DNA of 64,000 bases. Source: an uncultured Anaerolineaceae bacterium (GTDB lineage Bacteria > Chloroflexota > Limnocylindria > Limnocylindrales > CSP1-4). The DNA is taken from NCBI GenBank assembly GCA_964518505.1, contig CAZFGT010000004.1, positions 29,114 to 93,113 of the forward strand, in the 5' to 3' direction. This document shows, piece after piece, positions 1 to 64,000 of this stretch; positions within the stretch are counted from its first letter, which is position 1, and each line of letters starts with the position of its first letter. The notes below the pieces were generated by a model. It ran no database searches and had not been told where the DNA came from. It saw only the letters and a program-made list of their open reading frames with translations. Made by a program: the position numbers and the translations under genes.

Positions 1-713
1 GTCGGGAACGAGAACTTCAGCCAGTCGGTCTTGATGACCTCGCGGGTCGACTTCCGGCGGAACAGCCCCCGCTCGAGCATGTAGGCCTCGCCACGCCGCC
101 GTGCTGCGGCCACGACCGTCGATCCGCCGATCGCCCGCTCGTGCTCCAGGAAGCCCTCCAGGACGTTGATCGTCGTCCCGAACGACGACACCGTCGCGCC
201 GTTCTCCACCTCGCAGTTCCAGCCACCGTCAGGGAGCTGCTCGCGCAACAGACGGTCGACGAGTGGCGTCACGTCCACGCCGAAGTAGGAGCCGGTGGCG
301 ACGACGTTGCCGTTGATGCAGGGCTCGACCTCACCCTCGAAGAACCGGTTATCGGCCCAGGGAGTCTCGAACGCCGCGTCCCTCCAGATGACGTGCTCGC
401 GCACCAGGCCGATGGCCCGCCGGGCTTGGTCGCTGTCGGGATCCAGTCCGAACCGGCGCAGGAGCTCCAGGACGTGGAACGTGTCGGTGTAGTCGTGCGA
501 CCACGCCCCACGGCCCCAGCGGCCGTCCGGCGCCTGGAGCGAGAGGAGCCGGGCACCCCAGCCCGCCGTGGCGATCCTGGCGCGCTCGGCAGCGACCACC
601 TCGGCGGGCTCGTGCGTCAGGTCGCGCATGACCTGCCAACGGATCGCGGGATCCGAGTCCAGCAGCCAGTCGATGACGGCGGTCATGCCGCGGCCGTGGG
701 TCGAGAAGGTCAT
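1..713 (-). CDS. Prenyltransferase/squalene-oxidase repeat protein (terpene cyclase-like), 3' end beyond window
   Basis: Minus-strand reading frame from ATG at 713..711 runs to position 1 with no stop, so it is absent from the ORF track. Translation MTFSTHGRGMTAVIDWLLDSDPAIRWQVMRDL... contains QxxDGxW repeats (LQAPDGRWG, QLPDGGWN) typical of alpha-alpha toroid prenyltransferase/terpene cyclase folds. Confidence 0.5.
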   Translation of the reverse strand, partial: MTFSTHGRGMTAVIDWLLDSDPAIRWQVMRDLTHEPAEVVAAERARIATAGWGARLLSLQAPDGRWGRGAWSHDYTDTFHVLELLRRFGLDPDSDQARRAIGLVREHVIWRDAAFETPWADNRFFEGEVEPCINGNVVATGSYFGVDVTPLVDRLLREQLPDGGWNCEVENGATVSSFGTTINVLEGFLEHERAIGGSTVVAAARRRGEAYMLERGLFRRKSTREVIKTDWLKFSFP

Positions 714-751
714 GGCGCAAGCCTACCGCGAGGCGACTTGACATGTCGTGG

Positions 752-771
752 ATACAACCGTATGGTTGTAC
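752..771. promoter_or_regulatory. Inverted repeat TACAACC-GTAT-GGTTGTA overlapping the ArsR start codon; candidate ArsR autoregulatory operator
   Basis: Perfect 7-bp arms with a 4-nt spacer. It lies in the 48-bp divergent intergenic region between the minus gene start (713) and the ArsR ATG (762). Confidence 0.4.
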
Positions 772-1109
772 CAATGATCTCGACCTTCAACCCAGACAGC
801 GTCTTCGCCGCCCTGGCCGATGCCACCCGACGGGACATCGTCCTGCGGGCGCTGACGGGTGCGGAGGGGGTGGCTGAGTTGGCCGGGCACTACCCCATGA
901 GCTTCGCCGCCGTGCAGAAGCACGTGGCGGTCCTGGAGCGCGCCGGCCTGATCACGAAGGAACGCACCGGCCGCCGCAAGGTCGTGCGCACCAACGTGGA
1001 GGGCCTCCGGCTCGCCCGAGGCCTGCTCGACGAGTACGAGGCGCTGTGGCGCGGCCGCATCGAGCGCATGACCGACCTCATCAGCAGCACCGAGGAGACA
1101 CCCGCATGA
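762..1109 (+). CDS. ArsR/SmtB-family HTH transcriptional regulator
   Basis: 115 aa from the internal ATG of ORF 141..1109. Sequence ...ATRRDIVLRALTGAEGVAELAGHYPMSFAAVQKHVAVLERAGLITKERTGRRKVV... is a winged-HTH ArsR signature. The upstream part of the long ORF is antisense to the minus-strand gene. Confidence 0.85.
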   Translation: MVVPMISTFNPDSVFAALADATRRDIVLRALTGAEGVAELAGHYPMSFAAVQKHVAVLERAGLITKERTGRRKVVRTNVEGLRLARGLLDEYEALWRGRIERMTDLISSTEETPA

Positions 1110-1609
1110 CCGTCACCGCCGTCCGCAAGGACCCCGCCGCCATGACGCTGACCGTGACCGCCGAGTTCGACGCCTCACCGGAGCGCGTTTGGCAGCTGTG
1201 GGCCGACCCGCGCCAGCTCGAGCGCTGGTGGGGGCCGCCGATGTACCCCGCCACGTTCACGGCCCACGACCTGGCCCCAGGCAGCCGCGTCGAGTACCAC
1301 ATGACCGGGCCGACCGGTGACCAGCCGCGCGGCTACTGGGACGTCCTCGAGGCCGAGCCCCCGCACCGACTCGTCTTCCGCGATGGTTTCGCCCACGCGG
1401 ACGGCACGCCGGATGACGACTTCGCGCGCAATGAGGGCCACGTGACGATCGAGCCGCTCGAGCCCGGCCGTACGCGGATGTCGATCGAGTTCCAGTACGC
1501 AAGCCCGCCGGCGATGGAGCGGTACCTGGCCATGGGCATGGAAGAGGGCCTCACCCAGGCCGTCGGCCAGATCGACGCGATCCTGGCCGGGGAAGGAGTC
1601 GCACGGTGA
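1106..1609 (+). CDS. SRPBCC/AHSA1-like (activator of Hsp90 ATPase homolog) family protein
   Basis: MTVTAVRKDPAAMTLTVTAEFDASPERVWQLWADPRQLERWWGPP... is typical of the START/Bet v1-like partner encoded with ArsR. Its start overlaps the ArsR stop (ATGA). Confidence 0.8.
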   Translation: MTVTAVRKDPAAMTLTVTAEFDASPERVWQLWADPRQLERWWGPPMYPATFTAHDLAPGSRVEYHMTGPTGDQPRGYWDVLEAEPPHRLVFRDGFAHADGTPDDDFARNEGHVTIEPLEPGRTRMSIEFQYASPPAMERYLAMGMEEGLTQAVGQIDAILAGEGVAR

Positions 1610-2481
1610 GCACGCCGACCGCACCCAGGACGCACACCCTGGACGTACCCGGCGCCGTCCTCACCTACGACGAGCGGGAGGCCGACTCCACGGCGCCCGT
1701 GCTGTTCCTGATCGGCTCCCCGATGGGCGCCAGCGGGTTCGGCACGCTGGCCAGCCACTTTCCGGACCGCACGGTGGTGACCTACGACCCGCGGGGGGTC
1801 GAGCGCAGCACCAAGGCCGATCCGGCCAGCCCGTCGACGCCCGAGCAGCATGCTGACGACCTCCACCGCATCATCGCCGCGCTCGACTCCGGCCCGGTGG
1901 ACCTCTTCGCGAGCAGCGGCGGGGCGGTCAACGCCCTTGCCCTCGTGGCCAGGCACCCCGATGACGTGCGGACGCTGGTCGCCCATGAACCGCCGCTCGC
2001 GGCGATCCTGCCCGACCGGGAGGGCGCATTGGCGGCCACCGAGGCGATCTCCGACACCTACCAGCGCCACGGCTTCGGTGCGGCCATGGCCCAGTTCATC
2101 GTCGCGGTGGGGTACCGCGGACCCATCGACGCGGCCTACCTCAGCCAGCCGGCGCCCGATCCGGCGATGTTCCACCTCCCGACCCAGGACGACGGCACGC
2201 GCACCGATCCCCTCCTGGGTCAGAACATGATCAGCTGCACCCACTTCGAGCCCGACTTCGAGGCGCTTCGGTCAGCGTCCACAAGGATCGTCTTCGGGGC
2301 GGGTGTGGAGTCCGACGGCCAGATGGCGTGCCGCGGCGCGTTCGCGGCGGCCGAACATCTGGGCACGACGCCGGTCAGCTTCCCGAGTGGCCATGGTGGC
2401 TTCATGGGTAACGAGTACGGCCAGCCTGGCGATCCCGACGGCTTCGCCGCCACGCTGCGCGAGGTGCTCGCGCAGGCGTAG
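1606..2481 (+). CDS. Alpha/beta-fold hydrolase
   Basis: 291 aa. PVLFLIGSPMGASGF... nucleophile elbow LFASSGGA and C-terminal His region. The GTG start overlaps the upstream stop (GTGA). Confidence 0.75.
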   Translation: MSTPTAPRTHTLDVPGAVLTYDEREADSTAPVLFLIGSPMGASGFGTLASHFPDRTVVTYDPRGVERSTKADPASPSTPEQHADDLHRIIAALDSGPVDLFASSGGAVNALALVARHPDDVRTLVAHEPPLAAILPDREGALAATEAISDTYQRHGFGAAMAQFIVAVGYRGPIDAAYLSQPAPDPAMFHLPTQDDGTRTDPLLGQNMISCTHFEPDFEALRSASTRIVFGAGVESDGQMACRGAFAAAEHLGTTPVSFPSGHGGFMGNEYGQPGDPDGFAATLREVLAQA

Positions 2482-2499
2482 CCGCGGTACCCTCGCGGC

Positions 2500-3171
2500 A
2501 TGGCCGACACCCTGCGTCTGATCCTGGAGATCGGCAAGAAACGGAAGATCGTGGCCGCCGCCCTGGATTGGCCCGGCCTGGATCGCTGGGGCACGTCGGA
2601 AGCGGACGCCGTCGCCAAGCTGATGGCATACGCGCCGCGTTACGCCGGTGTCGCGGAACGGGCCGGGCTGGGGGAGGCGTTCGCGCGGGCTCGGGAGGCG
2701 GAGGTGGTCGAGCGCGTGCCCGGCTCCAGCTCGACCGACTTCTGGGGCGTCGCCCACGTGCCTTCGCAGATCGAGCGCGAGGTGCTGCCGCCCGCCGAGC
2801 TGGAGCGGCGGCTTGATCTCCTGCGCGCCGCCTGGGCCACCTTCGATGGGGTGGCGGCCCGCGTCTCCCCTGAGCTCCGGCCCGGCACCCGCAGCGCCGG
2901 CCGCACGCGCGACCAGATCATGCGCCACGTGTACATCACCGAGCCCGAGCAGATGTCGCGCAAGGTGGAGGTCCGAACGCCTCGCGAGGACGTCATGACC
3001 CCGGCCGGCCTGGCGGCGCATCGGCAGGCGTACCTGGACGCCATCCGGGCCTACAACGCCGAGGGCAAGGCGGCGCGCAGCTGGCCCATCCAGTTCCTGG
3101 TGCGACGGACCGCCTACCACGTGCTGGATCACGCCTGGGAGATGGAGGACCGCGACCCCGCACCCGGATGA
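2500..3171 (+). CDS. Hypothetical protein (possibly DinB/YfiT-like metal-dependent superfamily)
   Basis: 223-aa ORF with coding-like composition in an operon-like array; the family call is weak. Confidence 0.45.
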   Translation: MADTLRLILEIGKKRKIVAAALDWPGLDRWGTSEADAVAKLMAYAPRYAGVAERAGLGEAFARAREAEVVERVPGSSSTDFWGVAHVPSQIEREVLPPAELERRLDLLRAAWATFDGVAARVSPELRPGTRSAGRTRDQIMRHVYITEPEQMSRKVEVRTPREDVMTPAGLAAHRQAYLDAIRAYNAEGKAARSWPIQFLVRRTAYHVLDHAWEMEDRDPAPG

Positions 3172-3239
3172 CGTCCCTGCTGACAGTGGGGCGCCTCGTC
3201 GGGTAGGGTCTGGGCCACGACGAACCGCGATGTCTGGAG

Positions 3240-3827
3240 GTGTCCATGGCTGAGGTCCTGCTCTTCCATCACGCGCAGGGGCTGACCCCGGGCGTTCGCG
3301 CGTTCGCCGATGAGCTGCGGGCCGCTGGCCACACCGTCCACACGCCCGACCTCTTCGACGGCCGGACCTTCGGGTCGATCCCCGAGGGCATGGCCTACAT
3401 CGAGGCGACCGGGTTCGACGGCCTGCGCGCGCGCGGCGTCCGCGCCGCCGACGACCTGCCGCCCGGGCTCGTCTATGGCGGGTTCTCGTTCGGCGAGATG
3501 ATCGCCCAGCAGCTGGCCCAGACGCGGCCCGGCGCGCGCGGCGCGCTACTCTTCTACTCCTGCGTCCCCATCACCGGCGAGTGGGCCTTCGGCCCGTGGC
3601 CCGACGGCGTGCCGGTCCAGATCCACGGCATGGACGCCGACCCGTACTTCGTCGGCGAGGGCGATGTGGACGCCGCCCGCGAGATCGTGGCGAAAGTCCC
3701 GGACGCGGAGCTCTTCCTCTACCCCGGCGACCAGCACTACTTCGCCGACAGCTCCCTCCCCTCGTACGACGCCGAGGCCACGGCGCTGCTGACCAAGCGC
3801 GTGCTGGACTTCCTCGCCCGCGCCTGA
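3240..3827 (+). CDS. Dienelactone hydrolase family protein
   Basis: LLFHHAQGLTPGVRAFADELRAAGHTVHTPDLFDG... plus GFSFGE nucleophile motif. Start may be the second Met (3246). Confidence 0.7.
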   Translation: MSMAEVLLFHHAQGLTPGVRAFADELRAAGHTVHTPDLFDGRTFGSIPEGMAYIEATGFDGLRARGVRAADDLPPGLVYGGFSFGEMIAQQLAQTRPGARGALLFYSCVPITGEWAFGPWPDGVPVQIHGMDADPYFVGEGDVDAAREIVAKVPDAELFLYPGDQHYFADSSLPSYDAEATALLTKRVLDFLARA

Positions 3828-3867
3828 CCGCCCTGTAACCGAACCGGGGCCTCCCGGGTAGCATCCG

Positions 3868-4788
3868 TTGATGACACGCCGCGGCCTGATCCTCTTCGGC
3901 CTGATGTCGGTCATCTGGGGCATCCCGTACCTCTTCATCCGCATCGCCGTGGCCGAGATCCAGCCGTCGGTACTGGTCCTGGTGCGGACGTCCATCGCGG
4001 CCGCCATCCTCCTGCCCATCGCCCTGACCCGCTTCGACCTGCGGCCCGTACTGGCGCGGTGGCGGTGGGTCGTGGCCTTCGCCCTGGTCGAGATCGCCAT
4101 CCCGTGGGTCATGCTGGGGACCGCGGAGCAGCACCTGTCCAGCTCGCTCTCGGGCCTGTTGGTGGCCGGGGTGCCGCTCGTGGGGGCCGTCATCGCCATC
4201 GTCAGCGGCGGCGCGGACCGCTTCGGGCGGACGGCCGTGGTGGGCCTGCTGATCGGGCTGGCGGGCGTCCTGGCGATCGTCGGCGCTGACTTCCAGACGT
4301 CCGACTCGAGCGCCCTGCTGGAGATGGGCGTCGTCGTGGTGGGCTATGCGCTCGGGCCGGCGATCCTTGCCCGACGCCTCGCCGGGGTGCCGTCGGTCGG
4401 GATCATGGCCCTCTCGCTGGCCCTCAGCGCCTTGATCTACGTCCCCATCGCCGGCGCCCAGTGGCCCGCTGTGCCCCCGTCCGTGGACGTCATCGCCGTG
4501 ATCATCATCCTGGGTGTCGTCTGCACGGCTCTCGCCTTCATCCTGTTCGCCGCCCTGATCGCGGAGGTCGGCCCGGTGCGGGCGACGGTGATCACGTACG
4601 TCAACCCCGCCGTGGCGGCGGTCCTGGGCGTCTTCGTGCTCGGCGAGACCTTCAGCCCGGCCATGGCGGCCGGCTTCGCCCTGGTCATCCTGGGCTCCAC
4701 GCTCGCCACGCGGCCGGCGCGTGCCGCCGCCGTCCCCAACGTCCAACCAGCCCCGTCCGAGGTCACGCTCCGCCCGGCACCCGACTGA
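3868..4788 (+). CDS. EamA/DMT-superfamily transporter
   Basis: 306 aa with ~10 hydrophobic helices; the N-terminal GLILFGLMSVIWGIPYLFIRIAV is an EamA signature. Confidence 0.8.
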   Translation: MMTRRGLILFGLMSVIWGIPYLFIRIAVAEIQPSVLVLVRTSIAAAILLPIALTRFDLRPVLARWRWVVAFALVEIAIPWVMLGTAEQHLSSSLSGLLVAGVPLVGAVIAIVSGGADRFGRTAVVGLLIGLAGVLAIVGADFQTSDSSALLEMGVVVVGYALGPAILARRLAGVPSVGIMALSLALSALIYVPIAGAQWPAVPPSVDVIAVIIILGVVCTALAFILFAALIAEVGPVRATVITYVNPAVAAVLGVFVLGETFSPAMAAGFALVILGSTLATRPARAAAVPNVQPAPSEVTLRPAPD

Positions 4789-5218
4789 GGCGCTCGTCGG
4801 TCAGCGCGTCCGCCGCGCCGCCATAAAACCGATCGAGCACGCGTTGGAAGAGCGGTTCGTCCGGCGCGGCGCGATGGAACAGGGTCATGCACGAGCGGAG
4901 CTTGAGCGCGTCGATGGGTCCCAGGATGTCGGCGGCGGTGAGACCGTTTGCGTCCAGGATGAGGGCCGTGCATTCTCGGAGGCGCGGCCCAAGGAGCGGG
5001 TGAGCCAGGTAGGCGCGGGCCTCGCTGAGCGAGGCGATGGCGTAGCGCTCGGACATCCAGCTGTGCCCCAGGCCGGCGATCTGGGGGAAGATGAACCAGA
5101 TCCAGTGCCCGGACTTGTGCCCGCGGCGAAGCTCCTCCAGCACGCCGTCGTACGTCCGCCCCTGGGCCTCGACGAACCGCTCCAGGTCGAAGCCGCCGCC
5201 TGCATCGGGCGGGCTCAT
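4763..5218 (-). CDS. DUF1810 family protein
   Basis: DLERFVEAQ...GHKSGHWIWFIFPQIAGLGHSWMSERYAIASLSEARAYLAHPLLGPRLRECT matches the conserved DUF1810 core. Confidence 0.7.
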   Translation of the reverse strand: MSPPDAGGGFDLERFVEAQGRTYDGVLEELRRGHKSGHWIWFIFPQIAGLGHSWMSERYAIASLSEARAYLAHPLLGPRLRECTALILDANGLTAADILGPIDALKLRSCMTLFHRAAPDEPLFQRVLDRFYGGAADALTDERLSRVPGGA

Positions 5219-5694
5219 CCGAGCCGTCGCTCATAGCAGAGGCTCAGCGGGTCGACGAAGTACGGCCCGAAGGGCGGGATGCGCACGAAGCCAAGCCGCT
5301 CGTACAGGGCGATCCCCTCGCGCTGATAGATGCCGGTCTCGAGACGCAGCAGCGCGACCCCGTTCGCCCGGGCGTGCTCGGCCAGGTGCTCCAGGATCAG
5401 CCGGCCGAACCCCGAGCCGCGGTACCCAGGGCGGACGTACATCCGCTTGACCTCGCCGTAGGGATCGGCGGCGTCATCCACGAGCAGGATGCCGCCGCAC
5501 CCGGCGGCGACACCGTCGGACCGCAGGACGAAGAAGTGCACCCCCTCCCCCACCAGGCGCTCGACGCTGAAACCATGCCGGCTGGCGGCCGGGTAGAGCT
5601 CCGCCAGGTGCGTCTCCAGCTCCGTGATCAGGCTGACGGCGTCGGGTGAGTCGGGGCGTTCGCGGGCGATCGTGGCGGGCATGGCGCCCGCCAT
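5215..5694 (-). CDS. GNAT family N-acetyltransferase
   Basis: RMYVRPGYRGSGFGRLILEHLAEHARANGVALLRLETG is an acetyl-CoA binding motif A. Its stop overlaps the DUF1810 start (ATGA). Confidence 0.8.
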   Translation of the reverse strand: MAGAMPATIARERPDSPDAVSLITELETHLAELYPAASRHGFSVERLVGEGVHFFVLRSDGVAAGCGGILLVDDAADPYGEVKRMYVRPGYRGSGFGRLILEHLAEHARANGVALLRLETGIYQREGIALYERLGFVRIPPFGPYFVDPLSLCYERRLG

Positions 5695-5751
5695 TGTGCG
5701 GGCTGCCGCTGCGGGTCGTTACCATCTCGGGACCACGATGAGGAGCAGCCC

Positions 5752-6246
5752 ATGACCCTGCGCGAGATCCAGCGGCCGATCAAGGCACGCTACGTCTCCG
5801 AGCCCGAGGCGGCCAAGATCACCCTGCGCGCCACCGGCCAGACCGCAGATGGGGCCCTGAGCTGCTCCGTGGATATCGGGCGGGCGCTCTATGCGGCCGG
5901 CGCCCATGCCGGTGTGGGGGGATCGGGCCTGGCAGCCTGCTCGGGCGACCTCCTGCTGGGGGCGCTGGCGGCCTGTGCGCAGCTCACCTGCCAGATGGTC
6001 GCCGAGAACATGGAGCTGGACGTCAGGATCGGGGTGACCGTGGAGGGCGACCTGGATCTGCGCGGCACCCTGGGCACGCCGGACGTGCCGGTGGGCTTCG
6101 AGGCGATCCGTGTGCGCTTCGACCTGCAGCCCACGAGTCCCATCGAGTCGGACCGCCTGGAGCGCCTGCGTGACCGGACCGAGCGCTACTGTGTCGTGCT
6201 CCAGACGCTACTCACGACCCCGCCGATCGCCACGGAGTGGACATGA
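5752..6246 (+). CDS. OsmC/Ohr family peroxiredoxin-like protein
   Basis: 164 aa; GGSGLAACSGDLLLGALAACAQLTCQ carries the paired Cys of OsmC. Confidence 0.8.
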   Translation: MTLREIQRPIKARYVSEPEAAKITLRATGQTADGALSCSVDIGRALYAAGAHAGVGGSGLAACSGDLLLGALAACAQLTCQMVAENMELDVRIGVTVEGDLDLRGTLGTPDVPVGFEAIRVRFDLQPTSPIESDRLERLRDRTERYCVVLQTLLTTPPIATEWT

Positions 6247-6635
6247 CCGAGACGCCGACCGCGACCGCCCGCATCGATGCCATCCTGGCGGCCGCCCCGG
6301 CCGACCAGCGCGTGGCCCTGCAGAACCTCCGCGAGATGATCGCCGCGGCCGCCCCGGAGGCGAACGAGATCATCAGCTACGCCATGCCGGCCTTCCGCTA
6401 TCACGGTCGTGCCCTGGTCTCGTACGCGCCGTTCAAGGCCCACTGCTCGCTCTTTCCCATGACCCAGGCGTTGATCCTGGCCAACCCGGACCGCGTGGCG
6501 GGCTTCGCCACGACCAAGGGGACGCTGCACTTCACGCCCGAGCATCCCCTCCCCCGCGAGCTGGTCGAGTGGATCGTCCGCGAGCGGATGGCCCAGATCG
6601 ACGCCCGCCCGGCCGCCAGGCGCCGCCCCCGCTGA
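6237..6635 (+). CDS. DUF1801 (YdhG-like) domain protein
   Basis: ALQNLREMIAAAAPEANEIISYAMPAFRYHGRALVSYAPFKAHCSLFP is a DUF1801 signature. Overlaps the OsmC gene by 10 nt. Confidence 0.7.
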   Translation: MDMTETPTATARIDAILAAAPADQRVALQNLREMIAAAAPEANEIISYAMPAFRYHGRALVSYAPFKAHCSLFPMTQALILANPDRVAGFATTKGTLHFTPEHPLPRELVEWIVRERMAQIDARPAARRRPR

Positions 6636-6644
6636 CCTCCCAGG

Positions 6645-7325
6645 TCAGCCGGGGTCGAGGCTTTCCGGACCGATCGGGCGTCCCTCGCCGTCCACCAGGC
6701 GCCACCGCACGTCCAGGTCGGCGTCGCGGCCGAGGGCCACGCGCCTCGCCACCTCCAGCGGCGTCGCTTCCGGCCCGAGCGCGTGGATCGCCCTGTTGAC
6801 GGCGACCACGGCGACGGCCGGGACGTGGCCCACGATCTCTCGGCGGGCGAGGCCTTCCGGGTCGGGTACGCCGGCGCGGGTGAGTCGGCCGATGAGTTCG
6901 CGGGCACGCCGTTTCTGAGCCGGCTCGAGCCCCTGGAACCACCGTGGTTCGCGCGGCTTCTCGGGCACGGGCGTGGGAGCGCGCGCGGGCGCCGGCTTGG
7001 CGTTGCGCCTGGCCTTCGCCTGGCTTGGCGCCTCGGGTGGTGCGGGCGCCGGCTTCGTGGGCTTGGCGGGCGGCGGGGCGAGCCTCGACCCCTGCGGCGA
7101 GACGGCCGGCCCAGCCTGGCGGGCGGCCGCGATGGCGTCCTTGGCAGCGTTCAGACTGCTGAAGGGCCCTCGCACGAGGGGCAGCCCGAGCTCGTCCGTC
7201 TGCTCCGCGTCCACCACGACCCACGTGCCGGATTGCGGTTCGATGGTGAAGCGCGCATCACGCGTCTCCCAGCGCCCGCCGCCGAGCCGCTTGAGTGAAC
7301 CGTCGTCCGCGTTGGCCTTGGCCAT
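6645..7325 (-). CDS. Hypothetical protein with Pro/Ala-rich low-complexity linker
   Basis: 226-aa ORF whose N-terminal and C-terminal globular parts are separated by a PAPAPP-rich segment; no family recognised. Confidence 0.45.
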   Translation of the reverse strand: MAKANADDGSLKRLGGGRWETRDARFTIEPQSGTWVVVDAEQTDELGLPLVRGPFSSLNAAKDAIAAARQAGPAVSPQGSRLAPPPAKPTKPAPAPPEAPSQAKARRNAKPAPARAPTPVPEKPREPRWFQGLEPAQKRRARELIGRLTRAGVPDPEGLARREIVGHVPAVAVVAVNRAIHALGPEATPLEVARRVALGRDADLDVRWRLVDGEGRPIGPESLDPG

Positions 7326-7380
7326 CTCGTCACGATAGCCGAAGGCTCAGTCGCAGCCGCCGAGGTGGCACCCGGCGCGC

Positions 7381-8361
7381 TCAGGCGCGCGACGCGAACC
7401 GGTCCGTTGCCTCCAGCAGGCGCCGGTCCATCTCGGCGTCGCCCGTATGCCCGCCGGCGATGAAGTGGAGCTCGGCCGCCGGCCAGGCACGCGCGAGCTG
7501 CCACGCCACGTCCGGCGGACCCGACAGGTCCAGGCGACCGTGCAGGAGGACACTGGGGATCCCGGCCAGCCGAGACGCGTTGCCGAGCAGCTCCCCCTCC
7601 TCGAGCCACGCGGCGTGCGAGAAGTAATGGGTCACGAGTCGGGCGAAGGCGACCATGAAGCGCTCGTCCGCCCAGCGCGGATGCGGCGTGATGTAGCCGT
7701 CCTCGAGCGACAGCACCGCATCCTCCCAGGCGACCCAGTCGCGCGCCGCCTGGAGTCGGACGGCCGGATCGTCAGTGTGGTTGAGGAGCCGGTCGTAGGC
7801 CGTCACGAGGTCGCCGTCGCGGTCGCCCGGAGGGACGCCATCGCGGAAGTGCGCCCATTCCGCGGGGAAGAAGCGGCCGGTCTCGTGCGCGAACCAGTGC
7901 ACGTCCGAGCGGCGGGTCATGGTGATCGACAGCAGGACCATCGCAGACACGCGATCGGGGTGGCGCTCGGCGTAGGCGAGGGCCAGGGTGACGCCCCACG
8001 ATCCGCCCCACACGAGCCACCGGTCGATGCCCAGGTGCTCCCGCAGCCGCTCGATATCGGCGATCAGGTGGTGGGTGGTGTTGGTCGACAGGTCGGTGGC
8101 CCGATCGCCGGCATGGGGCGTGCTACGGCCGCAGCCTCGCTGGTCGAACTGGACCAGCCGGTACCGCTGCGGGTCGAACCAGCGTCGTCGGCCGGGGGTG
8201 CTCCCGCTGCCCGGCCCGCCATGGAGGGCCAGGGCGGCCTTCCCGTCCGGGTTGCCGGAGACCTCCCAGTAGATCGACTGACCCTCGCCCACCTCGAGCA
8301 TCCCGGTCTGGTAGGGCTCGATGCGCGGGTACGGCTGGGGCCCGCGACGCTCAGCCGCCAT
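7381..8361 (-). CDS. pip: Proline iminopeptidase (prolyl aminopeptidase, S33 family)
   Basis: MAAERRGPQPYPRIEPYQTGMLEVGEGQSIYWEVSGNPDGKAALALHGGPGSG...GGSWGVTLALAYA shows the YP..EPY N-terminus and GGSWG nucleophile. The longer ORF upstream of Met-71 is R/P-rich and overlaps the HD gene. Confidence 0.8.
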   Translation of the reverse strand: MAAERRGPQPYPRIEPYQTGMLEVGEGQSIYWEVSGNPDGKAALALHGGPGSGSTPGRRRWFDPQRYRLVQFDQRGCGRSTPHAGDRATDLSTNTTHHLIADIERLREHLGIDRWLVWGGSWGVTLALAYAERHPDRVSAMVLLSITMTRRSDVHWFAHETGRFFPAEWAHFRDGVPPGDRDGDLVTAYDRLLNHTDDPAVRLQAARDWVAWEDAVLSLEDGYITPHPRWADERFMVAFARLVTHYFSHAAWLEEGELLGNASRLAGIPSVLLHGRLDLSGPPDVAWQLARAWPAAELHFIAGGHTGDAEMDRRLLEATDRFASRA

Positions 8362-8989
8362 GGGCATCCGTGCCGCTGACCCACGGGGAGCGCGCCATCC
8401 AGTCGGCAAGGCCGGTCTGGTGGAGTAGCCGGGCGCTCTGGCAGGTGGGACGGAGGGCCGCCTCGCGGGCGATGGCGGCCAGGAAGTGGCGGTCGAAGGC
8501 GCGACGCGGGAACTCGCGCATGACGCCGCGGCGCGTTGCCTCGACGAGTTCGAAGCCGTCGCCACGCACATCCAGCCCGGTCGCCCGGTCCAGCAGCACC
8601 GCCTCGACGCCGTCCGCCAGCGTCACCGACGGCTGCATGTGGAGGACGATCGCCGTGGCGACCCGATCGGCCGTCGCCGGTGCCATGCCTGCACGCTCCA
8701 GGAAGCGGCGGGCGATCTCGGCGCCTTCCACCTCGAAGCAGCGGCGGTTGTGCGGGACACGCGTCAGGCCGTTGTCGTGCATGAGCGAGGCGGTCCACAA
8801 GACCTGGGGATCGAAGGCCCGTCCCTCCCCTGCGGCGAGCGTGGCTCCCCAGCAGTAGGACCGCACCGAGTGGCTCAGCAGGTAGTCCGGCAACGCACGG
8901 TGCACCCACTGCCAGGTACGTCGTGCGACGGCGTCCTGCGGGACCGCGATGCTGGCGATCCGTTGCGGCAGAGGCGGGATGCGTCTCAC
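8351..8989 (-). CDS. HD-domain phosphohydrolase
   Basis: H...R...LMHDNG HD motif; 212 aa. Confidence 0.65.
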   Translation of the reverse strand: MRRIPPLPQRIASIAVPQDAVARRTWQWVHRALPDYLLSHSVRSYCWGATLAAGEGRAFDPQVLWTASLMHDNGLTRVPHNRRCFEVEGAEIARRFLERAGMAPATADRVATAIVLHMQPSVTLADGVEAVLLDRATGLDVRGDGFELVEATRRGVMREFPRRAFDRHFLAAIAREAALRPTCQSARLLHQTGLADWMARSPWVSGTDAHGG

Positions 8990-9064
8990 CGCCCCATCCT
9001 ACGGGCACGCCTCGTCGTTCGTCGTGGTGGGCTAGGCTTGGCTCAACCGCTGGAAAGGAACGCC

Positions 9065-9433
9065 ATGCTCCGCGACAGTCACGGCTTCTCCGGCTTCTCC
9101 ACGAATGACATCCCCAAGGCCAAGGCTTTCTACGCCGACACGCTCGGTCTTCAGGTCACCGAGGCGAACGGCATGCTGACCCTGGAGTTCGCCGGAGGCG
9201 GCCGGGTCATCATCTACCCCAAGCCCGACCATCAGGCCGCCACCTTCACGGTGCTGAACTTGCCGGTCGCCGACATCGACGCTGCCGTCGACGGCCTGAC
9301 GCGGGCCGGGATCACGTTCGAACGCTACGAGGGCGCGGGACAGGATGAGCGAGGGATCGCCCGTGCCTACCCGCCGCCGATCGCCTGGTTCAAGGACCCG
9401 GCCGGCAATATCCTGTCGGTGATCCAGCTCTAG
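9065..9433 (+). CDS. VOC (glyoxalase/bleomycin-resistance) family protein
   Basis: 122 aa from the ATG preceded by GGAAAGGAA RBS; GFSGFSTNDIPKAKAFYADTLGLQV.... The large upstream part of ORF 8486..9433 is antisense to the HD gene. Confidence 0.8.
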   Translation: MLRDSHGFSGFSTNDIPKAKAFYADTLGLQVTEANGMLTLEFAGGGRVIIYPKPDHQAATFTVLNLPVADIDAAVDGLTRAGITFERYEGAGQDERGIARAYPPPIAWFKDPAGNILSVIQL

Positions 9434-10163
9434 GCCCTGACCGCGGCGGCGCCGAAGAGTTCCCCGAGCCTCGCCGCGACGTCGAGCACCGCGGCAGCGG
9501 CCGTGGGCCCGAAGCCGCGGACGGGCAGCACGGGCACCGAGTCCGGCGGGATCGCCCACGCGCTCCACAGGCGGCTGTCCGGGTTGTAAGTCGGTCGCGT
9601 GGCCTGCCAGCCACGGCGCAGCGCGCGGTCGAAGGTGCTCCAGGGGCCGCCCGGGTCGGCCGCCGCCACCTGATGGTCGCGTCCAGGCGCGGGACGAGAG
9701 GCTGCCTTGGTGAGTCTCCACCCCGCCCTGCGGGAGGTGAGAGCGGTTACCGCCATCACGGGCTCCTGGTCTTCCTCGTCCCGCCGCGGCAACGTCGCAT
9801 CGGGACTTGCGCAGGTTCCTTGGCGCGGCCGGGATGCCGGAGGGCCGCTCGGCACCTTCCGGCGGGTCTCTTGGCCCGCGCCCGCACGCGGTCGGAGCAC
9901 CAGCCGTTGACCGGCCGCACCGACGCTGGCGCGGCCGCCGCCCTCGTCGGCGGAGCGACCCGGCCAGCGGGACCTTCGACCCGCGGCAGGTGACCTTCGG
10001 CCCGTTCCGCGCCTGGGCCGGCACCTCCATCCTGTGCCTTCGAACGGACCGCCACTGAACGGACTGCATCCGACGGCGCGAGGACCTACGGCGGGATGCC
10101 GGAGGGTCACGGAGTCGGAACTCTTGTCCCCCAGGCGGTCCGTTCCGATACCCCCCAGCCCAC

Positions 10164-12272
10164 CTACGGGCAGTACTGCGCCGCCTTGCCGATCGCGGCG
10201 TACGGGCACGCCGCCGCGTTGATGAGGTAGAGGATCGCCGCGCGGTTGCGGGCGGTCTGTGGCGCGATGACGCTTTCCGGCGAGTAGACGGGGGCCGAGT
10301 CGGCGCCGGCCGAGGGGTACAGCTCGAACGTGAACGAGAAGATGTGTTCGACGCCGTACATCCAGTCGATCTCGTCCCCGTCGGTGATGTACAGGTCGCT
10401 GGACTGCTCCGGCTTGTAGCCGTTGGTCTTGGCCATCGCCTTGCCCATGGCTACGAACGTCGCGTGGTCGTCCGCCGTCATGTCCGAGGGGATGTCCGTC
10501 TTGGTGTAGCCGTAGGGCCACAGGATCAGCTCGCCGTCGGTGTGGAACGTGACGTGGGTCTTGATCTGCTGGACGCCGTTGACCACGCGGCTGAGGACGA
10601 AGTCGCGCACGGCCTGCGCCTCGGGCGTGCTGAAGGCGGTCTTGCCACGGTAGTTCCAGGCCGAGGCCGAGCTCGACGAGCCGCCGCAACAGCCCCAGTG
10701 GTACGAGTAGTTGCGGTTGATGTCCGTACCCACCGCTGAGGTGCCGGCATTGGGCTGGCGGTTCTTGCGCCACTCGTGGTACGGGCTTCCGGACAGGTCG
10801 TAGACCAGGCCGTCGGGGTTGACGGCGAAGATGATCCAGATACGGCGCGTGTCGACCAGGTTCTTCACCGTCGGGTCGGTCGAGTAGTCGTGCGTGAGCA
10901 TGTGCAGGGCGTACAGCGTCTGCTCCAGGGCCAGATGCTCCAGCGAGTGGTGGAGCCCGTCGATGAGGACCTCCGGCTTGGCCACCGGGTCGCTCACGTC
11001 GCCGCTGACCTCGGCCGCCCAGATGTCGCGACCCTGGTAGCTCTTGCCGATCGAGAAGACCTTCACCAGGTCGGGATACGCCGCCTGCACCGCGTCGATG
11101 TCGACCTCCATGCGCTGGTAGTTGTGGTACAGCGTGGCCCCGGAGGGGTAGTCGGGGCCAGGGGGTGGCACGACGAGCTGGCCTTCCGACCACGCGGCGA
11201 GCTCGTTGGCGACGGCATCGCGGACCGAGGACTGCCCGCCGATCGCCACCAGCGTCGACGGCCGGGCGGCGATGACCGCGTTCCGTGTCGCCACGACGGT
11301 CGGCGTCGCATCGGGGATCACGAGCAGCATGGGCGCGTCCAGCGAGGCCGCCAGGGGCCCTGCGGAGAGGGCGTCCGGGAAGTCCAGGCCGCTGGCCAGG
11401 ACGGCGGTCGTGGCGGTCGGCAGGAAGCGTGCGGCGACGGCTGCGGCGGTGCCGTAGCGGTCGGCGCCCGCCACACGCTCCACGGTCGGGCCAAGCTTCA
11501 CCACGGCGGTCGCCACGGCTGCGCTGACCGCCGCGGTGCTGCCCACGATCACCACGTGGGCCGGGGCCAGGTGGCTGATCTCGGCGGCTTCGCCGTCGGC
11601 GAGGCGGTCGGGTCGCGTCAGGAGCAGGGGGTCGCCTCCGACGCTGGCCGCCGGGGCTGATGACAGCGCGTCCGGGAAAGCCGTCCCCGCCGCCAGGAAG
11701 AGCGTGTCGACGGGCCCGTCCGGGAAGGCGTCCGCCACCAGGGCGATCGATGTGCCGTAGCGGTCGGACCCGGCGATCCGCTCCGGGGTGACGCCAGCGG
11801 CTGTGCCCGCGGCGGCGAGGACGGCGTCACTGACCGAGGTGGTCCCGCCGACCACGACGAGGCGCTGCGGTGCCAGCCGGGTCAGTTCCGCGGCCACCAC
11901 GTCGGGCAGGGTGTCGGCCGGCGTGAGCAGGATGACCCCGTGCTCGCGCGCGGCGACCGGCGCCGCCGAGGCGGCATCCGCGAAACCGGTGCCCGAGGCC
12001 AGGAGGACGACGGGTGCACCGCCATCCGGATAGAGCCGCTGCGAGACGGCCACCGCCGTGGCGTAGCGATCGGTGCCCGCCACCCGGTCGATGGTCACCT
12101 GGGTCGGCGGCGTGGCCGTGCGGCTCAGAGCGGCCAGCAGGGAGTCGGATGAGGCGGGCGGGGGAGACGCCTGGCTCGCTCTCGCCGAACCGCTCACGAC
12201 GAGCCCGCCCAGGAGCACCGGCAGCAGGACGAGGGCGTGCCACGAGCGGCGAGTGGGCCGTCGGTGAGGCAT
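10164..12272 (-). CDS. Secreted cell-wall-binding (3x CWB2 repeat) M14 zinc carboxypeptidase
   Basis: Signal peptide MPHRRPTRRSWHALVLLPVLLGGLVVSGSARA. Three repeats of the ...RIAGxDRYxTxxAVA...FPDxxxxL... CWB2 type. C-terminal M14 motifs are HSLE, NPDG, DINRN and HTDGELILWPYGY. Confidence 0.8.
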   Translation of the reverse strand: MPHRRPTRRSWHALVLLPVLLGGLVVSGSARASQASPPPASSDSLLAALSRTATPPTQVTIDRVAGTDRYATAVAVSQRLYPDGGAPVVLLASGTGFADAASAAPVAAREHGVILLTPADTLPDVVAAELTRLAPQRLVVVGGTTSVSDAVLAAAGTAAGVTPERIAGSDRYGTSIALVADAFPDGPVDTLFLAAGTAFPDALSSAPAASVGGDPLLLTRPDRLADGEAAEISHLAPAHVVIVGSTAAVSAAVATAVVKLGPTVERVAGADRYGTAAAVAARFLPTATTAVLASGLDFPDALSAGPLAASLDAPMLLVIPDATPTVVATRNAVIAARPSTLVAIGGQSSVRDAVANELAAWSEGQLVVPPPGPDYPSGATLYHNYQRMEVDIDAVQAAYPDLVKVFSIGKSYQGRDIWAAEVSGDVSDPVAKPEVLIDGLHHSLEHLALEQTLYALHMLTHDYSTDPTVKNLVDTRRIWIIFAVNPDGLVYDLSGSPYHEWRKNRQPNAGTSAVGTDINRNYSYHWGCCGGSSSSASAWNYRGKTAFSTPEAQAVRDFVLSRVVNGVQQIKTHVTFHTDGELILWPYGYTKTDIPSDMTADDHATFVAMGKAMAKTNGYKPEQSSDLYITDGDEIDWMYGVEHIFSFTFELYPSAGADSAPVYSPESVIAPQTARNRAAILYLINAAACPYAAIGKAAQYCP

Positions 12273-12309
12273 GGGCGACAGGGTGGCGGCCGCGGCCGTG
12301 CGGCGCAAC

Positions 12310-12933
12310 CTACCGGATGGGGCCATCCGCTCCGGCCCGATGGGCCCAGTCCGCTCGGCTGAGGCGGTAGAGCACGTGGCGCCGGTGGGGATCGTCCGGT
12401 GGCAGCGGCGCGTAGTCGAAGTCCTCGGCCGGGTCGTGGCGCATGCCCAGCCGCTCCATCACGCGCCTCGACCGCTCGTGCCCGACGGAGGTCAGGGACA
12501 CGATCTCCGGCAGGCCGACGGTCTCGAAGCCGAAGCGCAATGCCTCACGGGCCGCCTCCGTCGCGTATCCGTGACCCCACGCCGCCCGTGCGAATCGCCA
12601 GCCGACCTCCACGCACGGCGTGAAGGCGGCCTCGAAGGCCTGATAGGCGAGGCCCGTGAAGCCCAGGAAGGCGCCGTCAGCAGGCCGCTCCACGGCCCAC
12701 AGCCCATACCCGCGACGGCCGAACTGGGCCTCGATACGCTCGACGAAGCCGTCGCTGGCGGCACGGTCCAGGGGGTGCGAGAAGAACTCCATGACGTCGG
12801 GATCCGCGTTCAGGCGCGCGAACGGCTCCAGGTCAGCCTCGCGCCAGCGGCGCAGGATGAGACGCGGCGTCGTCAGGGTCGGCCCGGGCTCGGCCACGGG
12901 CCCGATGGCTCGCGGGGCAGCGTCGTCGCTCAT
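12310..12933 (-). CDS. GNAT family N-acetyltransferase (RimJ/RimL-like)
   Basis: 207 aa; TPRLILRRWREADLEPFARLNADPDVMEF... GNAT fold signature. Confidence 0.8.
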   Translation of the reverse strand: MSDDAAPRAIGPVAEPGPTLTTPRLILRRWREADLEPFARLNADPDVMEFFSHPLDRAASDGFVERIEAQFGRRGYGLWAVERPADGAFLGFTGLAYQAFEAAFTPCVEVGWRFARAAWGHGYATEAAREALRFGFETVGLPEIVSLTSVGHERSRRVMERLGMRHDPAEDFDYAPLPPDDPHRRHVLYRLSRADWAHRAGADGPIR

Positions 12934-12962
12934 GCCCCCACCGTACAGGTGTGGTGGACCGT

Positions 12963-12990
12963 CAGAAGCCCGGCTCGGGCCGGGCTTCTG
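12963..12990 (-). terminator. GC-rich hairpin (12-bp perfect stem CAGAAGCCCGGC/GCCGGGCTTCTG, loop TCGG) downstream of the sigma/anti-sigma pair
   Basis: Perfect inverted repeat between anti-sigma stop (13012) and GNAT start (12933); no U-tract, i.e. actinobacterial-style terminator. Confidence 0.4.
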
Positions 12991-13011
12991 GGTCGTGCGG
13001 GTCAGGAACGG

Positions 13012-14433
13012 TCAGGGTGTGGCCGTCCCGAACCAATCCGTGGCGACCGAGCCACTGCTGAACAGGACGCCATCGCGCATCAAGGTCGGCACCGGGTACT
13101 GGTCGGCCAGCATCGCGGGCGCGTCAGGGCCCGTGATGGTGAGCTTCGTCCAGTGGACCCCGTCCGAAGAGATGTAGTAGTCGTTCTGGCCGGCCGAGTC
13201 GCTCGCCGGGCTCGTGCCAGACCGACCGTATGCGAGCAGCCGATTCCCGTCGCTCGTGAAGGACCCGGCCGGTGAGCCGACGCCCTCGCCCTGCTGGATG
13301 GCCCCGAACGGGTCGGCTGTGCTGGGGGCCCAGGAGTGACCGTCGGCCGACCACCAGATCGCATCTGCGCCAGGCGTCATCCCGGGCGTGACTGACAGCG
13401 CCAGGAAGCCGTTCTGGCCGGCCCATACGTTGTTGAAGCCGAGGCCGCTGGTCGAAGGAGCCTTCGCCGCCGACCAGTGCTGCCCATCGGCCGAGTACCA
13501 CGCCAGCGGCTTGGCCGTCGGGGAGGCCTGGTCGCCGCTCCAGCCGACGGCCACGAAGCCGTTGGCATTGACGGCCAGATCGGTGATCTGGGCGACGGCG
13601 GGCCCCGGCAGCGAGATGCGCTGCCAGGTGACGCAGTCCGTGGTGACTAGCAGCGCGGTCCCGTTGGCCGCTCCGCCGCCGGTCTCCGTGTCCGCGACGG
13701 CGACCGAGCCGCGCGCCACGAGGGTCCCACGGCTGTCGTTGTGGAATGGCGCCTGGGTCCACGTCGTGCCGTCGCTGGAAGACCACAAGGTGACGGTGCC
13801 CACGCCTTCTGGTGTCGCGTGGTCCATCTCGACCAGGACCCGGTCGCCACACGCCGTGGCGCTGTTGAAGAGCGTGTCGCCGCTCGCGGCGTCGAAGCCG
13901 AACACCGAGAAGGGCAGTTCGGTCCAAGAGCGCCCGTCCGTCGACGTCCAACCCCGATTGAACCCGTTGGTCGTCTCGGCGCCGATGGCGATGTAGCCAC
14001 CGCTCCACGGCACCACGTTCGCCTGGATCGGCATCGGGGCCGTCAGGGCCGTGACGGTCAGGCCTGTCCACGCGCTGGTGGACACCGCCGGGACCGTCGG
14101 ACCGGGCGTCGGGGTCGGGGCTGGCGTCGCCGTCGGCACCGCGGATGAGCTGGATGTCGCGCTTGGCGTCGGTGACCCACCCGGCGTTACGGGCACGGGG
14201 GTCTGGGTGAACCGCAGGGTCAGCGCGATGATCGCCACGACGGCGACGACCGCCGCCACGGTGACCAGCTGGCGCGGCCACGCGAAGCGGGCCAGCCAGC
14301 CGCCGCCCGCCGACGCGGTGGCAGACGTCATGGAGCGGGTCACGCGGTCGTGGAGGGCGGCCGGAGCGGCCCCCGTGTCGTATCGGGCATGCAGGCGGCG
14401 ACTGAGTCGGGCCTCCAGTTCACGCTCGTCCAT
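13012..14433 (-). CDS. Anti-sigma factor, single-pass membrane protein with extracytoplasmic BNR/Asp-box repeat domain
   Basis: Cytoplasmic N-terminus, TM LVTVAAVVAVVAIIALTL, PT-rich linker, then five or more SxDGxxW(T/S) repeats (STDGRSWT, SSDGTTWT, SADGQHWS, SADGHSWA, SSDGVHWT). Its start overlaps the sigma gene stop by 14 nt. Confidence 0.7.
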   Translation of the reverse strand: MDERELEARLSRRLHARYDTGAAPAALHDRVTRSMTSATASAGGGWLARFAWPRQLVTVAAVVAVVAIIALTLRFTQTPVPVTPGGSPTPSATSSSSAVPTATPAPTPTPGPTVPAVSTSAWTGLTVTALTAPMPIQANVVPWSGGYIAIGAETTNGFNRGWTSTDGRSWTELPFSVFGFDAASGDTLFNSATACGDRVLVEMDHATPEGVGTVTLWSSSDGTTWTQAPFHNDSRGTLVARGSVAVADTETGGGAANGTALLVTTDCVTWQRISLPGPAVAQITDLAVNANGFVAVGWSGDQASPTAKPLAWYSADGQHWSAAKAPSTSGLGFNNVWAGQNGFLALSVTPGMTPGADAIWWSADGHSWAPSTADPFGAIQQGEGVGSPAGSFTSDGNRLLAYGRSGTSPASDSAGQNDYYISSDGVHWTKLTITGPDAPAMLADQYPVPTLMRDGVLFSSGSVATDWFGTATP

Positions 14434-14944
14434 CGGTCGCCTCCAGGGTCGTGCGCAGGGTTCGAAGCGCGTAATGCAGCCGCGACTTGACCGTGCCGAG
14501 CGGCAGGTCGAGGCGGTCCGCGATGTCCTCGAGGCTCATGTCGCGCCAGTAGCGCAGCAGGACCACGAGGCGGTGGTCGGGATCCAATCGATCGAAAGCC
14601 GCGTCAAGGTCGGGGTCGCCCGAGCGATCGGCCGGGTCGGGTGCCGTCCCCTCCCCCGTCCAGGCCGACTGCAGCGCGATCGCGCGGACGCGTTGACGCT
14701 GGCGCCGCCGCAGCCGATCACGGCACCCGTTGATGAGGACCCGCTCGAACCAGGCGTCGAACCGATCCTCGTCGCGCAGCGAGCCGCCTTTCTGCCACGC
14801 CGTCAGGCAGGCATCCTGGACGGCGTCCTCGGCTTCCCGCTCATCCGAAAGGATGGCTCGGGCCAGCCGGTAGCCCCGATCGACTTGTCCCTCGATACGC
14901 CGGGCCAGGGTGTCCCGCCGATCGACCGCCATCACGGTCTCCAC
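14420..14944 (-). CDS. ECF (sigma-70 family) RNA polymerase sigma factor
   Basis: 174 aa; region 2 ...AEDAVQDACLTAWQK... and region 4 ...LSLEDIADRLDLPLGTVKSRLHYAL.... Confidence 0.85.
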   Translation of the reverse strand: METVMAVDRRDTLARRIEGQVDRGYRLARAILSDEREAEDAVQDACLTAWQKGGSLRDEDRFDAWFERVLINGCRDRLRRRQRQRVRAIALQSAWTGEGTAPDPADRSGDPDLDAAFDRLDPDHRLVVLLRYWRDMSLEDIADRLDLPLGTVKSRLHYALRTLRTTLEATDGRA

Positions 14945-14998
14945 ATCTCCCTCGCGAGCCTGTCGTCTGCGGGCTCAGCGTCCGCAGTCACCCTATCC

Positions 14999-15026
14999 GA
15001 CGCGCGACCCGGTCGAAAAGGTTCAA
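14999..15026 (-). promoter_or_regulatory. Putative ECF-type autoregulatory promoter (TGAACC-N17-CGTC) upstream of sigma gene
   Basis: Read on the minus strand as TTGAACCttttcgaccgggtcgcgCGTC, about 50 nt upstream of the sigma start; resembles the AAC-N16/17-CGT ECF consensus. Confidence 0.3.
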
Positions 15027-15094
15027 CGATGCGTAGTGGCGTCGCGCCGATGCCCGCAGCCGGAGCCGGACGCTGATCTGGCATCGCCGCCCAA

Positions 15095-15268
15095 CGTGGT
15101 CAACCGTGACTGGGGGGCACGTTAGAGCCGCTTTCGGCCGCCGGCGGGGCCTGCCGAGGGTCCGGCTGCCCGGCCCTCGTGCTCAGGCTGGTCCATCCAC
15201 GGTCGGGTAGGCAGCCCTGGGACGCCCCGCAACTGCCTTACCGTGCCGGGGAGTCAGATCTGACCACG
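15095..15268 (+). repeat. Intergenic repeat element copy A (~174 bp) with imperfect 26-nt terminal inverted repeats, each containing a GTCA-N4-TGAC palindrome
   Basis: Left end CGTGGTCAACCGTGACTGGGGGGCACGTTAGAGCCG; right end GTGCCGGGGAGTCAGATCTGACCACG. A second copy lies at 40620..40804. Confidence 0.5.
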
Positions 15269-15337
15269 TATGCCACGGGCTCGGCGCGGCGAGGCTTCGG
15301 ACGCCACGGCAGCCGGCGCCTCAACCAGGAGCGTCGG

Positions 15338-17311
15338 TCAGGCGGCCTCGGCGACCGGCGCGGTGAACTGGCTCGAGTAGAGCTCGTAGTAGAAGCCGCG
15401 CTGGGCGAGGAGCGACTCGTGGTCGCCCTGCTCCACGATCTTGCCATGGTTCATGACCAGGATCGTGTGGGCGTCGCGGATGGTCGAGAGGCGGTGCGCG
15501 ATGACGAACGACGTGCGCCCTTCCATGAGCTTGGCCATGGCCCGCTGGATCAGCACCTCGGTGCGGGTGTCGACGGAGCTGGTGGCCTCATCGAGGATGA
15601 GGATCTGGGGGTCGGCCAGGAAGGCGCGGGCGATGGTCAGCAGCTGCTTCTCGCCCTGCGACAGGTTGGTCGCGTCGTCGTCGATGACCGTGTCGTAGCC
15701 CTCGGCCAGCGTGCGCACGAAGTGATCCACGTGCGCGGCCTCGGCGGCGGCCACGATCTGCTCCTCCGTCGCCCCCTCCAGGCCGTAGGCGATGTTCTCG
15801 CGGATCGTGCCGTGGAAGAGCCACGCGTCCTGGAGGACCATGCCGAAGGTGTGGCGCAGGTCGTCACGGGTCATCTCGCGCGTGTCGACACCGTCGACCG
15901 TGATGCGGCCACCGTCGATCTCGTAGAAGCGCATCAGGAGGTTGACGAGGGTCGTCTTGCCGGCACCCGTGGGCCCGACGATGGCGATGGTGTGGCCGGG
16001 CTGCACGACGAGGTTCATGTCGTCGATGAGCGGCACGTCTGGCAGGTAGCGGAACGAGACATCGTCGAACACGACCTGGCCGGCGGCGTGCTCGACCCGC
16101 TGGGGCTCGGCCACGTCGGGGATCTCCTCGGTCTCGTCGAGCAGCTCGAAGGCCCGCTCGGCCGAGGCCACCGCCGACTGGATCACGTTGAGGATGCTGG
16201 CCGTCTGGATGATCGGCTGGGTGAACTGCCGCGAGTACTGCACGAAGGCCTGGACGTCGCCCAGGGTCAGCTGTCCGGAGGCGACTCGCAGGCCGCCGAT
16301 GACGGCCACGCCGACATAGTTGAGGTTGGCGATGAAGCTCATCGCCGGCTGGATGATGCCGGAGATGAACTGGGCCCGGTAGCTGGCGTCGTACAGCTTC
16401 TCGTTCTGCTCCTGGAAGGTGGCCAGGGCTTCCTCCTGGCGGCCGAAGACGGTCACGATGGCGTGCCCGGTGTGCATCTCCTCGACGTGCCCGTTGAGCG
16501 CGCCGGTGATCTTCCACTGCGCCGCGAACTGCTTCTGCGACCGCTTGGCGATGAGCGCGGCGACGATGACCGAGGCGGGCACGGCCAGCAGCGAGATGAC
16601 CGCCAGCTCCGGGCTGATGAGCACCATCATCACGAGCACGCCGATGACGGTCAGGACCGACGTGATGAGCTGGGTGAGGCTTTGCTGGAGCGTCTGGCCG
16701 ATGTTGTCGATGTCGTTGGTGACGCGGCTCAGGATGTCGCCGCGGGGGTGGCTGTCGAAATACTTGAGCGGCAACCGGCCCAGCTTCTCGTCGACGTCGG
16801 TCCGCAGCCGATAGACCGTCCGCTGGGTCACGCCGGCCATGAGGTAGGCCTGGCCCCATGCGAACAGCGAGCTGATGATGAAGATGCCGGCCAGGATGAG
16901 CAGGATCTGACCAAGGGCGCCGAAGTCGATGCCGTGGCCGGGGAGGACGGTCATGCCTGACAGGAGGTCGGCGATCTGGCCCTGACCGGAGGCTCGCAGG
17001 CCGGCCTCCACCTGCGCCTGGGTCAGGTTCGCGGGCAGGTTCTTGCCGATGACGCCGGAGAAGATGATGTCGGTGGCGTTGCCCAGGATGCGTGGCCCCA
17101 GGACCGAGGTCGTCACGCTCACGATGGCCAGGCCGATGACGACGACCACGATGTGCGCCTCTGGGCGGAGGCGGCCGAGCAGGCGGAAGAAGGCGCCGCG
17201 GAAGTCCTTGGGTTTCTCGGCGGGCATGCCCATCATGCCGCCCTGCCAGCGGTTGGGGCCGCCGCCACCGGGCCGCCCCGCGCCACCGCCGACGCCGTGA
17301 GGTCCGCTCAT
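15338..17311 (-). CDS. ABC transporter, fused permease/ATP-binding protein (type I exporter), subunit 2
   Basis: Six-TM ABC_membrane region plus Walker A GPTGAGKTT, signature LSQGEKQLLTIARA and Walker B ILILDEATS. Start chosen at the ATG that overlaps the upstream stop (ATGA, 17311..17308). Confidence 0.85.
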   Translation of the reverse strand: MSGPHGVGGGAGRPGGGGPNRWQGGMMGMPAEKPKDFRGAFFRLLGRLRPEAHIVVVVIGLAIVSVTTSVLGPRILGNATDIIFSGVIGKNLPANLTQAQVEAGLRASGQGQIADLLSGMTVLPGHGIDFGALGQILLILAGIFIISSLFAWGQAYLMAGVTQRTVYRLRTDVDEKLGRLPLKYFDSHPRGDILSRVTNDIDNIGQTLQQSLTQLITSVLTVIGVLVMMVLISPELAVISLLAVPASVIVAALIAKRSQKQFAAQWKITGALNGHVEEMHTGHAIVTVFGRQEEALATFQEQNEKLYDASYRAQFISGIIQPAMSFIANLNYVGVAVIGGLRVASGQLTLGDVQAFVQYSRQFTQPIIQTASILNVIQSAVASAERAFELLDETEEIPDVAEPQRVEHAAGQVVFDDVSFRYLPDVPLIDDMNLVVQPGHTIAIVGPTGAGKTTLVNLLMRFYEIDGGRITVDGVDTREMTRDDLRHTFGMVLQDAWLFHGTIRENIAYGLEGATEEQIVAAAEAAHVDHFVRTLAEGYDTVIDDDATNLSQGEKQLLTIARAFLADPQILILDEATSSVDTRTEVLIQRAMAKLMEGRTSFVIAHRLSTIRDAHTILVMNHGKIVEQGDHESLLAQRGFYYELYSSQFTAPVAEAA

Positions 17312-19089
17312 GCCGCCTGCGCCTCCGCCGCGGTGAGCTGGGAGAAGACGATCTCGCGATAGGTCTCGCACGTCTCGAGCAGCTCGTGGTGGCGGCCTAC
17401 GCCGACCACGCGACCCTCGTCCATGACCACGATCTGGTCGGCGTGCATGATCGTGCCGACGCGCTGCGCCACGATGAGCACGGTCGCGGACGACAGCTCG
17501 TGGTGCAGGGCGGCGCGCAGCTGGGCATCCGTCCTGAAGTCAAGGGCGGAGAAGCTGTCGTCGAAGATGTAGACCGGGGCGCGCTTGACCAGGGCGCGGG
17601 CGATGGCGAGGCGCTGCCGCTGTCCGCCGGAGACGTTCGTCCCGCCCTGGTCGACCGGGGCCTGCAGCTGGCCCTCCATCTCGGACACGAAGGTCTTGCC
17701 CTGGGCGATCTCCAGGGCGTGCCACAGCGCCTCATCGTCGGCGGTCTCGTCGCCGTACCGGAGGTTGCTGGCGACCGTGCCGCTGAAGAGGAAGGCGCGC
17801 TGAGGGACGACCCCGATGCGCTGCCAGAGGTCCTCGCGCGTCATCTGGCGGACGTCCACGCCGTCCACCAGCAGCGCGCCACCGGTCACGTCGTAGAAGC
17901 GCGGGATCAGGTTGACCAGGGTGGTCTTGCCGCTACCCGTCGAGCCCACGATGGCGGTCGTCTCGCCAGGCCTGGCGGTGAACGAGATGTCATGGAGCAC
18001 CGGCTGCTCCGCGCCCGGGTAGCGGAACTCGACGCTGCGGAACTCGATCGTGCCGGCGATGGTGGGGCTGGAGGCACCCGTGCCGTTGCCGTGGGCGGCC
18101 ACGACCGTCGGCATGACGACCGGCTTCTCGGGGTCCTTGATGCTCGGCTCGATCGTCAGGACCTCCTGGATCCGGTCGGCCGAAACGGCGGCCCGGGGGA
18201 CCAGGATGAACATGAAGACGGCCATCAGGACGGCCATCAGGATCTGCATCAGGTAGGCCAGGAAGGCCGTCAGGTTGCCGATGGGCATGCCGCCCGAGTC
18301 GACCCGGATGGAGCCGAACCACATCACGGCGACCGTCGACAGGTTGAAGATGGCCATCATCACCGGGATGGTCACGGCGAACAGCCGGTTGACCCGGATC
18401 GAGGTGTCGAAGAGGTCGCGGTTGGCCGCCTCGAAGCGCACCTCTTCGTGTCGCGTGCGCACGAACGCGCGGATGACGCGCACGCCGGCCAGGGCCTCGC
18501 GCATGACCTGGTTGATGCGGTCCAGCTTGGCCTGCATCGCCCGGAAGAGCGGGATGGCGCGGCGCATGACGAGGAAGACCACGACGAACATGAGAGGCAG
18601 GATCACGACCAGGAGCCCGGACAGGGGCACGTCCTCGCGGAGGGCCATGATCACCCCGCCGATGCCCGTGATCGGCGCCAGGATCATGATCGTCAGGGCC
18701 ATGAAGATGACCATCTGGACCTGCTGGACGTCGTTCGTGTTGCGGGTGATCAGCGAGGCCGTCCCGAAGTGGTTGATCTCCACCTGGGCGTAGCCGGCGA
18801 CGCGCTTGAAGATCGCCGCGCGCACGTCGCGCCCGAAGGCCATGGCCACCCGCGCCCCGAAGTACACGGCCACGACGGCGCACACGCCCAGCAGCAGGCT
18901 CACCACCAGCATGAAGAGGCCGGTCCGGATGATGTAGTCGGTGTCGCCCTTGGCGATGCCGTTGTTGATGATGTCGGCGTTCAGGCTGGGCAGGTACAGG
19001 TTGGCGATGGCCTGCACGAGCAGCAGCACCAGGACGACGCTGATCTGGCGCATGTAGGGGCGCAGGTATTGGCGCAGGAGCGGGATCAT
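17308..19089 (-). CDS. ABC transporter, fused permease/ATP-binding protein (type I exporter), subunit 1
   Basis: 593 aa with TM domain, Walker A GSTGSGKTT, signature VSGGQRQRLAIARA and Walker B; likely a heterodimeric partner. Confidence 0.85.
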   Translation of the reverse strand: MIPLLRQYLRPYMRQISVVLVLLLVQAIANLYLPSLNADIINNGIAKGDTDYIIRTGLFMLVVSLLLGVCAVVAVYFGARVAMAFGRDVRAAIFKRVAGYAQVEINHFGTASLITRNTNDVQQVQMVIFMALTIMILAPITGIGGVIMALREDVPLSGLLVVILPLMFVVVFLVMRRAIPLFRAMQAKLDRINQVMREALAGVRVIRAFVRTRHEEVRFEAANRDLFDTSIRVNRLFAVTIPVMMAIFNLSTVAVMWFGSIRVDSGGMPIGNLTAFLAYLMQILMAVLMAVFMFILVPRAAVSADRIQEVLTIEPSIKDPEKPVVMPTVVAAHGNGTGASSPTIAGTIEFRSVEFRYPGAEQPVLHDISFTARPGETTAIVGSTGSGKTTLVNLIPRFYDVTGGALLVDGVDVRQMTREDLWQRIGVVPQRAFLFSGTVASNLRYGDETADDEALWHALEIAQGKTFVSEMEGQLQAPVDQGGTNVSGGQRQRLAIARALVKRAPVYIFDDSFSALDFRTDAQLRAALHHELSSATVLIVAQRVGTIMHADQIVVMDEGRVVGVGRHHELLETCETYREIVFSQLTAAEAQAA

Positions 19090-19628
19090 CGGTCCTCCGC
19101 CTCCAACGCCTGGTCCGGCCCTTCATCGCTCGCCGAGTCCTCGGCGATCGCGGCGCGGACGGTCCGCAGCACCGACAGGAGCGTGGTCAGCTGCGTCTCA
19201 TCAAGCCGCCCCATGGCCATGGCGAACCGAGCGCGCCGATGGTCACCGACCATCCGCACCAGCTTGAGGCCTCGCTCGGTGGGCTGGACCAGGACGACAC
19301 GGCGATCCTCCGCCCGGTGCTGGCGCTCCACCAGGCCGCGCTTCTCCATGCGGTCGACGATGCCCGTGGCGCTGGCGACGGAGACGTCCAACTCGTCCGC
19401 GAGGACGCCCATGGGCTGGGCTCCCCTGGCCTCGAGCGCACTCAGCAGACTCAGGTGCACGATGCTCAGCGAGCCCATGTGCCAGCGCTTGAACGCGGAC
19501 GCGCGGTCACGCGGCGACCAGGCGGTGACCTCGTTCAGGAGCTGCTCGATGAGGGCCTGACGCGACTCGTCGCTGGAGCCCTCGTCAGAGGCCTCAGCGG
19601 TCGATGGGCCCGCGAGGCCGCCCTTCAT
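19086..19628 (-). CDS. MarR family transcriptional regulator
   Basis: wHTH ...LSLLSALEARGAQPMGVLADELDVSVASATGIVDRMEKRGLVER.... Stop is adjacent to the start of ABC subunit 1. Start taken at ATG 19628; the ORF-track GTG (19652) lies inside the operator palindrome. Confidence 0.8.
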   Translation of the reverse strand: MKGGLAGPSTAEASDEGSSDESRQALIEQLLNEVTAWSPRDRASAFKRWHMGSLSIVHLSLLSALEARGAQPMGVLADELDVSVASATGIVDRMEKRGLVERQHRAEDRRVVLVQPTERGLKLVRMVGDHRRARFAMAMGRLDETQLTTLLSVLRTVRAAIAEDSASDEGPDQALEAEDR

Positions 19629-19644
19629 CGCCGCACTTACATTC

Positions 19645-19687
19645 AATGTCACGTTGACATTCTAGCTGACGTGCCGCCGGCCGTCAA
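19645..19687 (-). promoter_or_regulatory. marR-ABC operon promoter (TTGACG-17-TAGAAT) with overlapping palindromic operator AATGTCA-ACG-TGACATT
   Basis: On the minus strand: cgTTTGACGgccggcggcacgtcagcTAGAATgtcaacgtgacatt. The 7-bp perfect inverted repeat starts inside the -10 element. Confidence 0.45.
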
Positions 19688-19812
19688 ACGCCGGCTGGCT
19701 CGTGGCAGTCCCAGGCGGGCCCGTTACCCACTCCATTGTTGGTCCGAGCACAATGGAGCGGGTAGGGCGGGGCGCTAACCCTCCAGCGCCGGGCCTGGAG
19801 CCCGGGGATCCC

Positions 19813-20310
19813 CTAGCGGTAGTTCTCGAACTGCAGGGGGACCGGGTAGTCCTCGCCGACGACGCGCAGGCGGGCGATGACCCGCTGCAGGTCGTCCCTG
19901 GACTTGCCCGAGACGCGCACGGCGTCGCCCTGGATCTGCGACTTGACCTTGGGGAACTCGTCGCGGATGAGCTTGCTGATCTTCTTGGCCAGGTCGTCGC
20001 CCAGGCCCCGCCGCAGGCCGATGACCTGGCGGACCTTGTTGCCGCCGGCCGGCTCGATCTTGCCCCAGTCGAAGATCTTGAGGCTGAGACCGCGCCGGAT
20101 GGCCTTGGATTCCAGGAGGTCCTTCACCGCCGCGGCCCGGCTCTCGTTGTCGGTCAGGAGGGTGATCTCCTCCTTGCCCAGGTCCAGCTGCGCCGTCACG
20201 CCCTTGAAGTCATAGCGCGTGCCGATCTCGCGGCGGACCTGATCCAGGGCGTTGACCAGCTCCTGGCGGTCGAAATCGCTCACCACGTCGAACGAGGCGT
20301 CGCCAGCCAT
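19813..20310 (-). CDS. yajQ: YajQ family cyclic-di-GMP-binding protein (UPF0234)
   Basis: MAGDASFDVVSDFDRQELVNALDQVRREIGTRYDFKGVTAQLDL... conserved YajQ N-terminus. Confidence 0.8.
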   Translation of the reverse strand: MAGDASFDVVSDFDRQELVNALDQVRREIGTRYDFKGVTAQLDLGKEEITLLTDNESRAAAVKDLLESKAIRRGLSLKIFDWGKIEPAGGNKVRQVIGLRRGLGDDLAKKISKLIRDEFPKVKSQIQGDAVRVSGKSRDDLQRVIARLRVVGEDYPVPLQFENYR

Positions 20311-20319
20311 CTGCTCCTC

Positions 20320-20733
20320 CTAGCCGGCCTCGGGCCGATACGTGCGGTCCACGCCCACGGTGCGCTCGATCGCCCACTCACGGAACCGCGTCACCAGGCC
20401 GGCGTCGTCCAGTTCGAGGGTCATGAAGCCGCGCTGGCGGAGCCGCTCAGCGGTGGATCGCCGCGTGAAGGCGGCGTGCCAGCTGGCCAGCACCGTCGGC
20501 CCGCTGACCCAGACGCGTTCCGCATCGAACTCCACGTGCGTCTGGGAGGCGGCCACGTCGTTCCAGTAGGCACGGATGGCGTTGGCGCCGGTCAGGGTCG
20601 CCTCGAACGGGTCGACGCGGTACTCGGCATCGTCGCTGAAGAGGGCCACCGCGGCGTCGACATCCAGGCGTTCCCAGGCGCGCTTGAACCGGTCGACCAG
20701 GTCCTGGCCAGCGCCGGGCGTGAGGGTGAGCAC
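20320..20733 (-). CDS. NTF2-like / SnoaL-like domain protein
   Basis: 137 aa; DRFKRAWERLDVDAAVALFSDDAEYRVDPFE... has the SnoaL/DUF4440 pattern. Confidence 0.55.
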   Translation of the reverse strand: MLTLTPGAGQDLVDRFKRAWERLDVDAAVALFSDDAEYRVDPFEATLTGANAIRAYWNDVAASQTHVEFDAERVWVSGPTVLASWHAAFTRRSTAERLRQRGFMTLELDDAGLVTRFREWAIERTVGVDRTYRPEAG

Positions 20734-20742
20734 GGACCGATT

Positions 20743-22287
20743 CTACCGGCCGGGCGGCTCCGACCCGTGGCCCAGCAGTTCCGTGAGCCGCTCGGCGATG
20801 ACGTAGGAACGGCCGCCGCCCATCACCAGGACGACGTCGCCCGGCTCCACGCGCGTCGCCAGATGGTCGGCCGTGGCCTCGGGCGAGCCGGGGGCGGTGG
20901 CCCGCCAGCCACTGGCGCGCGCTGACGTCGCGTCGGCCAACGCCTGGGCGCTGGTGATCGTCCGGTCGGGATCGCGGTTGGCCCAGATGTCGGCGATGAC
21001 GGCCCGGTCGGCCGTGGCCAGGACCTCGGCGAAGGCGTCGAGCATGGCCGCCGTGCGGTGGAACGTGAGGGGCTCGTAGACGGCCCACACGCGCCGGCCC
21101 GGGTAGCGCTGACGCACGGCCGCCAGCGTGCCGCGGATGGCCGTGGGGTGATGCCCGTAGTCGTCGAGCACGGTGATGCCCCGCGGCTCGCCCTTCAATT
21201 CGAGGCGCCGGCCCACGCCGCGGAAGCTGGCCAGGCCGGCCACGATCTCGGCCGGTACGAGGTCGGCGGCGTCCCCGGCCGTGGCGGCCGCCAGCGCGTC
21301 ATCGGCATACTGGCGCCCTGGCAGGTGCACCTGGACGGTGACCTCGCCGCCGGGCAGGCCGGCGATCGCGAGGAGGTCGCCGTCGGGGCCCGCCGAGACG
21401 ATCCGCCCGGTGACCGTGCCGGCCGGCAGGCTTTCCGACGTCGCCACGCCCGAGCCGAGGAGGGCGAAGGGCCGCAGGCGCTCGCCAAGGTCAGCCAGTC
21501 GAACGGCGACCTCGCGGCCGCCCGGGTCGCCCACGTTGACCACGACGAGTGGCGGGATGGGGGCGGCGCGGACCCATGAGACGAGCATGTCGACCACCGC
21601 CGCCCGGTCGGCGAAGACGTCTGGATGGTCCCACTCCGCGTTCAGGATCACCGCCACGGCCGGGTGGTACGGAGCGAAGTTGTCGGCGTATTCGTCCGCC
21701 TCGACGACCATCCACGGGCCCCTCCCCCAGCGGGCCGTGGCGGCCGGGCTGCCCGACAGGTCGACCGGCAACAGCGCCCCGATCGCCGCGGATGGGTCGC
21801 GGCCCGCGCCGACCAGGAGGTGGGTCACCCAGCCGCTGGTGGTGGACTTGCCGTGCGTGCCCGTGATCGCCAGGAGGTGTTGGCCGGCGGTCAGGGCGAC
21901 GTCGGCGACGACCTGCTGCCACGCCTCGACGGGGATCCCGGCCGCCACCGCGGCGCGCAACTCGGGATGGTCCGGGTCGACGGAGGTGAGTGACTTGGTG
22001 ACCGAGAGGCGGTCCACGAGGGGCCGCCCGGCCGCGTCCACGACGTGCGACGGGCTATGGGCCCAGCTGAACGGGATGCCAAGGGCCTCGGCCGCCGCCG
22101 TGTAGGGCGACGGCCCGCCCGCGTCGCAGGCGGTCACGGCCGCGCCGGCGTGCGCCGCCAGGAGGGCCGCCTCGGACGCGCCGGCCCCTCCCGCGCCCAG
22201 GATGTGGATGCGCTCGCCGGCGGCGATCAGGCGCGCGGGGCGATCGGGCGCCAGGCCACGGCCGACGTCCTCCAGGCTGCGGGTCAC
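20743..22287 (-). CDS. murC: Mur ligase family protein, probably UDP-N-acetylmuramate--L-alanine ligase
   Basis: IHILGAGGAGASEAAL..., P-loop AITGTHGKSTTSGW..., DEYADNF. GTG start overlaps the cinA stop (GTGA). The N-terminal 196 codons of the ORF-track call are R/G-rich overlap with cinA. Confidence 0.7.
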   Translation of the reverse strand: MTRSLEDVGRGLAPDRPARLIAAGERIHILGAGGAGASEAALLAAHAGAAVTACDAGGPSPYTAAAEALGIPFSWAHSPSHVVDAAGRPLVDRLSVTKSLTSVDPDHPELRAAVAAGIPVEAWQQVVADVALTAGQHLLAITGTHGKSTTSGWVTHLLVGAGRDPSAAIGALLPVDLSGSPAATARWGRGPWMVVEADEYADNFAPYHPAVAVILNAEWDHPDVFADRAAVVDMLVSWVRAAPIPPLVVVNVGDPGGREVAVRLADLGERLRPFALLGSGVATSESLPAGTVTGRIVSAGPDGDLLAIAGLPGGEVTVQVHLPGRQYADDALAAATAGDAADLVPAEIVAGLASFRGVGRRLELKGEPRGITVLDDYGHHPTAIRGTLAAVRQRYPGRRVWAVYEPLTFHRTAAMLDAFAEVLATADRAVIADIWANRDPDRTITSAQALADATSARASGWRATAPGSPEATADHLATRVEPGDVVLVMGGGRSYVIAERLTELLGHGSEPPGR

Positions 22288-22808
22288 GAGCCAGCCTCGG
22301 GCACCGCGTCCAGCCACGCCAGGATGAGGCGGAGCGCCGCCTGGGCGCTCGCGCGCTTGTTGCCCGCCCGGCCGCCGGACCAGGCGTGTCGCTCCAGGCG
22401 TGCCCCATGCGGCGCCGCGAGGGCGATGAAGGTCAGGCCGACCGGCTTGTCGGGCGTTCCGCCATCCGGCCCGGCGATACCCGTCACAGCGACCGCCAGA
22501 TCGGCCCGTACCCGCGCCCGGGCGCCGATCGCCATGGCCCGGGCCACCTGCGCCGAGACGGCTCCGTAGTGCGCCAGCGTGGTCTCCGGGACGCCGAGCA
22601 GGGCGGCCTTGACCTGGTCGCTGTAGCTCACCACGCCCCCCAGGAAGTAGGCACTGGACCCGGGGACTTCGGTGAGGACGTGGCTGATGAGGCCGCCCGT
22701 GCACGACTCGGCGGTCGCCAGGGTCACCCCACGGGCCAGGCACGCGGCCTGGACCTCGCGCGCAAGGGCGACCAGCGCCTCGGCCGTCGGCGGGCGGCCG
22801 GGCGTCAC
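22284..22808 (-). CDS. CinA C-terminal domain protein (nicotinamide-nucleotide amidohydrolase PncC-like)
   Basis: ALVALAREVQAACLARGVTLATAESCTGGLISHVLTEVPGSSAYFLGGVVSYS is the classic CinA_C motif. GTG start overlaps the rodZ-like stop. Confidence 0.75.
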   Translation of the reverse strand: MTPGRPPTAEALVALAREVQAACLARGVTLATAESCTGGLISHVLTEVPGSSAYFLGGVVSYSDQVKAALLGVPETTLAHYGAVSAQVARAMAIGARARVRADLAVAVTGIAGPDGGTPDKPVGLTFIALAAPHGARLERHAWSGGRAGNKRASAQAALRLILAWLDAVPEAGS

Positions 22809-24160
22809 GTGTGGGTGGTCTTCTGCGGCGCCTTGCCCCGCTGGAAGAGCCATGTCTCGGGCGCTCCCGGGCCACCCAACGTGCCGATGGCGACTCCGTT
22901 CAGCGTGAAGTACGTGGCCCCGGCTGAGCCGGTGCGGACCTCCACGCTCTGGCTGCCGGTGAACTGCAGGCGCGTCCCGGCGTGCACCGTGACACCGGTG
23001 TACGAGGGCACCACCCGGCCGTCCACCCACACCTTGAGCCAGGCCGAGCCGCCCTTGATCTCCACCGTCAGGACGACACCGGCGATGGCCACGGTCACCA
23101 TGTGGCTCACGGCCGTGGTCTGGCCGCCGCTGGAGGTCGCCGTGGCCGTCACGTTCCAGCGACCCGGTGGCAGCTGGAACGTGCCGCTGAACGCGCCGTC
23201 GGTGCCCACCGTGAGGTGCAGCGGCGCCGGCGGCGCGGCCGGGACCGGCGTGGGCTTGCCCGAGGCGACCGGCGTCGCCGGGCCGGCGTCGACGGCCGTG
23301 ATCGTGACGCCCGTACCGCTGGTGGTGCCGGCGATGGCGACCGCTCCCCCGTTGACAGCCGCCCCGTCGGCCGGGCTCGTCAGGGCGATGGCGGGGCCGG
23401 TCGGGGTCGGCGGGATGGGCACGTTGATGATGAGGTTCCAGGGCGGCGAGACCTTGGCCGTGTTCGGGTCGGTGGCCGTGACCGTCATCTGGTTCTCGCC
23501 CTTGCTGAGGGGCACGTCACGCGACCAGGCGCCTGCGCTGTCGGCGGAGAAGCGGTAGATCTGGTTGCCCGGGGCCTGGATCGTGACGGTGACGTTGGGA
23601 TCGCTGGTCCCGGCGATCAGCACGTGGTCGGCGTCGGTCGTGGAGACGACGGCCCCGGGCGAGGTGACGCTGAGCATGGGCGGCTGCACCGACCGGGCCA
23701 GCTGGAGGGCGATGTAGCCGCCGACGGCCACGATGATCAGCGTCAGGACGGCCGCCACGAGCACGCCGGGCGTGAAGGTGAAGCCGCCCCGGGGCGCCTC
23801 CAGGGGTTGCGGCGCGATGATCATGGGCCCGGTCGGGCGGGCGGCGCCGCCTTCGCGACGCCACTGGTCCAGCACCTGGTCGGGGTCCAGGCCCAGGTAC
23901 ATCGCGTAGTTGCGCAGGAAGCCCTTGGTGTAGACCGCCCCGGGCAGCTCGCGGAACTCGCTGCGCTCGAGCGCCGAAAGGTACTTGACGCGGATCTTCG
24001 TGTCCCGCTCGGCTCGGTAGAGGTCCACGCCCTTGGCCTCTCGCGCGGCGAGCAGCACCTCGCCCAGGCGCGGACCCGCCGATCCAGCCGGTTCGGGGCG
24101 GCCGCGGTCCCGGTCGGCGGCGCGCGGCGCGGTCGGGCGAGCGTGGTCGCGTGGGGTCAT
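22805..24160 (-). CDS. RodZ-like cytoskeleton protein (HTH_25 + TM + DUF4115)
   Basis: N-terminal LGEVLLAAREAKGVDLYRAERDTKIRVKYLSALERSEFRELPGAVYTKGFLRNYAMYLGLD, single TM, PT-rich linker, C-terminal beta-rich DUF4115-like region. Confidence 0.65.
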   Translation of the reverse strand: MTPRDHARPTAPRAADRDRGRPEPAGSAGPRLGEVLLAAREAKGVDLYRAERDTKIRVKYLSALERSEFRELPGAVYTKGFLRNYAMYLGLDPDQVLDQWRREGGAARPTGPMIIAPQPLEAPRGGFTFTPGVLVAAVLTLIIVAVGGYIALQLARSVQPPMLSVTSPGAVVSTTDADHVLIAGTSDPNVTVTIQAPGNQIYRFSADSAGAWSRDVPLSKGENQMTVTATDPNTAKVSPPWNLIINVPIPPTPTGPAIALTSPADGAAVNGGAVAIAGTTSGTGVTITAVDAGPATPVASGKPTPVPAAPPAPLHLTVGTDGAFSGTFQLPPGRWNVTATATSSGGQTTAVSHMVTVAIAGVVLTVEIKGGSAWLKVWVDGRVVPSYTGVTVHAGTRLQFTGSQSVEVRTGSAGATYFTLNGVAIGTLGGPGAPETWLFQRGKAPQKTTHT

Positions 24161-24275
24161 GGGGTGTGGTATCGGTCCTCTCGAGTGCGCCCCATCACGC
24201 TCGACGAGGCGCCCGGACAGGATACGCGCTCACGCCAGCGGCACCCATGGGGCACTCGGCGTAGGGCGCGATCCC

Positions 24276-26630
24276 CTAGCTCAGCGGGTCGTCCATGTCG
24301 TCGGGGCCGCGGACCCAGTTGTCGGGGCCGTAGACGTGCCGTGGCACGGCCGGGTTGCGCGGATCCTGGGGACCCACGATGCCGTACCGCTCAAGGTCAT
24401 CCATCAGGCGGCTGGCCCGGTTGAAGCCCACCTTGAGCTTGGTCTGGAGCATCGACGTGCTGGCCTTGCCGGTGCTCATGACCAGCTCGGCCGCGCGCGA
24501 CGTCATGTCGTCCTCCGCCAGCCGGGCGAGCCAGGCGAACTGGCCGCCGCCGTTCCCCTCGGCGTCGGCGAAGGCGATGACCTCCGGGTCGTAGTCCGGG
24601 TCGGGCGCCTGATCGCGCCACGCCTGGGTCACGCGCCGGACCTCGCCGTCGCTCACGAAGACGCCCTGGAGACGCACGGGGCGCGGCAGGTCGGCCGGCT
24701 GGTAGAGCATGTCACCCCGACCGATGAGGTCCTCCGCGCCGGGCTGGTCGAGCACGGTGCGGCTGTCCACGTTGGACGACATGGCGAAGGCGATGCGGCT
24801 CGGTACGTTGGCCTTGATGAGGCCGGTCACGACGTTGACGCTGGGCCGCTGGGTGGCCAGCACGAGGTGGATGCCCACGGCGCGCGCCTTCTGAGCGATC
24901 TTGACGATGGGGTCCTCGACCTTGCGGCCCTCCCGCATGATCAGGTCGGCCAGCTCGTCGATGATGATGACGAGATACGGCAGGCGCTCGTCGGGGCTCA
25001 CCCGGGGGCTGGCGTTGTAGGCCGTGATGTTGCGCTCGGCCTTGGCCGCCAGGGCCTTGTAGCGATCCTCCATCTGGGCCACCGCCCATTGCAGGGCGGC
25101 CCGCGCCTCGTTGGCCTCCACGATGACGTTGGTCAGGAGGTGCGGCAGCCCGTCGTAGGGCGCCAGCTCCACGCGCTTGAGGTCGACCAGCACGAGTCGC
25201 ACCTCGGCGGGGGTCGCGCGCATCAGCAGGCTCGTGATGAGGGCGTTGACGCAGACCGATTTGCCCGACCCGGTCGCCCCGGCGATGAGGAGATGGGGCA
25301 TCCGCGCCAGGTCGACCGCGTAGGCCTTGCCCGACACGTCGCGGCCCAGGGCGAACGTCAGGCGGCTCGTGGCGGAGAGCATGTCGGCGTCGGCGATGAG
25401 CTCGCCAAACCCGACGATCTCGCTCAGGTGGTTGGGGATCTCGATGCCCACCACGTCCTTGCCCGGGATAGGCGCCTCGATGCGGATGCTGCGTGCGGCG
25501 AGGGCCATGGCCAGGTCATCAGCCAGGGACTCGATGCGCGACAGCTTGATGCGGGCGTCCGGGCGCACCTCGTACTGCGTCACCACGGGGCCCTCGTTGA
25601 AGTGGCTGACCGTGGCCGGGATCTGGAAGCTGCGCAGCTTCTCCTCGATGATGCGGATGTTGCGGTCGTGGTCCAGGCCTTCCACGCCGCCCTCGGGGAG
25701 CGGCGGGTCAAGGAGAGCCACCGCGGGCAGCAGCCACGGCCGTTCATGGAGCGGTTTGGGAGCGTCCTCCGCCTCGAGCAGGTCGTCGTCGCCGGTCGCC
25801 GACGTGGTCGGCGCGGCGACGGCGACCGGAGCGGCCGCGCCGCCGACACGTCCCCCGGCCCACACCGTCTGACTGAGCGGGACGGGGCTGGACATGGGCG
25901 ACGGGAGGTCCGGCGCCTCCGGCTCGTCGTGTCCCGCGTCGTGGCCGCGTCGGCCGTTGGTGCCGTGCGCGCCGCCCCGTGGCATACCAGCCGCGTCGGC
26001 GGCCACCGGTCGCCCGAGGCCCGTGGCGCGTCCGGGCGGGGCGTCCGCGCCGGCCATCACGCCGGCCAGGGCGCGTCCGCCGGCGGCGACCGGATGGAGC
26101 AGGCCCCGGATCGTCGAGTTGAGGAGCAGCAGGAGGCCGGCCGTCACGATGCCGGCGAGGACCACGAAGGCTCCGGCCGGGCTGACCAGCGCAGCCGTCG
26201 GACCGGCCAGGGCCTGGCCGACCCACCCGCCGGCGGCGGCCAGCTGGGTGGGTGCCGTGCCGTGCCCCCAGATGAGCTGGATCAACCCCAGCCCGCCCAG
26301 GAAGATGAGGACGCCGCCGAGGGCCGTGACGCCCCATCCGGTGCCGGTACCGGGGCCCCGTTCGACGAGGAAGCCGGCCGCGATGAGGACCAGCGGCAGG
26401 AGCCACGCGCCCTGGCCAAAGGCCGGCCGCAGGAACTCCGAGACGTAGCGGTTGAGCACGCCCCCGGCCGGCAGCATGAGGGCGATGAGGGTCACCGCGC
26501 CGATCACCAGGAGCGCCACCCCGACCAACGCCCGAGCGGTCTGCGGCGAGATCCCCAGGTTCAGGCCGGTCGAGCGCGCACGGCGCGGGCTACGGGCGGG
26601 CGGCCGCGTGGTCCGGCGGCGGGGTGCCAT
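24276..26630 (-). CDS. ftsK: DNA translocase FtsK/SpoIIIE
   Basis: Four N-terminal TM helices, linker, motor domain with LLIAGATGSGKSVCVN Walker A, and C-terminal gamma wHTH. Confidence 0.9.
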   Translation of the reverse strand: MAPRRRTTRPPARSPRRARSTGLNLGISPQTARALVGVALLVIGAVTLIALMLPAGGVLNRYVSEFLRPAFGQGAWLLPLVLIAAGFLVERGPGTGTGWGVTALGGVLIFLGGLGLIQLIWGHGTAPTQLAAAGGWVGQALAGPTAALVSPAGAFVVLAGIVTAGLLLLLNSTIRGLLHPVAAGGRALAGVMAGADAPPGRATGLGRPVAADAAGMPRGGAHGTNGRRGHDAGHDEPEAPDLPSPMSSPVPLSQTVWAGGRVGGAAAPVAVAAPTTSATGDDDLLEAEDAPKPLHERPWLLPAVALLDPPLPEGGVEGLDHDRNIRIIEEKLRSFQIPATVSHFNEGPVVTQYEVRPDARIKLSRIESLADDLAMALAARSIRIEAPIPGKDVVGIEIPNHLSEIVGFGELIADADMLSATSRLTFALGRDVSGKAYAVDLARMPHLLIAGATGSGKSVCVNALITSLLMRATPAEVRLVLVDLKRVELAPYDGLPHLLTNVIVEANEARAALQWAVAQMEDRYKALAAKAERNITAYNASPRVSPDERLPYLVIIIDELADLIMREGRKVEDPIVKIAQKARAVGIHLVLATQRPSVNVVTGLIKANVPSRIAFAMSSNVDSRTVLDQPGAEDLIGRGDMLYQPADLPRPVRLQGVFVSDGEVRRVTQAWRDQAPDPDYDPEVIAFADAEGNGGGQFAWLARLAEDDMTSRAAELVMSTGKASTSMLQTKLKVGFNRASRLMDDLERYGIVGPQDPRNPAVPRHVYGPDNWVRGPDDMDDPLS

Positions 26631-28391
26631 CTAGAGCTGGACCACCACCGGGAAGACCATCGGGCGACGCTTGGTCCGCTCGTACAGGAAGCGCGACAGG
26701 CCGTCCTTGATCATCGTCTTCATCAGGCCGACCTCGCTGATGTGGTCGCCCGGCGTGAGCAACGCTTCGCGTACGCGGTCCGCCGCGGCGGCGATGAGGG
26801 GGTCGTCTGGCGTGGCCAGGAAGCCGGTGGTGATGATCTCCGGCCGTCCCACGAGGGTGCCGCTCTGCTTGTCCACCGTCACGACCACCAGGAACATGCC
26901 GTCGCTGGCCAGGGCACGGCGGTCGCGTAGCACGACATCACCCACCTCCCCCACCGACAGGCCGTCCACGTAGACGTAGCCGGCGGCCACCGGCACGCCA
27001 CGTCGCGCCGTGCCGTCGGGCAGGAACTCGATGGGCTGGCCGTTCTCGATGATGAAGATGCGGTCGGGCGGAACGCCCGTCTCGGCCGCCAGGCGCCCGT
27101 GCTGTACGAGCATGCGGAACTCGCCGTGCATGGGGATGAAGGCCCGCGGCTTGGTCAGGCCCAGCATCAGCTTGAGCTCTTCCTGGCTGCCATGGCCCGA
27201 CACGTGGGCCCGCTTGATGGCGTGGTAGAAGACGTTGGCGCCGTTCTTGAAGAGGTTGTCGATGGTGCGCGAGACCTCTTCCTCGTTGCCCGGGATGGGG
27301 CTGGCACTAACGATGACGGTGTCACCCGGCCCGATCTCCACCCAGCGGTGGTCACGGTTGGCCATGCGCGCCAGGCCGGCCATGGGCTCACCCTGGGCGC
27401 CGGTCGTGCAGATCGTGAGCTGGGCGTCCGGGACGTCCTTGATGCGGTCCTTGGGCACGACCATGGCCGGGTCGTAGCGCAGGTAGCCCAGGTCGGTGGC
27501 GATGCGGAAGTTCTGCTCCATCGACCGGCCGATGACGGCCACCTTGCGGCCGAAGCTGGCGGAGGCGTCAAGGACCTGCTGGACGCGCGCGATGTTGCTG
27601 GCGAAGGTGGCCACGATGACGCGCCCGTCGAGCGGTTCCATGATCTCGCGGAAGGCCTCGCCGACGGTCCGCTCGGAGGGGGTGTACCCGGGGTTCTCCG
27701 CCCGCGTCGAGTCCGACAGGAGGCACAGGACGCCCTCGGCGCCCAGGCGCGCCAGCAGCGCGAAGTCGGACAGTTTGCCGTCGACCGGCGTGTGGTCGAA
27801 CTTGAAGTCGCCGGTGTGGACGACGGTGCCGAGCGGCGTGCGCAGGGCGATGCCCATCGCATCGGGGATCGAGTGGCCGATACGGAAGGCGGTCGCCTGG
27901 AACGCGCCAAGGTCGATCGTGTCGCCCGCCTCCATGGCCCGGATGGGGTTGTTGGTGAGGTGGTGTTCCTTGATCTTGTTGCCCAGCAGGCCGCGGGCCA
28001 GGGTGGAGGCGTAGACAGGCACCCCGGGGAAGTCGGGCAGGATGTACGGCAGCCCGCCGACGTGGTCCTCGTGGGCGTGGGTGATGAGGAACGCCTTGAC
28101 GTGGTCCCGCCGCTCGCGCAGGTACGTCACGTCCGGCACGACCAGGTCGATGCCGAACATCTCCTCGTCGGGGAACATCAGGCCGCAGTCGATGACCACG
28201 ATCTCGTCCCCGTACTCGAAGACGTACATGTTCTTGCCGATCTCGCCGACCCCGCCGAGCGGGATGATGCGCAGCGGCGTGCCGCCGCCGTCCACCGGTG
28301 CGACGGTGGCCCGGGCGACCGCGGCCGGCCGTGTCCCGCCCGTCGCCGAGGCACGCCTGGCGCGCCCGGCCGTCCTGCTCCGATCGGCCAT
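26631..28391 (-). CDS. rnj: Ribonuclease J (metallo-beta-lactamase/beta-CASP)
   Basis: PLRIIPLGGVGEIGKNMYVFEY..., HAHEDHVGG..., FASNIARVQQV.... True start at Met-302 of the ORF-track call, ATG 28391, overlapping the UDG stop by 1 nt. Confidence 0.9.
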   Translation of the reverse strand: MADRSRTAGRARRASATGGTRPAAVARATVAPVDGGGTPLRIIPLGGVGEIGKNMYVFEYGDEIVVIDCGLMFPDEEMFGIDLVVPDVTYLRERRDHVKAFLITHAHEDHVGGLPYILPDFPGVPVYASTLARGLLGNKIKEHHLTNNPIRAMEAGDTIDLGAFQATAFRIGHSIPDAMGIALRTPLGTVVHTGDFKFDHTPVDGKLSDFALLARLGAEGVLCLLSDSTRAENPGYTPSERTVGEAFREIMEPLDGRVIVATFASNIARVQQVLDASASFGRKVAVIGRSMEQNFRIATDLGYLRYDPAMVVPKDRIKDVPDAQLTICTTGAQGEPMAGLARMANRDHRWVEIGPGDTVIVSASPIPGNEEEVSRTIDNLFKNGANVFYHAIKRAHVSGHGSQEELKLMLGLTKPRAFIPMHGEFRMLVQHGRLAAETGVPPDRIFIIENGQPIEFLPDGTARRGVPVAAGYVYVDGLSVGEVGDVVLRDRRALASDGMFLVVVTVDKQSGTLVGRPEIITTGFLATPDDPLIAAAADRVREALLTPGDHISEVGLMKTMIKDGLSRFLYERTKRRPMVFPVVVQL

Positions 28392-29143
28392 CAGAAGAAC
28401 CCCATCTGGTCGGGGTCGAGGGGCTCGGGTCCGGCGGCCCCCTGGGCGGTGATGGCGGCCAGCTCGACCGGGCCGACCTCCGGCACTTCCGGGGCGTCGG
28501 GTGGGTCGGTGACCTGCGCGGTCGGGGTCGCCGGCGCGGCGTGGACCGCCCGACGGGAGCGGCTGTCGATGAGCACCGTGGGCAGCATGGCCATATCCTC
28601 GAAGAGCGTGTCGCGCAACGCGGCCTGGCGGAACGCCGCCGCGGGGTGGTACATGGCGAACGCGGACGCGTCCGGCGCACCCGTCGCCGGGTCGATGGGC
28701 CGCGCCGTGCCGTGAGCCGCCCCGATGCGGGCTCCCGGCATGAACGTGCCGAGGGAGAAGCGGCCCAGGGTCACCACGACCGCCGGATCCAGCGCGGTCA
28801 GCTGCCGCGCCAGGTACGGGGCACAGGCGGCCATCTCGTCGGGCTCCGGGTCGCGGTTGCCGGGCGGCCGGCACTTGACGACGTTGGTGATGAAGACCTC
28901 GTCGCGCCGCCAGCCGATCGAGCGGAGCAGGTCGGTCAGGAGGCCACCGGCGGCACCCACGAATGGCCGCCCTTGCTCGTCTTCGTGCTGTCCCGGTCCC
29001 TCGCCCACGAAGACCACCTCGGTGTCGGCGCTGCCCTCCCCCGGCACGGCGCGCGTGCGGCCGGTCGCGAGCCGGCAACGGGTGCAGCTCCGGACCTCGT
29101 CGTCGATGGCCGCCAGGGCTGCGCGTCGCTCCTCGCCCGTCAC
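28391..29143 (-). CDS. Uracil-DNA glycosylase, family 4
   Basis: GEGPGQHEDEQGRPFVGAAGGLLTDLL and HPAA motifs of the family-4 UDG type; GTG start overlaps the asd stop (GTGA). Confidence 0.75.
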   Translation of the reverse strand: MTGEERRAALAAIDDEVRSCTRCRLATGRTRAVPGEGSADTEVVFVGEGPGQHEDEQGRPFVGAAGGLLTDLLRSIGWRRDEVFITNVVKCRPPGNRDPEPDEMAACAPYLARQLTALDPAVVVTLGRFSLGTFMPGARIGAAHGTARPIDPATGAPDASAFAMYHPAAAFRQAALRDTLFEDMAMLPTVLIDSRSRRAVHAAPATPTAQVTDPPDAPEVPEVGPVELAAITAQGAAGPEPLDPDQMGFF

Positions 29144-30207
29144 GCCGCGCGCCCGGTACGGCGCGACGCGGGCGCGAGCCACCCGCGGGCGGCCACCAAC
29201 TCGGCGATCTGGACGGCGTTGGTGGCGGCGCCCTTGCGCAGGTTGTCGCTGACGACCCAGAACGCGAGGCCGCGGCCGTCGGCGACCGACACATCGCGCC
29301 TGACCCGGCCCACGAAGATCTGGTCCTTGCCGGCAGCGTCGGTCGCCAGCGGGTAGCGGGATGCGGTCGGCTCGTCGACGACGATCACGCCGGGCACGGC
29401 GGCGAAGGCCTCGCGCGCCTGTTCCGGGCTGAGCGGATCGCGCAGCTCCACATGCACGGCCTCTGAATGGCCGGTGAAGACCGGCACGCGAACGGCGGTG
29501 CAGGACAGGCGCAACTCCGGCAGGTGCAGGATCTTGCGGCTCTCGTGGATGACCTTCCACTCCTCGCGCGTGTAGCCGTCGTCCAGGAAGACGTCGACCT
29601 GCGGCAGGACATTGAAGGCGATGGCATGGGGGTAGACGGACGCCGTGATGGCCTCGCCGGCGACGTGTGCCTCGACCTGCGCCTGGAGCTCAGCCACCGC
29701 CTTGTGGCCGGAGCCGCTCACCGCCTGGTACGTGTCGACCACGACCCGCTCCAGGCCCGCCGCGTCGCGCAGCGCCGCGAGGAGCGGCACCAGCTGCATG
29801 GTCGAGCAGTTGGGGTTGGCGATGATGCCTTCATGGCTCGCGGCGTCCGCCGCGTTGACCTCCGGTACCACCAGCGGGACGCCGGGTTCCATGCGCCACC
29901 GCGACGAGTTGTCGATGACCACCGCGCCGGCCTCCGCAGCGGCGGGCGCGAGCGTCCCGGAGGCGGTGGCGCCGGCCGAGAAGAGGGCGATGTCGACGCC
30001 CTCGAAGGATTCGGGGCGGGCTTCCTCGACGGTGAGGCGATGGCCGGCGATGACCAGCGTCGAACCGGCCGAACGGGCGGACGCCAGCGGCCGGAGCGTG
30101 GCGTAGGGGAAGGCGCGTTCGATGAGGACCTGGAGCATCGTCCGGCCCACGGCGCCCGTGGCGCCGACGACGGCGACGGTCAGGGGTCCGGATGAGTGGG
30201 TGGGCAT
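29140..30207 (-). CDS. asd: Aspartate-semialdehyde dehydrogenase
   Basis: VAVVGATGAVGRTML..., active-site NPNCSTMQL.... Confidence 0.9.
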   Translation of the reverse strand: MPTHSSGPLTVAVVGATGAVGRTMLQVLIERAFPYATLRPLASARSAGSTLVIAGHRLTVEEARPESFEGVDIALFSAGATASGTLAPAAAEAGAVVIDNSSRWRMEPGVPLVVPEVNAADAASHEGIIANPNCSTMQLVPLLAALRDAAGLERVVVDTYQAVSGSGHKAVAELQAQVEAHVAGEAITASVYPHAIAFNVLPQVDVFLDDGYTREEWKVIHESRKILHLPELRLSCTAVRVPVFTGHSEAVHVELRDPLSPEQAREAFAAVPGVIVVDEPTASRYPLATDAAGKDQIFVGRVRRDVSVADGRGLAFWVVSDNLRKGAATNAVQIAELVAARGWLAPASRRTGRAA

Positions 30208-30226
30208 GACCGGCGGCGATGATACA

Positions 30227-30256
30227 CCGCGGCCGCCGGTCTCCCGACGGCCGCGG
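30227..30256 (-). terminator. GC-rich hairpin (CCGCGGCCG/CGGCCGCGG) downstream of pnp
   Basis: 9-bp perfect stem, 12-nt loop, 26 nt after the pnp stop. Confidence 0.3.
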
Positions 30257-30281
30257 ATGGGTTGACGAGGGTTCGAGGCGG

Positions 30282-32879
30282 TCAGCTGACCGTCGCTTCG
30301 CGAGCCAGGTGGCGCTGCATGGCCGCCTTGCGGGACAGGTTGACGCGACCCTGGCGGTCGATCTCGGTGACCACCACCATGATCTCGTCACCCACGGCCA
30401 CGACATCCTCCACGCTCGGCACGTGGTAATCGGCCAGTTCGCCGATGCGGACGAGGCCTTCCTTGCCGGGCAGGATCTCCACGAAGGCGCCGAAGGTCAT
30501 GAGGCGGGTCACCTTGCCCATGTAGAGGGCGCCGATCTCCACCTCGCGGGTGAGGCTCTGGATCCACTCGATGGCCTTCTTGGCGTTGTCCTGGTTGACG
30601 GCGGACACCTCGACCGAGCCGTCGTCCTCGACGTTGATCTCGGTCCCCGTCTCTTCCTGGATGCGCCGGATCATCGAGCCACCCTTGCCGATGATCTCGC
30701 GGATCTTCTCGGGGTTGATCTTGATGGTCGTGATGCGCGGGGCGAACGAACTGACGTCCGTGCGCGCCTCGGGGATGACGTCCACCATCTTGTCCAGGAT
30801 GGCCAGGCGGGCCACCCGGGCCTTCTCGAGACCGGTCCGGATGATCGCCTCGTTGATGCCCTGGACCTTGATGTCCATCTGCAGCGCGGTGATGCCGACG
30901 CGGGTGCCGGTGACCTTGAAGTCCATGTCACCGAACGCGTCTTCCTTGCCCAGGATGTCGGTCAGCACGGCGAACTTGCCGTCGGCCTCGCTGACGAGGC
31001 CCATGGCCGCGCCGGCCACCGGGGCGGTGATGGGCACGCCGGCATCCATCAGGGCCAGCGTGGAGCCGCAGGTGGAGGCCATCGAGGTGGACCCATTGGA
31101 GGTCACGCACTCGCTGACCAGGCGGATGACGTAGGGGAAATCACGCTCGGACGGCAGGACCGGGATGAGGGCCCGCTCGGCGAGCGCGCCATGGCCGATC
31201 TCGCGCCGTCCCGGACCGCGCATCGGCTTGTTCTCGCCGGTGCTGTAGGGCGGCATGTTGTAGTGGTGGATGTAGCGCTTGGAGATCTCGGGGCTGATCG
31301 TGTCGATGCGCTGCACGTCCGATGAGGGACCCAGCGTGGCCACGGTCAGGGCCTGGGTGTCGCCGCGGGTGAAGAGGGCCGAGCCGTGGGCGCGGGGCAG
31401 GAGCCCCACTTCCACGGTGATGGGCCGGATGGTGTCGAGGTCGCGGCCGTCCATGCGCACCCCTTCGGTGAGCACGAGGTGGCGCACGGTCTTCTTGTGC
31501 AGCAGGGTGGTCAGCGACTTGCTGAGCCGCGAGGTGCGGCGGGCCTTCTCCAGGGCCGCGTCGGCCTCGGCCGGCGGGGTGCCCTTGGCCCGTGCGTGGA
31601 TGGTCTCGGCGACGGCCTTCTTGAAGGCGTCGGCACGCACCGGCAGATCCTTGGCCAGCAGGAGCAGGAGCTCTGCGGTGGCCTCGGCGTCGGGCAGGGC
31701 GCGGTGGTTCGGTCGCGGCTCGAGGCCGAAGAAGGCGGTCAGGTCGGCCAGCTTGAAGACATCCTGGTCGGGCCAGGCCTCGCGGGCCAGCGTGAGCGTG
31801 TCCAGGTAGCGGCCCTGCTCGATGCGGGTGCCGTCACCAAGGGCCGCTTCGACGAAGCCCAGGTCGAACCCGACGTTGTGACCGACGAGCGTGGCGTCAC
31901 CGGCCCAGGCCAGGAACTGCCGGGCCGCCTCGGCGGGGGCCGGAGCGCCCTTGACGTCCTTGTCGGTCAGGCCGTGGAGCTGGTGGCCCACGATGGGCTG
32001 GCCGGGGTTGACGAGGGTGGACCAGCGGTCGGCGATCTTGCCGCCGTGGACCTTCACCGCGGCGATCTCGACGAGGCTGCCGATCTTGGCGTCGCGGCTG
32101 GTGGTCTCCACGTCGAACACGACGAACGGCTTCTTGGCCGCCATGTCGTCCAGGAACGTGAGCACCGAGTCGGTGCCCGGCTCCAGGTACGGGATGCGCT
32201 TGGCCTTGCCGAGCTCGCGCTGGAGCTGCAGCTGCAGGTCGATGATGGGGGCGAGCGAGCGGTGGCCGAAGAGGATGGCCTCGGCCATGACGGCCTCGGG
32301 CAGGATCTTGGCCCCGGCCTCCACCATCATGATGGCGTCGCGCGTGCCGGAGACGATGAGGTCCAGCTCGGACTCGGCCAGCTGGCTGTAGGTGGGATTG
32401 AGCACGAACTCGCCGTTGATGCGCCCGATCCGGGCGGCGGCGATCGGTCCCTGGAACGGGACGTCGCTGATGGTCAGGGCCGCCGACGCGGCGATCGTGC
32501 CGATGATATCGGGGTCGTTCTCCTGGTCCGTCGAGAGGACGGTCACCACGACCTGCACGTCATCCTTGTAGCCCTCGGGGAAGAGCGGCCGGATGGGGCG
32601 GTCGGTCAGGCGGGCGGCCAGGATGGCCGCCTCTGACGGGCGCGACTCACGCTTGATGAAGCCGCCGGGGATCTTGCCCGCGGCGTACATGCGCTCCTCG
32701 AAGTCCACCGTCAGGGGGAAGAAGTCGAGGCCCGGGCGCGGATCCGACCGGTTGGCCGTCCCCAGCACCATGGTGTCGCCGTAGCGGACGGTCACGGAGC
32801 CGCCGGCGAGCCGGGCGAGACGCCCGGATTCGATGGTCAGCGTACGTCCGCCGACCTCGGTCGAGAGTGTGACTGGCAT
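30282..32879 (-). CDS. pnp: Polyribonucleotide nucleotidyltransferase (PNPase) with inserted DnaQ-like DEDDh 3'-5' exonuclease domain
   Basis: 865 aa with RNase PH-1, RNase PH-2 (...RPITVEVGLLPRAHGSALFTRGDTQALTVATLG...), KH (...IREIIGKGGSMIRRIQEETG...) and S1 domains. In the alpha-helical linker, ~aa 251-412 encode Exo I FVVFDVETT, Exo II LVGHNVGFDLGFV and Exo III HRALPDAEATAELL. Confidence 0.9.
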   Translation of the reverse strand: MPVTLSTEVGGRTLTIESGRLARLAGGSVTVRYGDTMVLGTANRSDPRPGLDFFPLTVDFEERMYAAGKIPGGFIKRESRPSEAAILAARLTDRPIRPLFPEGYKDDVQVVVTVLSTDQENDPDIIGTIAASAALTISDVPFQGPIAAARIGRINGEFVLNPTYSQLAESELDLIVSGTRDAIMMVEAGAKILPEAVMAEAILFGHRSLAPIIDLQLQLQRELGKAKRIPYLEPGTDSVLTFLDDMAAKKPFVVFDVETTSRDAKIGSLVEIAAVKVHGGKIADRWSTLVNPGQPIVGHQLHGLTDKDVKGAPAPAEAARQFLAWAGDATLVGHNVGFDLGFVEAALGDGTRIEQGRYLDTLTLAREAWPDQDVFKLADLTAFFGLEPRPNHRALPDAEATAELLLLLAKDLPVRADAFKKAVAETIHARAKGTPPAEADAALEKARRTSRLSKSLTTLLHKKTVRHLVLTEGVRMDGRDLDTIRPITVEVGLLPRAHGSALFTRGDTQALTVATLGPSSDVQRIDTISPEISKRYIHHYNMPPYSTGENKPMRGPGRREIGHGALAERALIPVLPSERDFPYVIRLVSECVTSNGSTSMASTCGSTLALMDAGVPITAPVAGAAMGLVSEADGKFAVLTDILGKEDAFGDMDFKVTGTRVGITALQMDIKVQGINEAIIRTGLEKARVARLAILDKMVDVIPEARTDVSSFAPRITTIKINPEKIREIIGKGGSMIRRIQEETGTEINVEDDGSVEVSAVNQDNAKKAIEWIQSLTREVEIGALYMGKVTRLMTFGAFVEILPGKEGLVRIGELADYHVPSVEDVVAVGDEIMVVVTEIDRQGRVNLSRKAAMQRHLAREATVS

Positions 32880-32882
32880 CAG

Positions 32883-32902
32883 TCCTCCATATGTGGAGGA
32901 CG
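32883..32902 (-). promoter_or_regulatory. Hairpin GUCCUCCA-CAUA-UGGAGGAC sequestering the pnp Shine-Dalgarno
   Basis: Perfect 8-bp inverted repeat. The 3' arm is the GGAGGA SD 5 nt before the pnp ATG, in the rpsO-pnp intergenic region. Confidence 0.35.
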
Positions 32903-32968
32903 GGGTCCTCTGGCGCCTGGGCGTACCCGGGCCATGTGGCAGCGAGGTGCCTCGCGCCGGGTGCTCGC

Positions 32969-33238
32969 CTAGCGGCGAAGGCCCAACCGGCCGATGACCG
33001 CGCGGTAGCGCGTGTTCTCTGTGCGCATCAGGTACGCAAGCAGGCGACGCCGCTGCCCCACGAGTTTGAGGAGGCCGCGCCGCGCCTGGTTGTCCCTGGG
33101 AAATGCCTTCAAATGCTCGTTCAGCTCCTTGATGCGCTCCGTCAGGAGGGCGATCTGGACTTCTGGCGAGCCCGTGTCGCCGTCGTGGACGGCGTACCCG
33201 GTGATGACGGCTTCCTTCGCTTCCCGCGCGAGCGGCAC
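32969..33238 (-). CDS. rpsO: 30S ribosomal protein S15
   Basis: ...[53 protein letters not shown]...; GTG start with GGAGGA RBS. Confidence 0.9.
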
Positions 33239-33280
33239 CCGATCCTCCGAAAACACAAAACCTCTACGAATGTCGGGCGC

Positions 33281-33291
33281 AGTCTAGCACA
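33281..33291 (-). promoter_or_regulatory. rpsO promoter extended -10 (TGTGCTAGACT)
   Basis: Minus-strand GCCTGTGCTAGACTGCGCC ~40 nt upstream of the rpsO start; the identical 16-mer recurs upstream of rpsB. Confidence 0.4.
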
Positions 33292-33338
33292 GGCGTTCGT
33301 GTCGACCGGCCGGGCACCGTTGGCGCGCTCAAGGAAAT

Positions 33339-33368
33339 GCCCCTGTCCCGCGCTGGCGAGACAGGGGC
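33339..33368 (-). terminator. Hairpin GCCCCUGUC/GACAGGGGC downstream of ribF
   Basis: 9-bp perfect stem, 12-nt loop, followed on the minus strand by AUUUCCUU. Confidence 0.35.
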
Positions 33369-33432
33369 AACGCACTCACCCGGGAGCGTTCGCCCCGAGA
33401 CGTGTCTAGAAACGAGGAACCGGCCGGGAACG

Positions 33433-34383
33433 TTACGGCTGGCGCTGGCTTTGAAGGATGTGCCGCGCGCGCGCCGCGTCCAGGTCCATCTGGGTCACCA
33501 GGGCCGCCGCCGAGGTGAAGCGCCGTTCGCCGCGCTGTCGCCGGACGAACTCCACCCGCAGGCGCCGCCCGTAGAGGTCGGGCGAGACGTCGAACAGGTG
33601 CGCTTCGAGCAGCCGCGACCGCTCCCCGAAGGTGGGCCGCACGCCGAGCGAGGCCACGCCGTCGGCACGATGCCTGGGGTGGAGTGGATCGGGGCCGTCC
33701 CATGACGCCCGGACCGCATAGATGCCATCCGGCGGCAGGGCCACCGGTTGGTCGAAGGCCAGGTTGGCCGTGGGATACCCCAGCTCGCGGCCGCGGCCAT
33801 CGCCGTGCACCACGGTGCCGACGACGGCGAAGCGGCGGCCCAGGAGCGTGCGCGCGGTGGCCAGCCGCCCGCCCGCCACGAGCTCGCGAAGACGTGAATC
33901 CGAGACCCGCGCGCCGCGCAGCACGACCGACGGGACCTCCACCAGGTCGAAGCCGAAGCGCGCCGCGACCGGCGGCAAGGTCTGGAGCGTGCCGCCGCGG
34001 CCCTTGCCGAAGGCCGAGTCGCGGGTCATCAGCAGCGCCACCAGCGGGCCGCCCTGGTCCAGGCGTTCCACGAACGCTTCCGCAGGGGTCGCCGCCACGT
34101 CGCGATCGAAGGGGTAGCGGACGAGGAGATCGACCCCCAGCGAGGCGAAGCGCGCATCCCGCTCCGCCGGGTCGCACAGGAGGAGCGGCGACGCGCCGCG
34201 CAGGACCGCATCGGGATGGGGCGTGAAGGTGACGACGGTGGGAGCCGCCCCGCGAGCCCGTGCCGCCTCCACGAGCATGCCGAGCAGTCGCTGGTGGCCG
34301 CGGTGGACGCTGTCGAAGGCGCCCACGATCACGGCCAGGGGGCGGGCGTCGCGACGCGCCCGCAGGTCGCTGACGATCTCCAC
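33433..34383 (-). CDS. ribF: Bifunctional riboflavin kinase / FMN adenylyltransferase
   Basis: VIVGAFDSVHRGHQRLL... and C-terminal riboflavin kinase ...GYPTANL.... Confidence 0.9.
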   Translation of the reverse strand: MEIVSDLRARRDARPLAVIVGAFDSVHRGHQRLLGMLVEAARARGAAPTVVTFTPHPDAVLRGASPLLLCDPAERDARFASLGVDLLVRYPFDRDVAATPAEAFVERLDQGGPLVALLMTRDSAFGKGRGGTLQTLPPVAARFGFDLVEVPSVVLRGARVSDSRLRELVAGGRLATARTLLGRRFAVVGTVVHGDGRGRELGYPTANLAFDQPVALPPDGIYAVRASWDGPDPLHPRHRADGVASLGVRPTFGERSRLLEAHLFDVSPDLYGRRLRVEFVRRQRGERRFTSAAALVTQMDLDAARARHILQSQRQP

Positions 34384-34386
34384 GCG

Positions 34387-35370
34387 CTACGGTTCCGCCG
34401 CTTCGACCGGGGCGGCCGGCTCGGCCGTGATGAAGACCTTCTCGGGGTGCAGCCGGCCCCCTTCGAAGCGGGCGATCGCCGCCAGCCGTCCGGCCGTATC
34501 GACGATCCGCCAGGGCGTGCCGTGGGCGACGTGCGGGGCTCGTGCTGCGACCTCGGTCGCCACGTCACCGCGCGGCCGGACGACCTGGCCCCTGGCGAGC
34601 GCGGCCATCTCCTCGGGCGGCAACGTGATGGATGGCAGCGCTTCGAGCCCCGTGTCGGGCGGCAGGAGCACCCGCTCGGCGGCACCGCTGGCGAGGGCCT
34701 CGCGGACCGTGTCGAGGGGATGGGCGGTGGCCAGGTCGAAGGCCCCGCTGCGCGTGCGGGTGAGCGCCACGAGGTAGGCGCCGCAGCCCAGGTGCTCGCC
34801 AAGGTCCCGTGCCAGGGCGCGGACGTAGGTCCCGGCGGTGCAGGCGATCTCCAGCACGGCCGTGGGACGTTCCGGATCGCTGGCGTCCCAGGTGGTGAGC
34901 TCAAGGGACGTGATGGTCACGTCACGCGGGGCCAGCACCGGCGTCTCGCCGCCGCGGGCCAGCTCGTACGCGCGGCGGCCCGCGACGTGGACGGCCGAAT
35001 GGCTCGGCGGCACCTGGGCCAGTCGCCCCCGGAAGGCCTCCAGGGCGGCTTCGACCGTCGGGCGGTCCGGGGCGGGCGTGGTGCCGGGGGTCAGCTCGCC
35101 GTCCAGGTCGTCGGTAGTGGAGCGCGCGCCGAACGCGACGGTCGCCCGATAACCCTTGTCGTCCCCCAGGTGGTATTCGACGACGCGGGTGGCGTGGCCA
35201 AGGAAGACGGGCAGGACGCCTGAAGCGAAGGGGTCCAGCGTGCCGCCGTGGCCCACCCGGCGCACGCCGCTGAGGCGCCGGATGAGGGCCACCACGTCGT
35301 GCGAGGTCGGGCCGGCCGGCTTGTCGACGACGATGATGCCGTCGACTTCGACAGTCCCCGTCGTGGTCAC
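34387..35370 (-). CDS. truB: tRNA pseudouridine(55) synthase
   Basis: GIIVVDKPAGPTSHDVVALIRRLSGVRRVGHGGTLDPFASGVL. GTG start overlaps the DHH stop (GTGA); upstream part of the ORF-track call is G/R-rich overlap. Confidence 0.85.
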   Translation of the reverse strand: MTTTGTVEVDGIIVVDKPAGPTSHDVVALIRRLSGVRRVGHGGTLDPFASGVLPVFLGHATRVVEYHLGDDKGYRATVAFGARSTTDDLDGELTPGTTPAPDRPTVEAALEAFRGRLAQVPPSHSAVHVAGRRAYELARGGETPVLAPRDVTITSLELTTWDASDPERPTAVLEIACTAGTYVRALARDLGEHLGCGAYLVALTRTRSGAFDLATAHPLDTVREALASGAAERVLLPPDTGLEALPSITLPPEEMAALARGQVVRPRGDVATEVAARAPHVAHGTPWRIVDTAGRLAAIARFEGGRLHPEKVFITAEPAAPVEAAEP

Positions 35371-36395
35371 GCCGGCGACGGGCCGGCGATGAGCCGCTCC
35401 GCGACCGCCAGCACGATCGCCTGCGCCTCCGCCAGCGGGGCCGCCACCGTCGCGCCGGCGGCGCGCGCATGGCCGCCGCCGCCCCACGTCCCGGCCAGCT
35501 GCGTGGCATCGATGCCGCCGTCGCGGGTGCGGATGCTGAGACGGGTCTGGTGGCCGGCCTCCTTGAAGAGGATGGCGATGTCGGCGGTGGCGGATTGGCT
35601 CAGCAGGTCGATCAGGCCCTCCGAGTCAGAGGCGTCGCTGCCGGTGGCGGCCAGGTCGGCCTCCTCCAGGCGACTCCACACGAGACGGCCATCCGCGGCG
35701 CTCTCCAGGCGCGCCAGGACCACGCCGAACAGCTTCAGCTGGCGGTTGGGCTTGGTGCGGTAGAGGCGCCGCGACGTTTCGTACAGCGGCGCCCCGGCGG
35801 CCACGAGCTCGGCCGCCACCCGCAGCGTGCGGGCGGTCGTGTTGGGGTGCTGGAAGGTGGCCGTGTCGATGACCAGCCCGGCCATCAGGCTCGTCGCGAG
35901 TTGCCCCCCGGCGATCCCCAGGGGGACCTCCAGCCGGGCGGCCAGCAGCGTCGTCATCTCGCACGTGGCGGCGGCCGACGGGTCGATCCAGTCCACCGCC
36001 CCGAAACCCGGGTTGGACTTGTGGTGGTCGATGTCCAGGATGGGCACCCGCCCGAACAACTCGGCGTGATCGCGCAGGAGCGGGCCGACCCGCTCCAGCT
36101 CCCCGCAGTCGCCGACCACGATGAGGTCGTAGGCCACGCCCGGTTCGGGGGCCCGGCGGAAGCGCGAGAGGCCCGGCATGAAGTCGTACATGGGCGGCAC
36201 CGCGTCGGCGCAGATGGGCCACGCGGTGCCCCCCAGGGCCTCCACGAGGAGCGCATGGGCGAGCGCCGAGCCGAGCGCGTCGGCCTCCGGGTTCTCGTGG
36301 CAGACCGTGAGGACGCGGCGAGCGCCACGCAGCGTGGCCACGACCGCCTCAGGGACGGCGGCGACGTCGGCCGCAGTGAGCGAGGTGAGCGTCAC
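35367..36395 (-). CDS. DHH/DHHA1 phosphoesterase (NrnA-like bifunctional oligoribonuclease/pAp phosphatase)
   Basis: ...VLTVCHENPEADALGS..., DIDHHKSN, C-terminal GGGGHARAAG. Confidence 0.8.
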   Translation of the reverse strand: MTLTSLTAADVAAVPEAVVATLRGARRVLTVCHENPEADALGSALAHALLVEALGGTAWPICADAVPPMYDFMPGLSRFRRAPEPGVAYDLIVVGDCGELERVGPLLRDHAELFGRVPILDIDHHKSNPGFGAVDWIDPSAAATCEMTTLLAARLEVPLGIAGGQLATSLMAGLVIDTATFQHPNTTARTLRVAAELVAAGAPLYETSRRLYRTKPNRQLKLFGVVLARLESAADGRLVWSRLEEADLAATGSDASDSEGLIDLLSQSATADIAILFKEAGHQTRLSIRTRDGGIDATQLAGTWGGGGHARAAGATVAAPLAEAQAIVLAVAERLIAGPSPA

Positions 36396-36847
36396 TTGCT
36401 GCGCCTTGGCCGGCGCGGCTGGCGGGGCGGCCGCGGCTCGGGGGTGGCGCGTGCGGCGATGGCCGGCGTGGGCAGCGTCTCGTCGAGCGGCAGAGCGGTC
36501 GGATCGGCATGGCCCGCCTCCAGCTCCTCGATGAGGTGCAGCACGCGCGTGCCGCGCAGGACGGTCTCGTCCTCGCGCAGGTGCAATTCGGGGATGCGCT
36601 TGAGGCGCAGCTCGCCAAGACGGTGCCGCAGGAACGGCATGGCGCGGCCCAGCGCCCGCATCGCCTCGCGGCGTTCATCGGGCTGGCCGATGAGTGACAC
36701 CCACACCGTGGCGTGGCGCAGGTCGGGGGTCACGTCGACCTTGCTGACCGTCACGAACCCGATGCGCGGGTCGTGGACCTCACGCGCGATGAGGCCGCTC
36801 AGTTCCTCCTGGAGCAGGGCGTCCAGGCGGGGCACACGCGCGCTCAT
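36392..36847 (-). CDS. rbfA: Ribosome-binding factor A
   Basis: RVPRLDALLQEELSGLIAREVHDPRIGFVTVSKVDVTPDLRHATVWVSL. Confidence 0.85.
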   Translation of the reverse strand: MSARVPRLDALLQEELSGLIAREVHDPRIGFVTVSKVDVTPDLRHATVWVSLIGQPDERREAMRALGRAMPFLRHRLGELRLKRIPELHLREDETVLRGTRVLHLIEELEAGHADPTALPLDETLPTPAIAARATPEPRPPRQPRRPRRSK

Positions 36848-36875
36848 GCCGCTGGTCCCCGTCGCCCGCGGAGGA

Positions 36876-38768
36876 CTAGGACGAGGCCGCGCGCGACACC
36901 GTCTGCTGGGTGAAGCATTCGATGATGTCGCCCTCCGCCAGTTCGTGGTAGCCGGCCAGGCCGATGCCGCACTCGAAGCCGGTGCCGACCTCGCGCACGT
37001 CGTCCTTGAAGCGACGCAGGGATTCGATGCGGTCGGTGGCGATCAGCTTGCCGCCCCGATACACGCGGGCCCCGCCGCGGACGATGCGCCCCTCGGTGAC
37101 ATAGGAGCCGGCGATGACCGCGCTCTTGCCCACCTTGAAGATCTGGCGCACCTCGGCCCTGCCTTCGACGGTCTCCACCAGCTCCGGCTCGAGGAGGCCC
37201 TTGAGGGCGGCCTCGATGTCGTCGGTCAGCTTGTAGATGATGTCGTAGAGGCGGATGTCGACCCCTTCGGCCTCGGCCGCCCGGCGGGCCGTCGGATCGA
37301 GCTTCGTACTGAAGCCCACGATGATGGCTTCGGACGCCGAGGCCAGCAGGACGTCGTTGTCGGTGATGTCGCCGGTGCCCTCGCGGATGATGTTGATGTG
37401 GACCTCGTCGGTGGCCACTTGCTCGACGGCGTGGTGGATGGCCCCCAGCGAACCCTGCACGTCGGCCTTGATGATGAGCCGCAGCTCCTTGGTCTGACCC
37501 GCCTGGATCTGGCGATAGAGGTCCTCCAGGGTCGCCCGGCCGGTCCCTTCGGGCCGCGCGGCGGAGGCGCGCCGCTGGTCGATCATGGCGCGCGCGGTCT
37601 TCTCGTCGGCCACGACGCGCAGGACGTCACCGGCGGCCGGCACCTCGGCCAGGCCCAGCAGCACGAGGGCGGCCGACGGCCCACCCTTGCTGACGCGCTC
37701 GCCCTTGCTGTTCTCGAGCGCTCGCACGCGCCCGGACGTGTCGCCTACGACGACCGTGTCGCCGACGCGCAGCGTGCCGGTCTGGATGAGGATGGTGGCC
37801 ACCGCGCCGCGGCCCTTGTCGAGCTCGGCCTCCACGACCGTGCCGATGGCCGGCCGCTTGGGGTCGGCCCGCAGGTCCTGCAGGTCGGCCACCAGGAGGA
37901 CCATCTCGAGCAGGTCGTCGATGCCCAGGCGCTGCTTGGCGCTGACCTGGACGAGGGGCACGTCGCCGCCGTAGTCCTCGACCACGACGCCGTGCTCCGA
38001 CAGCTCGGTCTTGACGCGGTCGGGGTTGGCGTCCGGCTTGTCGATCTTGTTGAGGGCGATGATGATCGGCACCTTGGCCGCGCGGGCGTGGTCGATGGCC
38101 TCCAGCGTCTGGGGCATCACGCCGTCGTCGGCGGCGACCACCAGGACGGCGATGTCGGTGACCTTGGCGCCGCGGGCGCGCATCGCAGTGAAGGCCTCGT
38201 GACCGGGCGTATCCAGGAAGACGATGCGCCGGCCGTTGTGGGTGACCTCGCTGGCGCCGATGTGCTGGGTGATGCCGCCGCGCTCGCCGCCGGCGATGTC
38301 CGTGGTGCGGATGGCGTCGAGGAGGCTCGTCTTGCCGTGGTCGACGTGGCCCATGACGGTCACGATCGGGGCGCGCGGCACGAGCTTGGTCGGGTCGGCG
38401 TCCTCGAAGAGGACCTCCTTGGTGGCCTCGGAGACGGGCGCCTCGCCGTTGGCCTCGGCCGGCTCAGCGGCGGTCGCCTCGGCGATCTCGTAGCCAAGCT
38501 CGCCGGCCACGAGGCTGGCCGTGTCGCGGTCGACCAGCTGGTTGATCGTGGCGAAGATGCCGCTCTTGATCAACTCGCGGATGACGTCCGCGACGTTCAC
38601 GCCGAGCAGCTCGGCCAGCTCCTTGACCGTCAGCGAGGCCGGGATCTCGACCGCGCCACGCTCGGTGGGGTCGATGACCTGGACGACCGTCGCGCCGCTC
38701 TGGAGGGGGGTGCGGGGGGGCTTGCGGGGACCGCGCCGGTTGCGCGTCCCGCTGCGGCTACGCGCCAT
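36876..38768 (-). CDS. infB: Translation initiation factor IF-2 (short form)
   Basis: G-domain [22 protein letters not shown]-terminal beta-barrels. Start at Met-7 (38768) to limit the overlap with ylxR. Confidence 0.9.
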
Positions 38769-39048
38769 GGGGGTCTCCTTGGGCATGCATCATGGGTCCG
38801 GCCTGCAACTGGGCGAGCAGGTCGGCGGGAAGTTCGGTACCGAGGGCGTGCTGGATCGCGCCGCGCTTGAGGGCGGTCGCCCAGCAGGCGCCATCGGCGC
38901 ACAGGTAGGCCCCGCGTCCGGCGCGGCGCCCGGTGGTGTCAAGGGTCAGGCCGCCGTCGGGCAGGCGCACGACGCGGATGAGCTCACGCTTGGTCCGCTC
39001 CGTGCGGCACGCCACGCACGTCCGCATCGGCTGGCGGCGAGGCGCCAT
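38758..39048 (-). CDS. YlxR/DUF448 family RNA-binding protein
   Basis: PMRTCVACRTERTKRELIRVVRLPDGGLTLDTTGRRAGRGAYLC in the standard nusA-ylxR-infB position. Confidence 0.75.
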   Translation of the reverse strand: MAPRRQPMRTCVACRTERTKRELIRVVRLPDGGLTLDTTGRRAGRGAYLCADGACWATALKRGAIQHALGTELPADLLAQLQAGPMMHAQGDPHGA

Positions 39049-39059
39049 CGTGGACGCCG

Positions 39060-40415
39060 CTATGATGCGGCCTCCTCGACAGGAGCCTTCTTGCGCGACG
39101 CGCGCTTGGGCTTGGCCTCGGCGGCGGGCCCCTCCGCCTCGACGACGGCTGCGGGTGCCTCGGCGGCCGTGGCCTTGGTGGTCGCGGCCTTGGCGCGGCT
39201 GGCGCGCTTGGGCTTGGCCTCAGCCGCGACGGTGTCGGGCGCAGCCTCGACGCTGGGGGCTTCGGCGGCGAGCGGCGTCTCAAGGGGCGTTTCGACCGGT
39301 GCGGCAGCGGCTTCGGGGGCCTCGGTGGCGGCAGCTGCCCGGGCCAGCGGCCGTGGGGGCGCATCGGCGGCGGGCACCTGGTCGGATCGGATATCGATGC
39401 GCCAGCCGGTCATCTTGGCCGCCAGGCGCGCGTTCTGGCCCTCCCGGCCGATGGCCAGCGAGAGCATCCGCTCGGGGACGGTGACGCTCGCGACGCGAGC
39501 CTCCTCGTCGATGTGGACGGCCACGACCTGGGCCGGGCTCAGGGCGTTGGCGACCAGCGTGGCCGGATCGTCCGACCACGGGATGATGTCGATCTTCTCG
39601 CCGCCCAGCTCGGCCACCACGGCCTGCACCCGGCCGCCACGCTGGCCGACCGTCGCGCCGACGGGGTCCAGGCCCTCCTGGCGGCTGGCCACGGCGACCT
39701 TGCTGCGGCTGCCGGCCTCACGGGCGATGGCCCGGATCTCGACCGCACCGCTGTGGATCTCCGGTACCTCGAGCTCGAAGAGGCGCCGCAGGAAGCCCTT
39801 GTGGGTGCGGCTGACGTAGATCTGGGGACCCTTGGTGGTGCGGCGGACCTCAAGCACGTAGGCCTTCACGTGCTGGCCGATGCGGTAGTGCTCCATGGTC
39901 GACTGCTCGGTCGTGGCCAGGATGGCGTCCACCCGCTCGGGCTCACGGCCCACGTCGAGGATGATGGCGCGCGGCTCGACGCGGCTGACCGTGCCGGTGA
40001 CGATCTCGCCTTCCATGGCCGCGTAACGCCCGAAGGTCTGCTCGCGCTCGACCTCGCGGAAGCGCTGCATGAAGACCTGGCGTGCGGTCTGGGCGTGGGT
40101 GCGCAGGAGCGTGTCGGCGTCCACCTGGGCAAACTCGACCCGGTCACCGACCACGGCGTCGGCCTTGAAGGCCCGCGCCTCGTCGACGCTGAACTGCGTC
40201 TCCGCGTCCTCGACCTCGTCGACCACCGTCTTGGCCCGGTAGACGCGGATCGCGCCCGTCTGGCCGTTGACCTCGACCCCGATGTTCTCGTTACCGGGCG
40301 CGGCGCGACGGTAGGCCGACTCGATGGCCTCTTCGACGGTGCGCACCAGGGCATCCTGTGAGATGCCCTTCTCGGCATTCAACTGGAGAAGGGCGCCGAC
40401 CAGATCGCGGCTCAC
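39060..40415 (-). CDS. nusA: Transcription termination/antitermination factor NusA
   Basis: GTG start 7 nt after AGGAGGAGG. N-terminal domain, S1, two KH; Ala/Lys-rich acidic C-tail. Confidence 0.9.
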   Translation of the reverse strand: MSRDLVGALLQLNAEKGISQDALVRTVEEAIESAYRRAAPGNENIGVEVNGQTGAIRVYRAKTVVDEVEDAETQFSVDEARAFKADAVVGDRVEFAQVDADTLLRTHAQTARQVFMQRFREVEREQTFGRYAAMEGEIVTGTVSRVEPRAIILDVGREPERVDAILATTEQSTMEHYRIGQHVKAYVLEVRRTTKGPQIYVSRTHKGFLRRLFELEVPEIHSGAVEIRAIAREAGSRSKVAVASRQEGLDPVGATVGQRGGRVQAVVAELGGEKIDIIPWSDDPATLVANALSPAQVVAVHIDEEARVASVTVPERMLSLAIGREGQNARLAAKMTGWRIDIRSDQVPAADAPPRPLARAAAATEAPEAAAAPVETPLETPLAAEAPSVEAAPDTVAAEAKPKRASRAKAATTKATAAEAPAAVVEAEGPAAEAKPKRASRKKAPVEEAAS

Positions 40416-40467
40416 GTTGCGCCTCCTCCTCTCAGTGCCTCGATGGCGGGGCGACCACTCAACAAAG

Positions 40468-40526
40468 AACGTGGGGGTCACCCACGTCTTGAGGCGGCCG
40501 GACCGATGCTCGGCGAAGTATAGCAG
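40468..40526 (-). promoter_or_regulatory. nusA promoter extended -10 (TGCTATACT) and leader hairpin ACGUGGG-GGUCA-CCCACGU
   Basis: Minus-strand GGGCTGCTATACTTCGCC ~100 nt upstream of the nusA GTG; 7-bp perfect hairpin ~50 nt upstream of the start. Confidence 0.35.
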
Positions 40527-40619
40527 CCCACGCTCCCACGCTCCCGGGCGCGATCGGCCGAGCTTGGGCTGAGCGGCCCTGCGCGGGGGCGTCTGAAAGC
40601 GGCCGCGGCGCCGCGAGAA

Positions 40620-40860
40620 CCTGGTCAGATGTGACCCGGGGGCACGTTAGGGCCGGTGTTCGACGTGCGGGCGGGCACCTTGGGCGCCGCTCGGGCTCTG
40701 GTCGTTGCGTGGCGGCGCTCGTCCGACGCCCGGCCACGCCGCTGACCGGCCGCCCGAGGCGCTGCGAACCGCCCCAACGTGCCCGGGAGTCAGGTTTGAC
40801 CAGGTCCCGGCCGTGAGCCGTCGCCGCGACCGGCTCGCGCCCCGAATGTGGTCACCGACC
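40620..40860 (+). repeat. Intergenic repeat element copy B (core 40620..40804, plus partial third end 40845..40860)
   Basis: Left end CCTGGTCAGATGTGACCCGGGGGCACGTTAGGGCCG. Right end GTGCCCGGGAGTCAGGTTTGACCAGG. Extra AATGTGGTCACCGACC matches the sequence preceding copy A. The 29-nt left-end core is ~90% identical between copies. Confidence 0.5.
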
Positions 40861-41099
40861 AATCCGGGTGGTACTGGAGCGACTCCGCGCCGCTCGTGCG
40901 GCTCTCTTGCGGTTTCCGGTGGCTCGGCTTGGTTTGTGCGGCCGCACGGAGGCGGCCCCCATGACCGTCTCCGAGGCCGCGCAGAAGCGTGACACCTGCG
41001 CCAATACCACCCCGGTTGGTGGATGGACAGGTTCGCGCCCGCGGCCGGACGCGGCGCGGCCCGGACGAAGAGGCCCGGCGCCGGCCCCCGGCCCGACCC

Positions 41100-42560
41100 C
41101 TAGTAGGCTCGGGCGAAGAGCACCCGGCGCGCGGAGGGTCGGCCGTCGACGAGGCACGTGCCGGCCTCGTCGGGCGAGTCGAAGGGGATGACGCGGATGG
41201 TGGCGCCGGTCTCATCGCTGACGCGCCGCTCGCAGGCGGCATCGCCGCACCATGGCGCCATGGCGAAACCGCCCTCCCCTTCCATGAGCGCCTTGAGGTC
41301 GTCGAGCGTGTCGAGCCGGTGGGTGTTGGCCTCGCGGAAGTCGAGCGCCCGCTGGAACAGGGCTTGCTGGTAGGCGGCCAGGCGCCCCGGCAGGTCGGCG
41401 GCCAGCGCATCCAGGGCGATCGGCTCCTTGGCCCGGTCCACCCGGCGTACCAGGACACCCTGCCCGGCGGCCACGTCGCGCGGCCCCACTTCCAGGCGGT
41501 AGGGCACGCCGCGCAGCTCCCAGTGGTTGTACTTGAAACCGGGCGACTCTTCGCGGCGGTCGACCTTGACGCGCAGCGGCCCGGAGGCGGTCGTGACGTC
41601 CTTGAGCGCGGCCTCCAGCGGCCCGAGTGCGGCCTCCACCGCGGAGCGGTCATCCTCCGAGCGGAAGATGGGCACGATCGCGACCTGGGTGGGCGCCACG
41701 TTGGGCGGCAGCACGAGCCCCGAGTCGTCGCCGTGGGCCATGATCGTCGCGCCGACCATGCGCGTGGAGAAGCCCCACGACGTGCCCCAGGGGTGCTTGC
41801 GCACGTTGTCGCGGTCCAGGTACTCGATCCCGGCCGAGCGGGCGAAGTTCTGGCCGAGCATGTGGCTGGTGCCGGCCTGGAGCGCCTTCCGGTCGCGCAT
41901 CATCGCTTCGATGGAATCGCTGTAGACGGCCCCGGGAAACTTCTCGCCCTCGCTCTTGCGGCCCTTGATGACGGGGATCGCCAGCCAGTCCTCGGAGACC
42001 TGCCGGTAGGCCTCCAGGCCGGTCGCCACCTCGGCCGCCGCCTCCTCTTCCGTGGCGTGGAAGGTGTGGGCCTCCTGCCACAGGAACTCGGCCGTGCGCA
42101 GGAAGAGCCGCGTACGCAGCTCCCAGCGCACGACGTTGTTCCACAGGTTCATCAGCACGGGCAGGTCGCGATAGGACTGGATCCAGTCCTTGACCGAGTC
42201 GGCGATGATCGCCTCGCTGGTCGGCCGCACGGCCAGCCACTCGGTCAGCGGCTCACCGCCGGCGTGGGTGACCCAGGCCACCTGGGGGTTGAAGCCCTCG
42301 ACGTGCTCGGCCTCCTTCTCCAGGAGCGAGCGCGGCACGAAGAGCGGGAAGTAGACGTTCTCGTGGCCCGTCGCCTTGATGTGACGGTCCAGCTCGTCGC
42401 GCATCGACTCCCAGATGGCGAAGCCGTACGGCCGGATGATCATGCAGCCGCGCACCGGCGAGTAGTCGGCCAGCTGGCCCTTCAGGACGACGTCGTTGTA
42501 CCAGCCGGGGAAGTCCTCCGACTGGCGCGTGATGCTGCTGACGAAGCCGGCCTTGGCCAT
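41100..42560 (-). CDS. proS: Proline--tRNA ligase, archaeal/eukaryote-like type (no INS editing domain, C-terminal Zn-binding domain)
   Basis: 486 aa from the ATG with GGAGGA RBS; class II motifs ...IRPYGFAIWE..., ...FRDEL..., C-terminal ...CGDAACERRV.... Confidence 0.9.
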   Translation of the reverse strand: MAKAGFVSSITRQSEDFPGWYNDVVLKGQLADYSPVRGCMIIRPYGFAIWESMRDELDRHIKATGHENVYFPLFVPRSLLEKEAEHVEGFNPQVAWVTHAGGEPLTEWLAVRPTSEAIIADSVKDWIQSYRDLPVLMNLWNNVVRWELRTRLFLRTAEFLWQEAHTFHATEEEAAAEVATGLEAYRQVSEDWLAIPVIKGRKSEGEKFPGAVYSDSIEAMMRDRKALQAGTSHMLGQNFARSAGIEYLDRDNVRKHPWGTSWGFSTRMVGATIMAHGDDSGLVLPPNVAPTQVAIVPIFRSEDDRSAVEAALGPLEAALKDVTTASGPLRVKVDRREESPGFKYNHWELRGVPYRLEVGPRDVAAGQGVLVRRVDRAKEPIALDALAADLPGRLAAYQQALFQRALDFREANTHRLDTLDDLKALMEGEGGFAMAPWCGDAACERRVSDETGATIRVIPFDSPDEAGTCLVDGRPSARRVLFARAY

Positions 42561-42637
42561 GGTTGAGCGAGGTCCTCCGAATGGGGCGGAGCGGCTATGG
42601 TACCGAAGCGACACCATCGACACGAGGAGACCGGCCC

Positions 42638-43003
42638 ATGCGCAACCTGCGCGACATCACCGACCAGCCGCTCATCCGGGTGTGGGACGGCGTGGCCGCG
42701 CGGACCGTGGAGGGCGAGCGGATCACCCTGGCCGTCGTGGAGCTCGATCCCGATGCTCACGTGCCCGAGCACCGGCACTCCAACGAGCAGATGGGCATGG
42801 TGATCCGGGGCACGGTGAACTTCCGCATCGGCACGGAAACGCGCACGTTCGGGCCGGGCGGCACGTGGTGCATCCTGGCGAACGAGCCGCACGAGGTCAG
42901 TGTCGGCCCGGAGGGCGCCCAGTTGCTTGACATCTTCTCGCCGGTCCGCGAGGACTGGCACCAGCTGCCGATCCTGCCGCCGCGGCCGCCGCGCTGGCCC
43001 TGA
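42638..43003 (+). CDS. Cupin domain protein
   Basis: ...HVPEHRHSNEQMGMVIRGTVNFRIGTETRTFGPGGTWCILANEPHEVS... cupin His/Glu motifs; ATG preceded by GAGGAGA. Confidence 0.7.
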   Translation: MRNLRDITDQPLIRVWDGVAARTVEGERITLAVVELDPDAHVPEHRHSNEQMGMVIRGTVNFRIGTETRTFGPGGTWCILANEPHEVSVGPEGAQLLDIFSPVREDWHQLPILPPRPPRWP

Positions 43004-43030
43004 TCGCGGGGCGCCAGCGTCCGACCGGAG

Positions 43031-44304
<1,274 letters not shown>

Positions 44305-44305
<1 letters not shown>

Positions 44306-45495
44306 CAGCCGCCGCCCGGCCGGGTGATGTCGAAGTAGCTGATCCACAGGATGAAGGCGATGAGCAGCCCGAACCCGACCAGGTAGGTGGCCGCCTCCGC
44401 CCTCGTGCTGAGGCGCGGCCCGACGACCTTCTTGATCACACCGACCAGGACCCGACCGCCGTCCAACGGCGGAATCGGCAGGGTATTGATGACGGCCAGG
44501 TTGGCCGAGAGGAGCGCGACCAGGTAGACCAGGAAGATCGGCGGGTTCTCCGTGCGGACCTGGCCCACGATGCCGACGATGCCGATCGGACCGGCGACCT
44601 GCGGGCTGGCCAGGTTGCCGATCAGACCGCCGACGGCCGTGATGACCGTCGTCGCTGCCTCCACGGTCCGCTGGGCGCCGAGGCTCAGAGCGTCAGTCAG
44701 GCTGCGGCTGATGGGCGGGCCGGCGTCATACCTCCAACCCACGATCCCGAGCGCGCCCTGCCCGGTGGTCTTGCCATCGACGAGCGGTGCGTTGTTGGCG
44801 ACGTCTGCGGTGTTGAGCAGCACGTTCACGTCCTGTGTGGTGCCGTCGGCGTGGAGCAGGGAGAGCGTGACCTGCTGGCCAGAGTGCGCCTTGATGTAGA
44901 GGATGCCGGCGTTGGGCTCACCGCTAGGACCCGCGTCGAACCAGGCGAACTGATGGCCGTCGATGGCCGTGATCAGGTCGCCGGAGTCGTCGTAGATCGG
45001 CGCGTCGGCCGTCCCTCCGACTTTCGCGCTGGGTCGCAGACCGGCGGCGGCAGCAGGCGCGACGTGCCCGCTGGTGGTCGCCGGAGCGAGGCCGTCGAGA
45101 CGGATGTCGACCGATGGGTCGGCGAAGCCGGCGATGAAGACGAAGATCACGAACGCCAGCAGCAGGTTCATGGCCACGCCGGCCAGCAGGATGATCGTGC
45201 GCACCTTGAGGGGCTTGTGGCTGAAGCTCCGCGGGTCCTCGGCACGGTCGCCGTCCTCGCCCTCCAGCCGCACGAAGCCGCCGATGGGGAGCCAGTTGAG
45301 CGTGTAGGCCGTCTCGGGGCCCTGGTGGTAGGTGAGCGCCCGCGGCGGCAGCCCGATGCCGAACTCATGCACCCGCACGCCGGCCAGGCGGGCCATCACG
45401 AAATGGCCGAACTCGTGGATCACCACGAGCGCCACCAGGATGGCCAGGACCAGCACGATGTTGATGAGGCTGTTGGCGATGTTGCTGAGGTCCAT
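44305..45495 (-). CDS. rseP: RIP metalloprotease RseP (site-2 protease, M50)
   Basis: [14 protein letters not shown] zinc motif, PDZ region, LDGG motif. Confidence 0.85.
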
Positions 45496-45498
45496 CGG

Positions 45499-46719
45499 TC
45501 AGATCCTGCCCGCGAAGCCGCGGCTGAAGGCCCGCACCTCGGCGTCGAGGGCGAGCACCTCATCGAGGTCCGGGGGCGTCGGGCCGGCCGCGCCGAAACG
45601 GTCAACGGCCGCCTCCGCCAGGCGCCAGACACCGGGGAGGCTCAGCGATCCGGCCAGGAAGCGTTCGACCGCCACCTCGTCGGCGGCGATGAGGGCGGCG
45701 GTCGCCCGCGGGCCCAGCGCGCCGGCCCGGCGCGCGATGGCGAGGGCCGGGAAGCGAGTTTCGTCGACGGGTTGGAAGCTCAGCGTTGCCACCTCGGCGA
45801 GGCTCACCGCCTGGGCCGGGGACGGCACGCGGCGCGGGTAGGTCAGGGCGTACTGGATCGGGAGTCGCATATCGGGTCGTCCGAGTTGTGCCTTGAGCGA
45901 GCCGTCCACGAACTCGACGGCGGAGTGGATGAGGCTCTGCGGGTGGACGACCACGGCCACGCGATCGTATGGGACATCGTACAGCCAGTGCGCCTCGATG
46001 ACCTCCAGGCCCTTGTTCATCAGGGTGGCCGAATCGATCGTGATCTTGGCCCCCATGTGCCACGTGGGATGGGCCAGCGCGTCGGCCGGTCGCACATCCT
46101 CGAGGTCGGCCGGGCCGTTGCGGAACGGCCCGCCGGACGCCGTCAGGATGAGCCGCGCGACCTCACCTGGGTGTTCGCCGGCGAGGCACTGCCAGATCGC
46201 TGAATGCTCCGAATCGATGGGCCGGAGCCAGCCCAGCGGGCTCGCCTGGGCGTCCCCTGGGGTGGCCAGCGCGACCTCGGTGGCACTCCGCCGGGCCAGC
46301 GGCATGACCAGGTGGCCGCCCGCCACCAGCGTCTCCTTGTTGGCCGTGGCCACGATCTTGCCGGCGGTGAGCGCGGCCAGCGTGGCGGGCAGGCTGACGA
46401 GGCCGCCAGTGGCGACGATCACCAGGTCCACGTCGTCTCGTGTGGCGAGGGCCAGGAGCGGGTCGGGTGCTTGTTCGCGGCGGACGCCCGCCGGAAGCTC
46501 GACCGATCGGCCGTCTCCCACGGACACGACCCGCGGCCGGAGCCGGGCCGCCTGGGCGGCCACCATATCCGCATCGCGCCGACCGGCGAGGGCCACCACC
46601 TCGAACTGATCGGGTAGCGCCTCAAGCACCTCGAGCGCCTGCCGGCCGATCGACCCGGTGGAGCCAAGCACGGCGACGCGCCTTCGCCCTGTCGGCTCCC
46701 CTGCCCTAGCGGAAGGCAC
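45499..46719 (-). CDS. dxr: 1-deoxy-D-xylulose 5-phosphate reductoisomerase
   Basis: RVAVLGSTGSIGRQALEV..., ...VATANKETLV..., ...DSEHSAIWQC.... Confidence 0.9.
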   Translation of the reverse strand: MPSARAGEPTGRRRVAVLGSTGSIGRQALEVLEALPDQFEVVALAGRRDADMVAAQAARLRPRVVSVGDGRSVELPAGVRREQAPDPLLALATRDDVDLVIVATGGLVSLPATLAALTAGKIVATANKETLVAGGHLVMPLARRSATEVALATPGDAQASPLGWLRPIDSEHSAIWQCLAGEHPGEVARLILTASGGPFRNGPADLEDVRPADALAHPTWHMGAKITIDSATLMNKGLEVIEAHWLYDVPYDRVAVVVHPQSLIHSAVEFVDGSLKAQLGRPDMRLPIQYALTYPRRVPSPAQAVSLAEVATLSFQPVDETRFPALAIARRAGALGPRATAALIAADEVAVERFLAGSLSLPGVWRLAEAAVDRFGAAGPTPPDLDEVLALDAEVRAFSRGFAGRI

Positions 46720-47626
46720 CCAGCACCAGCATGAAGAAGTACGCGGCCGGCGCGGCGAAGATGATGGAGTCGACGCGGTCGAGCATGCCGCCGTGACCTG
46801 GGATCAGGGCACCCGAGTCCTTCACGCTCGCCGCTCGTTTGAGCATCGATTCGGCGAGGTCCCCGACCTGGCCGACGAGGCCGATGAGGGCGCCGAAGAG
46901 CAGCGCACCCAGCGGGTTCTGCCCGGCCAGCACGAGCAGCACGAAGCTCACGATGGTCGCCGCGATCAGGCCCCCGGCGACTCCCTCGGCGGTCTTGCCG
47001 GGCGAGATGTGGGGCGCAAAATGGGTCCGTCCGAAGCGGCGGCCGACGAGGTAAGCGCCGCTGTCATAGGACCACACGGCGAGGATGGCGATGAGCAGCC
47101 AGATGCGGCCGCCGTCGAACCAGCCGCCCAGGGCGGCCCCGACCGGCAGGGCCGCCGCGCTCTGCACGATGAGCAGGAGGAAGCCCAGCAGGCTCACGTA
47201 GAGCGCCCCGAAGACCGTGGCGATCCACGCCTGCAGCCCGGCGAAGGGGTCGGTCCGCAGCATGGCCGCGACCGCCGCGACCACGACGCCGATGGCCACG
47301 AAGAGGACAGGCACCGCGGTGAGGTCGGCGAAGAGCCACATGCCCGCGACGATGACCAGCGCCACGGCCGTGCCCAGCAGGGGCTCGTTCACATACCCGG
47401 CCAGGCGCAGCAGGGCGAACGTCTCCCACGCCGCCAGCGCAGTGACCAGCAGGACGAGCAGGCCCAGCCACGGCAGCCCGGCCCACCAGATGACCAGCAC
47501 GACCGGTACGAGGGCGGCCGCGCTCGCCACCCGCGTGCGCAGCACGGCCGAGGCCGGGTTACCGGCCGAATCGGCGCGAGCGCGTCGCGAAATCGGCCAG
47601 GGCGGTATCGAGAGCCGTCGAGTCAA
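46706..47626 (-). CDS. cdsA: Phosphatidate cytidylyltransferase
   Basis: Polytopic membrane protein; C-terminal ...SMLKRAASVKDSGALIPGHGGMLDRVDS... CdsA signature. Confidence 0.85.
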   Translation of the reverse strand: MTRRLSIPPWPISRRARADSAGNPASAVLRTRVASAAALVPVVLVIWWAGLPWLGLLVLLVTALAAWETFALLRLAGYVNEPLLGTAVALVIVAGMWLFADLTAVPVLFVAIGVVVAAVAAMLRTDPFAGLQAWIATVFGALYVSLLGFLLLIVQSAAALPVGAALGGWFDGGRIWLLIAILAVWSYDSGAYLVGRRFGRTHFAPHISPGKTAEGVAGGLIAATIVSFVLLVLAGQNPLGALLFGALIGLVGQVGDLAESMLKRAASVKDSGALIPGHGGMLDRVDSIIFAAPAAYFFMLVLGAFR

Positions 47627-48296
47627 AGTCGGGCCAGAACGTGTCGCAGAAATAGAACTCGGCGTAGGCGGCCTGCCAGATGAGGAAGTTGCTCAGGCGC
47701 TGGTCGCCACCGGTGCGGATCACGAGGTCCGGTTCGGGCAGGTCCATCGTGTAGAGGCGCGCGGCGAGCGACGCTTCGTCGATCTGATCCGGCCGCAGGC
47801 CGTCCACCACGCACCGTCGCGCGGCGTCCACGAGCTCGGAGCGGCCGGAGTAGTTGAACGCCACGTTGAGCGTGAGGCGGGTGCCATCGGCAGTGGCGGC
47901 GACGGCTTCCTGGATGGCCTGCTGGGTGCCGGCCGGCAGTTCGTCGAGGCGGCCTAGCACGCGCACCCGGGCGCCGCTGCGACGCAGCTCGGGCGTCTCA
48001 TCGCGGATGGCCTGGCCCATCAACTCGAGCAGGGTCTGGACCTCCGGGTCGGGCCGGGCCCAGTTCTCGCGGCTGAAGGCGTACAGCGACAGGACCTCCA
48101 CGCCCCGCTCCGTGGCACGGCGGACGATGGGCCGGATCGCCTCGACGCCGGCCGCGTGGCCCTCGGCGGCCGAGAGGCCATGGTCGCGCGCCCAGCGGCG
48201 GTTGCCGTCCATGATGATCGCCACGTGACGCGGCACCGCATCGGCGTCCGAGCGTGGCTCGGCCGTCGGGGCGGCATCCGGCCGCACCACCGCCAC
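47559..48296 (-). CDS. uppS: Isoprenyl transferase (undecaprenyl diphosphate synthase)
   Basis: PRHVAIIMDGNRRWA..., ...AFSRENW..., ...RTGGDQRLSNFLIWQAAYAEFYF.... GTG start overlaps the frr stop; the upstream 240 codons of the ORF-track call are R/G-rich overlap. Confidence 0.85.
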   Translation of the reverse strand: MAVVRPDAAPTAEPRSDADAVPRHVAIIMDGNRRWARDHGLSAAEGHAAGVEAIRPIVRRATERGVEVLSLYAFSRENWARPDPEVQTLLELMGQAIRDETPELRRSGARVRVLGRLDELPAGTQQAIQEAVAATADGTRLTLNVAFNYSGRSELVDAARRCVVDGLRPDQIDEASLAARLYTMDLPEPDLVIRTGGDQRLSNFLIWQAAYAEFYFCDTFWPDFDSTALDTALADFATRSRRFGR

Positions 48297-48853
48297 TAGA
48301 CCTCCAGGACCTCCTGCTCCTTGAGCTTGCCCAGGCGGTCCACCTCGGCGGTCCAGCGGTCGGTGATGGCTTGAAGCTGCTCCTGGTCGCGCCGCAGATC
48401 GTCCGCGCCAAGCTCGCCGTCGCGCTCCTTGCGCCGCAGCTCGTCCGACACCTCGCGGCGGTGGCCGCGGATCTCCACCTTGGCTTCTTCCATCCGCCGG
48501 TGGACGGCCTTCACGAGGTCGCGGCGGCGCTCCTCGGTGAGGGCCGGGATATTGAGGCGCACGACGCTGCCGTCCACGTTGGGCACCAGGCCGATGTCGC
48601 TCTTCTGGATGGCCTTCTCGATGGCCCCCAGCGCGCTGCGGTCCCACGGCTGGATGACGATCTGGTGGGCCTCCGGCACGCTGATGCCGGCGATCTGGTT
48701 GAGGGCCATCTGGGTGCCGTACTGCTCGACCTGGATGCGCTCGACGAGGGCCGTCGAGGCACGACCGGTCCGATAGCCCTGCAGATCCCGCTCCATGGCC
48801 TCGACCGCGCGGCCCATGCGCCCGTCGAGGCCCCCCAGGTCGGCGTTGCTCAT
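48296..48853 (-). CDS. frr: Ribosome recycling factor
   Basis: ...[44 protein letters not shown].... Confidence 0.9.
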
Positions 48854-49628
48854 TCGGCTGTGCCTCCATCGATGCGCGTGCCGACATGTTCCCCCAGGGC
48901 CACCCGGCTGATGTTGCCGGCCCGATGCAGGTCGAAGACGACGATCGGCAGGCCGTTCTCCATACACAGCGAGACGGCCGTGGCATCCAGGACCTGCAGG
49001 CGGTCCTGGAGCACATCGCTGAACGTCAGGTGCTCATGGCGGATCGCGTCGGGGTGGGTCAGCGGATCGGCGTCGTAGACCCCGTCGACCTTGGTCGCCT
49101 TGAGCATGACCTCAGCGCCGATCTCCACCGCCCGCAGCGCCGCTGCGGTGTCGGTCGTGAAGTACGGGTTGCCCGTGCCGGCGGCGAAGATGACGACGCG
49201 GCCCTTCTCCAGGTGCCGCACCGCGCGCCGCCGGATGTACGGCTCGGCCACCTCGTTCATGGCGATGGCCGACATGACGCGCGTCTGCACGCCCGCCTTC
49301 TCCAGCGCATCCTGCAGCGCCAGGCCGTTCATGACGGTCGCCAGCATGCCCATGTAGTCGCCCGTGGCCCGGTCCATGCCGCGCGCCGCGGCGGCCATGC
49401 CGCGGAAGATATTGCCGCCGCCGACCACCACGGCGACCTCCACGCCCGCCGCCTGCACATCGCCGATCTGCTTGGCGATGAAGCTCGTGACGGCCGGGTC
49501 GACCCCGTACTGGCGGTCGCCCAGGAGCGCCTCGCCCGAGATCTTGAGCAGGATACGGCTGTAGCGCAGCGCGCCCGCCTTGCCCGTGACGCGCGGGGCG
49601 CCCGCGATGACGCCGGTCGGGGCGTCGC

Positions 49629-49632
<4 letters not shown>
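48850..49632 (-). CDS. pyrH: UMP kinase
   Basis: [13 protein letters not shown]...[11 protein letters not shown].... GTG start overlaps the tsf stop (GTGA). Confidence 0.9.
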
Positions 49633-50237
<605 letters not shown>

Positions 50238-50291
50238 GCGGGTGTGATCCTCAGGGTCGCGCGGTGGCGTGGGCGGTTCGTCGCATGGGGC

Positions 50292-51227
50292 TCAGGCGAC
50301 CGGGGCGTCGGCCTCGTCCACCTCTTCGGGCGGCACGTCGACCGGGCGGTGCGGGCGGGCGTCCGGCGCACGGCCGTGGACGGGCAGCAGGGCCTCCTCG
50401 TCCTCTTCCGCGTCCGGGGCGAAGGAAAGCGACTGACCAGCGGCAAGCTGCGCCAGCAGCGCGTCACTCGCCTCGGAGGGCGCCTCCTCCGCGCGTTCCT
50501 CGTAGAGGTCCTCTTCCACCACCTCGGTCTCGGCGCGGGCAGCCCGCTCACGGGAGCCCTCCTCGGCCGCGTCGGCGACGAGCGTGCACAGGAGGCGGAT
50601 GGCCCGGATGGCGTCGTCGTTGGCGGGGATGATGTAGTCCAGGAGGTCCGGGTCCACGTTGGTGTCACCGGTGCCGATGACCGGGATCTCCAGCTTGCGT
50701 GCCTCGACGACGGCGATGTGCTCGCGGTGCGGGTCGATGACGAAGAGCGCCCCCGGCACGCGCTTCATGCGGCGCATGCCGCCCAGGGTGCGCTGGAGGC
50801 GGGTCATCTCGTCGGTGAGCTTGGAGGCCTCCTTCTTGGAGAGCCGCTCGAAGTCACCGTTGGCCTGCCGCGCCTCGAGCTGATCGAGCAGGGCGAGGCG
50901 CTTGCGGATGGTCACGAAGTTGGTGAGCATGCCGCCGAGCCAACGCTGGTTGACGTAGGGCTGGCCGGCGCGCGTGGCCTCGTCGGCGATCGGCTCCTGG
51001 GCCTGCTTCTTGGTGCCCACGAAGAGGATCGAGTCGCCGTGGGCGACCGTCTCGCGAGCGAAGGCGAGGGCCGTATCGAGACGCTTGACGGTCTGCGCCA
51101 GGTCGATGATGTGGATGCCGTTGCGCTCGGCGAAGATGAACGGCTTCATCTTCGGGTTCCAGCGGCGGGTCTGGTGGCCGAAGTGGACGCCGGCCTCCAG
51201 CAGCTGGCGCATCGAGACAGAGGACAT
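50292..51227 (-). CDS. rpsB: 30S ribosomal protein S2 with acidic C-terminal extension
   Basis: [38 protein letters not shown]...; 311 aa with an E/D/A-rich tail. Confidence 0.9.
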
Positions 51228-51394
51228 GGGGTGGAGCGCCTCCTGACCGGGTTGTGACCTCCGCGCGCCTCGTGATCGCGGACCGGGGCCCTTCCTGAGG
51301 CTTCCGGCACCCCCGCGGGAGCGACGCGCGTGCGTGATCGACCGCTGCCACGCACCGTGGCGGGGGTCGTGGTCGCCCTGCGGCGGCCGGGCCG

Positions 51395-51405
51395 CAGTCT
51401 AGCAC
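51395..51405 (-). promoter_or_regulatory. rpsB promoter extended -10 (TGTGCTAGACT), implying a ~170-nt 5' UTR
   Basis: Minus-strand GGCCTGTGCTAGACTGCGGCC; 16/16 identity with the rpsO promoter core. Confidence 0.35.
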
Positions 51406-51646
51406 AGGCCCCTGCCCGGCCCGGCCCTGGAGTGGACGCCGGTGGCCTGTGCCGGCGATGAACACCCGATGTTCATTGCAAGGACGGCACGGACCGCCTT
51501 GGCCGGCTCGAGCCCCCGCCTCCGCCGTGCCGAACGTGGGACGCACGATACGGGCGCCGAGCGGGCTCGATCCGCCCGTTGGGCGGACAAGCGCACCAGT
51601 GCGTCCCCGTTGTGAACGCCTGGCGCACAGCCGGGCGCCGACACGC

Positions 51647-52063
51647 TTACGGGGGCAGCACCGCGCGCATATGTCGGATCCGAGGGCCCCTGGACGGCGG
51701 GTCGCCGACGGCGACGTCCAACTCCACCGCGACGAGATCGACACGCCACGACAGCGGGGGCAGCCGGGTCCCGTCCGGCAGCCGACCGACCCGGCGCAGG
51801 GCACCCATGGCCCGGTAGCAGTGCATCACCTTGGCCTGGTCGACGCTGGCCTCGGGCGGGCCGAAACGGGTCGACGACCGGCTGCGGACCTCCACCGCGA
51901 CGAAGGTCGCCGGTGGGCCCGGATCGAGGGCCACGATATCCACCTCGTCTCGGCCCACGCGGACCTGGCGGCCCAGGATCCGCCAGCCGAGTCCTGTCAG
52001 GTAATGCGCCGCGGCGCTCTCGCCCAGGCCACCGTGCACCTGCCGGACGGTCGCTCGAGCCAC
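51647..52063 (-). CDS. YraN family (UPF0102) putative endonuclease
   Basis: ...GESAAAHYLTGLGWRILGRQVRVGRDEVDIVALD...FVAVEVRSR.... Start uncertain (V codon at 52063 chosen to avoid rnhB overlap). Confidence 0.55.
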   Translation of the reverse strand: MARATVRQVHGGLGESAAAHYLTGLGWRILGRQVRVGRDEVDIVALDPGPPATFVAVEVRSRSSTRFGPPEASVDQAKVMHCYRAMGALRRVGRLPDGTRLPPLSWRVDLVAVELDVAVGDPPSRGPRIRHMRAVLPP

Positions 52064-52097
52064 CGCCGCAGGATGACGACCGTTGCTTGGCGCGCGC

Positions 52098-52835
52098 TTA
52101 TCCGGCGGGCCACAGCTCCGTCTGCTCGGCCGCCGGAGCATCGATGCAGGTGCCGAACGTCCGTCGGTGGATGGGGGTGATCCCCAGGCTCTCGATGGCC
52201 GCGCGGTGTTCGGGCGCGGCATAGCCCTTGTGCTCGGCGAAGCCATAGCCCGGGTAGCGCTCGTCGTAGGCCACCATCAGGGCGTCGCGATAGACCTTGG
52301 CCACGACCGAGGCGGCCGCCACGGACAGACAACGCCGGTCAGCGTCGATGAGGACCCGCTGCGGCAGCCCGATGTCGGGCAGGTGGAGCGAGTCGGTGAT
52401 GAGGGCGTCCGGGCGCACCGGCAGGCGGGCCGCGGCGAGCATCGAGGCCAGCAGGGTCGCCTGGAGGATGTTGATGCGGTCGATCAGCGAGGCCTCGACG
52501 CTCGCCACGGCCCACGCGATGGCGCCGTCGCGGATGCACGCGGCGAGCCGTTCGCGCTCGGGAGCGTCGAGCATCTTCGAGTCACGCAGGCCGGGGCACG
52601 TCCAGCCGGGCCGCAGGATCACCGCGCCGGCCACGACCGGACCGGCCAGGCACCCGCGACCGACCTCGTCGATGCCCGCCACCAGCCGCAGGCCTGACTG
52701 CCGCAGGGCGTCCTCTTCGAGATCGTCGGGGTCCAGCTGAAGGCGCAGGCCGGCCGGGACGGTGGCGCGGCCGCCAGCAGAGTAGAAGGTCGGGAAGGAG
52801 TCGCGGTGGGGGACGGGCTTCCGGACGGTGGCCAC
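52098..52835 (-). CDS. rnhB: Ribonuclease HII
   Basis: VAGIDEVGRGCLAGPVVAGAV... and DSKML motifs. Confidence 0.85.
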   Translation of the reverse strand: MATVRKPVPHRDSFPTFYSAGGRATVPAGLRLQLDPDDLEEDALRQSGLRLVAGIDEVGRGCLAGPVVAGAVILRPGWTCPGLRDSKMLDAPERERLAACIRDGAIAWAVASVEASLIDRINILQATLLASMLAAARLPVRPDALITDSLHLPDIGLPQRVLIDADRRCLSVAAASVVAKVYRDALMVAYDERYPGYGFAEHKGYAAPEHRAAIESLGITPIHRRTFGTCIDAPAAEQTELWPAG

Positions 52836-52849
52836 GCCCTCCCCTGCCG

Positions 52850-53197
52850 TCAGCTCGGGCGGCGCTCGCGCAGGGTGGCGGCCTTGCCCACCCGCTTGCG
52901 CAGGAAATAGAGCTGCTGGCGGCGGGCGACGCCGTGCCGCACGACCTCGACTTTCTCGATGCGCGGTGAGTTGATCTTGAAGGTGCGCTCCACGCCCACG
53001 CCGCTCCGCACTGCGCGCACGGTCATGGAGCGGGTGATCCCCCCGCCGCGCAGGCGCATGACGGTGCCTTCGAAGACCTGGATGCGCTCGCGGTTACCTT
53101 CCACGACCTTGGCCGACACACGCACGGTGTCACCCGACGCGAGCTCGGGCAGGTCGGTGCGGATCTGGTCGGCGGTGACGTCGTCGAGGAGGCTCAT
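52850..53197 (-). CDS. rplS: 50S ribosomal protein L19
   Basis: MSLLDDVTADQIRTDLPELASGDTVRVSAKVVEGNRERIQVFEGTVMRLRGGG...; real start at Met-72 of the ORF-track call. Confidence 0.9.
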   Translation of the reverse strand: MSLLDDVTADQIRTDLPELASGDTVRVSAKVVEGNRERIQVFEGTVMRLRGGGITRSMTVRAVRSGVGVERTFKINSPRIEKVEVVRHGVARRQQLYFLRKRVGKAATLRERRPS

Positions 53198-53244
53198 GGG
53201 CAGGGCACACTCTGATGAGATGTATCGGTGGGGTGCGGCTGGCG

Positions 53245-53253
53245 AGTATAGCA
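53245..53253 (-). promoter_or_regulatory. rplS promoter extended -10 (TGCTATACT)
   Basis: Minus-strand cccTTGCTATACTCGCC 48 nt upstream of the rplS ATG. Confidence 0.3.
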
Positions 53254-53265
53254 AGGGACCGTCGG

Positions 53266-54357
53266 TCAGGGCTGGTGGTAGGGCACTTCGACCAGCGAGA
53301 TCTGCCCGCCGACGTCGGCGATGTCGAAGGCCACGACCACATGGGGCGACGCGCCGCCACTGTCGCCGATGACGCCGCCCAGCCATGTCCCACCGGACGG
53401 CGGTGGGCATGGCGCCGGCGTTGGAGCGTCCGACGCGAACCCAGGGCAGCCAACGAGCAGCTGGCCGGCGACGCCGAGCCCGCCTACCGTCGCCTGGCGC
53501 TCACCCAGCGTCGCGGTCGCCAGGTCAAGCACCTGGTCGCAGAGCGTCCACGACAGCTGGGCACAACCCACGCCGGGGTCATAGGCCGGGGCGACCCCCT
53601 GGGCGGCCCGGGTCACCGCGCCAGCAGCGACGGTGAAGGTGACCGAGGGGCCGCTCGTCACCAGGGTCCCGTTCGTGGCGGTAGGCCCGCGGTCCTCCAT
53701 CACGAAGGTTCCGGCCCCCGCGTTCGACCGCAAAGCGACAAGGCACTCGGAGACAGGATGGATGGGAGCGGGTGTCGTGTTCGGTGGGCGCGCGCTGCCG
53801 CCGACGTGCGCCGCCGTGTATAGCGTCCGGGCCAGGCTACCGAGGCAGAATGACGGGTCACCGTCGATCTGGGCCCGGGAGATGGCCGCCCAGACACCGG
53901 GGTCCGGGCCCTCGTTCTGGGTGGATGGCGCGACCGGGATCGTCCGCCAGTCCCGCATCAAGGTCAGGCTGCACAGCTGGCGCAGCCATTCGTCCGCGAG
54001 GAAGGCGCAGTCGGCAGGCGTGGAGACCGTGCGCGGACCCTCGAGAGGGGTCCCGGTGCCTCCCGACTGGGCGATCACATACGGCGCGTAGCCGTTGCCG
54101 GAGGGCGTCGCTGACGGGGTCGGCGCGGGCGAGCTCGGCGTGGTCGGCGGTCCCGACACCACGCCCAGCCAGAACGCGGCGGTCAGGAGCAGGGCGACCC
54201 CGACCGTGGCCGCGAGCAGGCTCGCCGACCGCCACCACGGTCGACGGGAGGCTCGCTCCGGCAGGCCGGCCATGATCTGGTCCACCAGTTCGCCGGGCAT
54301 GGACGACGCGGGTCCCTCGTGGCGCATCGCTGCCCCGACCCGCTCCTCGAGGTTCAT
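53266..54357 (-). CDS. Anti-sigma factor-like membrane protein (partner of adjacent ECF sigma)
   Basis: Start overlaps the sigma stop (ATGA). Cytoplasmic N-term, TM SLLAATVGVALLLTAAFWLGVV, PT-rich linker, Cys-containing extracytoplasmic domain. Confidence 0.6.
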   Translation of the reverse strand: MNLEERVGAAMRHEGPASSMPGELVDQIMAGLPERASRRPWWRSASLLAATVGVALLLTAAFWLGVVSGPPTTPSSPAPTPSATPSGNGYAPYVIAQSGGTGTPLEGPRTVSTPADCAFLADEWLRQLCSLTLMRDWRTIPVAPSTQNEGPDPGVWAAISRAQIDGDPSFCLGSLARTLYTAAHVGGSARPPNTTPAPIHPVSECLVALRSNAGAGTFVMEDRGPTATNGTLVTSGPSVTFTVAAGAVTRAAQGVAPAYDPGVGCAQLSWTLCDQVLDLATATLGERQATVGGLGVAGQLLVGCPGFASDAPTPAPCPPPSGGTWLGGVIGDSGGASPHVVVAFDIADVGGQISLVEVPYHQP

Positions 54358-54878
54358 GACGCTGCCTCGAGCGCGGTGCCCACGCGGGCGAGCACGCGGT
54401 GCAAGCGAGATTTGGCGGTCCCGATGGGGATCTTCATGGCGTCGGCGACGCCCTGGACATCAAGGTCCTCGCCGAAGCGGAGGACGAGCAGCGCTCGATC
54501 AGCCGCGGAAAGGTCGACGAGCGCTCGCCGCACCCGGTCCTCGTCTGCCACCCGAGCCTCGCTGTCATCGGCACCCGGCGCGTCCTGCTCAACGAGCGCG
54601 ACCTCGCGGACTCGATGGGGTCGCCGGGCGCGATCCAGGGCTGCGTGCACGACCAGGCGGCGGAACCAGGCCGGCCAACGATCGACGGACCGGAGGTCGG
54701 GCAGGTCCAGCCAGGCCCGCAGGAAGGCATCCTGCACGGCATCCTCGCCATCGGGCACCGAGTGCAGGATGGCAGTCGCCAGGCGCAGGGCGGCGGGGCC
54801 CTCCTCCTCGACGAGTGAGCGAAACGCCTCCCGGTCACCCGCCTGCGCCGCCATGACCAGCCCCTCGCGCATCGGCAT
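54354..54878 (-). CDS. ECF RNA polymerase sigma factor
   Basis: Region 2 ...GEDAVQDAFLRAWLDL... and region 4 ...LDVQGVADAMKIPIGTAKSRLHRVL.... GGGAAC -35-like element ~40 nt upstream. Confidence 0.85.
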   Translation of the reverse strand: MPMREGLVMAAQAGDREAFRSLVEEEGPAALRLATAILHSVPDGEDAVQDAFLRAWLDLPDLRSVDRWPAWFRRLVVHAALDRARRPHRVREVALVEQDAPGADDSEARVADEDRVRRALVDLSAADRALLVLRFGEDLDVQGVADAMKIPIGTAKSRLHRVLARVGTALEAAS

Positions 54879-54931
54879 CCCATCGAGTATGGCGAGCCAG
54901 GGGCTGAAAACGTTCCCTTGGGTCGGTACTG

Positions 54932-55603
54932 CTACTCCCTGAGCAGATCCGGACGCGCCCGCTCGGTCCGGGCCCGCGCCTGTTCGCGCCGCCAGCGGTC
55001 GACCGCGCCGTGATCGCCGCTGACGAGGATGTCCGGCACGCGCTGGCCCTCGAACTCCGGCGGGCGCGTGTACTGCGGGTACTCCAGGAGGCCCTCGGCG
55101 AATGACTCCTCCACCGGGGACGCGGCGTCGATGGCGCCCGGCAGGAGCCGGATCAGGGCGTCGGCCACGACCATGGCCGGCAGGTCGCCGCCGGAGAGGA
55201 CGAAGTCGCCGATCGACAGCTCCAGGTCCACCAGCCCTCGGACACGCTCGTCGACGCCCTCATACCGGGGGCAGACCAGGATGAGGTGCGTCGCAGTGGC
55301 CAATTCGCGGGCGCGCGCCTGGCGGAACGGCTCGCCGCCCGGGTCGAAGAGGATCGCCGTGCTGCGTGGGGTGCGGAGCACCTTGAGGGCCGCGGCGATC
55401 GGTTCGGGACGCAGGACCATGCCCGCGCCGCCCCCGTACGGGTAGTCGTCCACCGACCGATGGCGGCCGAGGCCCCATTCGCGCAGGTCATGCGCCTGAA
55501 GCTCGACCAGCCCCTGCTCGAGCGCCCGGCCCACGATGCTCGCGCCGAGCGGCCCCGGGTAGAGCTCCGGGAAGAGCGTGATGATGTCGATGCGGAGGGT
55601 CAT
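54932..55603 (-). CDS. trmD: tRNA (guanine37-N1)-methyltransferase
   Basis: [43 protein letters not shown]...[11 protein letters not shown]...; true start at Met-85 of the ORF-track call. Confidence 0.9.
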
Positions 55604-56032
55604 GCTCGCATCGTAGTCGGCTCGGGCGCGCGCCAACCGTGAGGTCGGCCTGGCGGCCCGGCCGTCCCACGTCTCACCAGCCTGACTGGTGGTATGCGCG
55701 AGATCCGTCCGGAAGAGGGCCTTGACGGCCTGTTTCGAGCGTGCCGCGAGCCCCGAGCGCCTCCCACTTGCGCATACCACCAACCCTGATGGGGCGCAGG
55801 GGAAAGCGTTCGGCGAGGCGGGCACAGCGGAGAGCACCTGGAGGGGCCACATCAAAGGTGGCTAACGGCGAAGATCGAGGCGATCCGATGCCTTCACGGG
55901 CATGTTCGTCGCCGCAGCTGACGCCTGACGCACGAATCCGGCGTAGGAACCGGCCGGTCAGGGGCCGACCGTCGTCGATAGCCACCCTTTGGGTGGACGC
56001 CGCGCTGCGCGGCCCGCCGTCCGCGCGGCCGG

Positions 56033-56668
56033 TCACTCCTCCGGTGGAGCAGGCTCGGCTGAAGCCTCTGGCCTAACCTCGGGCGCTGCCTCCGGGGGCG
56101 TTTCGGCGGGGCGGATCGCGGGCCGGCCGAGCCGGGATGAGCGTCGGCCGCGCGGCCGCCGGACCCGCAGCGGGCCCAGGTCCAGCGCGTCGGGATCCAC
56201 GACGATGCGCCCGTCGCGCGGCGCGAACTCGACGACGACCGCGCGGACGAGCGGCACGAGGACCTCGCCGCGGGGGCCGCCCGTCACGACCAGGACCTCG
56301 CTGCCACCGGTGCGGAAGACGTCGGCGGCGGTGCCCAGTACCTCCCCGTCGGTGGCCGTCACGGTGGCCCCCGGCAGCTCGTGCCAGTAGACGCTGCCGT
56401 CGGGCAGTGTGGCAGGATCGCCCTCCGCCTCCAGGTAGCGGCCGACGAGCCCTTCGACCGACTCCCGGCGCGTCAGGCGGGCGAAGCGCACGAGGAGACC
56501 GGGCTTGTCGGCCTGGCTCCACATGACCGTCAGGCGGCGCGCCTCGCCCTCCAGGAGCAGGACGCTGCCCGGCGCGAAGCGCGCCTCGTCATCGGTCAGG
56601 ACCTCCACCCGGACGGCACCCCCCAGGCCGTGCACCCCCCGGATGCGGCCGACCGCGAGCCGCGCCAC
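56033..56668 (-). CDS. rimM: Ribosome maturation factor RimM
   Basis: LAVGRIRGVHGLGGAVRVEVLTDDEARF... N-terminal RimM barrel, PRC-like middle, extended P/E-rich tail. Confidence 0.85.
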   Translation of the reverse strand: MARLAVGRIRGVHGLGGAVRVEVLTDDEARFAPGSVLLLEGEARRLTVMWSQADKPGLLVRFARLTRRESVEGLVGRYLEAEGDPATLPDGSVYWHELPGATVTATDGEVLGTAADVFRTGGSEVLVVTGGPRGEVLVPLVRAVVVEFAPRDGRIVVDPDALDLGPLRVRRPRGRRSSRLGRPAIRPAETPPEAAPEVRPEASAEPAPPEE

Positions 56669-56673
56669 GCGGG

Positions 56674-56907
56674 CTAGACGATCTCCAGGGAGATCGACTC
56701 GCCTTCGCGGGCCGACATCACCTTGAGCAGGGTGCGCATGGCCTTGGCGACGCTGCCGTTGCGGCCGATGACCTTGCCCATGTCGTCCTCGGCGACGTGC
56801 AGCTCGATGACCGTCCCCTCCTGGTCCTCCTGCACGTCCACCTGGACCGCCGCGGGGTCGTCCACGAGGGACTTGGCGATGTACTCGACGAGTTCCCTGG
56901 CTGCCAT
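56674..56907 (-). CDS. KH-domain RNA-binding protein (UPF0109/YlqC)
   Basis: ...TVIELHVAEDDMGKVIGRNGSVAKAMRTLLK... between rpsP and rimM as in the canonical operon. Confidence 0.8.
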   Translation of the reverse strand: MAARELVEYIAKSLVDDPAAVQVDVQEDQEGTVIELHVAEDDMGKVIGRNGSVAKAMRTLLKVMSAREGESISLEIV

Positions 56908-56918
56908 CGACGCGTCCC

Positions 56919-57173
56919 CTACTTGGCGGTCGGCAGGATGCCGACCTTGCGGAACAGGCGCGCCACGGTGTCCGACGGCTGGGCGCCCTTGGCCAGCCAG
57001 GCCGAGGCCTTCTCGGCGTCGACCTCGATCGTCACGGGCTCCGCCCGCGGGTCGTAGTGCCCGATCGTCTCCAGCGAGCGCCCATCGCGCGCGCTGCGGC
57101 CATCGGCCACGACGAAGCGGTAGGTGGGGTGCTTGGTCGCCCCCACGCGAGTGAGACGGATGCGTACGGCCAC
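56919..57173 (-). CDS. rpsP: 30S ribosomal protein S16
   Basis: MAVRIRLTRVGATKHPTYRFVVADGRSARDGRSLETIGHYDP. Confidence 0.9.
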   Translation of the reverse strand: MAVRIRLTRVGATKHPTYRFVVADGRSARDGRSLETIGHYDPRAEPVTIEVDAEKASAWLAKGAQPSDTVARLFRKVGILPTAK

Positions 57174-57199
57174 GGGTGCTGGGCTCCTCCTCTTGGCGG

Positions 57200-58975
57200 C
57201 TACTTGGTGAAGATGATCGTGGTGTCCGACTCGCTCCCGGCGGTGTCGACGCGGACGGAGATGAGGCGGTCGAACGGCGTCAGGTACGGCAGCACGTCGC
57301 TCGTGTACTTGGCCTTCTGGTCAGCCGGTAGCTGGGCCTCCACGAGGCTGCGGATGCCGGTCACGTCCGCGTACACGACGCCACTGTCGGTCGGTCCGCC
57401 GGCGGCGGATAGGGCGGCCGAGTAGCGCGCATCCGAGGCGAGCGAGTCGGCGTTCGTGGTGTCAAGGACGGCCTTGACGAAGGCATCGCCGACACCCAGG
57501 ACGAACAGCTGACCCTTGAAGGCATACGAGACCGTCACCGACGACGGTGCGCCGCCTGTGCTGCCGCCCATGTCGAGGGCTGAGCCAAGGTCGACGGTCA
57601 CCGAGGTGATCGTCGTGCCGGCGTAGGGCGCGCTGCTCGTCGTGATGGCCGGCCCGCCCGCGCCCTTGGCAAGGCCCAGGAGGGTCAGGACCTGCGTCAG
57701 GCGCGCCTGGCCTGCCGCGGCGTCGGACGTCGTCGCGACGAGGCCGCCCTGGGGGGCACCGCCGGGTGCGGTCACGACCACGCCGGCGTCCTTGACCCAC
57801 GCGAACGCGTCGGGGATCTTGGTGCCCAGGAGGCCCTCGATCGTCGAGAGCTGCCCGGCCACGCTGGCGAAGCAGGGATTCTGGATGAGCGTCGTCGCCT
57901 CTGTCCGCCACAGGTCGCCGAAGCCGTGGGTCTCGGCGTAGACCAGCGCCGCTCCCGGCACGTGGCTGGCCAGGTCGCTCGTCGCGGCGGTGACCGGTGA
58001 GGCGGAGGCGGCCGGCAGGGTCGCCTGGTCGCGGATGATGAGGTTGCCGTCCTGCAGGCGCAGCTCACCAGCCATCGTGGTCGGCAGGCCGGCCAGGGTC
58101 GTGGCCGAGCCGCAGGTACTGCTGCTTGCGGCGGTCGAGTCCAGGAGCTTCTGTGCCGCGGCCCCGTCCAGGTAGAAGGTGCCCGAGCGGTCGGCGTCCA
58201 GCCGGCCGATGGCGTCGCGGAAGGCGCTCGTGCCGGCCAGGTTGGGCGACTTGCCGGCCTTGCGGTCGAGCGCGGCGTCCACGGTGGCGGCGTCCTTGGC
58301 GACCACGATCGCATCGGTCGAGATGGCGAAGCTGACGGCGGACAGGCCGCTCACGCCGGTGGCCCCGCTGAGGGTGTAGACGCTGGTGCCGTTGTGGTCG
58401 GCGATGGCGACGGTGCCGCCGAGCTGCTTGGCCAGCTGCTGCGAGGTCTGGTCGAGCTTCGTGGGCAGGCCGGCCGAGTCGCTGACGCTGACCACGAGGA
58501 TCACCGAGTCCGACGGCCCGACGGCAACGGCCACCTGGCCGCCGAACCACGGCTCGATGTTGCCGCTGTATGTGTACGCGCCGTTGGTGGCCTTGCTCAC
58601 GAGCTTGTCGAGGGCCTGGTCCAGCTTGGTCTGGAGGCTGGACGGGTCGGCGAAGCCGGGGAAATGGGCCATGAACGTGGCCAGCTGCTGGCGCTGGTCG
58701 CCCGGCAGGTCACCGCGGATGTCCATGTAGAGCAGGGCGTCGGATGGCGCATAGGCCGGCCCGACGGACGCGGCCCCGGCACCGGCGAACGCCACGAGGC
58801 CACCCGCCACGAGGACGACGACCAGCGTGGCGACGAGGGCGATGGCCCAGCGGGCGCGCCCGCCGCGGGACGTCTTCGCCGGCTGGATGAGGGGCACGCT
58901 GACACCCTCCACGCGGGCCACCTGGGTCAGCGTGGGCAGCGCGTCTGGACTGGCTGGCTGGAGCGGTTCGGTCAC
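57200..58975 (-). CDS. Membrane-anchored extracytoplasmic protein of unknown function (possibly DUF3352-like)
   Basis: 591 aa with an N-terminal TM WAIALVATLVVVLVAGGLVAF and an S/T/A/G-rich extracytoplasmic body. It sits between ffh and rpsP. Confidence 0.5.
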   Translation of the reverse strand: MTEPLQPASPDALPTLTQVARVEGVSVPLIQPAKTSRGGRARWAIALVATLVVVLVAGGLVAFAGAGAASVGPAYAPSDALLYMDIRGDLPGDQRQQLATFMAHFPGFADPSSLQTKLDQALDKLVSKATNGAYTYSGNIEPWFGGQVAVAVGPSDSVILVVSVSDSAGLPTKLDQTSQQLAKQLGGTVAIADHNGTSVYTLSGATGVSGLSAVSFAISTDAIVVAKDAATVDAALDRKAGKSPNLAGTSAFRDAIGRLDADRSGTFYLDGAAAQKLLDSTAASSSTCGSATTLAGLPTTMAGELRLQDGNLIIRDQATLPAASASPVTAATSDLASHVPGAALVYAETHGFGDLWRTEATTLIQNPCFASVAGQLSTIEGLLGTKIPDAFAWVKDAGVVVTAPGGAPQGGLVATTSDAAAGQARLTQVLTLLGLAKGAGGPAITTSSAPYAGTTITSVTVDLGSALDMGGSTGGAPSSVTVSYAFKGQLFVLGVGDAFVKAVLDTTNADSLASDARYSAALSAAGGPTDSGVVYADVTGIRSLVEAQLPADQKAKYTSDVLPYLTPFDRLISVRVDTAGSESDTTIIFTK

Positions 58976-59021
58976 GGTCGAGACCCTCCCAGGGACAAGG
59001 CGGGAACGAGGGCGCCGGCCG

Positions 59022-60347
<1,326 letters not shown>

Positions 60348-60431
60348 GGGGTCGGTTGGGGCTCCGCGGTGCGTCCGGGCCGGACGCCGGGTGAGACGCG
60401 GGTTCTGGCGTCTCGGGGCGGCCGCAGTGTA

Positions 60432-61433
60432 CTACGCGCCGCCCGCGGGCCCGAAGAGCGCGGCCACGAAGGCCCGTGGATCGAAGGGCAGCAGGTCGCC
60501 CAGGCGCTCCCCCACCCCGATGAAGAGGACCGGGACGCCGAGGCCCTGCTCCACGGCGAAGACGATGCCGCCCTTGGCCGTCGAATCGAGCTTGGACAGG
60601 ACGATGCCGGTGAGCGGGCTGGCCTCGTGGAAGGCACGTGCCTGGGCCAGGCCGTTCTGGCCGGTCGTGGCATCCAACACGAAGAGCACCTCTGGGTCGG
60701 CGCCCGGCAGGCGCTTGTCGATCGTGCGGCGGATCTTGGCCAGTTCGTCCATCAGGTTGTGCTTGGTGTGCAGACGGCCGGCCGTGTCGACGATGACGAG
60801 ATCCGTGGCTCGCGCCACCGCCGCATCCAGCGCGTCGAAGACGACCGCGGCGGGGTCGGCGCCTGCCTGGTGCGTCACCAGGGGCACCCCGATGCGTTTG
60901 GCCCACACCTCCAGCTGCTCACTGGCGGCGGCCCGGAAGGTGTCCGCGGCGGCCAGCAGGACACGCTGGCCACGGGCGCGTTCCCGGGCCGCGAGCTTGG
61001 CGATGGTCGTGGTCTTGCCGGTGCCGTTCACGCCCACCACGAGGACCACGGCCGGCTGCGTCTGATCGGGGCGGCGGGGCGTCCACTCGCCCTCCGGCCG
61101 TGGCAGGAGAAGCGCCGCCAGCTCGGCCTGCACGGCCGCCTCGGCGCCACCCGGGTCGCGCCGTCGCCGGGCCCGCTCCACGACGGCCAGGGCGAGGGTC
61201 GCCCCGACGTCTCCGGCGATGAGCGTCTCTTCCACGGCCTCCCAGGTGGCCTCGTCGATGCCGCCGCGGAAGAGACCCTGCAGGCGCGCCACGAACCCCG
61301 ACCGGCTGCGCTCGACACCGGCCTCCAAGCTCGGCTCGGGCTCCGGCTCGATCGCGGCTTCCGGCTCGGGTTCGGGCGGCGCCTCCTCCTCGGGCGGCGG
61401 CGGCTCCTCCGCGCGCCGGCGGAACCAGGACAT
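60432..61433 (-). CDS. ftsY: Signal recognition particle receptor FtsY
   Basis: Acidic P/E-rich N-terminus, NG domain VGVNGTGKTTTIAKLA...DTAGR...SKLDSTAKGG. Confidence 0.9.
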   Translation of the reverse strand: MSWFRRRAEEPPPPEEEAPPEPEPEAAIEPEPEPSLEAGVERSRSGFVARLQGLFRGGIDEATWEAVEETLIAGDVGATLALAVVERARRRRDPGGAEAAVQAELAALLLPRPEGEWTPRRPDQTQPAVVLVVGVNGTGKTTTIAKLAARERARGQRVLLAAADTFRAAASEQLEVWAKRIGVPLVTHQAGADPAAVVFDALDAAVARATDLVIVDTAGRLHTKHNLMDELAKIRRTIDKRLPGADPEVLFVLDATTGQNGLAQARAFHEASPLTGIVLSKLDSTAKGGIVFAVEQGLGVPVLFIGVGERLGDLLPFDPRAFVAALFGPAGGA

Positions 61434-61435
61434 CG

Positions 61436-64000
61436 TCAGCCGGCCGCCTGCGCCAGCTCGGTCGCCTCGGCCAGGCGGAGGGAGATGACGTGGCTGATGG
61501 CGTCGTCGCCGATGGTGATGCCGTAGAGCGCATCAGCGGACTCGATCGTGCCCCGGTTGTGGGTGATGACCAGGAACTGGGTCGTGCGGGCCAGGTCGCG
61601 GAGCGCCTCGGTGAAGCGCCCCACGTTGGCTTCGTCCAACGCGGCGTCCACCTCGTCGAGGACGCAGAACGGCACGGGGTGGACGTCCAGCATCGCGAAC
61701 AGCAGGGCCACGGCGGTCAGCGCCCGCTCGCCGCCGGAGAGCATGCCCAGCGCCTGGCGCTTCTTGCCCGGCGGCCGGGCCATGATCTCGATACCGGTGC
61801 TGGCCAGGTCCTCGGGATCGGTCAGCACGAGTTGCGCGTCGCCGCCGTCGAACAGCTGGCCGAAGCGCCGGCCGAAGGCCCGCTCGAGCGCGGCGAACGT
61901 GCGCGCGAACTGCTCGCGGATCCGTTCGCTGAGCTCGGCGATGAGGCGCTGGGTGTCGGCCATGGCCCGCTCCAGGTCGTGCCGCTGGGCGTCCAGGGCC
62001 TCCAGCCGTGCCTGCACCTCGGCGTGCTCCTGGGCCGCGAACGGGTTGCTGGCGCCGATCTCGTGGTAGCGGCGGCGGAGGGTCGCCAGCTGGGCCGGCG
62101 TCGGCAGGGACGCCGTGTCGACGGCCGGGGCGGCCCCCGGCGTCGCCCACGCCGTCGCGGCCACATCCAGCGCCGCTTCGAGCTCAGCCGCGAGGCTGTC
62201 CTCGTCGACATGTCGCGGCGCGCCTTCGAGCGCTTCCAACCCCAGCGGGCCAAGGCCGGCGAGTTCGGTCAGCACCTGCTCGCGGATCGCCTCCAGCCCA
62301 AGGCGCGCCTCCAGCCGGGTGACCTCGGCCCGTTGCGCGCGCTCCTCCCCGGCGTGGAGGTCGGCGCGGTGCGTCGTGGCCCGCGCCTCGACCTTGGCCA
62401 GCCGGTCGCGGCCGGCCGTCTCGTCCCCATCCACGGCCTTGACTTCGGCATCGGCCGCGGCGACCGCGGCCTCCAGACGGGCGCGTGTCTCGGCCGCCGT
62501 GGCAGCGGCCGCCTCAAGGCTCTGCAGGCGGACGGTGGCCTCGGCCAGCCGGGCCTCGGCGGCGGCGAGCCGCTCTTCGTCGGCGTTGACGCCCAGCTCG
62601 GCCCGGCGCCGCCGGTCATCTGCTGCGCGCTCCGCCTGGACGACCGTGCGCAGTTCGGTGTCAAGCACCACGCGGCGCGCCCGCAGCGCCTCCAGCCGGG
62701 AGCGCCAGGCCTCCGCGGCGAACGCGTCCGACGCCCCAAGGGGCGAGCCAGGCTCGAGGTCCAGGGCCAGGGATGCCGCGGCGACGGCGGGCGTCGCCGC
62801 GGCCAGCGCGGCGTTCGCGGCGCGTTGTTCGACCGCCAGGCGCTCCGCCTGGGCGGCGGCCCACGCCGACTCGCGCAACAGGGCCTCGTGGCGCCGCTGG
62901 GCCGCCCGTTCCTGTTCGATCGCCGCCCGGGCGTCGCGCACCGTTTCGGCGACCGCACCATCGGCGCGGGCGAGCGCGGCGGCCGTCTCGGCGCGGGCGA
63001 TCTCTGCCGCGTCGTGGGCCGCGTGAACCTGGCGCACCTTGGCCTCCGCCTCGGCCAGCTCTCGAGTGCGCCGCTCGATCTCCTCCCGTCGTTCCAGGGC
63101 CGCCTCGGGCCTGCCCACCCGGACGAGTCCCTGGGCCGTGACGACATCACCGGCGATGCTGACCGCCTGCCAGCCGTCGGCGAGCCGGGGCAGCAGGGCC
63201 AGCGCCGCCTCCAGGCTGGGCAGCCAGACGGTGGTCCGCAGGAGCTGGCCGGCAACGCCGGTGGGGTCGCGCCGGATGGCCTCGGTGAGGGTCCCGCCGC
63301 CAGCCTCGCGGGCTCGCTCCGTGATGGCGCGGCCAGGCGCGTCCAGCGCGGCGGTCGCGAGGCGGACCGCGAGGTGACCTCGACCTTCTCGCAGGGCGAC
63401 GACATCCCCGGCGTCGACGACGTACGCGTCCACCGCGGCGCCGAGCGCAGCCTCCACCGCCGGCCGCAGCTCGGGGCTGACTTCGAGCCCGGTGGCCAGG
63501 GCTCTGCCGCCGCGGCGCGTGGCCGCCTCGACCCAACCGGCAGCGGTGGCGTCCGATGGGGCGGTGAGCGCGTCCAGCTGGGCTTTGAGGGCGGCGTGGC
63601 GCGCGTCTGCCGCTGCCTGCGCGCTGGCCGTCTGGGTGGCCTGCTGCGTCGCCGACCGGGCCGCCGCGTCCGCAGTCGCCTGGACGGCACGCGCATGCGC
63701 CTCCGCCTCCGTCGCGACCCGGACCGCCGTGGCGAGGTCGGCGAGGACGTGCGCCTCGCGGGCCAGGGTCTCGGCCGCCTCCTGTGCACCGGTCGCCGCC
63801 TCGTCGGCGCGTTGCGTGGCCACGGCCGCGCGCTGCGCGAGACGGGCCAGCTCATCCTCGCCGGCACGTCGGGCCCGCGCGGCCGAAGCGGCCCTGGCAT
63901 CCATCTCGCGGTGCTGATCCTCCACGGCTGCCAGCTCGGCTGCCGCCTGGGCGACCTGGCGATCCAGGGCGGCCACCTCCGCGGTGAGCTCGGCCGTCGC
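61436..64000 (-). CDS. smc: Chromosome partition protein Smc, 5' (N-terminal) part beyond window
   Basis: Long coiled-coil (A/E/R-rich heptads) ending in the C-terminal ABC signature LSGGERALTAVALLFAMLDVHPVPFCVLDEVDAALDEANV. The ORF runs off the window edge. Confidence 0.9.
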   Translation of the reverse strand, partial: ATAELTAEVAALDRQVAQAAAELAAVEDQHREMDARAASAARARRAGEDELARLAQRAAVATQRADEAATGAQEAAETLAREAHVLADLATAVRVATEAEAHARAVQATADAAARSATQQATQTASAQAAADARHAALKAQLDALTAPSDATAAGWVEAATRRGGRALATGLEVSPELRPAVEAALGAAVDAYVVDAGDVVALREGRGHLAVRLATAALDAPGRAITERAREAGGGTLTEAIRRDPTGVAGQLLRTTVWLPSLEAALALLPRLADGWQAVSIAGDVVTAQGLVRVGRPEAALERREEIERRTRELAEAEAKVRQVHAAHDAAEIARAETAAALARADGAVAETVRDARAAIEQERAAQRRHEALLRESAWAAAQAERLAVEQRAANAALAAATPAVAAASLALDLEPGSPLGASDAFAAEAWRSRLEALRARRVVLDTELRTVVQAERAADDRRRRAELGVNADEERLAAAEARLAEATVRLQSLEAAAATAAETRARLEAAVAAADAEVKAVDGDETAGRDRLAKVEARATTHRADLHAGEERAQRAEVTRLEARLGLEAIREQVLTELAGLGPLGLEALEGAPRHVDEDSLAAELEAALDVAATAWATPGAAPAVDTASLPTPAQLATLRRRYHEIGASNPFAAQEHAEVQARLEALDAQRHDLERAMADTQRLIAELSERIREQFARTFAALERAFGRRFGQLFDGGDAQLVLTDPEDLASTGIEIMARPPGKKRQALGMLSGGERALTAVALLFAMLDVHPVPFCVLDEVDAALDEANVGRFTEALRDLARTTQFLVITHNRGTIESADALYGITIGDDAISHVISLRLAEATELAQAAG

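Follow-up and report, generated by a model that had tools for sequence, protein, structure and literature searches.

Knowledge of interspersed intergenic repeats comes mainly from the Proteobacteria and Firmicutes, and what these repeats do is still under debate. One such family, ERIC, shows unusually high conservation at orthologous sites across species. Among systems of other kinds, the single-locus gal repressosome joins two operators 113 bp apart with HU in a loop that encloses a specific promoter, and attC sites reach a length of up to about 140 nt. Precedents for an arrangement of arm, bending site and arm are BIME-1 (PMC3333891) and the Correia elements (PMC10969869, PMC2649163). In BIME-1, or RIP, of E. 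coli, an L linker with an IHF site lies between a REP and an inverted REP (PMC3333891, PMC2817692), and a REP unit is defined as a self-palindromic hairpin of 20-40 nt with a 5′ GTAG or CGTC tag (PMC3333891, PMC3733652). Here, we compare these systems with a repeat family from the Limnocylindrales, an abundant, uncultured lineage of soil and freshwater.

The window, a stretch of 64,000 nt (64 kb) of Limnocylindrales DNA, holds three elements, A, B and B2, which are members of an undescribed, Limnocylindrales-specific family of 165-190-bp intergenic elements. A first-pass annotation had reported A and B as a two-copy repeat. Both lie where it placed them, and the end modules it quoted are exact and correctly positioned, but the conserved arms are longer than quoted, at ~37 nt or more, and the two canonical copies are joined in the window by a third, variant element, B2. 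The features at the two loci are as follows.

14420-14944, minus strand: sigma gene with an ECF-type promoter, on one flank of copy A
15094..15130, plus strand: left arm (type I) of copy A, ACGTGGTCAACCGTGACTGGGGGGCACGTTAGAGCCG, nhmmer E=1.5e-11
15131..15178: left spacer of copy A, length kept, sequence free
15179..15186, plus strand: central motif of copy A, GTGCTCAG, family consensus C-R-Y-GCTC-R-G
15187..15232: right spacer of copy A, length constant family-wide
15233..15269, plus strand: right arm of copy A, CTGCCTTACCGTGCCGGGGAGTCAGATCTGACCACGT, nhmmer E=5.3e-10
15338-17371, minus strand: ABC-transporter gene on the other flank of copy A, 3′ end toward A
40517-40522, minus strand: -10 of the nusA promoter, TATACT
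40619..40655, plus strand: left arm (type I) of copy B, ACCTGGTCAGATGTGACCCGGGGGCACGTTAGGGCCG, nhmmer E=8.2e-12
40715..40722, plus strand: weak central motif of copy B, GCGCTCGT, position matched in the ortholog L005
40769..40805, plus strand: right arm of copy B, CCGCCCCAACGTGCCCGGGAGTCAGGTTTGACCAGGT, nhmmer E=9.4e-11
40846..41032: copy B2, variant (type II) element, interior 123 nt, kept in L005 and L021
41100-42623, minus strand: proS, flanking copy B, with the nusA promoter on B's other side

Copy A extends over 15094-15269 and copy B over 40619-40805, with B2 adjoining B at a distance of 40 bp. Inverted arms of ~37 nt are common to A and B. The right end had been described as the reverse complement of the left over about 20 of 26 nt; this is correct for B (20/26), but only 18/26 positions agree in A. 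Arm-to-arm mismatches in both copies lie in the 4-nt gap of GTCA-N4-TGAC and a G-rich 7-mer. The right arm of A is the arm consensus reverse-complemented, with its inner block decayed to CTTACCGTG, and the perfect palindromic 12-mer reported there, GTCAGATCTGAC, is located at 15253-15264. The first arm of B2 reads ATGTGGTCA-CCGA-CCAA-TCCGGG-TGGTAC-TGGAGC and its second arm CCAATACCA-CCCCGG-TTGG-TGGA-TGGACAGGT. The interiors had been called poorly conserved, which is true of their divergent sequence but overlooks a conserved central motif and a fixed length inside. A and B do lie in non-coding DNA, with ~69 bp between the left end of A and an ECF-like -35 and ~75-100 bp between the left end of B and the nusA promoter. 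A search for tRNA and tmRNA genes was negative.

We attach practically no weight to the reading that A and B resemble each other by chance or through a simple local duplication inside the window. There are only two canonical copies in the 64 kb, but degenerate patterns for the left and right modules each match just these two places, where dinucleotide-preserving shuffles give expectations of 0.00 and 0.01 matches. The first-pass annotation had made further copies the test against chance similarity, and members in several other genomes and metagenomes refute that reading: exact-pattern scans recovered five true members in two Limnocylindrales MAGs and four in soil metagenomes, each of the nine with both arms present, 165-190 bp apart. 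The interiors of A and B are unrelated; the two copies are therefore not a recent duplication.

Relatives of these elements, found at ~11 independent loci whose neighbour genes are unrelated, were confined to genomes and metagenomes of the Limnocylindrales (Chloroflexota). The copy number appears low, with three elements in the 64-kb window and two to three exact-pattern matches per MAG, and newly fetched flanks held no additional elements. The majority of copies lie 30-70 bp 3′ of a stop codon, and their orientation relative to the neighbouring genes varies and is not fixed. Some elements occur in tandem (B with B2; L004 E1 with E2; L014). Three scans of viral contigs detected no arms, BLASTN of copy B against plasmids and phages returned nothing relevant, and a literature search with the arm sequence returned primers only.

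The anatomy of the family and its spacing rule were established directly. Each element is built from two conserved arms, left and right, and between them a conserved central motif of 8-10 bp (C-R-Y-GCTC-R-G), three modules in all. The arm consensus is A-Y-N-TGGTCA-N4-TGAC-[7-mer]-CACGTTAG-RGC, ~37 nt or longer, and its blocks TGGTCA, TGAC and GGCACGTTAG-RGC sit about one helical turn apart. The spacers between modules have no conserved sequence and a fixed length. We measured spacing in 12 elements from nine independent loci. The distance from centre to right arm is 50-51 nt in 12/12 elements, with L001 and L003 read as mirrored. The distance from left arm to centre is 42 nt at the PcrA locus, 52-53 nt in A, L034, L007 and L004_E2, and 63-64 nt in B, L005, L004 and L014_B2, as well as in the mirrored L001 and L003. 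For copy A, 53 nt separate CACGTTAG from the central 8-mer (the left spacer plus AGCCG of the arm) and 51 nt separate the 8-mer from the degenerate CTAACGTG of the right arm; for copy B, the centre lies 64 nt past CACGTTAG and 51 nt ahead of the right arm block. In L001 and L003, which come from one MAG and of which L003 owes its polarity to a single base, the unequal spacers are mirrored relative to arm polarity (51 left, 63-64 right).

The variable-spacer classes of 42, 52-53 and 63-64 bp, defined from nine independent loci only, differ by one DNA helical turn. Site distances thus step by ~10.5 bp with the spacer sequence free, the pattern of a phased multi-site arrangement. The type II elements L014_B2 and L004_E2 share the centre CCACGCTC(A/G)G, with spacings of 63/51 and 53/51; arm types I and II have one centre and one geometry in common. 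Type II arms have not preserved the GTCA-N4-TGAC palindrome. Within the GC-rich 50-nt spacer, A/T positions recur every 10.5-11 bp (permutation p <0.0002 across the 12 elements). For the nine independent loci, p is 0.003 in the 10-11 band and 0.014 for any period, and after removal of the arm-proximal 8 nt these values become 0.03 and 0.17. On the other spacer, the periodicity is not significant for independent loci. We regard the A/T periodicity as supportive but moderate evidence for a phased complex.

This anatomy allows a comparison with the described repeats. Like BIME-1, the family has inverted conserved modules flanking a conserved central site, here a putative bending site, and is intergenic, often after stop codons; it is likewise non-coding, and the binding of host architectural proteins known for BIME-1 is putative in the Limnocylindrales family (PMC3333891, PMC2817692). 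Unlike BIME-1, its ~37-bp arms do not form the self-palindromic hairpins of REP and have no GTAG tag, its spacers are long (42-64 bp), sequence-free and length-quantised, its copy number is apparently low, no RAYT was seen near copies, and its host is a member of the Chloroflexota with ~71% G+C. The Correia elements (NEMIS) of Neisseria resemble the family in their size of 100-190 bp, terminal inverted repeats, central bending-protein site (again putative here), discrete size classes and intergenic location by promoters and gene ends (PMC2649163, PMC10969869). However, Correia elements share their whole sequence among hundreds of copies, duplicate a TA target and have promoter and RNase III features, whereas the interiors of the Limnocylindrales family are unrelated, its targets are not duplicated and its copies are few. 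The size classes also differ in kind, by one helical turn here and by a 50-bp deletion in Correia. With ERIC/IRU, the family shares its nature as intergenic imperfect palindromes of low to moderate copy number (PMC10969869 for the ERIC/IRU copy numbers), kept at orthologous sites, with no known mobilising enzyme. ERIC is conserved over its full 127 bp and is thought to act as RNA; in the Limnocylindrales family, conservation is limited to the arms and centre, and selection for pairing is not detectable.

Conservation in place was also observed directly. Ortholog pairs have an arm-core identity of 46-50/56, and orthologous arms are retained at 82-89% identity, compared with scores of 0.57-0.67 for interiors and 0.51-0.73 for 70-nt flanks, on a background of 0.53 +/- 0.03. 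Orthologous lengths agree within 1-3 nt (interiors of 102/101, 113/112/110, 112/112 and 90/90/90). In L034, the ortholog of A, the central motif GTGCTCAG is retained, the left-side distance is 52 nt vs 53 in copy A, the spacer sequence is unalignable and the remaining interior is at background identity. L005, an ortholog of B, has the motif GCGCTCGG at the matching central position, and the centre of L021, the third ortholog, is degenerate; overall, retention of the central motif is clear at the A, PcrA and L004 loci and weak at the B locus. The resulting signature of constraint is unusually clean, in that ~85% of each arm, the centre and the exact spacer lengths survive and the rest is at background. 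Judged from these alignments, the putative protein-contact parts and their spacing are under purifying selection in place.

Across the four or five closest genomes, the copies have remained stable, with no gain or loss at the four orthologous loci compared. Within the species, the proS-nusA spacer is identical save 0-4 SNPs in eight contigs, and hypervariability or phase variation at this level was rejected. The copies seen here appear old, positionally stable and not recently mobile. The closest relatives carry the element at the nusA and sigma loci, and it is missing upstream of nusA where NusA identity is <=83% and upstream of the sigma gene where identity is <=77%; in these distant relatives, the divergence of the empty sites obscures any precise boundaries. 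It is unusual to find a mobile element under purifying selection in place, or a core regulatory site that some relatives have and others lack. An explanation must therefore combine both.

That the family is a purely selfish, currently mobile non-autonomous transposon of the MITE or REPIN type, with arms serving as terminal inverted repeats for a transposase encoded elsewhere in the genome, seems unlikely. The elements do look the part in several ways. Their 37-bp inverted ends start with TG and finish with CA, they measure 165-190 bp without a conserved ORF, and the copies are scattered over unrelated intergenic sites in any orientation, sometimes in tandem, in a single lineage, with the element missing from the nusA and sigma loci of more distant relatives. 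Decayed relics exist (a remnant of E2 in L015; a truncated extra copy in L035 that is not in L034), and 3/8 same-species metagenome contigs end within the proS-nusA spacer. A MITE, as suggested in the first-pass annotation, is nevertheless contradicted by the lack of target-site duplications: no consistent direct repeat was found at 13 copies, and the A-Y-N / N-R-T on the flanks forms an inverted rather than a direct repeat. Non-orthologous copies have interiors with 0.30-0.51 identity, apart from a few pairs that score lower, and unrelated GC-rich sequence does as well. No long autonomous element with these ends was found, as the arms are ~180 bp apart in 9/9 true matches to the exact-match patterns, nor was one found in viral contigs, and there is no transposase, recombinase or IHF-type gene near any copy. 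In addition to the absence of gain and loss in the closest genomes, the arms, centre and spacing were kept while neutral DNA became saturated, which selection for mobility does not predict.

The suggestion of a REP fared no better. Pairing within an arm is limited to the 4-5 bp of GTCA-N4-TGAC, and type II arms lack even that; the REP tag position reads GTTAG, with GTAG in L007/L019 only; and none of the proteins that were scanned or listed around the copies has a Y1_Tnp domain. What the elements do have in common with REP/BIME is two inverted units and a linker with a central motif, a putative protein site.

The first-pass annotation had also raised a structured repeat. As a hairpin or RNA, the element would be transcribed within 3′ or 5′ UTRs or as a small RNA, and the long terminal helix would lend stability to mRNA ends, act as a terminator or serve as a protein-binding site, like the hairpins of REP, ERIC and Correia in mRNA. 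All copies fold at -83 to -124 kcal/mol, the long terminal helix forms on both strands (copy B z = -5.3 and -6.1), a mismatch-rich internal loop (G.G) is retained in most copies, and the position past stop codons would suit this role. Given such very stable folds of both strands in every copy, a transcribed hairpin may have a role. However, we consider the RNA reading improbable, as no covariation was observed. Arms pair at 77.3% within elements vs 78.5% with partners shuffled between elements, and the covariation score is 0.059 vs 0.082, with 495/500 shuffles at least as high. Variable arm positions often break pairs, and the candidate compensatory changes (A CGTGGTCA/TGACCACG vs B CCTGGTCA/TGACCAGG; L005 TGGCCA/TGGCCA) are within chance by the shuffle control. 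Wobble mismatches show no strand bias (on the plus strand, three loci are of G.U type and two of A.C type), copy A folds no better than shuffles (z = -1.8 and -1.9), there is no U-tract, and orientation relative to flanking transcription is not fixed. The 10.5-bp spacer steps and the non-palindromic interior have no obvious RNA rationale.

The covariance-model check proposed earlier was run against Rfam, with the gathering threshold for the entire window and E<=10 for the surroundings of A and B, and gave no match even at the looser setting. Only noise was returned, namely mir-1822 and, outside the element, a Hammerhead_II-like hit at 17 bits vs a cut-off of 37. Of the hallmarks of a structured RNA (compensatory pairs, a known family, a consistent strand), none was found. 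A palindrome spanning the whole element was rejected, as the interiors are not self-complementary. RNAalifold proposed a pairing of the GRGC after the left arm with the central GCTC; this was set aside because a GRGC tetramer also follows the right arm and the centre is found in both orientations.

Among the earlier proposals, a pair of dimeric-regulator operators is the best fit, but the true layout is larger, consisting of two ~37-bp composite arms and a phased central site. In this respect, the family resembles the gal repressosome, with its palindrome-containing site pair, integral helical turns, central architectural site (putative here), irrelevant spacer sequence and critical phase. Unlike gal, the module occurs at many unrelated loci without a fixed promoter distance, and its arms far exceed the usual length of an operator. 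There is no tie to the ECF-sigma or nusA promoters, since the element borders unrelated genes in any orientation and more distant relatives lack it upstream of nusA and of the sigma gene. Sigma-70 and terminator scans of the elements were negative. A sigma-54 promoter (GGCACG...GC) was rejected, as the sigma-54 consensus requires N10 between GG and GC and the spacing here is GG-N9-GC.

Another possible use of two inverted arms is an invertible DNA switch, in which a site-specific recombinase would flip the interior and cause phase variation at several loci with one common arm consensus. An intergenic interior of ~120 bp and common repeats around unrelated interiors fit multi-locus invertons, synapsing sites ~150 bp apart would need a central bending site and helical phasing, and contig breaks fall in the region. 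The mirrored centre and spacers of L001/L003 are also the expected product of inversion inside the arms, but these are the copies from one MAG with the single-base polarity of L003. No flip was seen among the ortholog sets (A/L034/L035, B/L005/L021, L004/L015, L135/L136/L137 and L007/L019) or in the five same-species contigs spanning the proS-nusA spacer (L026, L028, L029, L031, L032), and the three shorter same-species contigs match the window exactly over the part that they cover. Moreover, the elements contain no promoter-like sequence, no recombinase gene lies nearby, and the gap sequences and 7-mers differ between arms, which would hinder crossover. We therefore consider a switch of this kind very unlikely.

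The signature of constraint, with permitted lengths one helical turn apart, favours a DNA-protein architecture over RNA; spacing that is fixed and in phase with the helix suggests a place where a DNA-bending protein complex would dock, and not an RNA or hairpin. On balance, we lean towards the element being a composite double-stranded DNA site with a host role and a mobile origin, whose arms are synapsed over a bent centre by a protein complex. We infer that a sequence-specific protein would bind both arms, that the centre would be bent by an architectural or second protein, and that the arms would be brought together over a loop of ~145-165 bp. Spacer lengths of 50-51 plus 42, 52-53 or 63-64 bp would hold all three modules in the same rotational phase. 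Transposon-end complexes have a layout comparable to the proposed synapse. The family probably originated as a non-autonomous mobile element. Since the putative contact parts and their spacing appear to be under purifying selection in place, a host-level role is suggested, for instance in separating transcription units as a nucleoprotein barrier or insulator, or else continued use as a recombination or transposition synapse. The signature of constraint also gives concrete predictions toward finding the binding protein.

One feature does not follow from a double-stranded site with full symmetry. In most copies, the arm-internal 7-mer Y-C(n)-G(m) is G-rich on the same strand in both arms, and arm consensus position 20 is G on the same strand in 23/24 arms, giving G.G mismatches in the folded form. 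Strand compositional bias was rejected as the cause, the local skew of 1-5% being too weak. This same-strand G-run could reflect a strand-specific step, on single-stranded DNA or RNA, or a recombination core. The attC sites and the folded attP of CTX phage are similar in having conserved inverted ends around a variable middle and, when folded, base mismatches and a short central spacer that stays unpaired, and the inner arm block GTTAGRG / CYCTAAC resembles the attC core GTTRRRY / RYYYAAC. Unlike attC, the order of the core-like motifs is reversed (GTTAGRG left, CYCTAAC right) and the element is longer. No integrase, cassette array or phage was found near the elements, which sit singly or paired between housekeeping genes. 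Identity with integron attC was rejected based on the motif order, the lack of an integrase and the lack of pairing selection.

A more specialised and only tentative possibility is that the elements are cis sites of an undescribed lineage-specific DNA machine, in which a protein devoted to this task, perhaps a transposase or recombinase that has been domesticated, would synapse the arms over the bent centre at a few dozen chromosomal positions. The outcome might be stable loops insulating transcription units, or switches recombining rarely. There would be two paralogous binders, one each for arm types I and II, with one common central factor, and the same-strand G-run could mark the crossover or a strand-specific step.

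The elements also have practical consequences, as they interrupt metagenome assemblies and lead gene prediction astray. The call for proS in L021 extends through B2 and is thereby 75 codons too long.

The two-copy repeat described in the first-pass annotation is real, and more extensive than was seen there. The end modules quoted were found at their coordinates in copies A (15094-15269) and B (40619-40805), and within the 64-kb window the left- and right-module patterns each matched these two copies only, against 0.00 (left) and 0.01 (right) chance matches expected from dinucleotide-preserving shuffles. The arm complementarity, put at about 20 of 26 positions, held for B (20/26) but is lower in A (18/26). 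Mismatches between the two ends occupy the 4-nt N4 gap of the GTCA-N4-TGAC palindrome and a 7-mer rich in G.

Gene context of copies A and B (from a GC3-based gene call, Pfam searches and subsequent synteny comparison)
14420-14944, minus strand: ECF sigma gene, bordering copy A on one side
15338-17371, minus strand: ABC-transporter gene, its stop bordering copy A on the other side
39060-40415, minus strand: nusA, one neighbour of copy B
41100-42623, minus strand: proS, the other neighbour of copy B

The gene content of the window is housekeeping (smc, ftsY, ffh, rimM, trmD, rnhB, proS, nusA, infB, pnp), and Pfam searches and gene tables revealed no transposase or recombinase genes in it. Positions 34381-42407 are syntenic with L005, one of the related loci compared (L-numbers), at 88.9% identity, which places the window in a chromosome of Limnocylindrales (Chloroflexota); its G+C content is about 71%. 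Almost all window genes lie on the minus strand and the plus strand is G-rich (GC skew between +0.03 and +0.05 along most of its length), so the coding strand is C-rich here.

All arms take the form A-Y-N-TGGTCA-N4-TGAC-(7-mer Y-C(n)-G(m))-CACGTTAG-RGC, with an N4 gap that is hypervariable even between orthologs. The 7-mer differs systematically between sides (n is 0-3 in left arms and 2-4 in reverse-complemented right arms), so that the same strand is G-rich in both arms and G.G mismatches arise in the folded form, except in L003 and L021. At 7 of 8 independent loci the strand that carries this G-run is also the one richer in G locally, though the local skew, only 1-5%, is too weak to be its cause. 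In a second arm type (type II), CCAA replaces TGAC, and GGTGGTAC-TSGAGC replaces GGGCACGT-TAGAGC. Type II elements comprise B2 (window 40846-41032), those next to B in L005 and L021, E2 at L004, and one at L014; the two types are often neighbours. The interiors are not palindromic and, at different loci, are no more similar than unrelated GC-rich sequence. They do contain a central motif common to both types, C-R-Y-GCTC-R-G (e.g. TCGTGCTCAGG, TCACGCTCAGG), which is similar to the inner arm block (7 of 11 positions alike).

An exact-pattern search for the left module across 185,579 species genomes yielded six loci; in five of them the right module follows 165-190 bp downstream. These true members belong to a Candidatus Limnocylindrales MAG (two) and an "uncultured Chloroflexia" MAG (three); the sixth locus, in Rhodanobacter, was a chance match. 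In metagenomes, the right-module pattern matched 13 loci, 4 of them with the left module at the correct distance. No elements were found in pattern scans of viral contigs or in plasmid and phage searches.

Orthologous loci were retrieved via neighbouring proteins. Copies B and B2 occur where NusA identity is at least 90% (L005, L021 and eight contigs from the same species as the window); both are missing at 83% and 75%, and there the spacer before nusA measures only about 130 bp. Copy A was found alongside sigma factors of 96% identity (L034, L035) and is lacking at 77% and 70%. The L002 element, at the PcrA locus, is present in L135, L136 and L137 and absent in L138. Between ortholog pairs, arm cores are identical at 46-50 of 56 positions, while interiors (0.57-0.67) and 70-nt flanks (0.51-0.73) are at or near background (0.53 ± 0.03), with many alignment gaps. 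Interior lengths are nevertheless kept (102/101, 113/112/110, 112/112 and 90/90/90), which indicates that substitutions are free between the modules and insertions or deletions are not. Judging from these alignments, arms, centre and spacing are under purifying selection locus by locus. Decayed copies also occur: L015 retains one arm of E2 only, and L035 carries a truncated copy. Just downstream of the A ortholog in L034 (about 9825-9850), GTTCTAACCGTGCCACCCCC resembles a right-arm start and may be a relic of another element.

Anchoring distances on the GCTC of the central motif revealed a spacing rule.

Spacer lengths between arm blocks and centre
Centre to right-arm block CTAACGTG: 50-51 nt, all 12 elements measured
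Left-arm block CACGTTAG to centre: 42 nt, PcrA locus (L135, L136, L137)
Left-arm block to centre: 52-53 nt, A, L034, L007 and L004_E2
Left-arm block to centre: 63-64 nt, B, L005, L004, L015 and L014_B2
Mirrored geometry: 51-nt side at left and 63-64 nt at right, L001 and L003

The steps in spacer length are 10.5 bp, the helical repeat of B-DNA. Both mirrored copies come from a single MAG, and their geometry could be the product of inversion; no flip was seen in any ortholog set or in five same-species contigs crossing the proS-nusA spacer. A/T positions within the GC-rich 50-nt spacer had a best period of 10.5-11.

Permutation tests of A/T periodicity
Right spacer, +1 to +50, all 12 elements: p < 0.0002
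Right spacer, +1 to +50, 9 independent loci: p = 0.003 (10-11 band), 0.014 (any period)
Right spacer minus the arm-proximal 8 nt, 9 independent loci: p = 0.03 (band), 0.17 (any period)
Left spacer, 9 independent loci: no significant periodicity

We treat this periodicity as supportive evidence only.

In every copy both strands fold well, as any inverted repeat in DNA of 71% G+C does; copy A folded no better than shuffles. The decisive test of an RNA hairpin was an arms-only alignment of 12 elements, compared with controls in which right arms were redistributed among elements: arm-to-arm pairing held in 77.3% of cells (78.5% in controls) and the covariation score was 0.059 (0.082 in controls), with 495 of 500 shuffles at least as high. 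Since covariation did not exceed shuffles, the complementarity exists only because each arm fits one consensus. Variable arm positions often disrupt pairs, and among single transitions the G.U type is about as frequent as A.C-type mismatches on the plus strand. An RNA is further disfavoured by variable orientation relative to flanking genes, the lack of an Rfam match to the elements, and the lack of promoter- or terminator-like sites inside them in our scans. Together with the 10.5-bp quantisation, these points and the absent pairing selection favour recognition of the elements as double-stranded DNA.

In the mechanism proposed, the arms are long composite sites with about one helical turn from block to block, which would suit a multi-domain or multimeric protein that reads one face of the helix, and the centre is a third site. 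We infer that the arms may join over a bent centre, forming a loop of about 145-165 bp. A constant rotational phase of the three modules is expected if they meet in this way, and at a loop size near the DNA persistence length, phase and central bend would both matter. The proposal does not account for the same-strand G-run, the mirrored geometry of L001 and L003, the frequent pairing of type I with type II elements, or the contig ends in the proS-nusA spacer. The overall layout is the same as that of looped repressor complexes, BIME-1/RIP and Correia MITEs. Looped repressor complexes have HU at the apex. In BIME-1/RIP, two REPs, one of them inverted, enclose an L linker that bears an IHF site (PMC3333891), and Correia MITEs have a central IHF site (PMC10969869, PMC2649163). 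Paired binding sites, with binding putative, are the closer of the two readings first offered. The output could be a barrier or insulator separating transcription units, or a rarely used recombination synapse.

The other reading, a MITE- or REP-like repeat, failed its defining tests. The way the copies are scattered, in any orientation and within one lineage, points together with the relics to mobile ancestry. The absence of target-site duplications, interiors that are unrelated between loci, the failure to find an autonomous partner element, stability across the closest genomes and conservation in place point instead to old, retained copies under host- or element-level constraint. We class the family among the bacterial interspersed mosaic repeats; its spacing rule makes it an unusually well-defined member.

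Several neighbouring features were observed. A segment of about 1.3 kb in L004 (2719-3998), holding a membrane-protein-like gene on the minus strand directly beside element E1, is absent from its ortholog L015 (609-663); this is a gene gain or loss at the element edge. In L021 (7887-9572), proS is called as 561 aa rather than the 486 aa of the window's species; the call crosses a type II element (9396-9582), with the stop expected at about 9346, and looks like a gene-calling artefact of the GC-rich repeat. Three of eight same-species short-read contigs end in the proS-nusA spacer, beside B or within B2, which could stem from GC-rich inverted repeats being poorly covered or from structural heterogeneity.

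Contig starts upstream of nusA
L027: 177 bp, about window 40592
L030: 510 bp, about window 40925
L033: 610 bp, about window 41025

Between copy A and the sigma gene, an ECF-type promoter (TGAACC-17 nt-CGTC, window 14999-15025, minus) precedes the sigma/anti-sigma-like gene pair. A weak Hammerhead_II-like Rfam match overlapping this region (15011-15065, plus; 17 bits against a gathering cut-off of 37, E = 0.88) was judged to be noise. In L034 and L035, a second copy of the promoter drives an extra 420-aa anti-sigma-like paralogue, encoded in the interval that separates the ABC transporter from the element; the window has no such gene. Lastly, a hairpin in the nusA leader, GACGTGGGTGACCCCCACGTT then CTTTGTTGAG (window 40468-40488, minus, with a T-rich tail to about 40458), lies between the -10 TATACT (40517-40522, minus) and the start of nusA (40415). 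L021, L022 and L023 have a near-identical hairpin although the remaining spacer differs, so that it has the look of a conserved terminator or attenuator in the leader, which might serve NusA autoregulation.

Follow-up and report, generated by a model that had tools for sequence, protein, structure and literature searches.

The locus lies within a 64-kb stretch of DNA, the whole of which was analyzed and is referred to as the window. On the minus strand of the window, the genes follow each other in the order ispG, proS, spacer, nusA, ylxR, infB, rbfA, nrnA-like DHH phosphoesterase gene, truB, and ribF (Table 1). The identical 451-aa NusA is found on 8 metagenome contigs from different samples, 6 of which were fetched. 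In the 473-aa ORF, Pfam domain NusA_N begins at residue 26, equivalent to residue 4 when counted from the start at 40415. The C-terminal tail of NusA (∼90 residues, ∼360–451; window 39060–39330) is rich in Ala, Pro, Glu, and Lys and carries nearly all differences to close relatives, the first 360 residues being ∼99% identical and the tail being rearranged. ProS is of the archaeal/eukaryote-like type; it has a ProRS-C_1 domain and lacks the bacterial editing insertion. Relatives with an intact proS (L007, L008, L009, and L040) have this type as well, and proS is fragmented in L041 and L042. For the start of proS, gene callers on identical contigs (e.g. L001) choose a 486-aa version.

Table 1. 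Positions of genes, signals, and palindromic elements in the window
Feature	Position	Strand	Remarks
ispG	43031–44347	−	upstream of proS
proS	41100–42623	−	Pfam tRNA-synt_2b, HGTP_anticodon, ProRS-C_1; stop codon 41100–41102
proS–nusA spacer	40416–41099	−	684 nt, non-coding
C-type palindromic element	40843–41034	−	∼191 bp; arms 40843–40880 and 41005–41034; center near 40936–40951
B-type element (copy B)	40617–40807	−	191 bp including a 5-nt outer extension; arms 40617–40654 and 40771–40807; center degenerate, near 40702–40724; orthologs in L007 and L023
Extended −10 element TGCTATACT, presumed nusA promoter	40517–40525	−	reverse complement on the forward strand
Leader block (CGGCCGCC, hairpin, U-rich tract)	40458–40500	−	invariant in 8 lineages
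Hairpin ACGUGGG-UGACC-CCCACGU	40469–40487	−	19 nt; U-rich tract 40458–40468
Shine–Dalgarno region GAGAGGAGGAGG	40422–40433	−	upstream of the nusA GTG
nusA	39060–40415	−	451 aa; GTG start 40413–40415
B-type element (copy A)	15092–15271	−	180 bp; nhmmer 110 bits; orthologs in L030 and L028

The proS–nusA spacer and the question of rimP

The distance between proS and nusA is as unusual as the first-pass annotation had put it (∼680 bp), measured from the proS stop codon to the nusA GTG (Table 1). In the sense of nusA, the proS stop is followed first by 65 nt and a C-type element, then by 35 nt and a B-type element, and finally by 91 nt that lead up to the −10 element of the presumed nusA promoter. 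The spacer is long because of these two adjacent and related elements, which together make up 382 nt. No codon-position GC pattern was detected in the spacer (40540–41080), and Pfam gave no match for its 3 ORFs at E ≤ 0.1. The whole spacer is 99.4–100% identical in 4 further independent metagenome assemblies (a fifth, L005, spans only part of it), which excludes a sequencing artifact or a hidden frameshifted gene. Two short-read contigs with this nusA (L002 and L005) have their start in the spacer, in one case within the C-type element and in the other 26 nt after the B-type element, which suggests that the repeats break assemblies.

In bacteria, the usual operon is rimP–nusA–infB (PMC2965389). 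The spacer contains no RimP ORF, and the earlier annotation had linked this gap to the repeat: rimP would normally precede nusA in the relatives of this organism, and the repeat would have replaced it or inserted beside it. The underlying observation is correct. Coding periodicity, Pfam, motif, and tblastn all fail to indicate a RimP-like ORF in the gap, the same holds for the 4 assemblies, and with a spacer this invariant, no unannotated rimP was found to be concealed by sequencing errors. Across the 64-kb window, a six-frame search found no RimP signature (SSPG-type motif), tblastn with an approximate Escherichia coli RimP query returned noise only (best E = 1.8, on the wrong strand), and Pfam placed a RimP domain in none of the 20 small coding-like ORFs. 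RimM was found in the window at 56036–56668.

However, a displacement of rimP by the repeat is highly improbable in view of the related genomes. The assumed kinship to actinobacteria was mistaken; wherever the source of a NusA homologue is named, it is a Candidatus Limnocylindrales or Chloroflexota MAG, and none is actinobacterial. We compared the nusA locus of the window with those of 7 further lineages with NusA identities of 66–90%. The gene proS lies upstream of nusA in L007 (NusA 90% identical), L008 (83%), L042 (71%), L041 (69%), and L040 (66%). In L009 (75%), an ABC transporter is inserted after proS, and in L023 (90% for the entire protein, ∼99% for residues 1–360), the upstream region is cut by the locus edge, with copy B present. 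None of the 7 fetched lineages (0/7) has rimP upstream of nusA, and 5 of the 7 are also without the repeat. No RimP pseudogene signal was found in any frame. With rimP missing here from seven lineages, five of them repeat-free, the repeat displaced nothing, neither by replacing rimP nor by inserting next to it. The missing rimP at nusA is, as far as can be read from these loci, the state of the whole class and independent of the repeat, which removes a false lead. The ancestral order in the class was probably ispG–proS–nusA–ylxR–infB, without rimP at this locus.

The same loci were informative on the length of the spacer, a comparison that the first-pass annotation had suggested. Without the element, the spacers span only 107–351 nt (126 nt in L008, 132 nt in L009, 107 nt in L042, and 351 nt in L040; L041 has a short spacer in a frameshifted assembly), so that the repeats explain the extra length in the window. 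L007 has a long spacer with both elements and aligns with 656 nt of the window spacer at 77% identity, and in L023, copy B is found 132 nt ahead of the nusA ORF. L008, L009, and L040–L042 align only with window 40455–40526 and have no B or C ends. At the nusA locus, the repeat is limited to the three closest genomes (window, L007, and L023), and both elements were presumably already present in the common ancestor of the window organism and these two close relatives. The insertion in L009/L010 (4154–5868), seen in one Limnocylindria lineage, is a two-gene ABC transporter; nusA is still immediately preceded by its conserved promoter and leader block despite this insertion.

Putative promoter and leader signals of nusA

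Four signals upstream of nusA are invariant base for base in 8 lineages, down to a NusA identity of 66%: the TATACT of the extended −10 element, the CGGCCGCC box, the hairpin, and the start of the U-tract. No match to a −35 element was found for the nusA promoter. The extended −10 element and the 7-bp hairpin had been recognized before at 40518..40526 and 40468..40486; both exist and are conserved across the class, but each lies one base off these coordinates (Table 1). The hairpin, located 52 nt ahead of the nusA start, runs into UCUUUGUU and is the only terminator-like site in 40300–41200. Its A/U-rich stem extension shows compensatory changes (AAG/CUU versus GAA/UUC). The motif GGTCA in the hairpin loop, which had been tied to the repeat, is unrelated to it; the hairpin is identical in repeat-free genomes, and the window contains 276 occurrences of GGTCA/TGACC. 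Judging from this conservation, promoter and hairpin are ancestral features upstream of nusA. A second exact reverse-complement copy of TGCTATACT is located at 53245–53253. It falls into a gap ahead of the RNase HII gene region and may likewise act as a strong promoter.

The leader block was compared with the rimP-leader, called the most widespread attenuator (Naville & Gautheret 2010, PMC2965389). In the rimP-leader, a hairpin whose 5′ arm is rich in G and whose 3′ arm is rich in C is followed by a T stretch and lies 4–130 nt before the operon, and NusA is its proposed effector (PMC2965389). Similar to the rimP-leader, the block upstream of nusA is highly conserved in sequence and combines G-rich and C-rich hairpin arms with a U stretch before the first gene of a nusA–infB operon. 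In contrast to the rimP-leader, this first gene is nusA and not rimP, and the top of the stem reads GGG-u...c-CCC instead of GGGc...gCCC. Rfam returned no relevant match at E ≤ 10 over 40380–41130, and membership in the rimP-leader is assigned from the described features only. By these features, the leader block fits a terminator/attenuator of the rimP-leader type. Such a terminator kept base for base before nusA, in a lineage without rimP at the locus, is in line with the proposed action of NusA rather than RimP on the leader. The leader signals probably mediate autoregulation by NusA.

Both elements of the spacer occupy an apparently harmless position upstream of these signals. Because they lie upstream of the promoter, we expect little effect on nusA beyond its separation from proS. 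Any read-through RNA is predicted to carry a very stable arm stem (−122 kcal/mol).

A family of palindromic elements

A generic repeat finder run on the whole window missed the family because of its diverged interior, and the family was found by targeted blastn. Copies A and B are alike only at their ends, which are mutual inverted repeats. All 4 ends fit the pattern TGGTCANNNNTGACNNNNSGGCAC, for which 0.15 matches are expected by chance. Copy B had already been noticed in the proS–nusA gap, and its match with copy A holds at both ends; its extent is now that given in Table 1. The sense polarity of copy B (TCC-arm first) runs with nusA, and nhmmer scores 97 bits on the minus strand versus 66 bits on the plus strand.

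The sequence AATGTGGTCACCGACC is confirmed at 40845–40860, where the first-pass annotation had seen an extra partial module matching the sequence immediately left of copy A. The latter match was not borne out; the module resembles the outermost portion of the arm of the repeat itself and is the nusA-proximal terminal arm of the C-type element. The hint at tandem or longer units was right in that a further unit exists, but this unit is an adjacent second, related element. The arms of the C-type element at nusA are mutual inverted repeats, nhmmer scores the element at E = 5.8e-40, and an ortholog with conserved arms is present in L007.

Copy A has an ABC exporter gene on one side and the promoter region of a gene for an ECF sigma factor on the other, and its orthologs in L030 and L028 adjoin the same ABC exporter and ECF sigma factor (96% identical). 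Upstream of the ECF sigma factor gene (14420–14944), a block of GTTGAACC-N17-CGTC (window 14993–15027, minus strand) is near-identical in the window, L030, and L028, with a diverged surrounding spacer, and looks like an autoregulated promoter of the ECF type.

Members of the family measure 158–191 bp and consist of terminal inverted repeats of ∼35–43 bp, a 10-bp central motif, and a free interior. From the outer to the inner side, the consensus of the B-type arm is CRAYS-TGGTCA-GATC-TGAC-TCCG-GGGCACGTTAGRGC. In the other B-type arm, TGGG replaces TCCG, and this conserved two-base mismatch gives the element a polarity; the profile HMM scores the sense strand 20–60 bits above the antisense strand. 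Each arm holds a palindrome GTCA-N4-TGAC (4–5 bp), with a conserved GTTAG 13 nt further in, and the conserved motif at the center is CTGAGC(G/A)(T/C)G(A/G). The C-type ends (AACCTGTCCAGATACCAAyCCGGGTGGTA...) are related to the B-type ends, the centers are similar, and the B and C profiles cross-match weakly. C-type ends were found beside B-type elements in L017, L018, L022, L026, L028, L030, and L034.

To survey the distribution, a strict 17-base end pattern, which recognizes about 60% of the known ends, was scanned in one genome per species (185,579 species). It located 20 loci, 16 of them in three Limnocylindrales-type MAGs and 1 on a contig orthologous to these; the remaining 3 are unrelated and have no partner end. 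A scan of JGI metagenomes added eight paired copies. The partner end is always 158–181 bp away, except in one truncated copy (L027). With the strict pattern, there are at least 5–8 loci per MAG. Sets of orthologous copies include copy A/L030/L028, copy B/L007/L023, and L016/L029/L025. L025 (DASPUH010000074.1) was binned as Candidatus Sulfotelmatobacter, and its B-type element with 60-nt flanks is 95–100% identical to two JGI contigs (L031 and L039). The flanks of all three are orthologous to loci of Limnocylindrales-type MAGs (L016 and L029), and by its sequence the L025 contig is probably mis-binned. Another metagenome contig of 2.2 kb (L038) carries two B-type elements (69–227 and 1225–1383) ∼1 kb apart.

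All copies are intergenic, and there is no coding signal in the elements. Their neighbors are genes of the housekeeping kind, including those for NusA, an ECF sigma factor, ABC and MFS transporters, UvrD, lysine aminomutase, dioxygenases, an amidohydrolase, and adenylate cyclase. A common regulon was rejected, as these neighbors are unrelated in function, and so was a parS-like regional clustering, with five copies spread over 1.2 Mb of one contig. No tRNA or tmRNA was found, and Rfam returned nothing relevant for the elements, at the gathering score or at E ≤ 10. The arm has no blastn match among 72,556 plasmids, so that a likeness to plasmid-borne IS/Tn ends was not detected. A literature search found no published account of inverted repeats in Limnocylindria. 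The repeat family is restricted to one clade, in an uncultured soil Chloroflexota class without genetics, and has no match in Rfam, the plasmid collection searched, or the papers returned by the literature search.

Conservation pattern and possible nature of the elements

In orthologous pairs (identical contigs L025, L031, and L039 left out), the arms are 68–93% identical, in contrast to 57–81% for the interior. For scale, unrelated GC-rich sequence yields 51–60% in the same test, and third codon positions of nusA are 85–88% identical between these genomes. The arms of non-orthologous copies are as alike as those of orthologous copies. The higher identity of the arms in orthologs, together with their equal likeness between non-orthologs, indicates that arms and center are kept, by selection or homogenization, while the interior drifts.

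Element lengths are trimodal (158–159, 168–170, and 178–181 bp, with none in between); for a period of 10.5, Rayleigh R is 0.91. The 5′ arm is separated from the center by about 42, 50–53, or 61–64 nt, and the center from the 3′ arm by about 40, 50–51, or 61–62 nt. Left and right spacers vary independently, in at least five combinations. Neither A/T periodicity nor internal tandem units were detected as a source of the 10.5-nt steps. The pattern is best explained by a common helical register of arms and center on B-form DNA: because the spacers change only in steps of ∼10.5 bp, arms and center would lie on one face of the helix. From at least 4 independent indels, all of 10–11 nt, we infer that such a register is required and that a protein complex would recognize the elements as double-stranded DNA. 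In part, the length steps could also reflect descent from a few founder variants. The spacing rule of ∼10.5 bp on both sides of the center provides a handle for finding the binding protein.

Alternatively, the elements could act as RNA, their ∼30–40-bp stem serving in a read-through or dedicated transcript as a signal for processing, stability, or termination, or each element could be a small RNA gene. Copy B does fold at −122 to −131 kcal/mol (z = −4 to −5), and at most co-directional loci the polarity of the element runs with the flanking genes. In the arm pairing on the sense strand, G-U pairs (81) mildly exceed A-C pairs (57), although the copies are not independent. However, the structure of copy A is not significant (z = −1.0 and −1.5), and the interiors fold like dinucleotide shuffles on both strands (mean z −0.3). 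Folding of the alignment recovered nothing beyond the arm stem; the stem pairs are invariant, and the covariation term was −0.05. A long hairpin or a structured interior was rejected on these grounds. About 20% of the arm positions are non-complementary, so that the arms are conserved as sequence and not as pairs. The stem is not followed by a U tract, there is no Rfam match, and steps of 10.5 nt suit B-DNA and not a hairpin. A function as RNA is therefore improbable.

In their overall build, the elements resemble known mobile repeats. They are short and non-coding, have terminal inverted repeats, occur in dispersed copies, and are present or absent at orthologous sites, as is the case for MITEs. 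The C-type element at the ABC/ECF locus is found in L028 and L030 and is absent there in the window, and B- and C-type elements are both absent at nusA in L008, L009, and L040–L042. C-type elements lie 27–45 nt from B-type elements at 7–8 of about 18 independent loci. The small size and long inverted ends of the elements, their intergenic dispersal within one clade, the clustering of related units, and gain and loss at orthologous sites together point to non-autonomous repeat elements of bacteria. We consider it probable, with moderate confidence, that the elements upstream of nusA are mobile DNA of a MITE- or REPIN-like kind, with rimP ancestrally absent at the locus and the promoter and leader ancestral. 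They would be non-autonomous and moved by a protein supplied in trans, presumably a transposase or recombinase, that recognizes double-stranded DNA and needs both arms and the center on the same helix face.

Several observations count against mobility. No direct repeat of 2–9 nt that would represent a target-site duplication was found at offsets 0–8 in 18 copies; old duplications may have decayed since insertion. The ∼0.4 Mb of fetched sequence contains no transposase-bearing copy, no transposase or recombinase among the neighboring genes, and no long element with the same ends (29 pattern-derived loci). In addition, the copy number is low, and most copies reside at orthologous sites with arms conserved in place. 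This orthologous fixation with conserved arms fits a site maintained by the host equally well as a mobile element.

Accordingly, B- and C-type elements may not be mobile at all, and may be host-maintained DNA sites of two inverted protein-binding arms and a central site in helical register, which could have architectural or regulatory roles or could be invertible-segment targets of one genome-wide site-specific recombinase. Conservation of arms and center in place with a drifting interior, the spacing steps of 10.5 bp on both sides of the center, the palindrome in each arm, the occurrence at orthologous loci in several species, and the lack of both target duplications and a transposase in the sequences searched all agree with this explanation. 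However, the neighboring genes share no function, and there is no promoter-like site within the element. The orientation is the same in the window, 4 assemblies, and 4 orthologous sets, with no inversion seen. Moreover, the C-type element is present or absent at one and the same orthologous locus, and the clustering of B- and C-type elements is typical of mutually targeting repeats. On balance, host-maintained sites appear rather unlikely.

The segments controlled by one global invertase in the Mpi regulon of Bacteroides fragilis are invertible promoters. Similar to such invertons, the elements are segments of ∼170 bp with shared inverted repeats at several intergenic loci per genome; in contrast to them, no internal promoter, orientation polymorphism, or invertase was seen in the assembled sequences.

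Returning to mobile elements, the closest structural parallels are BIME-1/RIP of E. coli and the REPINs of Pseudomonas, which consist of an inverted pair of units and a linker (PMC3333891; bioRxiv 10.1101/2024.10.14.618302). A REP unit is an imperfect palindrome of 20–40 nt with a conserved GTAG at its foot, and the conserved linker of BIME-1 carries an IHF site (PMC3333891). As in REP doublets, two conserved inverted units flank a less conserved linker with a conserved central motif, the copies are exclusively intergenic, lack target duplications, and have related units clustered, and they persist vertically at orthologous sites with a conserved mismatch within the pairing. The arms seem to depart from REP units in that they contain only the 4–5-bp palindrome with GTTAG 13 nt inward and not a palindrome of 20–40 nt that adjoins GTAG. 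At 158–191 bp, the elements are longer than REP/REPIN sequences, and their at least 5–8 copies per genome (strict pattern) contrast with hundreds and stay below the threshold of >100 copies. No RAYT gene was seen in the 8-kb blocks fetched around the copies.

Correia/NEMIS elements are MITEs with long terminal repeats. TIMEs derived from Tn3 possess inverted repeats of 38–40 bp, generate duplications of 5–6 bp, and conserve their inverted repeats and size while the core diverges (PMC4133298). Our elements share with TIMEs and Correia/NEMIS a short, non-coding sequence, terminal inverted repeats of ∼38–40 bp, and a presumed mobilization in trans, and with the Tn3-derived TIMEs also the conservation of inverted repeats and element size around a diverging core with short conserved stretches. 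Unlike TIMEs, they lack a target duplication of 5–6 bp and a conserved GGGG at the outer tip, the fetched sequence revealed no parent transposon, and the copies are mostly fixed at orthologous sites. The inner CACGTTAG of the arm is the only part that resembles the Tn3 inverted repeat. With few copies per genome, no target duplications, and arms that persist in place and stay conserved, the elements are closer to REP doublets than to a classical cut-and-paste MITE.

A further step would be to regard B- and C-type elements as a vertically inherited DNA architecture of three sites, the two arms and the center spaced by whole helical turns, that is maintained by selection and served by a dedicated protein of the clade, instead of decaying transposon relics. 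This is an unlikely reading at present. If true, the elements would represent a domesticated replicator system similar to REPIN/RAYT in a new phylum and with a new enzyme or, alternatively, the sites at which a recombinase or architectural protein acts throughout the genome.

Elsewhere in the window, at 11449–12102, three direct repeats of 45 nt are spaced 303–306 nt apart inside an ORF of 720 aa (10164–12326). By its sequence, this arrangement indicates that the ORF encodes a protein with internal repeats of ∼100 residues.
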